Under the pieces are notes generated by a model. That model was given only the letters and a program-made list of their open reading frames with translations. It was not told where the DNA came from and made no database searches. A stretch of 64,000 nucleotides of DNA from NCBI GenBank assembly GCA_000002445.1, contig CP000071.1:1568001-1632000 (forward strand), in the 5' to 3' direction. A program made the translations under genes and the position numbers. This document shows positions 1-64,000 of the stretch, piece by piece. This DNA is from Trypanosoma brucei. Lineage: Eukaryota. Every line of letters starts with the position of its first letter. Position 1 is the first letter of the stretch.

Positions 1-1225
1 AGAATGTGGCATCATAGAACAGCGGTAGCAGGAGCTAAGTAGTGTTGCGCATGTGTGACACTTGCAAAGGTGATAGTAAAGGTCGCTGTTGGTGCTTTAA
101 AAGAAGTTAAAGGGTAAAAAGTGCTCCGTAGCGCACGTACGGATACGATGGTGTTTACGGATTAAATGTAATGTGTGTAGATCTGGGTGTGTGTTTGGTT
201 TGCCAACTGTAATGTGTTCCAAATTGACGGCGAATTAGTCGGCTACCTGCTTTTGCTACGAATGTGTTCGCATTGCTCTTCTCTTCATTTTTCTAGTGGA
301 ATGCTTTCGTTCCTTTACGTTTTTGATTTTTACTTTTTTTCTTTTCTTGGACACGCACACGTCCTCCCGTTTCTCTCTCTTTGGTTTAGTTTCCTCTGTT
401 TATATGCTTTACTTCAGCCTTCACCGGTGTTTACTGATGTTTCATTTCGACCTCTTCGAGGCGAGGGGTTAGAATGGCTGGGGGAATATGTGACGTTCGT
501 TTGTTCATATAAATAAAAACATGCGTCCGTATGCGTGTTTATGTCGTTGAATACTATTGTGGGTGGCGGTAAAGGTTTCGCATAAAGGGAGATGGGCAGG
601 TGAGGGGTGGATGTTTAATGTGAGTGTTGTCGGCTGATGGGAAGACTGAAAAGTGAAGAAAAATAGAATGAATGAACTAAACCAAAGACGCAATCTTTTC
701 TGCCTTCACATTTGTGAAGAGTGTAGTGGTTGGCTGTGTACAGTCATGTGGCCGGTGTTGAATTTGCACCAACCAATGGAACGAAAGGGGAAAAAAGGCA
801 TTACCATCGGCCGCCGCCCCCGGTTCGTAATCCGTTGCAGTAATGAAGGAGGGGGATAAGAGAGGCCGCTATTGTTGCTTTTTGATGTTGCTGTTAACTC
901 AATTAGCTCTTCGCTCAAGCGTTACTTGTTTGTCTGCTTGCTCCTTTCTTGTTTTGTCCATCACTGATGTTTGGTGTACAAACATTTGGTTTAGTTAAGC
1001 TTAGGGGAGGCAACCACTGGGCAGGTAGCTCAAAGGAATAAATAAGTGGGACAAGGGTGAATAAGGTCCACGTAACGAGGGAAACAAGGAAGGAGTGGTA
1101 AGGTTTAAACTCGAATTGAACGGGTATCCATACAAAAAAAATACGGAAAAGGGGAAAATTTGACGCACTAACCGTAGCTTTAGTGGGGAAGAAGAGGGAG
1201 GAAAGGCGAGAGAAGAAAAAGAAAA

Positions 1226-2821
1226 ATGACCGTTATTGTTGCTGGGATAGTCAACAAACAGGGGGGCATTGTCCTCTCGCGGCACTTCAACGACATCACT
1301 CGCGTTCGTGTTGAGGGCCTTCTTTCCGCCTTCCCTCGGTTGATGGAGGCATCGACTAACAAGCAAGTGACGTACGTCGACGCGGGTGCAGTCCGTTACG
1401 TCTACCAGCCACTGGATGATTTATTTCTTGTGCTTATAACCACGCGCAGCAGCAACATTGTGGAGGACCTCGACACGCTGCATCTCATGGGTCGCCTTAT
1501 TACGGAGCACGTCGGAACAGTGAGCGAGGTGTTTTTGCAGGAGAAGGCTTTCAAGGTGTTCTTTGCTTTGGACGAAGTGATCGTTGGAGGCCGGCGTGAA
1601 AACACAACCACGGAGCAGATACAAACCTACCTGGAGATGCAGTCACACGAAGAAATGATGGTCCGAGAAGAGAAGCGGTTGCAAATGGAACGTGCGAAGA
1701 AGGACGCATCGCGTAAAGCGCACGAACTACGCGACAAACGTCAACGCGGACTGAACCCGTACACCGGTATCGGCTCAGACAGCGTAGGTTATGGCAGTGG
1801 GGGAGCAGCAGTGAGTGTAAGCCGACCCGCGGCTGAGGCAAGCAGTCGGATAGATACTATGGATGAATTGGGTCCCACTCGAATAGCTGGGATGGCGAGC
1901 GGAAGTGCTGACTCTTTGTCCGGCCGAAAGGTTGGCCGCGGCGGTGGTTTGGCGCTTGGAGTTGCGAGAAAAGCCGATATCACTTCACGTGTGCTGCAAG
2001 AAGCCGGATTACCGGTGGGTGCGGTTGCAACCAAGCTGCCGGTAGGGGATGCAGGGGCTGCAGCAAAGGCACCGGAGTTTGATGGCCCAATCGAGGGTAT
2101 TCACGTTGTCGTGGAGGAGAAAATTAGTGCTACCCTCGATCGTGATGGCGCAAGCGGTCCCGTCGATGTGCGCGGCGAGCTTTCCGTACTTGTCAACGAC
2201 CCGCACCTGGCAAACGTGAAGTTGATGCTTTCTCCAACAAGCGACGAGTTCTCATTCCGTGCTCACGCTAAGGTGCACAAGGAAATATTCGCAGAAGACC
2301 GTGTCTTAGCGATGCGGGAAAACAAACCGTTCCCTGTCCACCAGCCCGTCACAATCTTACGCTGGCGACTCAACAACTCTTCCGGTGTTCAGCCCCCTCT
2401 TACGTTTTCTTGCTGGCCCAACGCTGGGAGCATTACAGTTGAGTATGAAATATCCAATGCGGATTTGGTTGAACAGGGATTATGCGACGTGCGCGTGACG
2501 CTTCCTCTACGTGGTGCGGTCGCTGCTACGGTGGAGTCGACGACTGGTTCGTGTAGCACTCAGGAGGACTGTGTGGTGTGGCAGATCCCCCAAGTGAGCA
2601 ACCATGTGAATGCAAGCGGAAACTGTGAGGTGGTACTCGCCGATCCCGATTGCGCTGCATCCGGCGCCGACGAAGTGTTTTTTCCGGTTGATGTTACCTT
2701 CAAAACGCGAGCAACCGCTGCACACGTGCGTGTGCTGGAGGTCGTGCAGACGGAGAACGGAGTACCGGTGAAATTCACTCAAGAGACGCAACTCACTGCG
2801 GAAGGATACAACGTACAGTAA
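1226..2821 (+). CDS. coatomer delta subunit (delta-COP)
   Basis: 531-aa ORF. The N-terminus MTVIVAGIVNKQGGIVLSRHF...RVEGLLSAFPRLM...VRYVYQPLDDLFLVLITT...FALDEVI...LEMQSHEE aligns almost motif-for-motif with the ARCN1/Ret2 longin-like N-terminus. The C-terminal half has the length expected for a mu-homology domain. Confidence 0.9.
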   Translation: MTVIVAGIVNKQGGIVLSRHFNDITRVRVEGLLSAFPRLMEASTNKQVTYVDAGAVRYVYQPLDDLFLVLITTRSSNIVEDLDTLHLMGRLITEHVGTVSEVFLQEKAFKVFFALDEVIVGGRRENTTTEQIQTYLEMQSHEEMMVREEKRLQMERAKKDASRKAHELRDKRQRGLNPYTGIGSDSVGYGSGGAAVSVSRPAAEASSRIDTMDELGPTRIAGMASGSADSLSGRKVGRGGGLALGVARKADITSRVLQEAGLPVGAVATKLPVGDAGAAAKAPEFDGPIEGIHVVVEEKISATLDRDGASGPVDVRGELSVLVNDPHLANVKLMLSPTSDEFSFRAHAKVHKEIFAEDRVLAMRENKPFPVHQPVTILRWRLNNSSGVQPPLTFSCWPNAGSITVEYEISNADLVEQGLCDVRVTLPLRGAVAATVESTTGSCSTQEDCVVWQIPQVSNHVNASGNCEVVLADPDCAASGADEVFFPVDVTFKTRATAAHVRVLEVVQTENGVPVKFTQETQLTAEGYNVQ

Positions 2822-3667
2822 CGCATTGCACGTCACTATGGATGCGCCTGTGCTGTGCATTTTAGAGAGTAGGAGTCATGGGCTGCAAGGATGGTGGGAG
2901 CGACAGGGGAGACACTGCGAATGGAAGTGTATAATGCTGATGCTTTCCTTGCAGATAGGAAAGAGAGGAAAAATATATACATATATATACTTGTAAGGAA
3001 ACCCGAGGGGTTTGAGGTTCTGTCTCGAGTGAGTGAGACCTGCGGGAAGCGTTGTTTTTAGAATATTGTAAGCGGGAAGGAGACAACTTTTCTCTCCTTA
3101 CTTTCCCTCTTTTTTTTCTCGGGGGGGGGGCTCTTCAGCTTTGTCAACTCTTCCCCATACTTGCTTTCTTTCACCACCTGGAGTAAAACCCTTATTTGTG
3201 TGTGTGTGTGTGTCCTGCTACCTCTATCATTCCTATGCATGGGTGAAAGGTTTCAACGCAGAGGTACTCTCTATTTTTATTGAAGTAAGCGGCGGTTTTG
3301 TTTCGTTGTTGTCACTCTAGTGAATACCTTGGGGTACCTTTCTCTTCTCCCGTGCTGTCCCAGTTATGTGCACCCTTGACGAAACTGCGTTTAAATATGC
3401 AACTTCCACACTACCGGTATTCCAAATATTCGTGTTATATATTTTATTTCTATTCCCTTCATCTTTTTTTTTCGTCTCTTTTCTCTACCCTTTTCATTTG
3501 CAACAATGTGTTGACGCTTATTGGTTCACGTGTCCATACTGTGTGGGAAAGAAGGGTTAAGTGCTCGACTACAGGTCCACATATTGACGTTTGTACGCCA
3601 GTATTCAAAGCCATCAAGCACAGCTTACGCGAAACACAGACACAAGAACCAACCAACAGCAAACAAA

Positions 3668-3823
3668 ATGGGACGTTTCAAGCCACTCGCTATTAAGAAG
3701 AAGTACGCCAAGAAGCTGAAGCAGAACAGGCCAGTGCCGTATTGGATCCGTCTGCGTACCGGCAACCGCATCAAGTGGAATGAGAAGCGCCGCCACTGGC
3801 GCCGCACGAAGCTCCATTATTAA
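3668..3823 (+). CDS. RPL39: 60S ribosomal protein L39
   Basis: 51-aa product [51 protein letters not shown] is the conserved L39e sequence. The track ORF 3521..3823 is the same frame extended upstream, and ATG at 3668 is the biologically sensible start. Confidence 0.93.
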
Positions 3824-4271
3824 GTTGGGGTAATGTTAAGCTGTGGGCCAATCCATGAGGTGCGATTCGCGAAGTTTCCAGAGTGCGGAGGAACAGATAA
3901 GATCCAAAAGAAAGTACTCGACGAACTTGTGCGTTCATATACATGGAAAAGTCTCATGCACGCGTTGGACTACCCTTCATGTGTTTTTTCTCTTTTTTAA
4001 TTATTTAATTTTTTATTGTCAGAAGATCGATTGTATGACCGTTGCCTCCATCATTAATTAATCTGACAAAAAGTAAAAATATATATATAAGCCATAAAAA
4101 AAATGCAGTGGAGAGAGGCGCCGACCGCAGCGCGTAACCTCTCTACTTTTCTCTGTCTTGTTTGCGGTCTCGTGAAGGTTTACTCACTGTTGCCGATGAC
4201 ATTTTTCTTTCATGTTGGACATCCTTCCCACTGGAAGGAAAGGACAAGATAAGTGATTACAGAAAATTAAT

Positions 4272-5111
4272 ATGGACGCCACCAATTCGTGCAGGGCGCC
4301 AGTCCCCCCTTCACACGGACTGCAGCACCGCCTTGAGCAGATGCTTCAGAAGCAGGTCGCCACAGAGGAGCGCATTGCACGACAGGGTGAGTTGATACAG
4401 CGCATAACGTACGGTTTCACCGTGTTGCGTGAGTATGCCACGCGCGCGATCACCCACATGAATCTTTCGCTGCATGATTTATTGCTTGTGGAGACATATA
4501 TTGAAATAGAACCGGAAGAGCAACAAACAAAGGCAGTAGTCACAGATGCAAGCAGTGCCGATGGGTCGATGTGCTTCATCTCATGCGAATCCTCTACCCA
4601 ATCACTGGTTGAAGAGGCGAAAGAAGTATACGCTGCGTTTGTACGTAAGCGCGTGTTGGATGAGACCTGCCCCGAGCCGGACGCGGCCACGCAGTTCCAT
4701 TCGCTCACTGCAGCATCCTTTTATCTTCTTTTCCCTCATCTTACCGTTATGCTGGAGGAATTTGTCGGCGCCTTCGCCAGCGCCACTTCCCCGAAAAGCT
4801 CCACCGCAAGTGGGACTGCAATGACGCCGGATTGGTGGGCTTCGCTGGGCCGCGTGATCCGTTTCATTGAGCTTGGCGTAAAGCACTTTCCCGAGGTGTT
4901 TGCGGGGAATGAACTTTTATCCCGCCTGCAGGTTTCCATCTCCGCGGTTGTGGAAAAAAATATTGGGCACGGTGAACAGAGCGGCATTGGTGCCGCTTTG
5001 TGCCTTTCTCAACGGGTTACCGCACTACATGAGAAGATGCAGCACTTGAACGTGAGTGACACCGGAAGCGACCACAGCGACGGCTGTTGTAGTTTTTCAC
5101 ATGATTTATGA
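4272..5111 (+). CDS. hypothetical protein (279 aa)
   Basis: Long ORF on the cluster strand with trypanosomatid-like codon usage. I recognise no domain. Confidence 0.5.
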   Translation: MDATNSCRAPVPPSHGLQHRLEQMLQKQVATEERIARQGELIQRITYGFTVLREYATRAITHMNLSLHDLLLVETYIEIEPEEQQTKAVVTDASSADGSMCFISCESSTQSLVEEAKEVYAAFVRKRVLDETCPEPDAATQFHSLTAASFYLLFPHLTVMLEEFVGAFASATSPKSSTASGTAMTPDWWASLGRVIRFIELGVKHFPEVFAGNELLSRLQVSISAVVEKNIGHGEQSGIGAALCLSQRVTALHEKMQHLNVSDTGSDHSDGCCSFSHDL

Positions 5112-5770
5112 ACGGTGCTTAAACGCGTGCAAATCCCTCCTCCCTTCTGCATACCCACACACAAATGTCCTTTTTATTATTTTTACTGGCATGCTTATTT
5201 ATGTGATAGTCATCACTATTTTTTTTTTATTGCTGCAGTGGTTTCGTTGATTGCAGATCAAGCAAATAGTTCTTTGCTCCTATTGGTGACCGGTCGAATG
5301 CGTGTCTCCATTGTGAAGGAAAAAAGGAGAGAGGGTAGCTAGTCAAAATCAGAGTCTGCCAGAGAAGTTTAGTTTAATATATTACACCTTATAATATACC
5401 ATTGCTTTTTCTTTCATCTTTCGGCGGTTAGTCGTCTGGACTTCTCGTCGATGCCGTGTTTTTCCCCCCTTCTTCCTTGCTGGTCGCTCGCATCAAGTAA
5501 TACTAACAGATCTCAACGAATTGTTTTGTTGATTGGCTTGAATATATATATATATATATATATATTATCCGCTTTGTTTTTGTTTTTCGGTATTTCCTTC
5601 TGTTGTTGAGGATGTGACATGCGGTGTGAGCGGTTGCGATTACGGTGAACGAATTGCTTCATCTTTTCTTCTGCCTCTCTTGTTTCTTTTCTTTTTTTCT
5701 TTACATTTTTGGTATCAACGCATTTGAGTGGAGTGTGTTCACTGCCACGCCTTCAGTTGCGGTGGGAAAG

Positions 5771-6544
5771 ATGTTACGGTGCGCACGCGTGGCGCTGCGA
5801 GCTGACCCACTGAATGGCGGCAGTTCCATGACGTTGGGCTCGAAAGGAAGTAAACTATCGCCTGAACCCCATAGGAGACGTATGCCATGGACTGCAGCGA
5901 AGGAATACGTACCGGGTGTTGTTCTCAATGCACGGGATAAGATGGTGCTTGATGGCGTACAACTCCTTGATATTGAAAGTATTGACCGAGCCTCGCAATT
6001 AGATCCGCTGGAAGTGCTTCGCGCCGTCGTAGCCACACGTGAGTACAACATCTCCACGGGGAAGAATATTTTCCAACTAGCTTCGCAGGCGACTTACAAT
6101 GGGCGCGGCCAGCGGTTTTATCGAAAGGAGTGGCAGGAAGGCACATACGACAAGTACGTAACTCTTTCAGCCATAGACTTTGACCGTGACGGGAATAAAG
6201 GGACAGCATATGGTTACATAACGTTCCATGGTGAAACAACAACGCGACCGGTACAAGTTGATTTCGCGGATGTACCCGGGTGGTACATGGATTTCGTGGA
6301 AGAGCGGGCAGTTCCCTTCACTGGCATTGTCCCGCCACCACCGAGTATTGGAACGGATGTGCCCGTTGATCCACATAGTTATCGTCTCAAGGCGTATCCT
6401 TACTATGACGCACCGAACCCGCCCGAATTCGTGGAGCGACTGCTGAAGGATCGTGGTGTATTGCCCGACACCCCAACTGAAACGGCTGATGTTGATAAAG
6501 ATCCCACCACTAGCGATGGGTCGGTGCATTATGATGGAAAGTAG
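5771..6544 (+). CDS. hypothetical protein, possibly mitochondrial
   Basis: ORF 5645..6544. The first 42 codons are pyrimidine-rich and UTR-like. The internal Met at 5771 begins MLRCARVALRADPL, an Arg-rich amphipathic presequence-like N-terminus. The rest has even composition with no recognised domain. Confidence 0.5.
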   Translation: MLRCARVALRADPLNGGSSMTLGSKGSKLSPEPHRRRMPWTAAKEYVPGVVLNARDKMVLDGVQLLDIESIDRASQLDPLEVLRAVVATREYNISTGKNIFQLASQATYNGRGQRFYRKEWQEGTYDKYVTLSAIDFDRDGNKGTAYGYITFHGETTTRPVQVDFADVPGWYMDFVEERAVPFTGIVPPPPSIGTDVPVDPHSYRLKAYPYYDAPNPPEFVERLLKDRGVLPDTPTETADVDKDPTTSDGSVHYDGK

Positions 6545-7346
6545 TTATTCGGATCTAAGTGTGCTCCCCTTCTTCCCAGCATTTCCTCATCGGCTTTTCA
6601 CACTTCACTGCTATCATCATTTACTCATTGGATGGGTTTACTCACGTAATGGTGGATACCTCTCGATGTTTTTTTTTTCCTGGTTATGAAGTGTACGCTG
6701 CTGCGAGTGGTATCCTCGGTGTCCGCTTTGTGTCTTCTGCGGACCCTCCTTTTGTTTGTTTGCATGCAGAATATAGTGTGGGCGGCAACCGTTTCGTTTA
6801 GTCGAAAGGAAGCGGAGTGCTGGGGCAGAAGCGGTCGTGTACTGTGGTATATGATGAAACATGTTTACTTAACGAGTTTTCTTGACTGTAAGTTAACCAA
6901 CAGGAGACGCAACTCGTGGGGAAAAGAGAGAAGGAAATCCTTAAAAGATGGCGCCGTCGACGGGGAGGTAAGTTGGCGGAGGGTCTAACCGTGGAAGCAG
7001 AGTTTGCTTTGGGGTAAACGGTGAAGGAATGTTAACAAAGTCGGGTGGGCGTTTGCTTCAGGCGTTTGATCGATGAGGTCCTTTTGTTTGCTTTCTGTTG
7101 ACTGATCTTTGTTGCGTTACCTGTATTTCTGTTGTGTAGGCGTGACACTATATTTCACTATTAGAGCGTTTTCCAGAAAGCACGGCAAAATCTTTCTGGT
7201 CCATAACTGTCCGATATATTTGGCTGGTTATTCCTTTATGCTATCCTTCTCCCTTCCCTCCTTAAATTAGGTTAGTTATAGTGCGACTTGTTCAGGTCGG
7301 TTTTGCTTGACTGTATTGCCACTGGAAGTGGCAAAAAGAAAAAATT

Positions 7347-9200
7347 ATGTTCCTTTATCTTATCATCGATGGAGACTACCTTCTCTCCGGAATGGAGCCC
7401 ACGTCGGAGGCCGCCGTGTACGAGGTTGTGGAAAAGATAAACGATGTCATCCGCACTCGCTTTTTGCTCGACGCCGATTCCTGTGGGATGTCGTCAACTG
7501 AAAAACGTGTGATTTTCTTCTCTTCAACCATCATGAAGGTGCTGCAGCGGAGACAGCAGCGTGACTTGCTCATAGGTACACTTCGTCGGCTCCGCTTTCA
7601 AACACTTGTACTGGATTGCATCGCCAGTCGTACTGGTTCACCGGTCGACGCCGCGATGTGCACGAAAACAATGGCATTTTTTTCGAATATTGCAGGAACC
7701 ACTAGTTTGGGTTCCGCATTGTCTGCATCCTCAGCAAATACAACATATGTGTACATGACAGCCAATGCGCACATTGCACCAGCGCTGGAGTGGGTTCACA
7801 ATGCAGGTTGTGGCGTCTGCTTCATTGTATATGAGGGTGACTCTGTGGCTGACGAACTAATGGCCTATGCAGGCCCAATTCACGGTAACAGTGGTGGCAT
7901 AGGAAAGGTTGTAAAGGGAAATGGTGTTCACTTTGTCACCAGCACCGAAGCGGCACGCGCTGCACTGGCGCTCTTAGAACAGGAGGCAAAGGAGCTTCCC
8001 CTTGTAGTGCAGTTGCAACTTCGCAAACTGCAAAAGCAGATGGCGGGGGAGGATGACGGCGACATCGGTGAGCAAGGTAGCGCCCACTGCGGGAAAAGCT
8101 GCTTCACCGAAGCACGTGAAAACAGCAGTAGCACCCCTGCTCATATAATGCCACCTCCAATCGAGGGTATTGAGAGCCCGTTTGTGGGGGCCGAAAAGGG
8201 TGGAAGCAGAAGGGAGAGTGGTGGCGAAAGCGAAAAAACTTCTCGTGTGGAAGCCTCTTGTCAGGTAGCAACCAAGGAGCGCGCTGAAATGAAGGCATCT
8301 TTCCCTGCCAGCGAGGTGGAAAACTCACCCAGCACCTCTACGCTCGTACGAGAAACTTCGGTGCCCGCGGTGCCGTCCCAAGCTGCTGCTCCAACTGAGG
8401 TGGATACCCTCGAATTTCCTGAACCTGCCGTATCTACACGCCTTCCGGCCGGTTGGGCACTGATGTATGACCGGCAGCGCCGGCGGCATTATTTTGTTCA
8501 AACGCAGAGTAATGGTAAGGTCACGACAACGTGGACGCACCCGGGAGGTATCGCCGAGCAGATGGACTTGGAACGGCAGGTGGATGAGTGGTACGCGAAG
8601 CAGCAGTTGCGTAAGCTTCAGGGCAGAGATATCCCCCTGCCCGTGACGGACGTTCCCACCTCCAGCATTAGTGCTGTTGCCACCGGTAATATGGGTATGC
8701 CCATGCCCGTTTCCCCGGCGCCGCCAGCAGTTTCTGTTCTGCCACCACCATGGGAAGAACATGTGGATCCCAAGAGCAGGCGTGTGTTTTACGTCAACCA
8801 TCAAACACGCGAAACAACATGGGTGCGCCCTCAATGCGTCATGTCCCAACAGCACCAACCCCTGGTACCTTCTCCAGTCACTGTGACTCCGGTTGTTCAA
8901 CCACAGGCGCCAGCAGCAGCAGCGTTGCCGCCATTCTGGGAGGAGCGTGTTGACACGAAGAGCGGACGTGTGTTCTATGTTAATCATCAAACACGCGAAA
9001 CAACTTGGTCGCGTCCACAGGTGGGTCTGCCTCAGCAGGGTCAGCCGATACCTGCTAGTCAAACTAACGTGCCAGTAGTTGCCCCTCCACTTGCAACATC
9101 GGCTCTACCACCCTTCTGGGAAGAACATGTGGATCCCAAGAGCGGGCGTGTGTTTTACGTCAATCATCAAACACGTGAGACAACTTGGACACGTCCTTGA
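7347..9200 (+). CDS. WW-domain protein: four WW domains and a possible N-terminal PIN-like domain
   Basis: 617-aa ORF. WW signature LPxGW...YYxNHxTxxTxW..P occurs four times: once near aa 367 and three near-identical tandem copies in the C-terminus. The N-terminus has LIIDGDYLL and a later YEGDSVADEL motif, which resemble the acidic motifs of PIN/NYN/5-prime-nuclease folds; this part is inference. The true start may instead be the Met at 7392. Confidence 0.7.
   Translation: MFLYLIIDGDYLLSGMEPTSEAAVYEVVEKINDVIRTRFLLDADSCGMSSTEKRVIFFSSTIMKVLQRRQQRDLLIGTLRRLRFQTLVLDCIASRTGSPVDAAMCTKTMAFFSNIAGTTSLGSALSASSANTTYVYMTANAHIAPALEWVHNAGCGVCFIVYEGDSVADELMAYAGPIHGNSGGIGKVVKGNGVHFVTSTEAARAALALLEQEAKELPLVVQLQLRKLQKQMAGEDDGDIGEQGSAHCGKSCFTEARENSSSTPAHIMPPPIEGIESPFVGAEKGGSRRESGGESEKTSRVEASCQVATKERAEMKASFPASEVENSPSTSTLVRETSVPAVPSQAAAPTEVDTLEFPEPAVSTRLPAGWALMYDRQRRRHYFVQTQSNGKVTTTWTHPGGIAEQMDLERQVDEWYAKQQLRKLQGRDIPLPVTDVPTSSISAVATGNMGMPMPVSPAPPAVSVLPPPWEEHVDPKSRRVFYVNHQTRETTWVRPQCVMSQQHQPLVPSPVTVTPVVQPQAPAAAALPPFWEERVDTKSGRVFYVNHQTRETTWSRPQVGLPQQGQPIPASQTNVPVVAPPLATSALPPFWEEHVDPKSGRVFYVNHQTRETTWTRP
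8737..9197 (+). repeat. three near-identical ~180-bp tandem repeats, each encoding one WW domain
   Basis: The sequence encoding LPPPWEEHVDPKSRRVFYVNHQTRETTW recurs at about 8740, 8920 and 9100 with only a few substitutions. Confidence 0.85.
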
Positions 9201-9950
9201 AGAATTCGCGACAGAGTGACATATATCTGTAAAAGATGCCTGTACGATGTGAGAGCAAAATGCGTAGGAGTGGCGGCTGCGTGGCGCGCCACCACGCGCA
9301 GAGTTCGTCGTATGTCAAAACTGATTTTCTCAAACCTCGCGTGCGTTCGTTCTTTTCCGCATATGCCGATGTGAGCAAAAAGGTGGGCCTGCGGCCCCTA
9401 CAGAATTTCTTTTCAGCAGTTACTCATCTGCTGGCTTCCCTTTACTTCACGCTTCTCTCCTTCTCTTTGTTGCTACCGCTGGGGTTTTGGTTTGGCACCA
9501 AAGGTTGTGGTCGGCGGCGCTTTGGTTCGGTTTGAAGACAGGTGAATTGAGTAATAGTAACCACTCCTCCTATGATGCGGAGGGAAATGGTTGAGTGTTG
9601 CGTCACTGTTCCAGTTTCATGAACACGACCGCAGTAAGTGCAATTTTTTTTCTCCACTCTGCCCTCTTTCGCTCTATATTTTCAGCACAACATCTTGTAA
9701 TTTGAAAAGGCAAAGGCACACAATTTGTTAAGTTGATAATAAGGACGCCAGGAAACCAACGAAAAGGAGGCGACCAAAAGGGTAAAAAGGGTTTTTTTTT
9801 AAAAAAAAAGAAAACAACAAAACAGAGGGAATATACGCGCAGTGTGTAGCTTGAAACAGAGAAGGTGGTTGAAAACTCTGAATATATTTGTGTGTGTGAG
9901 GTTTCACAACGTTTTCTTTTTGAGTATCCGCTTCAGTATCTCACACCTTC

Positions 9951-11639
9951 ATGACCGCTGTTGGGGGCCACGAGGCCGAAGTACTGAGGCTTGAGCCCGC
10001 AGCTGATGCTGAAAATGCCGCGGCGGAGGTTGCTTGTAGCGCAGCAGCGAGATGTACCTCTACACCTGAGACGGAAAGCAAACATCTCACACCCGAGACC
10101 TTAGACAGTGCACCGAGCACCGCTTACGGAAGTGTTGGTTTCAAGGGGAATATGAAAATGGCCTTGACGCTACCCGGAGGTCCCCCCGTATCGAGAGGTC
10201 GCCGCGGTTCGGCTCTTTCATGCCGTGGCAGGAGGTCCCAGTCGTCGAAGTCACCCCGCTCCACGACGGGAAGCCAAGCGGCTTCTGTCAAAGGTGGAAA
10301 CTGGCTACTGGGAACGCAACCACGTGTGGTAGGTTTGGGCACAACGGGGCTCTTTGAAAACGAAAAGAAGGAAGCGGATGTGCCAGAGGGTGCGAGTGCG
10401 ATGATTAACGGGCAGTTGATTGTGGCACCGCCATGTTGTATCCGGCGGCTTCGGGACCTCGCTATGTGGCGTGACCGGCATCGGGACTTTATTGCCGCCT
10501 TCCGCGCGCAGGACCCTCTCGAGCGTGTTAGTACCCACCGCCGGCAGCAGCGGCTGTTTGAAGAAAGGCACCGCCAGCAGGAAAAGGAGTACGCCGATGA
10601 GGTTGGCCGCATAAGACAGCGCGGAAAGTGGTTAAACAAGATGTCACAACCGGCCGATGCGGAAAGGCAGCAGTGGCTCAAATCCCGGCGTGAGGCGTTG
10701 CAGGCGGGTCGTGAAGAAGTAGTGCTGAACAACATGAAGAAGGGCGCGGAAATCCGAGAGAATATTGCAAAGCAGCTGGTGGTGGTTAAGCAGGTGAAGC
10801 AACGACGAGAACTAACGGCGCGGAGTGCCGCGCGCCAGGAGCGTGACCTTCAAGGTGCCAGGAAGGAGGAGATCCTCTCTAGCATTTTGGAGCGAACGAA
10901 GGTTGCGCGCAACGACCGAGATACGTGGCGTGAGTTTATCCAAGAGTTTAAGAATGAAGAAGATAAAATTAGACGGCAGTACCTAGACCAGTTGCGTTGC
11001 CGTGTCTTAACGAAAAGCCCCAGCGACTACCGTGACAACGATGGGGGCTTTACACCGATGATCAGACCCCCTAGCGCCCCAACAGGCGACAGCGACAAAC
11101 AGCAGTTTGACGGCACCCAGCGCTCTATTGCAACTGCACGCCAGAGTACCAATGACGGGGTGTTTCGTCGTCAGTTTCTCGCGGAATTGCAGCAACAACG
11201 ACTTGAGGGAGCCCGTGCAGCTGCGGACGTGGTTCGCGGTGAGCGCAGCAAAGCTAGACGCGATGAGGCGCTTCGCGGCAATTGCGACCGTGCGGAGAAC
11301 CTTCGAGGGGAAAAGGGTATGCTACAGGAACGGAAGCAGCAATTGGATAAAGAGAGGTGGCAGGCCTATACCTTGTTGAGGGAGGAGCATGCACTTGAGA
11401 AGAAGCAAAAGGAAGAGGCGGTTCAGCGGATGTTGGACGAGAAGCGAGAAAGCGCCGCGGCTATTAGAATGGCCAGTCAGTGGAAGGAAGCAGAGCATCG
11501 ATTACACGAGCAGGAATTGCGGCAGAAATTGAGGGAGCGTGCCGCGTATGCACGAAGTTGCTCCTCCCGCGGGCAGACGCCGTCTTCAGTGAAGAGAACT
11601 CAGCAACATAATTGGCAGGTGCCGGCAATAGTGTCCTAA
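9951..11639 (+). CDS. hypothetical charged coiled-coil protein (562 aa)
   Basis: Long ORF on the cluster strand. The C-terminal two thirds are R/E/Q/K-rich, for example RRQQRLFEERHRQQEKEYADE, which is typical of coiled coil. No recognised catalytic domain. Confidence 0.55.
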   Translation: MTAVGGHEAEVLRLEPAADAENAAAEVACSAAARCTSTPETESKHLTPETLDSAPSTAYGSVGFKGNMKMALTLPGGPPVSRGRRGSALSCRGRRSQSSKSPRSTTGSQAASVKGGNWLLGTQPRVVGLGTTGLFENEKKEADVPEGASAMINGQLIVAPPCCIRRLRDLAMWRDRHRDFIAAFRAQDPLERVSTHRRQQRLFEERHRQQEKEYADEVGRIRQRGKWLNKMSQPADAERQQWLKSRREALQAGREEVVLNNMKKGAEIRENIAKQLVVVKQVKQRRELTARSAARQERDLQGARKEEILSSILERTKVARNDRDTWREFIQEFKNEEDKIRRQYLDQLRCRVLTKSPSDYRDNDGGFTPMIRPPSAPTGDSDKQQFDGTQRSIATARQSTNDGVFRRQFLAELQQQRLEGARAAADVVRGERSKARRDEALRGNCDRAENLRGEKGMLQERKQQLDKERWQAYTLLREEHALEKKQKEEAVQRMLDEKRESAAAIRMASQWKEAEHRLHEQELRQKLRERAAYARSCSSRGQTPSSVKRTQQHNWQVPAIVS

Positions 11640-13889
11640 GGTAAGTGCACCTATTAGTGAAAGATGATAGGGAGTGCAGTTGGAAAACTGAATGTTCGCT
11701 CATCCCTCCGTGGCATGCTTCCCCTTTTCTTCTGCACATGCGCGTATGGGTGTTGATGATGTATTTATATATTTAGGAATGATATAACGCATTTTTGCAA
11801 CCCTATCAGAATGTAGGGGGGGGGGGATGTAGTGTTTCATTTGAAACAATACGTGGAGCAACTAGGGAGGGTAGTGCAGAAGCAGGAGAGGGGAGTGATT
11901 GGCTCGCGTGTGTTGTACTTCTGCGGGTTGGTGTTGGAGTGGGCTTTGAGTGGGTCGCCCTCCAGTGCAATTAGCGCATTTGTGGATGCACAGGGCAGTC
12001 GCGTGCATGTGTGCATTGGCATAGTAGATCTTGCGATTGTGGTGTTAAATGCAAGCACAATCTTATATGTAACCCCTTAAAACACCACGCTGTAGATAAC
12101 AATCAAAAGGTTTACTTCATCCAATGTCATCATTTATTATTTATGATCCTTGTTTTTTTTTCCCCGTCTGTGTGCGTGTGATTGTGTCTTCTGGCCCCCT
12201 CAACTCGGATTTGTCACGTAATGAGCTCTTTTTCTTTTTGATTAAACAGAGCCGTTCGGAACCCCCTCCCCTGCGTATGCTGCTGGCCGGCTGATCCTTG
12301 ATCACATATACAAGCTGAGGGGTGAGGGCACACAGTCATAATCACGGAGGGAAATATGATAAAAAGCATAATAAGATAGTTTATGTTGTGGGCGAACCTG
12401 CTGGTACCCCAACAGTCGTTGAACATAATTATGCTTCGCGATGTGGACCTCAAAACTCTCCTATTCTTCTTTTTGTAGTCTTTTTTTTAGTTTTTCGTCC
12501 TGTCTTCCTTCTTGAACTGTTAGGTTGTATCGGGAAATGTATATTTAAATGGCACAAGTGCAGCAGGAAATGGAATGGAACGGTAGGGGCGAGGGAAGGG
12601 AAGGGAAACGAAGGAAAAGAGAGCGGAATATTATGTGGCGAAGGGTGTTGGGACCAAATATTCCTCCTCGTGGGGGCATATGTCAAGAGAAGGTGGGAAA
12701 AGAGTGAGAGAAAAAAGAAGAGGAAAAGCAATATTAGTGAATGATTGGTTCTTGTCACCTGCCTGCCTTACGCGCATATAGGTGCCTACTAAACATTTCC
12801 TATTTGCCTAACTTTTACACGTGTTGTCCCACCTGATGAATGTGGACGAAGAATGAAAGAAGTTGGTGAATAAATTTTCTTCTTTTTTTTTTTGAAAAAA
12901 AAAGTGATGGGCAAAGGAAATTTTGACCCTTTTAACTCACTGTTTGGCATTCGCTTCTCCATCTTTTGTTATCTTTTTTCCTCTATCATTTTCCGCACCT
13001 TTTCTTTAAACGTGCGTATGAGAGTGAAATATTTTCCCTTGTTTCACCCCCTCCCTTCCTCTACAGCCACCACTGTTTCCGTCTTGTGGCGCAGTCACTT
13101 CGCGGGGTTTCTCTCCCTTTTTTGTTTTTTTCTTAATATCCCATGTAAAGTTTGCCGTAACACTTCTGGTTGTTTCTCTTGTTTTGCAATTGTATCTTTG
13201 TTCCTGAGGGAGATTAGCCTTGTTGTTTCGTTACCTTACTGTATGTGACCTTTTGGTGCTACTCTTACCACGGCTTTCGGTGCCGGTGTGTTTTTTTTGT
13301 TTTCGTCACCCAGGTGCATGAGTTGTGGAAGCGGGGGAGCGGCTGCTGCTCTGCAATACAAAAGCAGTGTTGCAATGCTGAACACATAATTGTAATACCA
13401 TGTGAAATCCCACTTATCCTGTTGCAGGTCACACCTTTGGTTTTTGCGTTGGGCTACGAAGTTATTGTTTCTTCTTGTTTTTATTTTCCCCTTCCGCCTT
13501 TCGTTTGCGCTGCTCACAAACACGCATGCATGTAATTTTAAAGTGGTGCGCACCAATACCGGCACTCGTTGGACAGAAGGGGAAGTGGAGGAAGGCGTCA
13601 GATTACTTCCTCTTTTCCCTTTTTGCCACATACACGCACACACAGAGTGCTCGGTCCTGCGGAAACGTGGTGCATCTGTCTTTGTAGAAGGACGGGGGAA
13701 AGGTTGCGGAAAGAAGATAAGGAGGTAAGAAAGTATCGTATAACACCGACACCAGGGACTGGAAGAAACAAAAGAAAAAGAGGGCGTTGAGGAGGCGGTA
13801 TACGCGTGCGAATACACGCAAGATAACAATCGTACACGCGCGCGCACACACACACACATATATATATATATCTGCACTGGTGTGGAGCT

Positions 13890-14936
13890 ATGCGATTTGT
13901 TTCTCGACGACTGTCGTTTCTTTCGCCTCCAATAATACCGCTTCCTAAACCTGCACCGACAGCGGACGCGAAACCTTTCTTTGCACCCTCCAGCAATGAG
14001 AAGGGCAGCGCCGCTTTTGCGTCACCCTCCACGAAACATCAAACATATGTGAAGAAGAATGCGACATCATCAAGCGGTGCTGCTACGTTGGAGTCAGCGA
14101 CAGCTAAGGCTACACGTAGCGCCCAGGCCACGGGAGAGCCATGCACTAAATTTAACGGCAGTAGCACAAACGGTACGAGGAGAAGCGGTGACAACTGTGC
14201 TGCGGAGAAGGTGCATCATTTGCCAAGGTTCCTTTCACCCGACAACATAATTAAGCGTGTAGCCACACCGGCACTGTTTGCCGCCTCTATTGTCGCCGAT
14301 ACCTTGAACGCACCGGCTGCGTTGAGCGGTGGTTCTTCAGCAGTAAATGAGGAAGGTGGTCTCCAGAAATACGTAGAGCACTGTATGTTAGGCTGGTCTC
14401 CCAGTGAACTTTACAATGTTGTGGCTGATGTGTCGCAGTATAGCGTTTTCTTGCCGTGGTGTTTAGATTCCACCGTGCATCAAGTGGGCCCACTGGGCAC
14501 TACAGAAACAGCGTCTGAGACGGCTAATGGCAACGCTAATGTCAGTGGCAATGACAATGGCAATGGTGTAGCACCTGCTACGTTGGAAATGTTGGCGACG
14601 TTAACTGTAGGGTTTTCTTTTTTCAGGGAGAAATACACCTCGCGGGTGCTGCTCGATCCGCACAAGCGAGTAGAGGCGATGCTCACGGAGGATGAACACA
14701 AGAAGCGCCCCGCAGCCCTCAGGAATCTGAAATGTGTATGGGAGTTTCACGAGGTTCCAGATTCCCCTCGTAAAGTGGAGGTGCGCTTCCTCGTGAGCTT
14801 CGCTTTCAAGAACCCCATGTACTCCAAACTTATTATGTCACATGTGGTGTCCATTATGACGACGAGCTTCGAAAAACACTGTGAAGTGTTGTATGGACCA
14901 CCCAGCTGTGTGCGAGTGCATCTGCCGCACAACTAA
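13890..14936 (+). CDS. COQ10-like START/SRPBCC-domain protein (putative mitochondrial coenzyme Q-binding protein)
   Basis: The segment YVEHCMLGWSPSELYNVVADVSQYSVFLPWCLDSTV matches the conserved COQ10/polyketide-cyclase START core (Y..R..L.YSPEQMFDVVA.V..Y..F.PWC..S.V). The N-terminus MRFVSRRLSFLSP is presequence-like. An Asn/Gly-rich low-complexity insert is present. Confidence 0.7.
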   Translation: MRFVSRRLSFLSPPIIPLPKPAPTADAKPFFAPSSNEKGSAAFASPSTKHQTYVKKNATSSSGAATLESATAKATRSAQATGEPCTKFNGSSTNGTRRSGDNCAAEKVHHLPRFLSPDNIIKRVATPALFAASIVADTLNAPAALSGGSSAVNEEGGLQKYVEHCMLGWSPSELYNVVADVSQYSVFLPWCLDSTVHQVGPLGTTETASETANGNANVSGNDNGNGVAPATLEMLATLTVGFSFFREKYTSRVLLDPHKRVEAMLTEDEHKKRPAALRNLKCVWEFHEVPDSPRKVEVRFLVSFAFKNPMYSKLIMSHVVSIMTTSFEKHCEVLYGPPSCVRVHLPHN

Positions 14937-15660
14937 TGCATCTTCCTGTAGGGGACATACACATTAAATGCATACGTAAGACATATAGCGGTGCGACTGG
15001 AATATTCCCCTGCCCTTGTATGTGTATTTACAAGGTTCGACTAAAAGAGAGATGTAGCAGCGGTGTCATTGGGACGAGGTGGAGCCAATAAATGAACCAG
15101 TGAACATGCTTTCGGAACAGTTCATGTGGCTCAGCGAGCGAACGTTGCGCGTGGTTGCGGAAAGAAGAGGCACCCCTTGTGGTTTTCTCATTCCCATGAT
15201 TATTCTCTGCAGTGTATGGACGGGACTGCTCTGCTGTGTCAGAAAGAAAGAGTAGAGAAGAAAAAAAAGGGGAGTGCACCATCCGATGTGTCGCTTGTGC
15301 CTCAGTCGCTCCTCACACTGGGCCAACGTTGGAACCGCAGTCGCTCTGGCGTAGTCAAATGTCCAAAAGCGGGTGCAGACCTTCCGTAGGGTCGAGGGAT
15401 GATGACAACGTTTGTTCCTTAAGGTAATAATTGATAGTAGTAACCGATCGCAGACATACTCTTTTGTGCGCCTTTTTTGCGGGCTCCCGACTCTTTTAGA
15501 GCAAACCTTGTCCATTTTTTACCCTTATCACTACGTTATTGTCTAAAAATTTTTTCCTTCCTCCTCTCCATTTTCTTCTTCTCCCCATCTTTATTTTAAT
15601 CATATATTTTCATTTTTTATTTTTATATATTTCTGAATTTTCTCCCTCTTAATTGAGAAG

Positions 15661-16062
15661 ATGCCGTTGGGCACTGATGGCACCCCTCAGCGGCAACAAC
15701 AACAACGCAAATCAACTGTGGATTCCGCAGTGGCGCTGATTGAGTCCGATAGCGAGTTGATGGCACTTTTCTTCCGCCACATTTCCGCATGTCCACCTCA
15801 TGGACCCTTCAAACACTACAGCGCTCTCACCTTTACGGAGCGCGTGAGGCATTGGTTTCCAACGCATGCACCGGCAAGAGCAGCAGAGATGGGCGACGCC
15901 ATCACGCCCGCAGTTGTACTGCAGTTAATGGAAAAATATTATGACACAAAACATCTTCGGAGCTGGCCGCTGTTGTACGTTCCGGCGCAAATACACCTGA
16001 AAGACGTGGATGCACTTATTGAGAAACAAGAGTCTCTGAAACCTGAACGGGCCACTGACTGA
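15661..16062 (+). CDS. hypothetical small protein (133 aa)
   Basis: ORF on the cluster strand between two supported genes. No recognised domain. Confidence 0.4.
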   Translation: MPLGTDGTPQRQQQQRKSTVDSAVALIESDSELMALFFRHISACPPHGPFKHYSALTFTERVRHWFPTHAPARAAEMGDAITPAVVLQLMEKYYDTKHLRSWPLLYVPAQIHLKDVDALIEKQESLKPERATD

Positions 16063-16469
16063 GTGGGTGAGGACGCTGCTTATGTGCGCCCTCCCTTCCA
16101 GCATACGGATAGGACGAAAAGAAAAAAGACGCCACCTTGAGGAGGACCCTTTCTCCCTTTTATTGCGGTTCATATTACCAAAAAGTTTGCTCTTTATCCG
16201 CTTCCCCAGCGTCCGCTCCAGCCTGCATCACAGGGCATATGACTGATGCACGTTTCTCAAACTTCGCAATCCTCCTTCTCTTTTTATTCTGTCACCTTCA
16301 CCCTCTTTTCCCGGCATCACTGCACGCCACCTCTCTTGAAAAATTGGTGTGACAGCTTGAGCTTCGCCCCAACAACCGCGCGCGGCGCCTCTCTGGGATA
16401 GTTATTGCAGCAGAATTTTGAAGTAGGGGCGGTAGTCGTCTTATTGTTTTTTTTGTTATTATTAACTGA

Positions 16470-17141
16470 ATGGAAGGTCCTTTCCTCAGCCGCTCCATTC
16501 AATACGTGGAGCGGTGGCTCGCTGAGATTGTGGCAACCAAAGGCACACGAGCAGCGGCAACAGGAAGCAGCGAGAAAGCCGTGGCGCAAAAGCGAGGGAA
16601 GGCGACTGCCACTGCGGCTGCTGAAACGGGTGCCACTAGTATGTCAAAGTGTCGTTTTGTTGTCGGCAGGGTGAATAGCGTCCGCCCGCATCCCGAGAGT
16701 CAAAAACTTTACATTGAGGAGATCGACTTGGGAGAGGAGGGGGGAAAATGCCGCACCATCCTCAGCGGTTTGCAGGAATACGTCAAGCAAGAAGATTTTC
16801 TCAACCGCCTTGTGCTCGTCATCGCCAACCTTGAGCCACGGAAGATTGGTGGTATACCATCGGAGGGAATGGTCCTCTGCGCCTCATGCAATGATGAGGG
16901 CTCGCGGTCAGTTGTGTTGCTGGACGTACCTGAGGGGACGCCGGTTGGTGAGCGCATTTTGTTTGAAGGTCATGAGGGGCCATACGAGCCCGTACTGAAA
17001 AAGAAACTCGCCAAACACTTCGAGGAGGTGGCAGCAGAACTGCGCACAAACGATAAGGGTGAAGTGGTATGGCGTGACATGCCATTTCGGACGAGTTGTG
17101 GGATCATCACGGCAAGCATCCCCAACGGTAGCGTTTCATAG
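16470..17141 (+). CDS. tRNA-binding domain protein (EMAP-II / Arc1p C-terminal / Trbp111-like)
   Basis: RFVVGRVNSVRPHPESQKLYIEEIDLGEEGGKCRTILSGLQEYVKQEDFLNRLVLVIANLEPRKIGGIPSEGMVLCA matches the OB-fold tRNA-binding domain consensus (G.I..V..HP.AD.LY...ID.GE...R.VVSGL.......L..R.VVV..NLKP....G..S.GM.LCA). Confidence 0.85.
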   Translation: MEGPFLSRSIQYVERWLAEIVATKGTRAAATGSSEKAVAQKRGKATATAAAETGATSMSKCRFVVGRVNSVRPHPESQKLYIEEIDLGEEGGKCRTILSGLQEYVKQEDFLNRLVLVIANLEPRKIGGIPSEGMVLCASCNDEGSRSVVLLDVPEGTPVGERILFEGHEGPYEPVLKKKLAKHFEEVAAELRTNDKGEVVWRDMPFRTSCGIITASIPNGSVS

Positions 17142-19503
17142 ACTCGGCATGTATTTGGCTTATCTCTGTGATTGTCATTAATAACAGCCAATGAAGCAAG
17201 ACGATCTGATGGGGCGGAGGCACTAGAAGGGTAGGAAAGTAAGAAATGTGTGAAGTGACGGAGGGACTCCTTCCACGCTATTTGTTTGATAAACCTAATA
17301 GTTTCTGCTCAACCACGTAAATTTGAATGGCGAGGACGCCCCAACTGTCCGTACGTGCATACACAGGCAGTGGGAACCGTTTGTGGGCAGAAGGAAGCAA
17401 AGCGGCCACACCCCATTCGCAATCGCGCACATTCCACCAAATGTGGCCCACGCCGCCGTCATTCCCTTTTAGGTCTCACTCACTCACTGACGCAACGTTA
17501 CCGGCGTTTCTGGTACTCTTCTTGCATTCTACTCTTTTCTTTTCGTCTCATCTCGGTAAATTTGCCGATAGAAAAGGAAAAGCCATGACGCATCAAAAAG
17601 AAAAAAGGGGAGGTACCGATCATACGTGTGAAAGCGGTTTGGACACAATTGGGATCGCAGTATGTGCCATCCTTTTTGGAGAGAAGGGAACGAAGGGTGA
17701 CTGCCCTAAAGGGTTTCCAATGGCCATACGCCGTTTGTTTTCTGCTCCGTGAATGAATCCGCGGGCTCAACACACTGACATTGTGACGGATGGAAGCCCG
17801 CTAACCCTCATGGATAGGGGGTTATGGAGCTGGTAAATATCTGTTAGTAAGCGGCAAACACGCAAGGGATGTAAGCAAAAGTGTATATATATACATATGC
17901 ATATATATGTATTAAAAAGTGGCCAATGTGTTTCGAGATCCGGAGTCAAGGGAAGTGCAATCGCCAAGTCAACGTCGCCCGAATCTTCCCCTCCCTAAAA
18001 AAAAAAAAGCAACAACAACATAAGTGCTTGTAGGCGCTCCCTTTGGTTTCTGCGCCGCGCTGGTACTGCTGTGGGGTTCCTCGCTCATTTCCCTTTCTTG
18101 GGTCATTTCCTGTCATGCTTTCGTTCTCGGAACTCTTCTTCTCTATTTTTGGTGTGTCGCTCTCAAAGTTTCCCCCCACCAAACGCACACACATGTACCC
18201 TCGTAAACGCAAAAGCGCATCGCCACCTTTAGTTTCCTTCGCCCATTTCCCTTTTCTGGATACATCTCTAAAACAAGCGGGCAGACGGCAGTTCCATAAC
18301 GGCTGCGCGCACGCAAAATAAATGCGACTCCACCCGGTGCCTCGTTAAGTAGTAGTCCACTCCAAACCATAATGCCTGTTTGCTGTTAAGGGTGTCAGCG
18401 TGTTTAGGATGTGGAAAAGTGTTAAATGTCACGTGGGGCGACTGAATGGGGGATCAGAAGAATTGCAATAGAGGGAGGGGAGGGAATATGGTAGTGATTC
18501 AATGTCCTTTGTCCAGGGGAGGGGAAGTTGATGTTGTTAAATTATCTTAACTTGATCGAAGTGCGGGCCTCCTCGGCGGAGGAATCGTTACTGGTTGTTG
18601 TTTCGGGTAGTGATGCATTTCCTCAACGATTTTTTTTTGTCAAAGTCCCTGAAGTGTGACGACCCTTCGTCGCTCCCCGTCCTCTGCAAGATTCCTCTTC
18701 CTTATTTCTGCTTGTCCTGCGTCTGCCAGCCGCACTTCGGTTGCCTTACAGCCCCGCAAACCACACACTCATTTCTTTTGTTTCGTCCCCGGGCATCCTT
18801 CAATTGGCGCCTTCACTGATAAGGTGCATCGCACGTGGAGGGTTATTGTTTTTGTCTAGTTGAGCGTTCCCTTTCCCATGCAGATACCAAAACCCGGCGC
18901 AAAACTGCTGTTTGTTGCCGTTGGGCTGCCGTTGCAACAGCCCTTTCCACGACACCGAGGTTCGCGAAGCGGGCCCCGTGCCGGGGCAAATTTCCCCATG
19001 CCCAAATCAGCAAAAAACATGTTCCTGTTGTGTCCGTTGTTTCCAGGCGCGGTGCACAATTTTGTGTGGTATTTCACTCTGTTGTTACCCATGTTAGTCT
19101 CTCTCTCCGTCACCGACTTTGGCTCCGAAAGGACATTTGTGCTAGCGCGCGGAACCTTTTCCGCTGGGGTCGTGCTTTTTTTAGTCGCCAGCAACCCGCA
19201 GCGCTATTTCCAAAATGAGGAAAAGGCTCCTGAATTTCCGCCCCTCCACTTGCGGCAACTGTGCCGACAGGTGAAGATGTCACACTTTCCCCCCAGGGCC
19301 CACGGCGCATCCGTAGCCGTGCCCCTCACTGGTCGCAGTAACTTTGACCCCTCGAGATCAAATGTTGAGCGCATTGCTCTTTCCCTGGGCCGCCGAAAAG
19401 AATCGGCTCGTTGGAGGATTGGCCAAACGAAGCGGACGAGCGGTCGCATGCTTTTCGGCTACTAAAGTTCATTTAGAAATATATAACGGCACGCGGCTCT
19501 CAC

Positions 19504-19575
19504 GTCCGTGTGGCTCAATGGAAGAGCATCTGACTACGGATCAGAGGGTTGCAGGTTCGAATCCTGTCACGGATG
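19504..19575 (+). tRNA. tRNA-Arg (anticodon ACG)
   Basis: Folded by hand. Acceptor stem GTCCGTG/CACGGAT (7 bp, one G-U); D arm GCTC-AATGGAA-GAGC; anticodon arm TCTGA-CTACGGA-TCAGA with U33 and anticodon ACG; variable loop GGGTT; T arm GCAGG-TTCGAAT-CCTGT; discriminator G. No CCA is encoded, as expected for a eukaryote. Confidence 0.88.
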
Positions 19576-21508
19576 CTTTTCCCTCTTCAGGCGTCGCAAC
19601 CTCAAACACGCGCGAGCCTCCGTCTACTTTCCAGTAAATTTAACTTTTGCGAGCTCTTGGGTCCAATGGAAACACCGGTGCCCTTTTGATTTGAACCTTG
19701 GTTTTAATGAAACGTGTTTACAGCTTCTGGTACAAAAAGACGTGCGGGTCATGCCTTTCCCTCAGCCTCATCATTTTCGCGATGCTTTAAGGAGGAGCAA
19801 AAGAGGGAGACGGACGCCATTAAGGAGCGGTGTCCCCGGTGCCTGGTGACTCGTGGTGGGAAGTGAAGAAGGGACTAATTAAACCTTCTTCTGGAAAATG
19901 GTGACTGCCGCATCGGCTGTTTATTAACCCCTGTTTCGCATCCTCACATACGCCCCTCGGCTTCGAGGATGCGAAGCGGAGTTGCAGCCAGATCATTATG
20001 GCGCTTATTATCCTCCACACTCTACGGGGAGTCGACCCTCAGGAGAGGTTCCTTCACAAAATTCAATGAAAAAGCTGTACAAAAAAGGGAAGGAGGCGCT
20101 CCCGGGCGCGCCTTCAGAGTGATGAGGAAGAGCAAAGGGTTACCCAAACCCTGTTAATGTTTGCATTCTTACCATACGATGCGAACTGTTATTCTTTGTA
20201 ACTAAATAACCCTAAAAGTTTTATTGGTAGCGAGCGGCAAACGTCCTTTTTAAAATATGATGCTTGATTTACGCTGCTTGACTGTGTTTCGCCGGCCCTT
20301 TAGGATTGTGGTTTCGAAGAGGCACGAGTCCCCAATGCCGCCACTGAGCCGTTTACAAAAATATTTGAGGGATTGGAGAAATATATCCAAAAAGGAAAAG
20401 GCGTCACCAACGCTGTGCCTTTGAAACGGGCCGAGGCGCGGATACTTTTCCGTGTCCCCGACTCTCTTGGGTTTGTCTCAGTATCAGCAGCTGAACGCCG
20501 AAAGTTTGGGATTTATCCCTCAGGACTGGAAGCTGCCCACAGCAATAAAGGCGTGGTGGTAGACAGGCGTTACGTGCAAACGGGTTGGAGCACACTCAAT
20601 TCAGCGAGACATGCAGTGCGGTTTCCTATTCCATTCGGAAGAAAAAAATATACTTACACGCATGCAGCGGAACCCGTCATCAACTCTTACCTGGCGCACT
20701 TTCTGTCGTTCCGGAGCCGCGGTTTTTCCATCACTAACATTCCCATCACATAATCCCAACCTTTCAATTGGGATGAAATATTGCTGTCATTTTCAATAAT
20801 AAATAAGTTATCTTCCATTGACGCTCGACTAATGTTGCTAATGACCTTCCCTACAAGCAGTACGAAAACAAGCGATGTGACACATTTGTAACAGGGAATT
20901 ACGACAGGACCATCGCGTTTGCACTTGGATGAACGTTCAACTCCCCTATTCCATCCTCACCACACACACACACACACACACCACGGCAGCAGTGGTATTT
21001 GGAAAAAAAAACATGCAAAGTGGTACCTCCGCAAAAAAAAAATAATAATAAGAAAAACAAGTGAGGAAGGAGCGGAGGGAAAAGAGAGCAAGGGAAAGAT
21101 ATAAGTTAATCCAACCACATTCTCTTCACACACCCTATTTTTTTCCTTCGTTAAGTCGACCTCATCTTTACTTCAATTTCTAAGGCAAGGGAACAAATAA
21201 CTTAATTGGAGGCGTCTGCACCTCCCGTCATGTGTACCGGTACCACAGCGGTTTAACAAAAACAACAAAATTAAGTAAAGTCTCCACGGGTGAATGGCGA
21301 TCTGAGTCTTTCACCTTATACATGGCGGAGGCTAACCTGGCGCCCGCCCGTCAATATAAAAAAGGGATGCGTACGCACATATACACCACATACATACATA
21401 TACATAAATATACATAAAGTAAGCACGTAAGTGTAGAAATTTACATATATTTTAATTATATATGATGCCCAACAGACGACGATAAAGGCGGCTACACCGA
21501 CCGCCATA

Positions 21509-21545
21509 ACACACACGCACACGCACACGCACACACACACACACA
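21509..21545. repeat. (CA)n/(CACG)n microsatellite
   Basis: ACACACGCACACGCACACGCACACACACACACACA read directly. Similar (CA)n at 20958-20982, (GT)n at 3196-3212, and (AT)n at 5541-5565, 13855-13870 and 28755-28786. Confidence 0.85.
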
Positions 21546-24500
21546 ATAATAACAATAAAGACGGATAAAAACATGGAATGAAGCGCAGTAAAACAGTCGC
21601 ACCTCGCGCGTACAATACGGGCGAACAAATATAAACAGCGGGAACATTCCTGAAGATGCTTAGGGGTTGAATTGGTGCAACGAGTTTTTCATCAAGCAGC
21701 GATAAGAAAGTTTTTTTTTTGCTTGAATGCAATGAAAAAAATTTATGGACGTGTGCTTAAACAACATAGGAGAATAATTGGCACAAATCTCAGGAGGTTA
21801 CGGTGTGTGTGTGGAATTTGTATTCGACTATGAATCTTAAAAAAAGGGGGGACTATGAAGTGGTTAAACGATTAAAAAAAAAAATTCGAATGCCGGGGCT
21901 CATTTGCAACATGGTACCAGAATTAACTGTTGCTAACTCATCGGTGCCGTGCAGGCTTTTACAAATTCGATATTTCCCATTACTTTTGTTTTTTTTATTT
22001 CTTCAATTTCCCTGTTTCACCCTTTGTTTGATCCAACCACCAGATTATCATTTGTTTTGTTAAGTACGATGAAGCACAACGCTAATAGTAGAAAGAAGGA
22101 AAAAAAAAAGAACGATACAATAAATAAAGGTAGATGCGAATAAACACATGCGGAGTGCATGCTTTTTAAAAAAAAGGAAAAGAGGGAAGGATATGTGGTA
22201 ACGGAGGTTCTGATGTAAAAGAAGCGGATGTCACCACCATCAGGTCTCACACGCCTCACCCCAAGCGGTTGCTGCTCTCGCAATATTCCCTTGAAGGAAC
22301 ACAACCGGTAGATGTAATATAAATCGCCATGGACTGCTGCGCGCATGTGGCTATGATCCTTTTTAGTGACGGCTTTCAATTCCCCGTAGCGGCTGTATTG
22401 AAGGAGGAATAATATCGCCGGTATGCCACGTCTGGCTCGCCGTTGGGTAAACCGCGGCTGCTTAAAGTCGGTTATTGCAATTCCCGCCGCGTTGGGTAAC
22501 TGACAGCGTCCAGTACAAGTGGTGAGGTTCCATCTTAATGTCAGCCCCCGTGCGCATACCAGCGGTGTTGCTTACATAAAATAGATGTCACGTGACTCTT
22601 GGAGTTTAGCGGAGGCAGTGACGGTTCTTCGGTTTTACAACTCTCACTCTCATTTCGTGATTCGTCAATGGCCGCTATGGGTAACGAGTGCAGGAACTTT
22701 GGGAAGAAAATTTCTGTTACCGTTGTCGTTGTAATAATAGTGGTGGTGCATTTTTTTCTCCTACGGGGTTTCTGTGCGTTCTCAGGGTAAGCAGTGGAAA
22801 TACTGCACTGATTGAGCGACCCCCGAGACGCCTTATTAAGTTCAGTGGAGCTTAATTTACATCCCACGCGGCGGTCCCGCGCTTCAGATGTGTGCGGAAA
22901 GTTAACAAAGAACTCAGGTATTTCCACATCGACCGCGTTGGTATGTGGAACCCCAGGTTTGTGGCGCCGCTGCTCTGAATCTTGGCAGTGAGACGGAAGC
23001 GCCGATGGCAGTGACGGGCACACCATGCCACCGTTATCCAGTGGCTTTTCCATTATCACCTTGCTTTTTCTCAAGTCCCCGCTGCCACTTTCCCCTCAGC
23101 TTCAGCCACCGAACCTCACCTTAAGGTGCTTTCCAATTGTTTGCTTTGTGAAAGTGATGCGTTCGGCACCTTCCTAGAAACAGTGTTACCACCACTATTT
23201 TTTTTTTCCCGCCCGATATGTTGCTTCAATACCCCACTTGGAACCACGCTGATCCCTACCTGATGCGCTCCTGTTACCCAAAGAACGTACCCAACTTACA
23301 ATTGAAGGGATGGAGAATGATAGTGACAATAATAACAGTGATATCGCTTTAACATAACATTTCCGAAAGTTCCACACACTTTAAAGGAGGTGAGAGCGCT
23401 TCATGGCACTGGTGCAATATATATTTGCAGGAAGGAAAGCGTTTGACGGTGAAAAAGGGACAAAAACGCACTGTTTACTAACGAACGCCCGGAAAAAAAA
23501 TGGTGAAGTGAATACCCCAGAAGAAAAATACGATATAGTCGCCTAAAGATATAGTGGCCTCAAGCCGTTAGGATGTATCGTCACCGTGTGACTGAAGGTT
23601 AAGCAAAACCCCACACTTGTGCTCGGTCACATACAGAAACAAGCATACCACCGTGCGGTTACCCGATCCAGCCGCACCTGGAGTAAAATCAATGGCACGG
23701 AGGGTAAAAAAAAAAAATGGCGACATAAACAAGAAACGCACAAATGCGAAGCAAAACGACAGCAACAACAACAACACCGTCAAAAATACCAAAAGGGAAC
23801 GGAGTTGATGGAAGGATAAAGAAGCAGAAGGTGAGGGGCTTCGAGATTGGACAATTTTTGTCCATCACTAGGGCCCCTACAGCACTGACCACTATATGAA
23901 ACTAATTCTGGTCAGTAGCAGAGGTTATAGTGGCAAGAGGACTTAACACCAGCAGATGGCACTATGTATCCGAGTTTATACACGTGTGTGTCAAATCGGT
24001 GTCGTTATCAAATTACTTCTCTAGACTTTACCACACTTGCAGGCAGCATAGCGTCATGATCGGTGCCTGCTGGCCGATTGCACCCCCCTTCTTCACTGTG
24101 TGCGGTCAAGAGGGAAGGTACTAGGAACAAATTGATGACTAAACTTTCACCTCTACCGTCATCGCCATTGTGTTGGTTGGAACTTTTTTAACCTTTCCAT
24201 CACTACCGGCACGCCGGCGCCCTCTACTTCTCTTTGGGTTCTCATCTATCCGAATGTGTGGCTGCCGCCGGAAAGTAAAGCGGCAGCACATCAGAGCTGT
24301 TGAGGATCACGGGCATTAAATCCCCACGACAGAACGCAAAAGGCACCTAAACGTCCCTTGCGCCGATGAAATGACTTACGCAACACACCCAAAAAGATCG
24401 CGAACGCGCGTGAGTCCAGTACATTGGGTACTGAAAATGTGCGACGCCCACAACTATATCACGGAGATGCCCCTACGACAGCATCCCAACTCCCTTGCAG

Positions 24501-25472
24501 AGAACGAGCAATGACATTCACCATAAATTTGAACTCAAAAAAATCAATTGGACTCTCCAATGTCTCGCAGTTAAAGTCCGCCAGAGCACTCATATGGACG
24601 CGAGAGACCCTCCCTTCTCACTGTGGTTGCTCATGCCTTGGGGAAGGTGTGAGATCCCCTGGCGGCGGCGAGGGGGAAATTGTAGTTGTTGTTGTGGGAG
24701 ACATCCATGTGGCCGTCTTCTTAGAGGCTAATAAACGAGAGCAACTTTCTCTCCTTGGTGGTGGAACGTCCATGAGTTCTTCGCACGCGGGGACAGGGCT
24801 GAATGGTGTGTGTGGAGTTAATTCCGTTGGGGTATAAGACGGTAAGCACACGGAAGGCATGTCCAAGTCAACGGCTTCAACACGCGGCTGACGCCTTATC
24901 ACGCGAGAGGGAGCAACTGCACAGGGGCTCGGCACTGCCTCCTGCGCTGATGTCATGTGGCTGTGCTCCAGAACTTTGTCGTCTTGCATTGTACTTGAAG
25001 GCAGTGACGTGGTGACGCCCACGACCACAACCATCCTGCGTGCAGAGCGAGGCATTGCGTGAGCAAGGAAAGGAAGAAAAGTAAACGCAAGTAAGTGCCG
25101 AGGCATGACTCACAAAATTTTGTTGAGGAAACAAATTTCCCACATCCCATCTGGCGTATATCCAAAAGCGACCAAGCACGAAAGTAGTTTTGCCCTTTCA
25201 GGCACTCTAGTGCTCAAGAAAAGGCGAATAACCGAATATTTCCCATTAGTTGCCGTCCTTAGTTGTGGTCGCAACCAAAGCCGAGGTACAAGTGGTTGCG
25301 CCACTTCCCGTCGTGTGATTGGACCATACGGAACATAAAACCCTTATATTGTAATACAAAACGGATTACGCGAGTACACTTACATTCATACAATGGCTTC
25401 TGTTGTGTGTCTCCCTCCCCCCACCTTTTCACACAACGGAAGTCTCTACCGTACAAACAAAATCGCCACAAC

Positions 25473-26849
25473 TCAGGCACTCGGCGCCAACAGGTAATCG
25501 AACACCTCTTTTGGTCCAAGCATGACGCTACGAAGGAAACCACGTGAAACAAACGGGGTGTCATTCCTATCATAGTTTCCACCTTGTCCGCGATATCCTT
25601 TGCCACGTCGCTGTGATGTGGCGCCGTTACCGCTACCTGCTTGAGGTAGGAAACGCTGCGCATAGGAACACACGATGTACGTGGCGGTTCCGAACATAAC
25701 AACACGAACAACTAACCGACCAATTGCATGGTACTGCAACTGCAGTTGATGGTTAATGCGCTTCTTTATAGCGCTTGGTCTCCAGTCCCATATGCTCGGT
25801 GGAACGTAGGCGTCAGAGTGTGCATTTGCTCGACTATCTTTCGACTCCTCCTCTTCCTCTCGTCGTCGGCGGATTTCCTCGCCCTCAACCTCAACTGCCC
25901 GCATTCCATCACCAAGAATAACTCCAAGCGAGCGAAATTGATCTCTACTTAGTGCACAGTAGTTTATATCAAGACTATCATAAACACCGACGTACTCCAA
26001 AATTTGACGCTGCAATAGTTCCACACCAAAAAGAAATTGTGCCTCCGTGATGGGAATTAACTCCCCAGGTTCTTTTCCCACGTGGACTGCAAAACACTGC
26101 TCCACGTATTTTTTCCCCCAGAACCCATCCTTTTTCGCTATGTCTGCGTACCGCTGAACGGCCCACAAGCTATAGTCCCGGTATCGCACAAGATAATACT
26201 CCTCCTCGTTAATGGAGCATAACCCCATACGCAACTGCTCCTTGAAAGTTTTGGAGGGTACGTTACCCTTGAACCCTGTTGGTCCCCGTGGCATTCTAAC
26301 ATTACTTTTGAAGCTATCCGCATCCGCACCGGTTCCGGCCTTGGGAGCATCTCCGTGCAAATACGCACTACCGCCGTCAAATAGGTTGCGTTCCATCTGC
26401 AAAAGCGCCGCCGACGCTTTGGAAAGTCTGAATACATCATGCGAGATGTCAATGTTGTCACCCGTGCAGGTGGAAAAGTTACACTGCAGTTCGGCCAGTG
26501 GCCGACTGTGCACGAGAACGTACGTACGGTTGGCCGCGGTTCGTTTCTGTATCGCTTCCAGAAGACCAACCTCATTCCGAGTGGCGTCAGGAACCCAAAA
26601 CGTCTCGGAAATGTCTTGTGGGCGGACCAGCGAAGTGAGCGCGAATACGCTTCCCCCACCCTCTGCCGCAATGGATGACGTCGATGCTGTTGGGGTTGCT
26701 GTGAAAACGCGTGGATCCCTCTGTCGGACGATAATGGGGCGTCCAATGGAAGACGGCGTGAAAGAGTGCGGCTGTGACTGTTGCACAATTGCTTGCCCCT
26801 CTGAGTGCACCACAACGGAGTGTTGCGACCACTGTGGTGAGAGGGACAT
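25473..26849 (-). CDS. hypothetical protein (458 aa) with a C-terminal hydrophobic segment
   Basis: Longest ORF in a GC-rich stretch; alternative-frame ORFs overlap it. This frame is chosen because it is the longest and lies on the cluster strand. LVVRVVMFGTATYIVCSYA near the C-terminus looks transmembrane. Confidence 0.5.
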   Translation of the reverse strand: MSLSPQWSQHSVVVHSEGQAIVQQSQPHSFTPSSIGRPIIVRQRDPRVFTATPTASTSSIAAEGGGSVFALTSLVRPQDISETFWVPDATRNEVGLLEAIQKRTAANRTYVLVHSRPLAELQCNFSTCTGDNIDISHDVFRLSKASAALLQMERNLFDGGSAYLHGDAPKAGTGADADSFKSNVRMPRGPTGFKGNVPSKTFKEQLRMGLCSINEEEYYLVRYRDYSLWAVQRYADIAKKDGFWGKKYVEQCFAVHVGKEPGELIPITEAQFLFGVELLQRQILEYVGVYDSLDINYCALSRDQFRSLGVILGDGMRAVEVEGEEIRRRREEEEESKDSRANAHSDAYVPPSIWDWRPSAIKKRINHQLQLQYHAIGRLVVRVVMFGTATYIVCSYAQRFLPQAGSGNGATSQRRGKGYRGQGGNYDRNDTPFVSRGFLRSVMLGPKEVFDYLLAPSA

Positions 26850-27367
26850 GTCAGCGTTGCGGTAAGCAAACAGCGAAGACGGGGGAAATACTAAGTTGCC
26901 GAAGGTGCGGCTGCTGCTATAGGAAGCACAAGAGCCGTTGATCTACTTTTTCCTACCCTTGCTTGTCACTATGGATCCTTTGGGTAGCACGAAGCAATCA
27001 GTATTTTTGCCTTCCCCACCTTCCTTTCCAGGATGAATATTTGGAGAGGGCACGGCAGAAATCGGAAGGGGTGATAGAACAGAGAAGAGATGAGTGGCAG
27101 CAGCGAAGGGGGAAGTATGCAAATGGGGGAGGTCCGCTCGATCGAGATAAGAAAAACGGACAAAAGCTTTTCCACCTCGCATCAACTGCTTTACGCAGCA
27201 AAAGGAACAAGCGTACACCCACACGCACGAACACGAAAGGCCAAAGGGGTTGCCCCCTCCCCACGATAAGCAGTGGAAATACGCTGGACGCACCGGGAGC
27301 ATACGTGCCTGTTTGGCCGGCTCCTTTCCTTCATAGCATTTATTTTGTATCTTGATTATGCATTGGC

Positions 27368-27661
27368 TTAAACCCTGCCCACACGGTCGCGTGGAATTAG
27401 GCGTATCTCCTGGCCATATTTCATGAAGACATTTCCCGCTGTCTGTGCAGGGTTGATGCCCGTACCGTCCTTCGTTGTGGCTGCCATGGAATCCACTGAC
27501 GCAATGCCGAACTCCTCGGCAGCAAACCGTAGTGCTGCTGTCAGAGGTGCCTCTTCCGCAATGCTTATGACGCGGAAGGGTTGGCTCCGCTCCGAAGTGA
27601 GGATAATACGGAAGGTCACTTTACCGCCAGAGCGCGCAGGGGCTTCTTCATTTTGAGACAT
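27368..27661 (-). CDS. UFM1: ubiquitin-fold modifier 1 (UFM1) precursor
   Basis: 97 aa: ...[84 protein letters not shown] aligns throughout with human UFM1 ([38 protein letters not shown]...[28 protein letters not shown]). A 2-residue extension follows the conserved C-terminal Gly. Confidence 0.93.
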
Positions 27662-27862
27662 TATTAGCTAACAACCTCCCCTTCACTAAATCACCCGCCT
27701 CCAGAAGTTATTCTGTTCCCTTGTGTGCTTGCCGTGCTGCTGATTTCCTTCTCGCTTTTGTCCAAACTACTGCTTTCGTGTACAGGCCTAGCTAACTTAT
27801 GACCAACAAAACAGGAGTAGAGGGGCGAAGGAAGCACTTCACGAAAATCTGCATATGCAACC

Positions 27863-28182
27863 ATCACAAAAAGGGGGAAATACCGGCATGAGTTAATATG
27901 GGACAGTTGCATTGTCCAAACTGTTGGGGTGGGAGGCTCTCCTGACTCACTGAGGAATAAACAAGGCGGGAAACAGTCACCGCAACAAACGCCTTGTTTC
28001 CCCAGGTCAGTAGAGCAGTGCAGCAACCAATCACTTGAAATGCTCGCCCACACTCCCGTTCGACGCACCGTACGAATTTCCCCACATTTCCAGGTCATAG
28101 TTGCCGTTTGTAGCGGTGGAAACAAACTCTACACACCTGCTCACGATGTTCCCACGCCTCGCAAGCGAAGATAGGAAGAAAA
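27863..28182. repeat. 320-bp dispersed direct repeat, copy A (appears 100% identical to copy B)
   Basis: Read by eye against 34291-34610: identical from ATCACAAAAAGGGGGAAATACC to GCAAGCGAAGATAGGAAGAAAA, with unrelated flanks. Confidence 0.9.
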
Positions 28183-28785
28183 TAAATAAACTGAATACTG
28201 AAAGTTGTTGGGATTAATTTTTTTTTTATAAAAAAAAATAAGTAATAGTGTCTTCGTTTGTGCACACACAGAAACACATGATACGCTAAGCTCCCAACTT
28301 CAAGCAACGGAACTAGCTGTAATGACTTATCACAGCGCTTTACTTCCTCCTTGTTGTTGTTCACTACTAATGAAGGAGATTACGGTACCAACATCCAACG
28401 GCAGGGGTACGTAACTCCAATTGATGCGAAAGAAACTGTCATGGAGGAAAACGCTAATAAAAACAGTAGTGAGAAGATTCAAAAACAACAGAGGGGGGGA
28501 CTACGATATTTGATTGGTGACGTTCTGTCTGCTTTGGAAATATAGAAGGGAGTAAAGAAAGCTTATGCACTTGAAAGAAGGAAAGTAGCAAGATAGAGAA
28601 CGCTAAATGCGATGAATGCTGCCGGGACCACCGCTGTGGATCATCCGTAATTATACTATGTTGAAGACATCCCTGTAAGTGTAACAACTACATTGTAAGA
28701 ACTGCCTATTTTCCAATAATGAGGAAGCCACACCCCTGCACTTCCAAAACAAATAATCGTAGATATATATATATATATATATATA

Positions 28786-30180
28786 TTACGGATATACACT
28801 GTGTTCTCGAAGTGATTGGCGTAACATGGAAGCCATGACATCAAGCGGCCGCTGCATTAGTGCCACTGTGTTACTGACAAAAGGATGGGACAGCGCCTCC
28901 TGAACCGACATCCTCTGTGACGGCTCATAACGGATCAGCCTCCGTAGAAAATCAGTACCTTCAACACCCACGCGTCCCTGGAAGCCGGATGCTTTCACAT
29001 ACTCATCGAATGCGGATGGAAAACACAACTCCGGCGGGAAATGATACAGCTCGTCCCTGGGGTCCGCAACACAACCACTCTCTCCATCAATACCTACACG
29101 CATTACGGCGGAGAGGTGTGAGGTGCCTGTTGCAGTTTTTTGCACATTAGGGAGATTCCTCTCGTGCTGTTTATGGACACCCCGTGAATTCTTTGTTTTT
29201 TTTCCATTTTCTGCAGGTTCCCCCCTGGCCAATTCGGCTGCAGCCTTGAGAAGTTGTACGGCCTTGGGGCAATTTTTCATAGATGGCCACGTCTCAGGTG
29301 TGGGCGTGCCAAGCAGCTTGAACGTCTTGAGCAACTGATCCACATCGGTATTTCCGCGTATTAATGGGGCGCCCGTAACCATTTCTGCGAAGATACAGCC
29401 AACCGACCACAGGTCAACGGCGAAACCGTACATTGCAGATCCCAGCAGCGCATCAGGGCTACGATACCAGAGGGATGCCACGTCGTGAGAGTACTTTTTT
29501 ACTGGGATACTCTCTATACGGGCCATCCCATAATCACCCAACTTAATTACCAACTGTGAAGTCGGAGTGGTTGAGCCAGAGGGGACAGTACCATCGGCTC
29601 CATGGTCCTCCGAAGCGATCCTGGCGTTAGGGTTTTCGGTGGGGTTCGCATTCTTGGGGCAGTTGGCTGCCTCATCAATGTCGTCCCAGTGCCCTCGCGT
29701 ATTAACTACTTCCGTTTCCCTACTAGAGACTGACATTTCACTGCCCTCAGACCCTGATATTCCGTCAACCCTAACAAAAATGTTGTCTGGTTTCAAATCT
29801 CGATGCACGACACTCCGCTGATGCATGTACCGAAGGCCCAGGAGGACTTGTTTGAGAATTTCCTTAACCTGTGTGCGCACTCTGGAGTCGTGTTTGTGCA
29901 TGAATCTCCTAAGATCATATTCGCAGTACTCAAAAATAAGAGTAAGTTTTGGCGGCTCGAAAAGCACGTCATAGAGTCGCACGATATTATTATGCCTTAG
30001 AACCTTAAGAAGCGCAATCTCCCGTATGGCGGTCGATGGTGCACCATCATCCTCACTGCCGACGATAATGCGTTTATACGCAACAATCTGACCGGTGGCC
30101 AACTCCCTCGCCTTGTACACCACTCCATAGGTTCCTTCGCCAAGCTTTCCAATGCATTGCAGTCTGTTGACAGTTGACAT
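28786..30180 (-). CDS. cdc2-related (CDK-family) protein kinase with two large insertions in the catalytic domain
   Basis: LGEGTYGVVYKAR (Gly loop), AYKRI (VAIK-type Lys), HRDLKPDNIF (catalytic loop), LGDYGMAR (DFG variant), SLWYRSPDALLG, DLWSVGCIFAEM. An insert of about 100 aa rich in Ser/Glu lies between the catalytic loop and DFG, and a second lies after subdomain XI. The architecture resembles the T. brucei CRK subset with inserts; possibly CRK4, but I am not certain. Confidence 0.88.
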   Translation of the reverse strand: MSTVNRLQCIGKLGEGTYGVVYKARELATGQIVAYKRIIVGSEDDGAPSTAIREIALLKVLRHNNIVRLYDVLFEPPKLTLIFEYCEYDLRRFMHKHDSRVRTQVKEILKQVLLGLRYMHQRSVVHRDLKPDNIFVRVDGISGSEGSEMSVSSRETEVVNTRGHWDDIDEAANCPKNANPTENPNARIASEDHGADGTVPSGSTTPTSQLVIKLGDYGMARIESIPVKKYSHDVASLWYRSPDALLGSAMYGFAVDLWSVGCIFAEMVTGAPLIRGNTDVDQLLKTFKLLGTPTPETWPSMKNCPKAVQLLKAAAELARGEPAENGKKTKNSRGVHKQHERNLPNVQKTATGTSHLSAVMRVGIDGESGCVADPRDELYHFPPELCFPSAFDEYVKASGFQGRVGVEGTDFLRRLIRYEPSQRMSVQEALSHPFVSNTVALMQRPLDVMASMLRQSLREHSVYP

Positions 30181-31149
30181 TTACGAGGTTTGATTATATC
30201 CCCCACTCGTTGTATTTGTCCAGGTTATCGTATCCCCTTCGATCTCTAAGTTCGACACAGACGTTTTCTTTCCCTACGAACACGCACGTGTTTGTTTCTA
30301 TACTCTCTGATCGTTTTTCTACACTTTAAGTCCTTGGTATTTTGGTTCACAATTGATACAACTGTAGTTGAGTAACATACGAAGAGGGTCAGGAGGGTGT
30401 AAAAAGGGAGGGCGGGTGATTCAATAAGTTTGTCAGCAAAAGACTTACAGTATGAACACGTAGTTTCTGCCGAATGTTGCAGCAACAACGGGAATATCGC
30501 CTGGTCCAAAAACAATGAGAACAGTAAGGGGGATGCAACACCCTCGGTTCATTCCTCTCCTTCACTGCTCTAACTCTTTTCCAACCTTCCTTCCGGGCAC
30601 TTTTCTCCAAAGAAATCCGAAACTTCGTCGTCTTTGGCGACGGTTCTCGGAATTGAGGGAACATGATGCCTTGCAGGAACACTACCACTGGATAAAGTCG
30701 TAAAAGTACAAGATCACACTAAGTAAAAGAGTAATTAAAAAAGCATGAGCAACGAGTCCCTCAGAACACAATAAACACGAGCGTGGCTGTCGATTCCTTA
30801 CCCCCAAATGACCCCAAACGGCGGTGAGATCTCGACACGTCCCCTGTTTAACCGCCAACTAACCCAGTTCACTTCGCCAACGTTCTATGTTTTCGTCTAT
30901 GCACGTTCAATTCGGAACGATCAAACCGAAGTGAACACTATTTTCACTGCATGAACGTGAAACCGTTCGATTCTATTACTCTTTACGTTCGCAATCCCCG
31001 TGTGGATGTAAGCACCGAACATAATGGTTGTGCGTACAACCATAATATGAGCACCATGTAGCATTCCCCCATGGTGTAGTAAATACCGAGTCAAAGTAAT
31101 TTTCTATATAGTTGTGGCAACACCAATGCCAGGGTTTGTGATAATGTGG

Positions 31150-34050
31150 TTACGTCGCTGATACCCCTAATCTTGCTTCGTACGCACGAAGCCGGGCGGT
31201 TAGTTGTCCAATTGCTGCATCTTTCCTCCCAATAAGTGTGTGTGTATCGTGCAACTTCGAACTTAAATCTGTCAACTCTTCTTGCATCCTTCGATTGTCG
31301 TCCTCGTATGTTGCAAGTCTCGAGGAAAGCAACCTCACTGTACCCTGCAATTCGCTATTCAACTGTTCGCGATGCCTACCCTCTTCTTGCAAACGCTCCT
31401 TCGCCGCTTCTGTTTGGCCCAACATTTCCTGTAGCTGAAGACGCTGCCGTTCCGCGTCCCGCTGAGTTTGCGCCATATCCTTTAGACATTGCGCTTTAGC
31501 CTTCTGCGCACGGCTAAGATCTGCACGGAGTGTGTTTAGCACGTCGTCAAGTCGATGTAAATCGTCCTCGCGGAGCAACTTCTCTTCTGCAAGTTGATCT
31601 CGCAGTGAACCCATAGATGTGTCAGCTTCCCGACGCAGCTGATTAACTTCCTCACGCAGTCGATGCAGTTCAGAGTCCTTGAGAGCAGCTGCCTCGTGCA
31701 CCTTTGTTGCATCATTATGTAGTTTCTCTGCTTCACGACGAAGTGCCAGGGCCTCTTCTTCATGTTGTTGTTTCTGCGTGTGTAGCTGTCTCTCATGTTC
31801 CTTGGCCATTTCTGCAGCTTCCTTTGCATGTTGTCGAGCGTCGGCTTCGGAGGCTTCCAGAGCCTCCTCAAGTTCAGTGATTCGCTCACCTACCGCGGCG
31901 AGTTCGGAGTTCTTACGCTGCAACTCCTCTTCAAGTTCCTGTCGCCGCGTCTGTGTACGACGATGTGCCACTTTGGACTCTTCAGCAGCATCTCGTGATT
32001 CCTGAAGTTTTTCTGCCGTTTCCTTCAGTGCTTGTCGCTCGTCGTCAAGACGCCGCTCGCATGCCTTGTACCTTGCCTCTATTTCTTCCAACGCGTGCTG
32101 AAGACGTTGGCATTCTGCCTCTGCTTGGGTCTTCTGCAAATACAAGGCTGCTGTATTTTTCTCTAAACTAATTTGGCATTCAGTAACCTCTCGTTCACGT
32201 TTGTCATCCGCATGCTTGGCTTCTTCAAGAAGTCGCTTGTTCTCTGTCCGTAAATTTTGCAGTGCTTGTGCTTTTAGTGCGATTTCGTCCCGCAGTCGTT
32301 GTTCCTCCAGATCTCGCTGTAGCAACCGCTGCTTTAAATCTTCGACCTCAGCAGTACATTCACGCAACTGGGCTCGAAGTAACTCCTGGCTGTTTTGACG
32401 CTCTTGGGCCGCAGCCCGTTCTCGAGCACGACATTCTGTTCGAAATGCTTCCATTTCAGTGGCCAAGCGAGTGGCAGTGGTTTGCAACCCCTCCGCACGT
32501 ATCGTGACAAGGTCCCGTTCCGCTTCTGCATTAACCCGCGCTGTGTTTTCATCAGCATGCTGTCGACGCAAGGTATCGATTACGCTCTGTAATTGGCTGA
32601 CCTTAACATTGTGTAGGTCACGCAGCTCCTCACACTGGCGCGCTGTTTCTTCGCTCATTGCCTCTTTTTCCTGCCGTAGCTGCTCCACAGCCTGGTTCAG
32701 TGCCTGTATCGTTTTTTCCTCACCTTTTAGTGTCCTCTGCCTACCTTCCTTCACCTGCTGTTCCGCCTCGTCACGCTGTTTTCGCGCCTCCTGAATTTCC
32801 TCCTGCAACTTGGTCAATTCTTGCACATATGATTCTTTAATAGTTTCTTGCTCCTTTGCATGTCTCTCCTCCTGCTCACGCAATCGCTCAGCAAGGCCAC
32901 GCTCGTGATCAAGTGCCTCCCGTCTCCACTCCTGCAGTTTGGCAGCGTCTTTCTCCATGCGAATCGTGAGTTCCTCATTCTGTGACGTCAACTCTTCAAT
33001 ACGGCGCAAATACCTCTGCTTGAATTCCTGTTGCCGCTGACTTGCCGCAGCCCGCTCCTTTTCCAGAACAGCTTCAGCATCAGCGAGTCGTTCCTGTTGT
33101 TGCTGCAATTTATCTTCCAGTTCTTGTCGGCACGTAAGCTGTTGTTCATAATCTTCTCGAGTGGAGTGCACCATGGCCCGCAGACTGGTTATCTCCCTCC
33201 CTTGTTCTGCTATGAGGGATTCTGTCTGCTGCCTGTAGTTTTCCATGATTTCACTCTTTTCTTTCCGTTCTCGTTCCAACAGGGCGAGGAGCTGCTGCTT
33301 GCGCTGAATTGCCTCCTCCGTTATTCGCGTTTTCTCCTCCAAAACACTCTCGGACAACCGTTTGAGGACTGCTATTTGCTCCATTAGTCCCTGAATATGC
33401 TCAGCGTTGTCTTCGCGCAGCTCTTGCATTGCCTCTTCAAAATTACTGCGTGCACGACGATTCGTCTCTTGCTCTTGTGCGAGGGCCGCACGTAAGCTAT
33501 CTATTTCCGCCGACTGCCTCGCGGCCTCCTCACGGGACTCCGCCAATTCTCGCTCCACATACACTAGCATCTCCCGTACCTCGACGTTTCGTAGCACTGA
33601 ACTGCCCTTCGCGCCGCCGTTATAATTTAAGTGAGCCGCTGCGTGTTGCCTATCACATAACACCGTGCAATGTAGATTTTCGGCGTCAAAATGTTCTGTT
33701 TCCCTTAGAGATGGTGTTGGTGTAAGAACGCTATCCGCAGGTTCTTCGTGCGATACCTCCAGCTCTGTCATCTTTCCGCTTTTCGCAGGCGTAACCATGA
33801 TCATCCCACCCATCTCACGTGCTTCATTGGTTGCTAGTGGCTGCTGTTCTCTGTAGGCAGTTAACCGGCCCTGCTTTGTGTCCGCGCTGCCAGCAATTCG
33901 GGCGAGGTTGTCGTTTGTAGAGCTGCCTTGTGAGCCAGAACCACAACCAGAGAACACGTCGGTGTGAAAAGACATTAAACTACTGAGTGGAAAGGGTGTA
34001 AAGAAACAAATGCGGGAGTAAAGTGAAATACAAGTAGACAGTCGGAACAA
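31150..34050 (-). CDS. large coiled-coil protein (966 aa)
   Basis: About 800 aa of heptad-like E/R/Q/L/A-rich sequence (myosin-tail/SMC-like composition). The first 25 codons are pyrimidine-rich and UTR-like, so the true start may be the Met at 33975. Confidence 0.6.
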   Translation of the reverse strand: MFRLSTCISLYSRICFFTPFPLSSLMSFHTDVFSGCGSGSQGSSTNDNLARIAGSADTKQGRLTAYREQQPLATNEAREMGGMIMVTPAKSGKMTELEVSHEEPADSVLTPTPSLRETEHFDAENLHCTVLCDRQHAAAHLNYNGGAKGSSVLRNVEVREMLVYVERELAESREEAARQSAEIDSLRAALAQEQETNRRARSNFEEAMQELREDNAEHIQGLMEQIAVLKRLSESVLEEKTRITEEAIQRKQQLLALLERERKEKSEIMENYRQQTESLIAEQGREITSLRAMVHSTREDYEQQLTCRQELEDKLQQQQERLADAEAVLEKERAAASQRQQEFKQRYLRRIEELTSQNEELTIRMEKDAAKLQEWRREALDHERGLAERLREQEERHAKEQETIKESYVQELTKLQEEIQEARKQRDEAEQQVKEGRQRTLKGEEKTIQALNQAVEQLRQEKEAMSEETARQCEELRDLHNVKVSQLQSVIDTLRRQHADENTARVNAEAERDLVTIRAEGLQTTATRLATEMEAFRTECRARERAAAQERQNSQELLRAQLRECTAEVEDLKQRLLQRDLEEQRLRDEIALKAQALQNLRTENKRLLEEAKHADDKREREVTECQISLEKNTAALYLQKTQAEAECQRLQHALEEIEARYKACERRLDDERQALKETAEKLQESRDAAEESKVAHRRTQTRRQELEEELQRKNSELAAVGERITELEEALEASEADARQHAKEAAEMAKEHERQLHTQKQQHEEEALALRREAEKLHNDATKVHEAAALKDSELHRLREEVNQLRREADTSMGSLRDQLAEEKLLREDDLHRLDDVLNTLRADLSRAQKAKAQCLKDMAQTQRDAERQRLQLQEMLGQTEAAKERLQEEGRHREQLNSELQGTVRLLSSRLATYEDDNRRMQEELTDLSSKLHDTHTLIGRKDAAIGQLTARLRAYEARLGVSAT

Positions 34051-34290
34051 GAGACACTTACTCTAACATTCACCGCAACTAATTAAAAGGATGCTTGGAC
34101 TTCAAATCTTCTTATTCCCAGGTGTTCGCAGCTCCATAACGTGGGATTATGATGAGTGGCCCTTGTGCGGGAGCTGCGAGGTCGACAAAAGCATGGCAAA
34201 AAACAAACAGAACGTCACAGCCACGCCTGCAAGTTAGAAAGTTGAGAATGACAGTTAGAATAGCAAACGTTAAGAAATGGAAGGAATCTC

Positions 34291-34610
34291 ATCACAAAAA
34301 GGGGGAAATACCGGCATGAGTTAATATGGGACAGTTGCATTGTCCAAACTGTTGGGGTGGGAGGCTCTCCTGACTCACTGAGGAATAAACAAGGCGGGAA
34401 ACAGTCACCGCAACAAACGCCTTGTTTCCCCAGGTCAGTAGAGCAGTGCAGCAACCAATCACTTGAAATGCTCGCCCACACTCCCGTTCGACGCACCGTA
34501 CGAATTTCCCCACATTTCCAGGTCATAGTTGCCGTTTGTAGCGGTGGAAACAAACTCTACACACCTGCTCACGATGTTCCCACGCCTCGCAAGCGAAGAT
34601 AGGAAGAAAA
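34291..34610. repeat. 320-bp dispersed direct repeat, copy B
   Basis: See copy A. Both copies lie in intergenic spacers of the - strand cluster, 200-240 bp upstream (in the transcription sense) of the next gene's ATG. Confidence 0.9.
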
Positions 34611-35878
34611 AAAACGAGTATAGAAAAGACCCCTCCTCACACACACTGCGAGTCGCCAGGCGCATACAGACAATACTGTTGTTGGTGCTGCCGTACTTGC
34701 TGACTTCGTTTGATTTCCTCAGTAGTCAGATTTCGTCGTTAGAAAATAGAGTCACAGCTCTTCATGAGGCGGAAAATTTCACCGCACGTACGGCACTTTA
34801 GTAACTTGTGCGTGCAACCCTCTTTTTACCAGGCAAGTGTAATCAGTCCATTTCTCAGTTTTTGAAGGGAAAGGAGTAGCACTAAACACAGTACACTGTG
34901 TCAGTGATCCGGCCCTCTCATTGTAACAAAAGCGTGTACGGCCATAAATGTCAATTGTGTGTGGTCTTTCCACTATCGTGCCCAACAATTTTTGGGGAAG
35001 AGATAGCACGTGAGTCTTGCCCGCAAAATGGCAAAAGAGCACCACGTACAAATTGCGGGGCAAGATGTATCTAAGCAGGGGGGGGGGTAAACAACCCACC
35101 GGGGGCGTTCAGCCATTGGTGTTGGCACCGTGCAGTGAACCATGCCTGTGTAGCGGTGGGGAAGCCTCCGGCATAACCAAAGGAGTTTGCCAATCAGTCG
35201 TTTATTTCCTAGTTAAAGCCGAATCAATGTTACACAACTCTTTGCGGTTCCATGTCACTAACTTCCTAAATGACAAGGGTCTCCCCTGTAAGTTCGAAAG
35301 TGAACGTATGGAAAGTGAGCACCCGTCACCCATCCTCCAACACACACGTAAATAGAGCGTATATGATTATCCAACAAAAACTGCAAACAAAAGGGTAAAG
35401 TACAAATATCGTTATCCCCTCCTAAGAGGAAGTAACGCAGTACAGGGTAAAAACTGTCTTGCCTTCAGAGACGCAGCTTGGGCACCCATAGCGTTTGGGT
35501 CTGTGTTTCGGGCGTTTGTGGTAGGTTGGTGATACTTCGATCATTGAGAACAAACCTTCAAGTCACCTTATCTGCAAAACGCTGCCAGCGGAACCGCCAT
35601 ACTACTGCATAAAATCTAAATTGCACTGCACTCTGCAAGTGATGAGTGCTTATCGTAGAACACCGAACTGAGAAAAGTGCCGAAACTATGTTATATCTGA
35701 CAGGTGATATTACATGGTGTGTGAGAAATTACTAGGGAAATAGCAGCAACACAAAATAAAACAACCAACAATATCTGAGGAGATATGATGAACTAACCGA
35801 ACGACGAACAAAACTTCATTACGTTCGATTTCTGGAAGTAAAAGACATTGTTGACTTCAACTAAAATGGAGGTGAACA

Positions 35879-37780
35879 TCAATTAGGTTTGCTGAAAACA
35901 GTACTCACTCCCTCCAGACGATGCACTAAATCGGTGGCGCGCTGCTTCCACAACGCCCCCGTATCCCTAAAAAAAACTCCACGGTAGTCTCGTTCAAGTA
36001 TTGCCCCTTGGGCCTCCACCGCCTCAACCATCCTCCGCGTGTGTTGCAGCAACTCCATCTTTGGCTCATACTGAGGGGATTTGGTTGACAGTACGCACTT
36101 CTCGCTGGTACCGCCGCTCGTTGGGAAGTTTCCCGGAAGTTCTGCGCTGCAGGAAAGTAACCCGGACCAAAACACAACTTTCGACCAGACGTGCTGAACA
36201 ATGCTACTGGCACTTCCAATTCCCCTTTCTTGTCTGCTGGCTGGCTTGGAAAGCAGTTCTGGGATAAAATAACGATGTGTGCGGTTCTTGTTTTCAATAT
36301 CATCTTTCAGCGAGTTACGTAGCTGAAAAACGCGCTCCCTTAAACGCCAGTAACTCTCAAATCCTGCCCCCAGTGCTCCCCGTTCCTCTAATGTAAAAAC
36401 AGGCCCTACGGAGGTGCCAAGATTTTCTGTTTGGGGACGCCTTAGTTCCTTGAGCATTTCAAACACTGCCGCTGCTTCCGACACGCATTCGTTGTACTCG
36501 GCACTATAGCGTGCAAATGCGGTAATGTCATCCTCTGTGACACATTCGGACCAATAAAGAATCAGTGAGTCCCTCATGTACCGAAACTCACATATTGATG
36601 GTCGAAAGACTATAGTAACTTGGTCCGACCTTCCACAGGCTAAAGATACTCCAAGGCGCTCCAGTTGTTCAACCTCCGAATTCAGTTCATCGATGAACTC
36701 TCTGAGTGCTTTATAGTACGCTGGAAGAAGAAGCCGTCGATTAAGTCTCTGGTCATGGAATGTGTATTCATGGTCGTAGAATAGGTTTAGCTGACTCTGA
36801 TGTCTTAGAAAGACACTTCGGACGTCATGAATCTCGTACACGGTCACTCGCACTGTCCGCGCGCGTCTCATAGCGGGGCGCGGCTCGTTATATGTTGCAG
36901 AAAACGGCTCGGGTGAAACACGCTCTTGCCGCTCGAGCAATGGCTGAGCGGGTTCCAACCTATGTGCCTCAGCTGTCCACTTGAAATCATCTTGCAATTG
37001 GTCACAACTCCCATTGCTGTCTCCTTCATCGGTGCCACATTGTACGTCTTCGTGAATGACATAACCACCCGCAGACGGAACTGTGCCCTCACCGTCAATT
37101 ACGCTAATGGCGTTTGACACCCAGGAAATAAGGACATCAAACGTCCGAAGGAACATAGCAAATGACATATTAACATAGAAAGTACTTCTTTCATCCTGAT
37201 TAACGGTACAGTTCTGTCTGCCGTTGCTCACAAGTGTGTGCCTTTCCTCCGTGCCCCCCAACCCTGGTTGAGGACATGGACTCCCGCCATGGCCACTAAC
37301 CTTACCTCTTACTACTCCGTCGAAAGTCCTTCTACCCAGTGTTGACACCGAGAAGGCAAAACCATACTTCTCGTTTATGGACCTTAGTACTGATCTTCCA
37401 TTTTCGAGTCGCCGAAGCAGAGAAAGTAAATACATTCTGTGTGAGTTCGATGGAGGACCCGAGCCAGATGGTTCGATGACGACAGGAGTTTCGGTAAATA
37501 TTTTCTTAGAACCCGCGGAAAACGAGCTGCGAAAGTGCTCTATGGGAAACGATGCTGCCCCCAAAGCTACCGACTGCCCCGCGGCGCTACTGAAAGGTGT
37601 AAGAGGGCGCTCCCACACAAGACTGCACACACTATTTGTATCTACAACGAGAGCTTCGCATGTTTCCTTGAGTAGACCGATGTCATTCTTGGTGAAGTCG
37701 AGGTGATATGTTGCAAACCAAACTAAAGCCTCTGTGTTCCACTCTTTGGGGAAAATGGCAGCCATTTTCGAAGCACACAC
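35879..37780 (-). CDS. hypothetical protein (633 aa)
   Basis: Long ORF on the cluster strand. No recognised domain. Confidence 0.55.
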   Translation of the reverse strand: MCASKMAAIFPKEWNTEALVWFATYHLDFTKNDIGLLKETCEALVVDTNSVCSLVWERPLTPFSSAAGQSVALGAASFPIEHFRSSFSAGSKKIFTETPVVIEPSGSGPPSNSHRMYLLSLLRRLENGRSVLRSINEKYGFAFSVSTLGRRTFDGVVRGKVSGHGGSPCPQPGLGGTEERHTLVSNGRQNCTVNQDERSTFYVNMSFAMFLRTFDVLISWVSNAISVIDGEGTVPSAGGYVIHEDVQCGTDEGDSNGSCDQLQDDFKWTAEAHRLEPAQPLLERQERVSPEPFSATYNEPRPAMRRARTVRVTVYEIHDVRSVFLRHQSQLNLFYDHEYTFHDQRLNRRLLLPAYYKALREFIDELNSEVEQLERLGVSLACGRSDQVTIVFRPSICEFRYMRDSLILYWSECVTEDDITAFARYSAEYNECVSEAAAVFEMLKELRRPQTENLGTSVGPVFTLEERGALGAGFESYWRLRERVFQLRNSLKDDIENKNRTHRYFIPELLSKPASRQERGIGSASSIVQHVWSKVVFWSGLLSCSAELPGNFPTSGGTSEKCVLSTKSPQYEPKMELLQHTRRMVEAVEAQGAILERDYRGVFFRDTGALWKQRATDLVHRLEGVSTVFSKPN

Positions 37781-38119
37781 CGATGGGACAGCGTCCGACC
37801 AACGTTAATTTGTGAGGAGACAAATCCACGGTACTGACCTTCAGTTTTGCTTGTGTTTTTCGTGTGTTGAGACAAAAGCAAGTGATTATACAAGGAAACT
37901 TTTTTTTTTTAATCACGAGGGGATAAATTTGTATACCTGCAGTGGCACGTGAAGATCCAAAGCCTTGTGTCAACCTCTCAATTACCCTAACACAACTTAT
38001 TGACGGGCCCCTATTGGAGGAAGGAGTTGTTATATCAGATGTCCCCCTTTACAGGTTTAACAGACATGTTTAAGGTCGTAAATGAGTAAATAATCACAAC
38101 TAAAACCGCACGTAACTGA

Positions 38120-39484
38120 TTACAACTCCGAGAGTGATGATCGATAGTCTTCCAATTCATCCATCATTTTGAAAGGCCGCGCCACAATGTAATGTGTTGT
38201 ACCAAAGTGTCTTTCGTCCTTTTTAATTATGGTAATTCCAGCTAGGCGAAGGTACCGCTGAATATCTCTGTTCCACCAACATCCCCACATCTTAGCATGC
38301 CGTGGTGCCCACTTGTCGAGGTAGTTGTTAACACGTGACCAGTGTCCCTTGCCGTGCTCAAGCAGAAGTAAGTGCCCGTCGGGTTTACACACTCGTGACA
38401 TCTCCCTGAGTGCCCTCACTGGGTCATCATAACTGCATAACCCGAACATATCAACAACAGTGTCAAAACTATTGTCCGAGAAGGGCATTTGCTCGGCAGC
38501 ATAATTTGCCACAGAGAAGGTTTGATTCTTTGCGGCACTTCCATCATGGAGAATCCTCTTTTCCCCCTCTGATTCGCGCTTTTTTAACTCAGTTAAGCCA
38601 CTTTCGCTTAGAAGGGGAAGTGTAGTACCGGAGAAAGCGGATGAAAGAATGGGAGGAACCAATTCCTTGGTGCCTTGGGCACCATTTCCATCTTCCGCGG
38701 TTAAACACCCTTTCGCGAGAGTGGTCTCGGTAACACCAGTGCCACACTCCCTCAACTGTTGGGTTTCCACAGGGGGTCCTTCCATGACACTACGCCTGCC
38801 AGGCATCTCACTGGCAGCGGTATTTTCCTTATATTCATCCACAGATGTTCGCGTATCAACCTGCATTTCAACCAAATCGTAGTCTGGGTAACGATACGGT
38901 TGGTACCCATAACGCCGATAAACCTGCTCCGCTGTCGACTGGATCATCCCGGGGGAGCGATCGCATAAAACTACCTCAGTTACGGTATTCTGTTTTATTG
39001 CGGCATGATCTTCTTCGGTACTACCGTTCACCGTTGGCGGATCACTTGCGGAACTCACTACAGCGTCGTAATAAGACAGAACACCACCGCACCCAGCACC
39101 AACTTCGAGCACACGCCCCCGTAGCAGCCCTTCATCCCACAACAGTCGTCGGCGCAATCGGCTTATACCGAGGAGAAACTCTTGGCTCCGAGTTTTTTTG
39201 TCGTAGGCGCTTTCAATTGACAAAACATTATAACGTTCGATACGCTGCCTATCACTCACCGCGTAAGAAGGCGGAGGACTAAGAGCAAGTCCAACGACAT
39301 ACGCGGTTCCAACGAAGGTCGTTGCACATGATGTAAAAACAATGACACGGCTAAGTATTGCCATGCGATCGACCAGCTCTAATGGATGGCAAGCACAGCC
39401 AACGGAAGATGGGGGCAAATAGAGCACAACAGCCTTGACTGCAAGCACGACTACGTAGCTGGCATACGAAGCAGTTGTAAACAA
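38120..39484 (-). CDS. class I SAM-dependent methyltransferase-like protein with an N-terminal hydrophobic anchor
   Basis: Motif I VLEVGAGCGGVLSYY (hhhDhGxGxG), a later acidic beta-2 end, and the post-II segment KPDGHLLLLEHG are typical of the Methyltransf_11/METTL family. The N-terminus has one or two hydrophobic helices. The start may be the internal Met at 39364. Confidence 0.7.
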   Translation of the reverse strand: MFTTASYASYVVVLAVKAVVLYLPPSSVGCACHPLELVDRMAILSRVIVFTSCATTFVGTAYVVGLALSPPPSYAVSDRQRIERYNVLSIESAYDKKTRSQEFLLGISRLRRRLLWDEGLLRGRVLEVGAGCGGVLSYYDAVVSSASDPPTVNGSTEEDHAAIKQNTVTEVVLCDRSPGMIQSTAEQVYRRYGYQPYRYPDYDLVEMQVDTRTSVDEYKENTAASEMPGRRSVMEGPPVETQQLRECGTGVTETTLAKGCLTAEDGNGAQGTKELVPPILSSAFSGTTLPLLSESGLTELKKRESEGEKRILHDGSAAKNQTFSVANYAAEQMPFSDNSFDTVVDMFGLCSYDDPVRALREMSRVCKPDGHLLLLEHGKGHWSRVNNYLDKWAPRHAKMWGCWWNRDIQRYLRLAGITIIKKDERHFGTTHYIVARPFKMMDELEDYRSSLSEL

Positions 39485-39691
39485 AAGTCAATGACCACAT
39501 GGGCTTCATTTGGATATATATTGATGGAAGGTGAAAACAAGCCCACACACCCAGAGGAGTGGGGGGGGGCGGAGGAGGAAATGTAAAACTTGCTTTGAAG
39601 AAAAAACATTTTTCCTCAAAAATTGAAGCAAAATAGCAACGCAGCGAAAATATATATAATGCAAAATTTCCTGGAGTAGCTCTTGTGGCAA

Positions 39692-40339
39692 CTATGCCGC
39701 CAGTCGAACACGCTCGTCGTCCTCGAGAGTTGCACGCTCACGAACCCTTTGCTCAGACGGTAGTTGTGATACCGGGACAACCATGCTCTTCAAAGAAGTT
39801 AGATCACTGACTTGACCTTCGGCAGAGCACAATTCGCTCAGAAGTTCGCTTTCATCATAGACAACAAGTTGCTGCGCTAGAATTTCGTTGATTTGCTTTG
39901 ACTCTTCTACCACGTCAGCTGTACTATCCATTAACTCCAAAACATCATCCATGTTCAATATAGCGTTAAGTTTTGACAGCTCATCCTTGCCACATTTAAG
40001 GGCCTCCACTACTTCTCTTTCGATTTGAGCAAACTCCACTGTGCATATCAACCTTTCTACGTTCTCAAGCATTGAAGTAACTAATGTTATTTGTGACATC
40101 TGGGCCTTTCTTCTTTTTAAACAGTAGAGAGCCAATTCCCGTTTACCATTTCTCAGCAACTCAGCAGCTCTAACATGTTCGCCCTCCGCAGCTCGCTCAT
40201 ATTTCCTTATTGCGGCCATAATTTTATCACGCTGCAACTTCAGCTCCAACTGCACCCTATCAAGGGATGTTATTACAGCCCCTTGGCGTTTGGTTTGTGA
40301 GGCCGGTGGACGTACCGTGCTACTTCCGTTGTTGCCCAT
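39692..40339 (-). CDS. ESCRT-III subunit, Vps20/CHMP6-like (Snf7 family)
   Basis: Snf7-type alternating charged helices (LELKLQRDKIMAAIRKYERAAEGEHVRAAELLRNGKRELALYCLKRRKAQ...). Counting from the internal Met, the product begins MGNNGSS, an N-myristoylation consensus (G2, S6) that among ESCRT-III proteins is specific to Vps20/CHMP6. ORF 39692..40363 is trimmed to that Met. Confidence 0.75.
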   Translation of the reverse strand: MGNNGSSTVRPPASQTKRQGAVITSLDRVQLELKLQRDKIMAAIRKYERAAEGEHVRAAELLRNGKRELALYCLKRRKAQMSQITLVTSMLENVERLICTVEFAQIEREVVEALKCGKDELSKLNAILNMDDVLELMDSTADVVEESKQINEILAQQLVVYDESELLSELCSAEGQVSDLTSLKSMVVPVSQLPSEQRVRERATLEDDERVRLAA

Positions 40340-43300
40340 GAAAACTTCTCCCTCAAGTAGCACCAGAAATTAAACACAAGGATACACATGCACTTAAATT
40401 GATTGGATCAGAGAGACATCAGTAGCCGAAAAGAACGACACACAGGAAATGGAACGAACCAAACATTAAAGTCCTCGCGGTATGGGCACACACACAAAAA
40501 AAAAAACAAGCCCACTGACCACCAGAGCAAAAACCTATTTAACAGAAAAAGTAATGTTACGGCGGCACGGTGTAGAATATAGACATATTATGTGCAGAGG
40601 TAAAGAACAAAACATTTTCAACGCTCGAAAATGCAGACGCAAAAAATGAAAAACTACCGGAATACAAGGCATGTCCTCATTGTCACTGAAATGTTTGCAA
40701 CAAAACCAATATTCCCTATCAGGCAATGAAAACACAACAGAACATCAAACTAGGAACTACCTCCATAGAGATCATTAGTCGGAGATGAAGGAGTCGGGAG
40801 GAACACGGGGGGGGGGGGGTGAACGCATATACCTCCGTACAAAAAGAGACACTTAAATAACAAACTTCTACGAATGATTCCAAGAGATCAAGTACAGGGG
40901 GCGGGAACAAAACATAAAAAACAAAGATACAGACTTCACTTTCACCGTGCATATAAAACCTCGCGTTGTACATAACTCAAACATTCTATATGATGGTTAT
41001 GCACGGATTTAACGACCACACACGATAAAAGGAATGGGAGGAGGCGCTGCACCACTTTCATCAATACGAGAAGAATACAGTACATCTGCAACACCACAAA
41101 TTCATTAAGCTAGCTTACTACCATATAGGGCGTTGCGATCTTCCTCTAGTCGACACCTTTTATCATTGAAAAAATAAAATAAACAGCCTTTTAAGTGCTA
41201 AAATGCGGCTAAACTAAGTGAATAAATAATCCTGATGACGACCCACTTCCTCCAAAAAAGAAAAAAAGAACATAATACTCGTAGTGGAAAATGGGCCCAC
41301 GCCCTTTGTTACATAGAATTGCTTGCGCACAATGTACGTACGCCCCTTGTCGTTTCTCAGTTAAACAAGAAAACAAAGAAAAGGGTCACTCACAGGAACA
41401 TACATGTGTAAGTGTATGCTGTCCTACGCGGACGCTGACTGAACTGGATGCGTCTAATGTTACAGAAACAATGAAACCCGCAACATGATACAGAATGCCT
41501 CCCCGCCGTTCAGCACACGCTGAGCACCCACTATTTCTCTATCTTAAAGGCCAGTCTCGCCCGCGAGCAACGGGCCGCTCTCCTTACCCGAAAAATGCCC
41601 AAAAGGCTCCCGCTTGAACAAATCACTTTCCTAGCATCAACACGTCGATTAAATGCTGTCAACAGACAAAACACCCAACGGCTACATCTTTAATTATTGC
41701 GTTGATCCTTCCTTCCTTGATGCATCGAAGGACAACCCTTAACGAAGCCTCTTTACAGACAACCCAACGGCAGCAGGCAGAGACACATACGACTCCGCAT
41801 CGAGGGACAGCGGCGTAGGGAAGAGGGGAGGAAATGAACACTTCAAGGTGCTGTCCGCGGAGGCGACGGGCCGTGGATTGTTGGGAAGATGTTTCAGGGA
41901 AACTCTTACACTGGCACTACATGGCGTGCTTAGACGCGGAAGCAGACATCTGAAGGTTTCGAGAGCTATTACCCTCCAAAAAAGTGAGATCCCGTGACTC
42001 CTGTGGCGAACGTGACGAAGCCGCGGGGGGTCGGATGGCAAACCCCTGCGGATGTGACTACAGAGCTGCAGAATACATCGTGCGGCACGAAGTCCGCAAC
42101 CGATGCCACTGGAAAAACACACCCTCCCCCCTACTACCAGACCCAACTGGCATTTGTCACGAGGCGGTGCAGGGGTTGCGGCTCTCTCCCCCCCCCTATG
42201 ACTGGCTTAAGCAGAAAATGAACGCTGAGATGACAAGAACATGGCCACGACGGATTAGAAAAGCACATACGGGTGGTTGCAACGGTTTTTCCGCGTGTGG
42301 TAATGTCCTTTGACCTCCGGCCGCAGCCCGCACTGCGTTTCATTCCCCGAAGGTTGCCTACTCGCGTTCTTTCGCAGGGTGTGGGGTGTCGCCCGGTCCC
42401 TGCTTGAGATTGCGTCGGTGGGACCGGGGGCCCCCCCGCTGCCCCGTATTTGGGGGAATGGGTGGGTTTTCGTAGTGTGCTTCGTGGTTCGGGCATTCAG
42501 TCGTCGCATTTTCCTCTTTTGAAGTTCCAAGTTGCCTCTGTCTTCGGCTTTGTATCGTTGGTGGCGTAAGTGACTAGGATTGCATGATGGATTGGATGGT
42601 TTGGCTTTTCCCCTTGGGTTGTTTCGCGTAATATTTGTACAGAGGTAAGTACATTTAACTTTTACTATAGAACACCTATTGAGCTAACGGGAAGGACGCT
42701 GCATATCTATATCCTTTAGCGTAGGAGGGGAATCTTGCGAGGATGTTCGGCGTCGTGTAAACAGTAGTGGCTGTGATGTCGTTTTTGCCTCCCCCCTTTT
42801 TTACCGCTTGCGTGCATATACGAGGAATTGTCTTTTTTTCCCCACTGTACACTACTTCGTGGCTGACGCCAGAGTTAAAGTTTGAAGGCCTCGCAACGTA
42901 TTTCCCTCGCTTTTGTGAGTCTGCGGTAAATGTATGTGGTGCGCAGAACAGCGGGTGACAGTCTTTTGCTGTGGTGCGTTGGCCCATTCAAAGTAATGCC
43001 GCATGGCTTCACGCTTTACGTACTGCTAAATCACACCCAGTTTGCCTCGAATTCATTGTCAACATGCCGTTTTCCGTTGTTAGCCTCGTATTTTGGCGCT
43101 CGAGTTTGTTACTCAGTGTCTTTAGGTAGCGTAGTGGAGGTGAAGGCATGAAAGAGTGCAAGCGCGAACTATTTTGTAATTTGGTCCTGCCTTGTTTACA
43201 CGGAGGTGTCGGTTTTTTTTTTTTTTGATGACTCACGGTACTGGCTGGTGTTGGTGGGTGTGGATGTTATCACTTCATTTTTTTTTTTAAAGACCCCATC

Positions 43301-45149
43301 TGCCACTACTGGATGGGCAGCCTCGTGCCTTTCTCGACCGTTGATGCTTCTAAGTGCCTTGTAGACTCACCGGAGTAGTTTGTTGGTTATGGCACTTTGA
43401 GCATATTTGTTACCCTGTTCGCCGGTGGCCCAGTTCCCTCATTGGTGTTGTTTTACCCAATACTTATATCTCTATGATTCTTGTAGGTGCGTTGTGTTTT
43501 CAATCTTTTTCGTATGTGGTTAACGTTACTCCTGTTTGTCCTCTGTCCGTCCTTCTGTGCTACAGACACTTTCCGCATGCGCTACGCTGCTATTTTCTTT
43601 TGTTCGGAAAATTTGCATCTACTCTGGTTAATTTTTTGATATAGTGCGATGGGGTTGCGCCACCACATTGGGATATTGCTTCGTAAGCGTTGGATTTGGT
43701 ATTCTTGAAGTACTAGACGATGTGTCATGTGTTTGCCTGATGCAGTGCTGCGTTGTATTCTCGGTTCAGTCGACAGGTATTGAGTCTCTCAGTGACGTAT
43801 TTGAAAATAGGGTCATTGTAAGCGGTCTTTCATTTTGTTGGATGAGGGAGTGAGCGGGTTTAGAGTATATTTGTTTCCTGCGATACTTTCAGTGGTGGGG
43901 CCCTTCAACACTCTGATGACGCTGTCCGCTTTGGTGGACGAGGATCATGTACGCTCCTGGTTCAGGCATCTTTTACCCATCAAATGATTGTACCGTCATT
44001 GCTGGGGGAATCGGGAATGAAGACGGTTTCTCTTGATATCAACAGTATGTTTTGTCTTAATTTTATTTCTCTGCCGCGGTTGGTTGTGAAGTTGTCTCGT
44101 TTTGCTTCCCACTGGGTTTCAGCCATCAACATTTTCTGGTCGTCCGCTACTGCAGTTACTCAACTGAGTTAAAACCATCTCGCTCAGCGATGTTGGACTG
44201 CGAGTGATTACTCTTTGAGGTCCTGCATGATCTAACCTTCGGAAATAGCTTTATTGACTTGTTCATTCAAACGTTTGCATAGCTATAGCAGATAAGTGTC
44301 TGACACTTCAGTGAGCATCACGAAATCGCTTACCGCACAACCAGGGAGGAGATTGTTGAATAACTGTACCAGTCAATACCAATGGCAATACTGCCGATTA
44401 CACATAGCTATATTATACCGTATAAATTAGTACAAAAGAAGGTGAAATCATAATTAATCATTATACTAAATATGATTATAAGAAAGTGCTTCTGCTGGAG
44501 ACACATCTAGAGAGAAGGCTCGTGACCTTCATCATCACCACCCTGAGAATTTGCGTTTCAAGGGCCACACACTTTGTGAAACAACGATAAACAATGACAC
44601 CAACAAACTCAAAAAAACCAACAAATCAAAAATAGTACAAAAAACAAATAGACGCGCACAGAAAGTGAAAAAACATCAACATTTCAGCAATCAAAAATTT
44701 GTGCAATTCAAAAATACAAATAAAAGCAAGGCGAAGGAAAAAACAACTGGTTAACAACGAAATAGTATCATAGTATAGTCACTCCACACAATGACTGTAC
44801 TTAAAAACAGAAAAAAATGATAATAAGCAAAAAAAGCAAAGAAAATATCGCCAGCACTAAGAGGATCAAAAAAAAAAAACCGACGTCCTCCACACCGACG
44901 ACCAAATTTATATACAAGACATTGCCATCTTATGTGCATATCAGGGAGAAAATATCAACAAAACAACAAAAATTATATAAGAAAACACATTTATTATAAC
45001 AATTATTTAAAAAAATTATATAAAACATTCAAAATACAACAGTTACTACGACAAAGGGTTAAAACGTTACTCTTCGCTACCTCTCCTATGTTCACGCTGT
45101 TCCATTTTTGTAGAAGTTAATCAAGCAAAGCCAAGTAAAATAAACAACG
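40340..45149. promoter_or_regulatory. divergent strand-switch region (putative bidirectional Pol II transcription start region)
   Basis: The - cluster begins at 40339 and the + cluster at 45150. The 4.8 kb between has no conserved ORF. It contains G13 (40807-40819), T14 (43213-43226), T11 (43278-43288) and an A/CAA-rich low-complexity block at 44550-45090. Confidence 0.5.
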
Positions 45150-45806
45150 ATGGGTTGCTCAGGATCGAAGAATACAACGAACTCCAAGGATGGTGCCGCC
45201 AGTAAGGGTGGAAAGGACGGGAAAACTACTGCGGACCGGAAGGTTGCGTGGGAGCGTATTCGGTGTGCGATTCCCCGTGACAAGGATGCTGAGTCGAAAA
45301 GCCGTCGCATTGAACTCTTCAAGCAGTTTGACACGAACGGGACTGGAAAACTCGGCTTCAGGGAGGTGCTTGATGGTTGCTACAGTGTACTCAAGTTGGA
45401 TGAGTTCACGACTCACCTTCCTGACATTGTCCAGCGTGCGTTTGACAAAGCGAAGGACCTCGGCAACAAGGTAAAGGGTGTGGGTGAAGAGGATCTTGTG
45501 GAGTTCCTTGAATTCCGCCTGATGCTTTGCTACATCTATGATATCTTTGAGTTGACTGTAATGTTCGACACCATGGATAAGGATGGAAGTTTGTTGCTTG
45601 AGCTACAGGAGTTCAAGGAAGCCTTGCCGAAATTGAAGGAGTGGGGTGTTGATATCACTGACGCTACCACTGTGTTTAATGAGATCGACACTAATGGATC
45701 TGGTGTTGTGACATTCGATGAATTCTCATGCTGGGCTGTCACTAAAAAGTTGCAGGTATGTGGCGATCCTGATGGTGAGGAGAACGGAGCAAATGAAGGT
45801 AATTGA
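45150..45806 (+). CDS. calflagin / flagellar calcium-binding protein, single-module copy (218 aa, Tb-24-like)
   Basis: MGCSGSK N-terminus (Gly2 myristoylation plus Cys3 palmitoylation motif), EF-hand loops [26 protein letters not shown] and [13 protein letters not shown]. Near-identical copies lie downstream. Confidence 0.92.
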
Positions 45807-46772
45807 AAGCAGAAGGCATTACTGATGGGTTCTGCTTTATGTAATAGAAACCGATGCCAAGCGGGCGTGTGGGGTCAATGCCTTAGCCTCGCTTCCTTGA
45901 TCATATATATCCTGATCATATATTCCCTTAATTTTTTCGTCCTTGTTGACCTCTTTGTTTTCCTTTTCTTTTAATGTTTGTCTTCCTGTGTTTTGCATAA
46001 CTATCTTAGCCACTGTCCGCTACAGATCTATCTCTGCGAACACATGTGAATATGCGTCTGTATTTTCCGGCTGCTTCTTGCGCTGCCACGCTGCATCTCT
46101 GTTGCTGCCGTTGTGATCATGCTGCTTCGTTTTTGTGGGTGCTGTGAAAAAAGATAGTGGTTGTGAAGAGTTATGCTTTTTGTCTTTTGTTTATTATGTG
46201 TGTTGAATTTTTTTTGTGATGAGCGGGTGATATAGAGGGGGTTCCTGTTTCTTCCTTCTCTTTTTTTTTTTTGAGTATCAGTTGGGGTTAATTTCATCCT
46301 CGCATATGTCACAAATGTTTTGAATGCCGCTGTTCGCTTGTTAGGTGTTTTGTGTTGTGAGACGGGTACTTGTTGCTTTTTTCCGATATTATTTTGTAGG
46401 TCATACGTTTTTTTTATATATCTACTATTGAAAACGTTTGTCTTCAAGTGTGTATTTTTTTAATTTTTCAAAAAATATATTTTTGTATTTGTTTTTGTGG
46501 TGGCGGATAGTTGTTTATTTTTCTATGTTTTTTTAATTTTGTTGTGCCGTTTCATTCCTTTTTTTCGGTTATGAAATCTTTCGTAGAATCAGTACGCGTT
46601 GCAGGTGTGTGCGCAAAATCACAAACTGAGGTTAGCGTATCGGCCCACACTAATTTGATTGTTACATCGAAATCACTCTCGTTGAAGGCGTCTCTAGTGG
46701 TGTTGTTCACAGTCTGCTTAAACGGGTTGTTGCTCCCAATCGCGTGTTGATACGTCTGGTGACGGTGGGAAG

Positions 46773-48239
46773 ATGAGAGAGCCGATACAAACTTCAACAC
46801 CGGTGTCTACGGGTGAAACGGATCCAGCGGTCGTAGCTGCTGAACACGCCAACCCGTCTGTCTTTTCTGTACCGGTGGTAGCGCATGACGTTGCACCAGA
46901 TGCTGTCACTGCCTCGACAGCGGTGACCGATGTGAACGTGGAGGTGCAAAGCGGTGGAACGAAGGATATAACTGTAAGTTCTAGCCCCCGGAAGGAGGCC
47001 GGAGTAATTCCTGAAAACACCAACATCTACAAGACCGCCTTCCATATATTCAAGGCGAACGTTGGCACTGCGGTGTTTTTGCTTCCAGTTTTCTACCAAG
47101 ATGCAGGGTACATACTCGGACCCACCATTGCGGTGCTCATTGGCGTCTGTGTTATTGACGCCTCCCAGTTGCTGCTTGGAACGAAGCTGACCATTGACCG
47201 ACCCCGTGTTGACACGTACGGTAGGATATGTAAATTTATTTTCGGGCCACCACTGCAGTGGGTTCTCTTTGTTTGCCTACTTCTCAGCCAGTTTGGTTTT
47301 TGTTTACTATACATGCAACTAACGGTCGATACGATGAATACAATGGTGCAGTTTAAGGGGGACACATACGTGTGGTCATTTGTCATGTTTTTCATTGAGT
47401 TTGGTTTCACGTGCTTTTCGAGTAACTTCTCAACTTTGGCTATTATTTCCATATCGGCATCGGTGGCGGTGACATTCACTCTCGTTGCAACCTTCGTGGG
47501 AACCTGCATGGAGATAAACAAGAACGGTAGGGTGCACCCAACTGTCAACGCATTTGGCAATAATATCCCCATTGGCTGGTTTAACAATATGGCGAGTAAC
47601 CTGATGGGACTTGAGGGAATTGCGATCGTCCTTCCTGCACACACCGGATGCAATCAGAAGACGAGGTTTAAGTTCACATTGTCGCTGGTTCTCACACTAA
47701 CCGTTTCGATTTACTTGCTTTATGGTATCACAGGGTACCTTGCATACGGAACGTCAATCAATACGAGCATTATTGACGGGCTTCCCGAGAGCCAATTGTC
47801 AACCGCTGTGCGTGCTATGTTAGTTATAAATTTGGTGTGCACATACCCCGTGCAGTTCCAATCGGCCATACAGGCCGTAGACCAGGTCGTGGGGTGCAGT
47901 GCTTTTTCGGTAAAGGGGATCCTTCTCCGGTTGTTTATTAACCTGGTTATTGTTAGTATTGAACTCGCTGTTGGCCCGAAAGCGGTGCACGCTGTCGTGA
48001 GCCTGATTGGTGCTTTACCGGCGGCTGTCATGGTTTTTATTCTACCAGCGTTGCTCACTATGCAGGTTGACCATGCTGTAATGAATCCCGAAGAGGATCG
48101 TGTGACGTTGAAGTACTGGGGAAGCATGTTTACGGCAGCACCAGTGTTTTCTTGGACACGCATTCGTTGTTACTTCTACATTATCTTTGGTTTAATTGTC
48201 ATGGTAATGGGCACCTACAGCGTCATTGCTGAACTCTGA
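46773..48239 (+). CDS. amino acid transporter (Aa_trans/AAAP family, 11 predicted TM helices)
   Basis: YKTAFHIFKANVGTAVFLLPVFYQDAGYILGPTIAVLIGVCVIDASQLLLG is the AAAP signature region. The multiple hydrophobic helices and the hydrophilic N-terminal tail are typical of kinetoplastid AATs. Confidence 0.85.
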   Translation: MREPIQTSTPVSTGETDPAVVAAEHANPSVFSVPVVAHDVAPDAVTASTAVTDVNVEVQSGGTKDITVSSSPRKEAGVIPENTNIYKTAFHIFKANVGTAVFLLPVFYQDAGYILGPTIAVLIGVCVIDASQLLLGTKLTIDRPRVDTYGRICKFIFGPPLQWVLFVCLLLSQFGFCLLYMQLTVDTMNTMVQFKGDTYVWSFVMFFIEFGFTCFSSNFSTLAIISISASVAVTFTLVATFVGTCMEINKNGRVHPTVNAFGNNIPIGWFNNMASNLMGLEGIAIVLPAHTGCNQKTRFKFTLSLVLTLTVSIYLLYGITGYLAYGTSINTSIIDGLPESQLSTAVRAMLVINLVCTYPVQFQSAIQAVDQVVGCSAFSVKGILLRLFINLVIVSIELAVGPKAVHAVVSLIGALPAAVMVFILPALLTMQVDHAVMNPEEDRVTLKYWGSMFTAAPVFSWTRIRCYFYIIFGLIVMVMGTYSVIAEL

Positions 48240-49392
48240 GGCGTGGTGCCTCCGAGCTGTGGTGTGCCGCCATCACTGGATTTTAAAAATTTACGGTACC
48301 GTCGTCATGTACGCTTCGTATTCTATTTTATTGTGCTTTTAGACATTACAACGATTATTCCTTAACACACAAGCTTACGGTTGCTGGGGTTGGCCCCGCA
48401 TGCGGTACGTTAGCTGTGAGCACTTTTATTCCAATACGTACTATCCAGCGAGGCGCCGCTGGGTCGATCTTTTCCCCCTTTGTTCGCAGGGATTTTTTAA
48501 TAACCACCAAAACGTTTATTTTTCTCGTAAGCACAAACATATGATCATTTAACTAGGAACGAATTTTCTACGTGAACAACATAATAAATCATGTGTTCGC
48601 CCTCCCCGCTGATCTTCCATCATTAGATGTGCTCACCCTCTCGCATGGAGGCAGGCACTCTAGGTCCAAGGATGATCCCTTGAGATTACACTTCATCAAT
48701 TCCACTATAAAATTCTTTTCACTTTTCAATCACAAGAGCTCTCACCTAGTTGCGTCGTATGTTCATGTCTCCCTGTCTGGGGTGGTCTGTCTGCAGTGTT
48801 TAGAAAACCCAAAACTGTGTCTTTGGAGTCATTATAGGTCGGCATCCACGCCGGGTCGCAGGTGTTGAGCTCTGCCAGTGGGAGAATGGCTGCCCGTGTT
48901 GAGTATAGGCTGAGTGTCTTTACCTCAACCGGTTTCCCCTCTGCTCGTGGTCATCTTTGATCAGACTCCACCTCACTCCCGGAGCGGGGTCAAGATTGTA
49001 ACTCCATCACACTCCCTTCGCTGTCACTCATATTGTTTCCTCCCATCGGTTGTCATTGACCGGATAAGTTGTTGCTTGGTTCGCCCGTGACGTTGTTGGG
49101 CGGAGGCGCTTTCGATACACTTCTTGCCATCGCATATGAACCCGCTCGTTGCTGTAAGCTGTGCAGAGCCGTGTTGGCCACCGTCTCATCGATCCACTGG
49201 GAAATGCAACTACGATGAACGATCTTTGTATTATCAGTGAATTTCGCAAAGACTGTAGCACAATGTAGAATCCGTGTGTATTTTCCAGCTGCTGCTTGCG
49301 CTGCCACGCAGCATCTTCACTGCCTATGCTATGTTCACGCTGTTCCATTTTTGTAGAAGTTAATCAAGCAAAGCCAAGTAAAATAAACAAAG

Positions 49393-50616
49393 ATGGGTTG
49401 CTCTGCATCGAAGGATACAACGAACTCCAAGGATGGTGCCGCCAGTAAGGGTGGAAAGGACGGGAAAACTACTGCGGACCGGAAGGTTGCGTGGGAGCGT
49501 ATTCGGTGTGCGATTCCCCGTGACAAGGATGCTGAGTCGAAAAGCCGTCGCATTGAACTCTTCAAGCGGTTTGACACGAATGGGACTGGAAAACTTTCAT
49601 TCAGGGAGGTGCTTGATGGTTGCTACAGTATACTCAAGTTGGATGAGTTCACGACTCACCTTCCCGGCATTGTCCAGCGTGCGTTTGACAAAGCGAAGGA
49701 CCTCGGCAACAAGGTAAAGGGTGTGGGTGAAGAGGATCTTGTGGAGTTCCTTGAATTCCGCCTGATGCTTTGCTACATCTATGATATCTTTGAGTTGACT
49801 GTAATGTTCGACACCATGGATAAGGATGGAAGTTTGTTGATTGAGCTACAGGAGTTCAAGGAAGCCTTGCCGAAATTGAAGGAGTGGGGTGTTGATATCA
49901 CTGACGCTACCACTGTGTTTAATGAGATCGACACTAATGGATCTGGTGTTGTGACATTCGATGAATTCTCATGCTGGGCTGTCACTAAAAAGTTGCAGGT
50001 ATGTGGCGATCCCGATGGTGAGGGTGCTGCTAAAACTACTGCGGACCGGAAGGTTGCGTGGGAGCGTATTCGGTGTGCGATTCCCCGTGACAAGGATGCT
50101 GAGTCGAAAAGCCGTCGCATTGAACTCTTCAAGCAGTTTGACACGAACGGGACTGGAAAACTCGGCTTCAGGGAGGTGCTTGATGGTTGCTACAGTGTAC
50201 TCAAGTTGGATGAGTTCACGACTCACCTTCCTGACATTGTCCAGCGTGCGTTTGACAAAGCGAAGGACCTCGGCAACAGGGTAAAGGGTGTGGGTGAAGA
50301 GGATCTTGTGGAGTTCCTTGAATTCCGCCTGATGCTTTGCTACATCTATGATATCTTTGAGTTGACTGTAATGTTCGACACCATGGATAAGGATGGAAGT
50401 TTGTTGCTTGAGCTACAGGAGTTCAAGGAAGCCTTGCCGAAATTGAAGGAGTGGGGTGTTGATATCACTGACGCTACCACTGTGTTTAATGAGATCGACA
50501 CTAATGGATCTGGTGTTGTGACATTCGATGAATTCTCATGCTGGGCTGTCACTAAAAAGTTGCAGGTATGTGGCGATCCTGATGGTGAGGAGAACGGAGC
50601 AAATGAAGGTAATTGA
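49393..50616 (+). CDS. calflagin, fused double-module copy (407 aa, Tb-44-like)
   Basis: Two complete calflagin modules are joined in frame at ...[13 protein letters not shown]|[13 protein letters not shown]... (junction about 50014-50035). The first module begins MGCSASK. The second module lacks the N-terminal acylation motif. Confidence 0.9.
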
Positions 50617-50733
50617 AAGCAGAAGGCATTACTGATGGGTTCTGCTTTATGTAATAGAAACCGATGCCAAGCGGGCGTGTGGGGTCAATGCCTTAGCCTC
50701 GCTTCCTTGATCATATATATCCTGATCATATAT

Positions 50734-50806
50734 TCCCTTAATTTTTTCGTCCTTGTTGACCTCTTTGTTTTCCTTTTCTTTTAATGTTTGTCTTCCTGTG
50801 TTTTGC
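50734..50806 (+). promoter_or_regulatory. polypyrimidine tract with downstream AG: putative trans-splice acceptor / polyadenylation-coupling signal (representative; repeated in each array unit)
   Basis: TCCCTTAATTTTTTCGTCCTTGTTGACCTCTTTGTTTTCCTTTTCTTTTAATGTTTGTCTTCCTGTGTTTTGC, followed by AG at about 50817. It lies roughly 170 nt upstream of the ATG at 50985, as expected for kinetoplastid mRNA processing signals. Confidence 0.5.
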
Positions 50807-50984
50807 ATAACTATCTTAGCCACTGTCCGCTACAGATCTATCTCTGCGAACACATGTGAATATGCGTCTGTATTTTCCAGCTGCTGCTTGCGCTGCCACG
50901 CTGCATCTCTGTTGCTGCCGTTGTGATCATGCTGTTCCATTTTTGTAGAAGTTAATCAAGCAAAGCCAAGTAAAATAAACAACG

Positions 50985-51641
50985 ATGGGTTGCTCAGGAT
51001 CGAAGAACGCATCTAACCCCAAGGATGGTGCCGCCAGTAAGGGTGGAAAGGACGGGAAAACTACTGCGGACCGGAAGGTTGCGTGGGAGCGTATTCGGTG
51101 TGCGATTCCCCGTGACAAGGATGCTGAGTCGAAAAGCCGTCGCATTGAACTCTTCAAGCGGTTTGACACGAATGGGACTGGAAAACTCGGCTTCAGGGAG
51201 GTGCTTGATGGTTGCTACAGTGTACTCAAGTTGGATGAGTTCACGACTCACCTTCCTGACATTGTCCAGCGTGCGTTTGACAAAGCGAAGGACCTCGGCA
51301 ACAAGGTAAAGGGTGTGGGTGAAGAGGATCTTGTGGAGTTCCTTGAATTCCGCCTGATGCTTTGCTACATCTATGATATCTTTGAGTTGACTGTAATGTT
51401 CGACACCATGGATAAGGATGGAAGTTTGTTGCTTGAGCTACAGGAGTTCAAGGAAGCCTTGCCGAAATTGAAGGAGTGGGGTGTTGATATCACTGACGCT
51501 ACCACTGTGTTTAATGAGATCGACACTAATGGATCTGGTGTTGTGACATTCGATGAATTCTCATGCTGGGCTGTCACTAAAAAGTTGCAGGTATGTGGCG
51601 ATCCTGATGGTGAGGAGAACGGAGCAAATGAAGGTAATTGA
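50985..51641 (+). CDS. calflagin, single-module copy (218 aa)
   Basis: Differs from the 45150 copy in only a few residues (KNASNPK, FKRFDT). Confidence 0.92.
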
Positions 51642-52009
51642 AAGCAGAAGGCATTACTGATGGGTTCTGCTTTATGTAATAGAAACCGATGCCAAGCGGG
51701 CGTGTGGGGTCAATGCCTTAGCCTCGCTTCCTTGATCATATATATCCTGATCATATATTCCCTTAATTTTTTCGTCCTTGTTGACCTCTTTGTTTTCCTT
51801 TTCTTTTAATGTTTGTCTTCCTGTGTTTTGCATAACTATCTTAGCCACTGTCCGCTACAGATCTATCTCTGCGAACACATGTGAATATGCGTCTGTATTT
51901 TCCGGCTGCTTCTTGCGCTGCCACGCTGCATCTCTGTTGCTGCCGTTGTGATCATGCTGTTCCATTTTTGTAGAAGTTAATCAAGCAAAGCCAAGTAAAA
52001 TAAACAACG

Positions 52010-52711
52010 ATGGGTTGCTCAGGATCGAAGAACGCATCTAACCCCAAGGATGGTGCCGCCAGTAAGGGTGGAAAGGACGGGAAAACTACTGCGGACCGGA
52101 AGGTTGCGTGGGAGCGTATTCGGTGTGCGATTCCCCGTGACAAGGATGCTGAGTCGAAAAGCCGTCGCATTGAACTCTTCAAGCGGTTTGACACGAATGG
52201 GACTGGAAAACTCGGCTTCAGGGAGGTGCTTGATGGTTGCTACAGTGTACTCAAGTTGGATGAGTTCACGACTCACCTTCCTGACATTGTCCAGCGTGCG
52301 TTTGACAAAGCGAAGGACCTCGGCAACAAGGTAAAGGGTGTGGGTGAAGAGGATCTTGTGGAGTTCCTTGAATTCCGCCTGATGCTTTGCTACATCTATG
52401 ATATCTTTGAGTTGACTGTAATGTTCGACACCATGGATAAGGATGGAAGTTTGTTGATTGAGCTACAGGAGTTCAAGGAAGCCTTGCCGAAATTGAAGGA
52501 GTGGGGTGTTGATATCACTGACGCTACCACTGTGTTTAATGAGATCGACACTAATGGATCTGGTGTTGTGACATTCGATGAATTCTCATGCTGGGCTGTC
52601 ACTAAAAAGTTGCAGGTATGTGGCGATCCTGATGGTGAGGGGAACGGAGCAAATGAAGGTGACGGGGCAAATGCAGGGGATGGAGTTCCTGCGGCCGAGG
52701 GTTCTGCCTAG
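52010..52711 (+). CDS. calflagin, single-module copy with an extended acidic Gly/Ala-rich C-terminal tail (233 aa)
   Basis: Identical to the 50985 copy until [13 protein letters not shown], then a unique tail [16 protein letters not shown]. This is the last unit of the array. Confidence 0.88.
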
Positions 52712-54889
52712 TGTTGAGAATGTTATGATTATGCAGGGACGTCAGTATTTGTGGTTCTACCGTAGAGATCTGTGTTTGCTTCTTTTTTTGGAGGTGTTTT
52801 CATGTTCTTTTTAACCACCCCCGGTCCATATTATTTAATATTATTGTTTCAAGTGTTTTTTTAAAACTCAATGGTGTTTTTTGTCTTCTTCTTCCTTATT
52901 TTTAACTTGTCTCTTTTTGCAGGTTATTGGCTATAATATTTCATATTGATTTTCATCCTTCTTGATAGCCGACTGCTTAAGCACTTGTTTTTGTCTACTT
53001 TTGGTTCTGAAGCCTGATTATTTCGTTGTTTTATTTATGAATATTCACTTTTTTCCATATGTCCGCTCCGGTGAACATCTTTGGGGACCAGTAGAGTGCT
53101 GCATCGATGATAATGTGCCAATATATATATATATATTTATATTTATAAGCACACATTTCGCGGAGTGCGCCATGAAGAATGTAAGGAGAATTTGTGGGGA
53201 AATGTTATGTAAGTACATGGTGAAGAGAGAGGTAGGTAATTTGTGGGAGTGAAAAGGAAAAGCAGGTTGGTGACCGACACACTCGTGGTTTGTAATCTTT
53301 TTCGTTCTAGCAAAATAGTTTATTTTTGTACGTGATCTCTCATGTCACCGGTTGTGTAAATAGATATATGCTCTTATGGGCCTGTTAGGGTAATTCTGTA
53401 TGGCAGAGGCGGAGTGCGCTGTTGCGTGTGATTGAGTGGCGTTACAACGTGAAATGTTATTATTTTGCTTCGCGTCTGCCATATACTTCTTTACCTTCTT
53501 TTTTTGTTTACGAAGTTGCTTCTGTGGTGGTGAATAGGAAGCAATGGACACGGAGTTGGTCGCGATCATTGCTGCATCCGTTTCCTAATGGATCTTAGGA
53601 CCGCGTTGCTGCTCTTAGCGGATTGTGCTGACCATGGTCCATATAGATATTCATAAATACGCCTGTGCGGGATGCAGCAGTGCTAAGGATAAAACAACAG
53701 GGTACAGGGATCCTGGAAATGTGTTACGTTTTGGACACCGCGCCTGGTTTTGTAAAGTCCTTTCGCTGATGATAGAAGGAATCTGACGGTGTTACCTGCA
53801 TGTGATGAAGGGATCGTGTGATGTGGAGAGTATGACTTGTTGTCTTTGCTTCCCTTTAATTTAGCGTTCGATTTGTTTTTGCCATTCACTTTGGGGGGAG
53901 GGGGAAGTTCAGTTTCCAAAGGGAGTCGCTGGGTGCTGCATCCTTTCGGAACGGAAGGCGTGAGTATTGTCGTGACTTTATATGAGTTTTCTCACTGTGC
54001 CTCTTTCAGCATGAGGAATAAGGTTGGGTTATAGTGGCATATTCCGACCGGTAATGTGCTGCTTGAGATTTTTTCCGCTACCGCAGTCAGTAGCCGGGGA
54101 TACATCTCTATGCGCCGTCACCATGCGGCTACACGTTTTCCCCTTGCTGTTACGGGTACCTATAACCCTGAAGCTGATGGCGCCGTGGCGATTGGGTGTG
54201 ATTTCCGAAGAGCGATCACTGCATCGCTGATGGCGATCACTGTTTGGTGGTGGCTTGTCGAGAGGTGCTTCTATCATTCGTGTATTTGGTTATTTTCTCT
54301 CTTGTACCGTCATCTGCCAGTTCTCTTGTGGGTTTATTTGTAAGTATATGTGCCTGCCTTATAGTTTTGTGCATGTTGCCGTGCGACTCATTTTAATTTG
54401 TTTTTTTTGTAGCGGTGAGGATTTACCCACCCCCTGCTTCCTACACATCTTTCGGTGCCCTCCTGCTAATTTCGTCACCTCGGATAAATTCTATTGCATC
54501 GAATTCGTCCAACTTCATGGAGATTTTTGGATCATGTATGACTGTTCAAACAGCGGCATGGTGCACTAAGTTGCAGGAAGTGGCAATCCATAGTGTATCA
54601 TCTTCAGTAAGTGCGTGCGTTACTTCGTTGTACGCTGCCTTTTCAGTGCCAAGTTGAAAAGAAAGAAAATTGAGGAGAATAGTGCATGGAGAACTTTACC
54701 GCCTCCCATTTCTTCCCGTTTGTTGGGAAAGAAATTGCGCCTTCATCGTCATTGGTTGAGTTGTGGTTGTTATACGCGGTCATGAAAGTGTTTTTCCTTT
54801 TATTCTGCATTTAGTGCACCGCTGCACATCATTCGATTTCCCTCTGACATCCTGTTTCTTAGGCTGCCTCTCGCGTACGTGCGTCGCTT

Positions 54890-55933
54890 TTGGTTCCCAC
54901 ATTTGATATGCGCAACGGTGTGTCGCCTGGTTTTGGTGATCGGCCCTGTTGTGGTCGTGTTTCCACGGCACCGACCTTATCTTGCACCCTGATGATTAAG
55001 GGGTTGTCGCGCTGCTCCTCGCTGGACGCCCCATCCTTGGCCCCAGCAACTGAGATGAAGGCAGTAGATAATGTGAGCGCACCGTTGCTCTCTTTCGGTC
55101 GATTAGCCCATAGGCATTCTCTTGGAGAGGCGCGGTCATTGCGTGTTCCACGTGCGACAAGGGTCCTTCAAGGAAGCGGAAAAATACAGGAGAGAGGAGG
55201 GGTGATCAAGAGTGCGGAAAAAAACGACGTCGCTGTAAGCACGCTGGGGTTTCCCCATTCGCCTTCCCAGCAGAAACGGGAGCAACGATCGACGTCACGT
55301 CTCTCTAGCTGCGGCGTCCGTTGGCGCGAGCACAATCATGACGGGCCCAAATCGAACGAGCAACCGGAACGCCGGTGCCGACGCCCTGGGTACAGGAAGG
55401 GATTGGTTTCGACTGCATCACAGTCGTTGTTTACTGCACAGCAGCAACTCTGCACAGCCCAGGAGGAGGCGGCAAGGAGCGCCATTACGGCGGAGATGGT
55501 GGAGGAGTTGGTGTCCATCGTGTTGCTCGAAAAAAAAAATAACGACAGGGTGTTCAAGAAGTTTGACGCGTGGAGGAGCAAGTTTGGAGACATCAACGTT
55601 ATAACGGGTGCGTCTTCGATGCAACATGACACCCTTGTACAGCCCACCATTATACAAGCCCGTGACAGTGACCTCCTTCGCGCACTGATGCAGGCAGAGA
55701 CACGGATTGCACATCTACAGGGCCACCAAAGGGGCGTACAGTTCGGAAGTAGCAACTGCGCACCACCGAATCTCCCTGCGGTGGAACTCGGTAGCGGGAG
55801 CGGTGCGCACGACATCCGAGGGGATCTTTCTCAACCAAGAGACAGCACCACCACGTCCGCTGCACGAGATGGGTTAGGCACCACCGAAACATCCACCTAC
55901 AAACCACTTGGGCCTCATGTACATGTTTTGTAA
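54890..55933 (+). CDS. hypothetical protein (up to 347 aa; start uncertain)
   Basis: Long ORF on the cluster strand with no recognised domain. The N-terminal portion is low-complexity, so the start may be an internal Met. Confidence 0.4.
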   Translation: MVPTFDMRNGVSPGFGDRPCCGRVSTAPTLSCTLMIKGLSRCSSLDAPSLAPATEMKAVDNVSAPLLSFGRLAHRHSLGEARSLRVPRATRVLQGSGKIQERGGVIKSAEKNDVAVSTLGFPHSPSQQKREQRSTSRLSSCGVRWREHNHDGPKSNEQPERRCRRPGYRKGLVSTASQSLFTAQQQLCTAQEEAARSAITAEMVEELVSIVLLEKKNNDRVFKKFDAWRSKFGDINVITGASSMQHDTLVQPTIIQARDSDLLRALMQAETRIAHLQGHQRGVQFGSSNCAPPNLPAVELGSGSGAHDIRGDLSQPRDSTTTSAARDGLGTTETSTYKPLGPHVHVL

Positions 55934-56944
55934 GAAGGTGGAGATGATATATGGGTAATGTATATTGTGCGTGCGGAGAGTGTGGTTCTAAAACCGGCGC
56001 GCTAGTCGCGTCGCTACGCGAAGGTGTGGTAAACTCGGGACACCTTCTTGTGTGGTCTTCTTTCTTTAAAATCGTTGCACTGTATGATGATATCTGAATA
56101 TATGCACAAAGATGTGGCGAAAGTGGGGAGCGTGTCGGCGTCTTACGGGGAAGTGATTGTGAGTTCATAGCACGTACACGCGGTTTGGGCTCACTGAGTT
56201 GCTTACTTCACGTATACTAATTGGTCTAGCGTGAAGTTTACCGGCATACGACCACGTAACACCGTTATGGTTCGCATCTTGTTACGTGCTCTCCTTTTTG
56301 TTCAGATTATTTCTTCCCTTTTGTTCCTTCATGCGTTAGTGAGACTTTCCTCCCCTTGCTTCGGTATATTCAAAACTCACAATTTTCTTACTTCTGTATT
56401 TGGGAGTGTGCCGCCAACATTTTATCCGCGTATTTATTCGCCTTCCATACTCACCGCCTTCGCTCTTTTGCGTGCAATTTCCCTAGTTCTTATAGGGGTG
56501 GTTCGGTGATTGACTCATGTGCGTTGTTTTCTTTATGCACTACTCGCCTGTTCTCACCGCCTGCGCCTTTTTAATGGTGTTTTATCGGTGATTTCCCCCA
56601 CCCTTCGATCGCCTTTCTTTACCTTTCCATGTTTTGTAATCTTTCTACCACATGGGCACGATTTTGGAACGGTGTTGACGTGGCGTGCCCACCCGCACAT
56701 ACCGAATGTTAAAATGCTCATGCATTTGAAGTAGCAGTAAATGTTTTCTTTCTCTTACCGTTCGCTGTTTTTTTTTTTGAATAATTAGTGTTAAGTTCCC
56801 GACCCGAGACGGTGAGTTAAGCGGTGAGAAGGGGGTGCCACCACCATCGCCGACTGTGCGGACGCTCTTAAGGATAGTGAAGAAACACGAGGCAAGGAAG
56901 CGTTGACGCGGACGCGAGTGTAAGCGGGGGCTCACCTTTTTCGG

Positions 56945-58816
56945 ATGAAAATCAAAAAGAAGGACTTGCGCAAGGGTGAAGCCCAGCTTCCCATCAACTA
57001 CCCGGACCCCATAGTTGAGCAGCCACAGGAGACGTTCGATGAGCGTGAGGCTCAGGTGGAACAGCTCTGCAAGCGTCTCGCGCACAATGAGGTGGTGGTA
57101 CGTGATGAGGCACTGGCGCAAGTTCCACCATACGTGCAGCGTGCTACAGCGCATCTTTTAACTGTAGAGGCAAATGTGGACAAAGGCGCTCTGTGCTGCT
57201 TTTTCGATATGCAGAGGAAGCGCAGAGGGGACCACCGGCATAAAAGTAAGGAGTTATCAATTAATGTACTTCGGGAACTCGACGCATTTCGAAGCTGTGA
57301 GGAAAACGCGCGCCGTGAGCAACGGCGTAACGAGGCCATTCAGCGCTTGCAGCGGCAACAGCGCGAAGAAGAGAACGATGCCGGCGCAAACGGAGCCAAT
57401 GACGATTCCTCACAAACGCGTTCCCAAACGAAGAACAGTGAGATAGGGAAAAGAAGTGACGACCACAAAAGCGTGCGGCAGATCTACCGAGAATGGATAT
57501 CGCAATGGGCTGAGGTAGAGATTCTGTTACTAAAGCTGTCACGCGGATTGTTCTTTTGCTTGTGGCATTCTGACAAGCCGCTTGTGCAGCTCGAGTGTGC
57601 CCAGAACATAGCACGCGTTATCCACTCCCCGCATACAAACAGTGGCAAACTATTGTGGTTTAGTTGCATGATGCGCGTGCTAGCAAAAGAGTGGCGCACA
57701 ATGGATCGCTACCGGTCGGACAAGTACCTTGCCTTCGTGAGGAAGTTGATGTTCGAACTCTTTACGCTGATGAAGAAGTGGGAAAACGAGAGCCAACTCG
57801 AACAGCGAAGGGTCAAACCCAGCGAGGGTGGAGAGAAATCTCAGCTGAATACGCAGGAGCGGCCCGGTACCAATGATGGTTATAGTGACCGCGGTAGCGA
57901 ACGCGGGAGCAGCGACCGAATGGATAATATCACTTCGTGTCAACCCCTCTGCCGTGCCCTGGAGGAAGCGTGTTATATTTTCCAGCAACAGGTCGTGCCG
58001 GAGCCCTCCGCTGTCGGTCTCACTATGCATATTTGCGACATATTCTTCGATGAGTTGTGCCGTTCCGAAGTCTCGTCCACACTTTTTATTGCGCTTGGCG
58101 ATCGCATTGCACTGCACGCAATGAGCAAGGGGGACTTTGTGGAGAAACGTGCGCTAGACTATTTTATTGCCCCCATTGCTGGTGGTGTGCTGGAGACTCG
58201 TTTGCGTGAGCAACACGGACGACGGCAGCAACAATGGAGTGGCGGTAAAGATACCACTAAGAGTAGTGGGTCACAAATGGTGACACGACCAACCTCTCGG
58301 AAGAGGGCGCGTGATGACGACAGCACCAACCCTGGGAATGGAAAAGCTCAACTGGCGCCGGATGTGGCAGCTGCAAGGGAGGCACATCTTATAATCACTG
58401 CGCTTGCTGACTGCTGCCGGCGCTACTCGGTGTCACGGGGAACGTTCTACTCCGTACGACCAATGTTCGCAGAAAGCGAGATGGCGCTCCGGCAAGCCGC
58501 CGACGCATCCAATTTCGTGGAGTTGACCGGAAAGGAATTGCGATGTCGCCTGGAGAGGGAGGTGGAGGAAGTGGACACCACACGAGCAGCATTTGCGGGA
58601 CAGCGAAAAAAAGCACGTCTACTGAAACAACGGGAGGGGCGCAAGCCTCCAACCTCAAAAAGGAAGGTTCACATGATAGATGGTGGTAGCAAAAAGGTGT
58701 CAAAAAGGGATCGCGGGCACGAGGTGTTGAAAAGACAGAAGAAGGAGGTGCCACGCAACACAAAAAGAAAGAAGAATTATCAACTGACGGTGGAGGATTT
58801 ATACGGTGATGAATAG
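56945..58816 (+). CDS. nucleolar protein Nop52 / RRP1-like (ribosomal RNA processing protein 1 homologue)
   Basis: KRLAHNEVVVRDEAL, LLLKLSRGLFFCLWHSDKPLVQLECAQNIARVIHS and WFSCMMRVLAKEWRTMDRYRSDKYLAFVRKLM match the conserved Nop52 blocks (LA.NE...RD.[55 protein letters not shown]). The C-terminal basic K/R-rich tail is also typical. Confidence 0.78.
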   Translation: MKIKKKDLRKGEAQLPINYPDPIVEQPQETFDEREAQVEQLCKRLAHNEVVVRDEALAQVPPYVQRATAHLLTVEANVDKGALCCFFDMQRKRRGDHRHKSKELSINVLRELDAFRSCEENARREQRRNEAIQRLQRQQREEENDAGANGANDDSSQTRSQTKNSEIGKRSDDHKSVRQIYREWISQWAEVEILLLKLSRGLFFCLWHSDKPLVQLECAQNIARVIHSPHTNSGKLLWFSCMMRVLAKEWRTMDRYRSDKYLAFVRKLMFELFTLMKKWENESQLEQRRVKPSEGGEKSQLNTQERPGTNDGYSDRGSERGSSDRMDNITSCQPLCRALEEACYIFQQQVVPEPSAVGLTMHICDIFFDELCRSEVSSTLFIALGDRIALHAMSKGDFVEKRALDYFIAPIAGGVLETRLREQHGRRQQQWSGGKDTTKSSGSQMVTRPTSRKRARDDDSTNPGNGKAQLAPDVAAAREAHLIITALADCCRRYSVSRGTFYSVRPMFAESEMALRQAADASNFVELTGKELRCRLEREVEEVDTTRAAFAGQRKKARLLKQREGRKPPTSKRKVHMIDGGSKKVSKRDRGHEVLKRQKKEVPRNTKRKKNYQLTVEDLYGDE

Positions 58817-59648
58817 CCAATAACTTGCCCGAGGGGGAGGGACACATTTTCCCGAGGTGGCAGGCTCAGTTCACTGACCTCCACCAAGTCGGCTATTGTT
58901 CGCACTGCTGTCTGTGTGTGAGGGTGTTATTTATGCTGTGATCGCGACTCGTTTAACGCCACCGGCGCTTTGCACTATCGTTTTAAACGATGAGGTGCAA
59001 TGTTTAGCTTAGTGAAAGAATAATGATAACGTCAAATCTGCTCTAAAAAAAGTACTAGGCTATAAAAAAGAAAGGGATTATAAGTAATGGTATCCCCTAA
59101 GGCTAAACCATTGTCTGCTCTTTTGCCTTTGCTCTCCTTACCGCATGTGGGCGTAGTAAGGGGATTCTCTTTACATACATGCATGTGCTTCCTTCTGCAA
59201 CTATCCTCTTTGTTTTATCACTCTTATTGTCTGTATTACTGTTACTACTCCGTAGCGACGGGCGGTAGCGTGTGCTCCGTTCGCCGTTATATTAGCCGTA
59301 TTTCCAGCGGCTGCTGGGCACTCCAAGAGGGGAGAAGGGGGGGGGTAGGTGGATCGACGTAGCACAGGGTACAAAAGTGGCGAAAAAGCGTGCGCCTTCG
59401 CTCTAGGAGCCACAGGTGATAAAGCTGGTTTGCGCCCCCACTTTGTGGTTTGGATCGGCTGCAAATCCCCGGGCTTCTGTAGTGGACAATATTGTGACGC
59501 ATAATAGGTGATCCTGATTGAAACGAGCAGGCCAACTCTGTTACCTGCCCTTCTGGCAGTGCAAGCAGCTGCGGGACGACACACCTACGTTCTGAATACT
59601 TCTTTATTTAGTTTTCGACTATTTTTGGTTGGTTGAGGGAAGCAGATC

Positions 59649-61388
59649 ATGGCTCATGGAGCTTCTCCGACGCTGTCCGTGTGCAGCACGGCGGCGGTTC
59701 CTCGGAAATATGGTGCAAAGGATTTTGTCTCGAAGCTCTACGCGATGATGAAGCAGTTTTACACTGATGGTGCGGCGGTGTCGACGAAACTGAGTGGGGA
59801 TACAGTTCGAAGTAGAAATGACCACTGTAATGCCGGAGAAACCCACACCAGGGAAGGCGATGTGGAGACCCGACGCGTACACAATGCTGGGAAGGTTGGT
59901 ATGACCAGCAGCTGTTCGGCAAAGTGCATAGGCCTCCCCCTTCCTGCTGCGGAGCCGCCGAACGCTTCAACTGGCCGTCGGCTTGTGCATTTTGAGGAGA
60001 AAGAGCACCCAGTTTCCGTCAAGGCGGAGAAGCGGTCCCGATACCTCTGTGTTGTGCTGTGGCCGTCGAATCTCAACAAGGGCGAGGTGCCCTATCAGCC
60101 ACGAGACGTTGCGGAGTGCAGCGAATGGGGCGTGTATGGAACGGTGCTTGGGTATACTGATGACGACACGGGACTTATCTGGCACAAGCGCGGTGATTTA
60201 TTTGCGAGCTGCCTTCCCCTTTCCGCTATTTCTGTGGCTATGTGCGTACCTGCTGTGCGTTGTAGGCACTGCGCGCACGTCGTGCCTCGCACAGAGGTTA
60301 TTCCGCATGTTGGTATTCATCAGTTGGGGCTTGGAAAAGAAACGGGAGCGTTTGTTGACGATGAGACCTGGGGTACAGCGTGTGGTGACACTCACCTACT
60401 TCAGCATTTGCAACGAATGGGTGTAGTGGGCAGTGGGGGACAGGGGGATGTGGTCCTTTGTAGAGTGCGCGATTCCAAGGAGGAGGCACGTTATGTTGTA
60501 AAGGTTATGCAATTTAGCTCAATGGAGGCTGCAACAAGTGTGTACCATCGTGCTGTGCGTTACATGCTGCTCCAACACGAGCGGCTGGACACTCACCTTG
60601 TCGAATACTTGGCTGTGCGACTTTTGCCTGGTGGCACAACAGCAGAAATTGTCATGCCGTACTATGCAGGAGGGGATCTGGCAACAGCCATCCGTGAGTT
60701 GAATGTGGACCGCTTTGAAGAGCTCTACATTTGCTCTCTTATTTTGCAGATATTGAAAGCCCTTGTCTTTTTACACGAGCACCAACCTCCTGTTGTTCAT
60801 GGTGATCTGAAAGCGGAGAACATCCTGCTATCCGACGAAGGAAGAGAAGCTGTGTTAACCGACTTCGACAGCTACAGGGAACTTAATGCGTACGAGAAGT
60901 CTATCCGTGCAGGAATGGGGACCATCGCGTGGATGGCCCCAGAGGTTCGACACAAGCGGCAGTTGATGTCCGCCTCGGACCTCTGGGGTGTGGGGCTTCT
61001 CATGTACGTTCTTGCCGTACTACCGGACTATCCAATGATTACCGATCCCAATACGGGCGTCAGTGAGTTGATGAATGCTACGGTGTGGAGGGCTTATGAT
61101 GTTGGGAGTGATTCGCATGAAGCAAGTACAACTGATGGTCATGCTACAGCAGAAATTTTCGATATTTTGGACAATTCTACGATACACGAGAGTCGTATAA
61201 ACCAAAAAGTGACCACTGGATATGTGACGCTAACGGAATGCGTTCGGAAGAATGTTCGAAGGCGGGGCTACTCTGATGCGTTTGTCGATCTTACGACTCG
61301 TCTGCTTTCGTATCACCCAGGAAAGCGGCCTCGAGCACGGGGGGCGGTGGAAGAACTGGCTAAAGTCATCCAGAATCATCATACATAG
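59649..61388 (+). CDS. protein kinase with a C-terminal non-RD catalytic domain and an N-terminal Cys/His-containing region of about 260 aa
   Basis: GSGGQGDVVLCRV (Gly loop), YVVKVM (beta-3 Lys), VHGDLKAENILL (catalytic loop with Gly replacing the HRD Arg), LTDFDSYRE (DFD instead of DFG), WMAPEV (APE), and DLWGVGLLMYVL (subdomain IX). Confidence 0.75.
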   Translation: MAHGASPTLSVCSTAAVPRKYGAKDFVSKLYAMMKQFYTDGAAVSTKLSGDTVRSRNDHCNAGETHTREGDVETRRVHNAGKVGMTSSCSAKCIGLPLPAAEPPNASTGRRLVHFEEKEHPVSVKAEKRSRYLCVVLWPSNLNKGEVPYQPRDVAECSEWGVYGTVLGYTDDDTGLIWHKRGDLFASCLPLSAISVAMCVPAVRCRHCAHVVPRTEVIPHVGIHQLGLGKETGAFVDDETWGTACGDTHLLQHLQRMGVVGSGGQGDVVLCRVRDSKEEARYVVKVMQFSSMEAATSVYHRAVRYMLLQHERLDTHLVEYLAVRLLPGGTTAEIVMPYYAGGDLATAIRELNVDRFEELYICSLILQILKALVFLHEHQPPVVHGDLKAENILLSDEGREAVLTDFDSYRELNAYEKSIRAGMGTIAWMAPEVRHKRQLMSASDLWGVGLLMYVLAVLPDYPMITDPNTGVSELMNATVWRAYDVGSDSHEASTTDGHATAEIFDILDNSTIHESRINQKVTTGYVTLTECVRKNVRRRGYSDAFVDLTTRLLSYHPGKRPRARGAVEELAKVIQNHHT

Positions 61389-61406
61389 GTGCACCGTATG
61401 TCCGTT

Positions 61407-61445
61407 AAAAACGAAAAAAACGAAAAAAACGAAAAAAACGAAAAA
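61407..61445 (+). repeat. (CGAAAAAAA)4 microsatellite in the kinase 3-prime flank
   Basis: AAAACGAAAAAAACGAAAAAAACGAAAAAAACGAAAAAG read directly. Confidence 0.9.
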
Positions 61446-62578
61446 GAGCGGCATGAGGGATTGAAGGGGGTGATTGCTAATTATAGTTGCTGGAGCCGCA
61501 AACGATGTTTGGGGCGACATGCGCGTCTGTGTGGAGAGAGGTTTTGATTTTTATTTTAGGAAAGTGAGGACAATACGTATGTCTTTTCTCTACATCCCCA
61601 TAGAGATCAGTTTCTCGAGGTGGTGGATGCGTAGCGGTTCCAGTGAAAGGTGCTGCAACTGTTTCTCACTGCCATGTATGTAAAGTACTCTAGCGTAACG
61701 GAGCGCTCGCCGTTGTCTTGTTGTCACTCAGTGTGCTTTATTTTTGCATATAGTTTTGTTGTCTTGCGATTAAATGTTGTTGATCCCGTGTGTCCCCTCC
61801 TCTCCTTCTGCACTTATACATATATATAATTACGCGGACTCCCTTGTGTGTGATTTCGTCGCGAGCGAGCAGGTGTGACGTGATCGAATGTTGGTTCCAC
61901 TCGTACCAGCTGTTTTCCTCCTTTCTCTTTCTCTTCCTCGTGTCCTTTTTAGCGTTAACAAGGTTTGCATTATGAGGCAAAAAAAAAATTATTTGTTCCA
62001 TTCTTTGCGTAGATGTACCACCATTGTTGTTTCACATAATTTACAGTTACACGTTCCTGAGTAAGTGATGAAAATCATGATCTCTTTGCTTTGCCGCAAG
62101 AACCACACCTGCTGCTCAGATGATGGGACAGGGAGTGAACAGTCGGTTCTAAAAAAAAAAATGTTTTATTCTCCCATTGCAGAGGGATAGAGTGTGGAAG
62201 AACGTTGTTGAATAGGGCGTTTGAAGATATATATCCCGCTCTTTTGTTTTAGTGTTTCTCTTTGAGTTTATCGTACCGCGTTACAAAGTAGGTATGATAT
62301 CCCAGCGTTGTTTCATCCGGTGGCGAGGTCTAACCATTTCCATGCAGGTTAACGGGGAACGGCGGTACCTTTTGATGCTTGGCGGCCACTGTGCTTGCAC
62401 CAGGAGGAGAGGGGAGTTATTTGTGCGTTTTCCCCAGGAACTTTTAAAAATCTTCCTTAAAGACGGTGTTTTTGTTAGGCTTCCATATTTTTTTTTTTTT
62501 ACTCGCCTCTGTTTGTCTATATCGCTTTCATTCCGATGTTCCTTGCCTCTGTAGAATCCAAAGCAGTGCAAACATAGA

Positions 62579-63772
62579 GTGATGCCACCGAAAAAACTAT
62601 CCAAGCTACCACTCAATACGAGGATGAAGCGGTCCCGCAGTCGTTCACCATCTGCTACACTTCCTTCAAAGGAAACGAAGGAGACGGACCGAAGCAAAGC
62701 CCAGTCACCTGTCCGCTCCGTGTCACTTCCAGTTGGATCGGGTTCGGCTTCGCCAGTGCGGGGGGACGATCTGAAAAAGACAGAGAAGAGCATTTGGAGT
62801 CAAGTGGAACCTTTTAAGCGTAAGACAGAGGCGAAGGACTTTAAGCCTCGGGAGATGCTGAAGTTTATCACCTGGAATGTTGCCGGATTGCGTGGACTCT
62901 TGAAGAAAGATAGTGAGGCGATTAAGAAGTTGTTGGAGGAGGAACACCCAGATGCACTCTGCTTGCAAGAAACGAAACTGAATGTGGGGGACAAGGGTAA
63001 TGAAGCTCTTGGCGTGGTGCAGGGGTATGACTTTGTGGACCACCCTTGTCATGCAAAGAAAGGATACTCTGGTACACGTACTTACATTAAGAAGGAAGTG
63101 GCGGAAAAGTGGAACGCGGTATTTGTTAAGGGGTTTGGTGGCCCCAATGGGGTTGACGATGACAAACAAGAGAATGGGGATGATGAGGGCCGTGTCCTCA
63201 CAACATATTTTGGCGGCGATCAGGGGTGCGAAAACACCTTTAGGTTGGCCCTTGTCAACACATACGTACCCAATAGTGGTATGGACCTCGCTCGCCTTCC
63301 GTACCGTCACAAGACGTTTGATGTTAAGATGCGGAACTATTTGTGCAAACTGGACGCAGCCGCTATGAAAGTTAACGGCACCTGCAACAATGTCAAGGAT
63401 GCTCAGCCACCTACGGGTGTCATATGGGCTGGAGACCTTAATGTAGCGGAGCGCGATTATGACCGATATTTCGCAGGAACTTTCGCCGCCATGCAGAAGT
63501 GCAGTGGTTTTACTCCAGAAGAGCGCACTTCGTTCCGTGAAACGTTAAGAGCCGTCAACGCGGTGGACACATTCCGGGAGTTGTATCCGCGTGCGGCACC
63601 CGTTTACACCTTCTGGTCTGCGCGAATCAACGGCCGGGCCCGTGGTCTGGGCTGGCGATTGGACTATTTTGTTGTATCTGCTGCACTTGCGGGCCGTGTT
63701 GTGGATTGTTTCACTATGCCCATGATAATGGGCAGTGATCACTGCCCTGTGCAGATGTGGCTCCGTAAGTAA
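62579..63772 (+). CDS. APE1: apurinic/apyrimidinic endonuclease, exonuclease III (Xth)/APE1 family
   Basis: ITWNVAGLRGLLKK, PDALCLQETKL, GYSGTRTYIK, LVNTYVPNSG, GDLNVAERDYD, GFTPEERTSFRETL, YTFWSARINGRARGLGWRLDYFVVS and MGSDHCPVQMWL match the human APE1 catalytic blocks one for one. There is an N-terminal Ser/Lys-rich extension. Confidence 0.93.
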   Translation: MMPPKKLSKLPLNTRMKRSRSRSPSATLPSKETKETDRSKAQSPVRSVSLPVGSGSASPVRGDDLKKTEKSIWSQVEPFKRKTEAKDFKPREMLKFITWNVAGLRGLLKKDSEAIKKLLEEEHPDALCLQETKLNVGDKGNEALGVVQGYDFVDHPCHAKKGYSGTRTYIKKEVAEKWNAVFVKGFGGPNGVDDDKQENGDDEGRVLTTYFGGDQGCENTFRLALVNTYVPNSGMDLARLPYRHKTFDVKMRNYLCKLDAAAMKVNGTCNNVKDAQPPTGVIWAGDLNVAERDYDRYFAGTFAAMQKCSGFTPEERTSFRETLRAVNAVDTFRELYPRAAPVYTFWSARINGRARGLGWRLDYFVVSAALAGRVVDCFTMPMIMGSDHCPVQMWLRK

Positions 63773-64000
63773 TTGCAGTGCCGATGGGCGCAGCTGCGGG
63801 TTAAGCAAGGTGAAAATTTTGAGGAAAGGTGTGCACACCCGGCTGTGGTGTGGCACAACGTGAAAGTGAGAGGAGTTATAAATTTATTGATACTTTCCTT
63901 ACGCATGCGTGAGGTGATGGGGTGACAATGATCTTACGTGAGGAAGATGCCGAGGGGAAAGGTGCTATAGCGGCTGTGGCAAAATTCTTTGTGGAGCATC

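What the first reader, a model, noticed from the sequence alone, without database searches (positions are those of the whole stretch)
27863..28182. Perfectly duplicated 320-bp intergenic element (second copy at 34291-34610) with internal hairpins
Two copies, identical as far as I can read, lie 6.4 kb apart in the same orientation, each in a spacer of the minus-strand cluster. Each ends 200-240 bp upstream (transcription sense) of the next start codon: UFM1 at 27661 and the coiled-coil gene at 34050. Perfect identity implies a very recent duplication or gene conversion, or strong constraint. The element contains a 7-bp stem CAAGGCG...CGCCTTG with a 20-nt loop, GGACA-GTTGCAT-TGTCC, GGAG/CTCC palindromes, and on the minus strand it ends in TTTTT. 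Possibilities include a shared 3-prime-UTR/5-prime-UTR regulatory module co-regulating the two downstream genes, a snoRNA or other ncRNA gene present in two copies, or a short retroposon-derived (SIDER/RIME-like) element. The embedded 88-112-aa ORFs (MFPPLQTATMTWKCGEIRTV...) are probably non-coding.
Basis: seen in the sequence. Interest (0 to 1): 0.6.

Follow-up and report, generated by a model that had tools for sequence, protein, structure and literature searches.

The report
Duplicated non-coding patch in trypanosome spacers
An identical 321-base non-coding stretch sits in two nearby gene spacers of Trypanosoma brucei chromosome 8, each where an ancestral gene was lost; it is most likely a local duplication kept uniform by gene conversion, not a new RNA gene or mobile element.

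Summary
Window 27862-28182 and 34290-34610 are 100% identical over 321 bp. They are direct repeats with sharp edges and no similarity in the flanks. The window is T. brucei TREU927 chromosome 8, 1,568,001-1,632,000. The repeat (E) flanks Tb927.8.5400 and CRK4 (Tb927.8.5390). Both copies are also present in T. b. gambiense and in a third assembly, where both carry the same 1-nt deletion, which points to concerted evolution. E matches no Rfam family, has no C box, folds no better than shuffles, has no protein homologue and no coding-like codon usage, and lacks the Pr77 hallmark and target-site duplications of ingi/RIME/SIDER retroposons. Published mapping puts copy 2 inside the trans-spliced, polyadenylated 'novel transcript' Tb8.NT.85. 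It also rules E out of the 5'UTRs of both downstream genes. New here: comparison with T. cruzi, T. theileri and Porcisia shows that each E copy occupies a spacer where T. brucei lost an ancestral gene (a 1273-aa protein and a Stealth-domain protein). Best reading: E is a lineage-specific non-coding patch duplicated during those local rearrangements, homogenised by gene conversion, and transcribed as a passenger in spacer RNA. A functional RNA module is not excluded. Genome-wide copy number could not be tested.

The parts
27862..28182 (-). E copy 1: 321-bp repeat in the CRK4 (Tb927.8.5390) to UFM1 (Tb927.8.5380) spacer. It ends 200 nt upstream of the UFM1 ATG.
   Evidence: Exact match extension. 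Present and identical in DAL972. The strand given is that of the surrounding transcription unit.
34290..34610 (-). E copy 2: the identical 321 bp in the Tb927.8.5410 to Tb927.8.5400 spacer. It ends 315 nt upstream of the Tb927.8.5400 ATG.
34103..35340 (-). Published 'novel transcript' Tb8.NT.85 (1237 nt, about 4 RNAs per cell, trans-spliced and polyadenylated). It contains E copy 2 in its 3' third. The orientation is inconsistent between sources; minus is favoured.
   Evidence: Kolev 2010 Table S7: chr8 1602103-1603340, strand '-'. The class is described. The coordinate offset of 1,568,000 was validated on two genes. Ericson 2014 read it on the + strand.
28158..28182 (-). Polypyrimidine tract plus AG at the 5' edge of E in transcription sense (TTTTCTTCCTATCTTCGCTTGCGAG), a possible splice-acceptor signal. 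The same sequence lies at 34586-34610.
   Evidence: Read from the sequence. Use as an acceptor is inferred, not shown.
27959..27999 (.). 10-bp perfect hairpin stem with a 21-nt loop. The same hairpin lies at 34387-34427 in copy 2.
   Evidence: It is only mildly unusual.
33979..33979 (-). Mapped spliced-leader addition site of Tb927.8.5400, 4 nt upstream of the ATG at 33975 and preceded by AG. It lies 311 nt downstream of E copy 2.
   Evidence: Kolev 2010 Table S1 row for Tb927.8.5400. The AG was checked in the sequence.
27368..27661 (-). UFM1 gene (Tb927.8.5380), downstream neighbour of copy 1.
   Evidence: Pfam Ufm1, E 1.3e-35. Gene id from PMC3021533. mRNA length 662 nt.
28786..30180 (-). 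CRK4 kinase gene (Tb927.8.5390). It lies between the two E copies and is the upstream neighbour of copy 1.
   Evidence: Pfam Pkinase. Name.
31150..33975 (-). Tb927.8.5400 (941-aa conserved hypothetical protein). It lies between the two E copies and is the downstream neighbour of copy 2.
35879..37765 (-). Tb927.8.5410 (628-aa hypothetical protein), upstream neighbour of copy 2.

Best explanation
E is a Trypanosoma brucei-lineage, non-coding, low-copy repeat. A 321-bp patch of spacer DNA was copied between two spacers 6.4 kb apart in the same minus-strand polycistronic unit. This most likely happened during the local rearrangements that removed two ancestral genes: a 1273-aa gene between Tb927.8.5410 and 5400, and a Stealth-domain gene between CRK4 and UFM1. 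Because 321 bp is enough for homologous recombination, the two copies have since been kept identical by gene conversion. E is transcribed as a passenger. RNA polymerase II reads through the spacer, and the spacer RNA is trans-spliced and then polyadenylated about 125 nt upstream of the next gene's splice site. At copy 2 this gives the 1.2-kb RNA Tb8.NT.85. By inference, at copy 1 it gives either the tail of the CRK4 3'UTR or a short analogous RNA. Shown: the repeat, its presence in three assemblies, a variant shared by both copies in one strain, the two gene losses, the location of copy 2 inside a mapped processed RNA, and the exclusion of E from both downstream 5'UTRs. Inferred: the link between duplication and gene loss, the direction of copying, the transcript that carries copy 1, and the absence of a specific function.
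For: Perfect identity with sharp edges and no flank similarity. Both copies are present in DAL972 and GCA_003543875.1. In the latter, both carry the same 1-nt deletion (ATGACCTGG to ATGACTGG) and otherwise differ only 6 nt from the edge. Synteny: T. cruzi and T. theileri have the order 5410-[1273 aa]-5400-CRK-[Stealth]-UFM1, and Porcisia has the same order up to the Stealth gene, where the fetched locus ends before any UFM1. T. brucei lacks both bracketed genes, with no detectable relic, and E sits in exactly those two spacers. Copy 2 lies inside Tb8.NT.85. The Tb927.8.5400 splice site is at 33979. The UFM1 mRNA is 662 nt. No evidence was found for any specific RNA or protein family.
Against: TREU927 and DAL972 show no difference across E plus the stretch down to the next ATG (1156 nt over both spacers). 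The same spacers upstream of E show 23 differences in 1871 nt. Gene conversion within a genome does not explain identity between strains, so this hints at purifying selection. It rests on only two strains in a region of patchy divergence. E is a GC-rich island (51% against 37-45% in the flanking spacer), which a random spacer patch need not be. Genome-wide copy number is unknown. The shared indel in GCA_003543875.1 could be a systematic long-read error.
Confidence: 0.5

Rival explanations
1. E is a functional cis-acting RNA module. It would be a shared 3'-proximal domain of the RNAs that end just upstream of UFM1 and Tb927.8.5400 (a 3'UTR or lncRNA domain). It might bind a protein, or supply polypyrimidine/AG and polyadenylation context, and would be kept by purifying selection.
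For: There are zero TREU927-DAL972 differences in E plus the downstream stretch, against 1.1-1.5% upstream in the same spacers. E starts with a 23-nt pyrimidine tract plus AG in transcription sense at both loci. It holds a 10-bp stem seen in only 1% of shuffles. Copy 2 lies in a stable processed RNA at about 4 copies per cell.
Against: Overall structure shows no excess over shuffles. There is no homologue in the syntenic loci of other trypanosomatids. A third strain tolerates an indel in both copies. Neighbouring coding sequence is almost as invariant, so the low diversity may be regional. E sits at different distances from the downstream splice sites (about 89 against 311 nt).
Confidence: 0.25
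2. E is a fragment or member of an ingi-clade retroposon (RIME, TbSIDER, DIRE) or of another dispersed T. brucei repeat family with further copies elsewhere in the genome.
For: On the + strand both copies end in an A-rich run (GAAGAAAA followed by TAAATAAA or AAAACGAG). Genome-wide copy number could not be measured. T. equiperdum contigs break at E, as they would at any repeat.
Against: Neither spacer contains the Pr77 hallmark; alignment scores sit at the null median. There is no target-site duplication: the longest shared flank words are 4 and 5 nt, the null mode. TbSIDER elements are about 570 bp with a median 16% divergence, and RIME shows 4%, whereas the E copies are identical. A search with the E-spanning ORF found only the two DAL972 ORFs at these two loci.
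Confidence: 0.1
3. E carries a small non-coding RNA gene present in two copies, such as a C/D or H/ACA-like snoRNA or another small RNA.
For: Trypanosome snoRNAs are processed from polycistronic spacers and often sit in repeated units. CTGA motifs and hairpins are present.
Against: Rfam gives no match at gathering thresholds, and only chance-level matches at E up to 10. Neither strand has a UGAUGA C box. Folding is not better than shuffles. The repeat unit of 321 bp with an exact pyrimidine-tract edge does not resemble a snoRNA cluster unit.
Confidence: 0.04
4. E encodes part of a small protein: the minus-strand MTWKCGEIRTV... ORF, or the plus-strand 81-aa/44-aa ORF.
For: One frame on each strand is unusually open: 104 codons on + and at least 88 on -. 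DAL972 annotates both minus-strand ORFs.
Against: The minus-strand ORF runs out of E into unrelated flanks, giving products of 103 and 135 aa with different C-termini. The only homologues are those two ORFs themselves. The sensitive search of the + frame found only a spurious repeat-protein match. The codon-usage score of every frame falls below the 5th percentile of real coding sequence. The 1-nt deletion in GCA_003543875.1 frameshifts both ORFs in both copies. The Tb8.NT.85 ORFs occur only in the all-ORF list among the held supplementary files of Ericson 2014.
Confidence: 0.02

Closest known systems
Kolev et al. 2010 'novel transcripts' of T. brucei (Tb8.NT.85)
   Same: Copy 2 lies inside this catalogued trans-spliced, polyadenylated RNA, which has no annotated ORF. 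It fills the slot between two genes exactly as a gene would.
   Different: The catalogue does not mention the internal 321-bp repeat or its second copy. No such transcript is listed for the copy-1 spacer. The transcript's strand is inconsistent between sources.
Direct repeats flanking genes in T. brucei that undergo recombination and gene conversion, such as the calflagin repeats around TbAAT6 in this same window
   Same: Both are same-orientation, near-identical repeats a few kb apart that bracket genes. Both are long enough for homologous recombination, and both evolve in concert.
   Different: The calflagin repeats are genes, whereas E is non-coding spacer. No recombination product between the E copies has been observed. 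For AAT6, the paper read here reports deletion of AAT6 and surrounding genes in resistant lines with unknown boundaries; that the flanking calflagin repeats mediate it is inference, not a reported result.
TbSIDER / RIME (ingi-clade short retroposons)
   Same: Short non-coding repeats in intergenic regions of a trypanosomatid, with an A-rich end on one strand.
   Different: E has no 5' Pr77-type signature and no target-site duplication. It is 321 bp rather than about 500-570 bp, and its copies show 0% divergence rather than 4-16%.
Trypanosome lncRNAs with local roles, such as grumpy
   Same: A processed, apparently non-coding RNA from a spacer within a polycistronic unit.
   Different: There is no functional, structural or conservation evidence for E or Tb8.NT.85, and no embedded snoRNA was detected.

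Membership tests
ingi-clade retroposons (RIME / TbSIDER / DIRE) | 76-79-bp conserved 5' signature (Pr77 hallmark) | tested here: not met
   The best local alignments of the L1Tc Pr77 sequence (taken from PMC1874656) to both spacers score 12-13, which is the null median for this window. Caveat: the probe was the T. cruzi version, not the Tbingi version.
ingi-clade retroposons (RIME / TbSIDER / DIRE) | Target-site duplication flanking each insertion | tested here: not met
   The longest words shared by the left and right flanks are 4 nt (copy 1) and 5 nt (copy 2), the mode of the null distribution.
ingi-clade retroposons (RIME / TbSIDER / DIRE) | 3' poly(A) or A-rich tail | tested here: inconclusive
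   On the + strand both copies end in GAAGAAAA followed by A-rich but different sequence. The run is short and lies antisense to the transcription unit.
ingi-clade retroposons (RIME / TbSIDER / DIRE) | Multi-copy family with 4-16% divergence from its consensus, about 500-570 bp long | tested here: not met
   The two copies are 321 bp and 0% divergent. Family figures come from PMC3820030. Genome-wide copy number could not be tested.
C/D or H/ACA-like snoRNA and other Rfam families | Match to a covariance model; C box (UGAUGA) and D box (CUGA) at the right spacing, or a hairpin plus AGA box | tested here: not met
   The only Rfam hit at gathering thresholds in the window is a tRNA at 19504. In the E-value scan of E, the only match is a chance-level frameshift-site hit at E 2.3. 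Neither strand has TGATGA.
Structured RNA element | Folding energy clearly below that of shuffled sequence, or covariation | tested here: not met
   z = -0.96 in minus sense and -0.72 in plus sense. Covariation cannot be tested because all known copies are identical.
Protein-coding gene | Homologues, coding-like codon usage, and a reading frame preserved between strains and copies | tested here: not met
   see the protein-coding rival explanation.
T. brucei processed 'novel transcript' (Kolev 2010 class) | Trans-spliced and polyadenylated RNA not derived from an annotated ORF | tested here: met
   This holds for copy 2 only, from the published table: Tb8.NT.85, chr8 1602103-1603340 = window 34103-35340. 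It could not be re-derived here because no read data were available.
Low-copy repeat homogenised by gene conversion | Paralogous copies share variants that differ between strains (concerted evolution) | tested here: met
   Both copies in GCA_003543875.1 carry the same 1-nt deletion relative to both copies in TREU927 and DAL972. Caveat: this is a single variant in a single long-read assembly.

The most novel reading that the evidence does not exclude
E is a T. brucei-specific functional RNA domain, present in two processed spacer RNAs that replaced lost genes. It would be kept under purifying selection and would act locally. It might set polyadenylation and trans-splicing choice or mRNA output for UFM1 and Tb927.8.5400, or it might serve as a recombination substrate giving copy-number plasticity of the CRK4/5400 segment.
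Probability: 0.12. Interest if true: 0.6.

Novelty: new member of a known kind. Interest (0 to 1): 0.3.

Why it matters
If E is only a duplicated passenger, it is a small, clean example of three things in a trypanosome polycistronic unit. Gene-loss sites get patched. The leftover spacers still yield processed RNAs. Short direct repeats stay identical through gene conversion. It also marks a 6.4-kb segment (CRK4 plus Tb927.8.5400) that could be deleted or amplified by repeat recombination, as may happen for TbAAT6 between the calflagin repeats in the same window. It has practical effects too: short-read assemblies break at E, and reads in E map to two places. If E is under selection, it would be a rare defined cis-element shared by two unrelated loci in an organism that regulates genes almost entirely after transcription.

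Tried and rejected
1. A six-frame pseudo-protein of E joined by runs of X was submitted to the search for homologous proteins. It returned nothing, not even the known DAL972 ORFs.
2. Exact-product look-ups of two E-internal ORFs (81 aa on +, 73 aa on -) were not on record.
3. The T. congolense orthologue P0004 has no contig in the collection, so the nearest outgroup could not be examined.
4. Supplements of Siegel 2010, Guegan 2022 and Michaeli 2012 are not held, and the one supplementary file held for the 2023 nanopore direct-RNA paper (PMC10048164) had no matching coordinates.
5. tblastn and profile-HMM searches for relics of the two lost genes in the spacers were negative.
6. blastn of E against the T. 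cruzi and T. theileri syntenic loci found nothing.
7. Exact-pattern scans of metagenome contigs and prokaryote genomes gave no match, as expected.
8. A literature search for Tb8.NT.85 and for possible intermediate gene ids found no papers.
9. The single hit of the sensitive + frame search (P0016) is a repetitive 3723-aa surface protein matched through eight short stretches. I rejected it as spurious.

Full report
**The observation.** Base-by-base extension shows that window 27862-28182 and 34290-34610 are identical over 321 bp and lie in the same orientation, 6428 bp apart. Identity stops abruptly on both sides. Allowing one mismatch adds four bases inside an A-run. The 400 nt on either side align no better than chance. 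A sensitive comparison of the two whole spacers finds nothing else in common. In the 64-kb window, the only other repeats of 40 nt or more are gene arrays, a domain repeat and CA-rich simple sequence. The main stem is 10 bp (27959-27968 with 27990-27999, 21-nt loop). Such a stem occurs in 4.5% of equally long windows of this sequence and in 1% of shuffles. The element as a whole folds no better than dinucleotide shuffles on either strand (z = -0.96 and -0.72).

**Where the window comes from.** The UFM1 protein of the window is encoded identically in T. brucei gambiense DAL972 chromosome 8, in assembly GCA_003543875.1 and in T. equiperdum OVI. UFM1 is Tb927.8.5380. Published coordinates for Tb927.8.5400 (CDS 1601975-1599150) and Tb927.8.5430 fit the window ORFs exactly with an offset of 1,568,000. 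The mapped 5' end of the Tb927.8.5400 mRNA (1601979 = window 33979) falls immediately after an AG. The window is therefore TREU927 chromosome 8, 1,568,001-1,632,000. All genes around E are on the minus strand. In order of transcription they are: Tb927.8.5410; E copy 2; Tb927.8.5400; CRK4 (Tb927.8.5390); E copy 1; UFM1.

**Reality of the repeat and its evolution.** Both copies are present and 100% identical in DAL972, although the 20 kb around them is only 98.6% identical to the window. In GCA_003543875.1 both copies are present and both carry the same 1-nt deletion (ATGACCTGG to ATGACTGG). Apart from that, they differ from each other at one base, six nucleotides from the edge. The same change in both copies of one strain is what gene conversion between the copies predicts. 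The caveat is that it is one variant in one long-read assembly. T. equiperdum short-read contigs stop 32 nt inside E at each edge, as expected for a collapsed repeat. Between TREU927 and DAL972 there is no difference in E or in the stretch from E to the next ATG (1156 nt over both spacers). The parts of the same spacers upstream of E carry 23 differences in 1871 nt. This could reflect constraint. However, divergence in this region is patchy and the adjacent coding sequence is nearly as invariant, so I treat it as suggestive only.

**What E is not.**
- Rfam gives no match at gathering thresholds. Only chance-level matches appear when E and its flanks are scanned permissively. Neither strand has a UGAUGA C box.
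Its only relatives among 5.8 billion proteins are those two ORFs as annotated in DAL972 ('hypothetical protein, unlikely' and 'hypothetical protein, conserved').
- The plus strand has a frame open for 104 codons. An exhaustive HMMER search of it found only a repetitive 3723-aa surface protein matched through eight short stretches, which I regard as spurious.
- No frame has coding-like codon usage. The best score is -0.049, against a 5th percentile of +0.026 for real coding windows.
- The deletion in GCA_003543875.1 frameshifts the ORFs on both strands in both copies.
- The 77-nt Pr77 hallmark of ingi-clade retroposons is absent from both spacers, and there is no target-site duplication.
- Published figures for TbSIDER (about 570 bp, 22 copies, median 16% divergence) and RIME (4%) do not fit two identical 321-bp copies.
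- E has no similarity to the syntenic loci of T. cruzi or T. theileri.

**Transcript context.** Kolev et al. 2010 list a trans-spliced, polyadenylated 'novel transcript', Tb8.NT.85, at chr8 1602103-1603340 (window 34103-35340; 1237 nt; about 4 RNAs per cell). It encloses E copy 2 in its 3' third.
- The table marks the transcript '-' but gives start before end, unlike other minus-strand rows. Ericson et al. 2014 extracted its ORFs from the plus strand.
- I favour the minus strand for three reasons. It agrees with the strand column. Position 34103 fits a poly(A) site 124 nt upstream of the next gene's splice site at 33979. A pyrimidine tract precedes 35340 in minus sense, whereas in plus sense the only tract lies downstream of 34103.
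- The Tb927.8.5400 mRNA starts 4 nt before its ATG, and the UFM1 mRNA is 662 nt long, whereas at least 818 nt would be needed to include E. E is therefore not part of either downstream 5'UTR.
- No novel transcript is listed for the copy-1 spacer. Copy 1 probably lies in the tail of the CRK4 3'UTR or in a short unlisted RNA; this is inference.
- In transcription sense E begins with a 23-nt pyrimidine tract followed by AG at both loci. That could act as a splice acceptor, but no data show it.

**A new observation: gene-loss sites.** Orthologous loci were fetched through the Tb927.8.5400 protein.
- T. cruzi and T. theileri have the order MTase, 5410 orthologue, a 1273/1259-aa gene, 5400 orthologue, CRK, a roughly 790-800-aa Stealth-domain gene. 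UFM1 follows the Stealth gene in the T. cruzi locus; in the T. theileri locus no UFM1 gene is called after it.
- Porcisia hertigi (Leishmaniinae) has the same order up to the Stealth gene, where the fetched locus ends before any UFM1. This order is therefore ancestral.
- T. brucei lacks the large gene and the Stealth gene at these positions. No relic is detectable by tblastn or profile search, and the two lost genes are unrelated to each other.
- The two E copies sit in exactly these two spacers. E is also a GC-rich island (51%) in AT-richer spacer (37-45%).
- A simple scenario, which is inference, is a local duplication with one edge at E followed by a deletion that removed the duplicate genes together with the Stealth gene. 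Templated patch repair of a break is an alternative. Either would leave E at both scars.

**Verdict.** The most likely explanation (about 0.5) is a lineage-specific, non-coding, low-copy duplication tied to local gene loss. It is kept identical by gene conversion and transcribed as a passenger within processed spacer RNA. A functional RNA module is the main rival (about 0.25), supported mainly by the between-strain invariance. The retroposon, snoRNA and coding readings each fail defining tests.

**What could not be done.** I could not run a whole-genome copy count, examine T. congolense or T. vivax, or look at read-level transcript data.

**Scores.** Interest is modest (0.3). The element itself looks ordinary. 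Its coincidence with two gene-loss scars, and its location inside a catalogued RNA of unknown function, are worth a quick database check.

Noticed in passing
window 27662-28785 and 33976-35878, compared with L007, L008 and L009: T. brucei lacks two ancestral genes at these spacers. One is a 1273-aa protein between the 5410 and 5400 orthologues. The other is a Stealth_CR2/CR3 protein that follows CRK (lying between CRK and UFM1 in T. cruzi). Both are present in the same order in T. cruzi, T. theileri and Porcisia. No relic is detectable in T. brucei.
   Followed up: yes
window 45150-52711: Four calflagin (FCaBP EF-hand) genes lie at 45150-45806, 49393-50616, 50985-51641 and 52010-52711. Together with their 1025-bp repeat units they bracket the amino-acid transporter TbAAT6 (46773-48239). 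Deletion of this region is reported in eflornithine-resistant lines (PMC2991269).
   Followed up: partly
L005 2196 = window 27773: A Logan contig from run ERR7929163 follows the window from UFM1 up to GCAG|TAGTTTGG, about 112 nt upstream of the ATG. Given the 662-nt mRNA, this is a plausible UFM1 splice-acceptor site. The contig then continues into an unrelated head-to-head TCP1/Cpn60 gene. The junction shares only 4 nt, so it is not a k-mer chimera. It remains unexplained.
   Followed up: partly
window 34103-35340 (Tb8.NT.85): Kolev 2010 Table S7 lists this transcript with start before end but strand '-', the only such row among those read. Ericson 2014 derived its small ORFs from the + strand. 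The transcript's orientation is therefore inconsistent in the literature.
   Followed up: partly
window 7347-9200 (+): A 617-aa ORF carries three WW domains. The domains account for the 99-nt triple repeat at 8733-9197.
   Followed up: partly
window 19504-19576 (+): A single tRNA-Arg(ACG) gene lies on the opposite strand to the minus-strand genes around E (about 22-40 kb).
   Followed up: no
window 28760-28790: A (TA)n microsatellite lies immediately after the CRK4 stop codon. Its length varies between the assemblies compared.
   Followed up: no
window 35000-35200: A second GC-rich island (56%) lies inside the Tb8.NT.85 spacer. It has no detectable homology to the lost 1273-aa gene.
   Followed up: partly
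L003 1-32; L006 1-32 and 6142-6173: T. equiperdum OVI contigs end 32 nt inside E at each edge. Short-read assemblies therefore collapse or break at this repeat.
   Followed up: yes
window about 40400-45100: Genes switch from the minus to the plus strand here: Snf7 at 39692-40339 is minus and the calflagin gene from 45150 is plus. Kolev's Tb8.NT.88-91 are plus-strand. This is probably a divergent strand-switch (transcription start) region.
   Followed up: no
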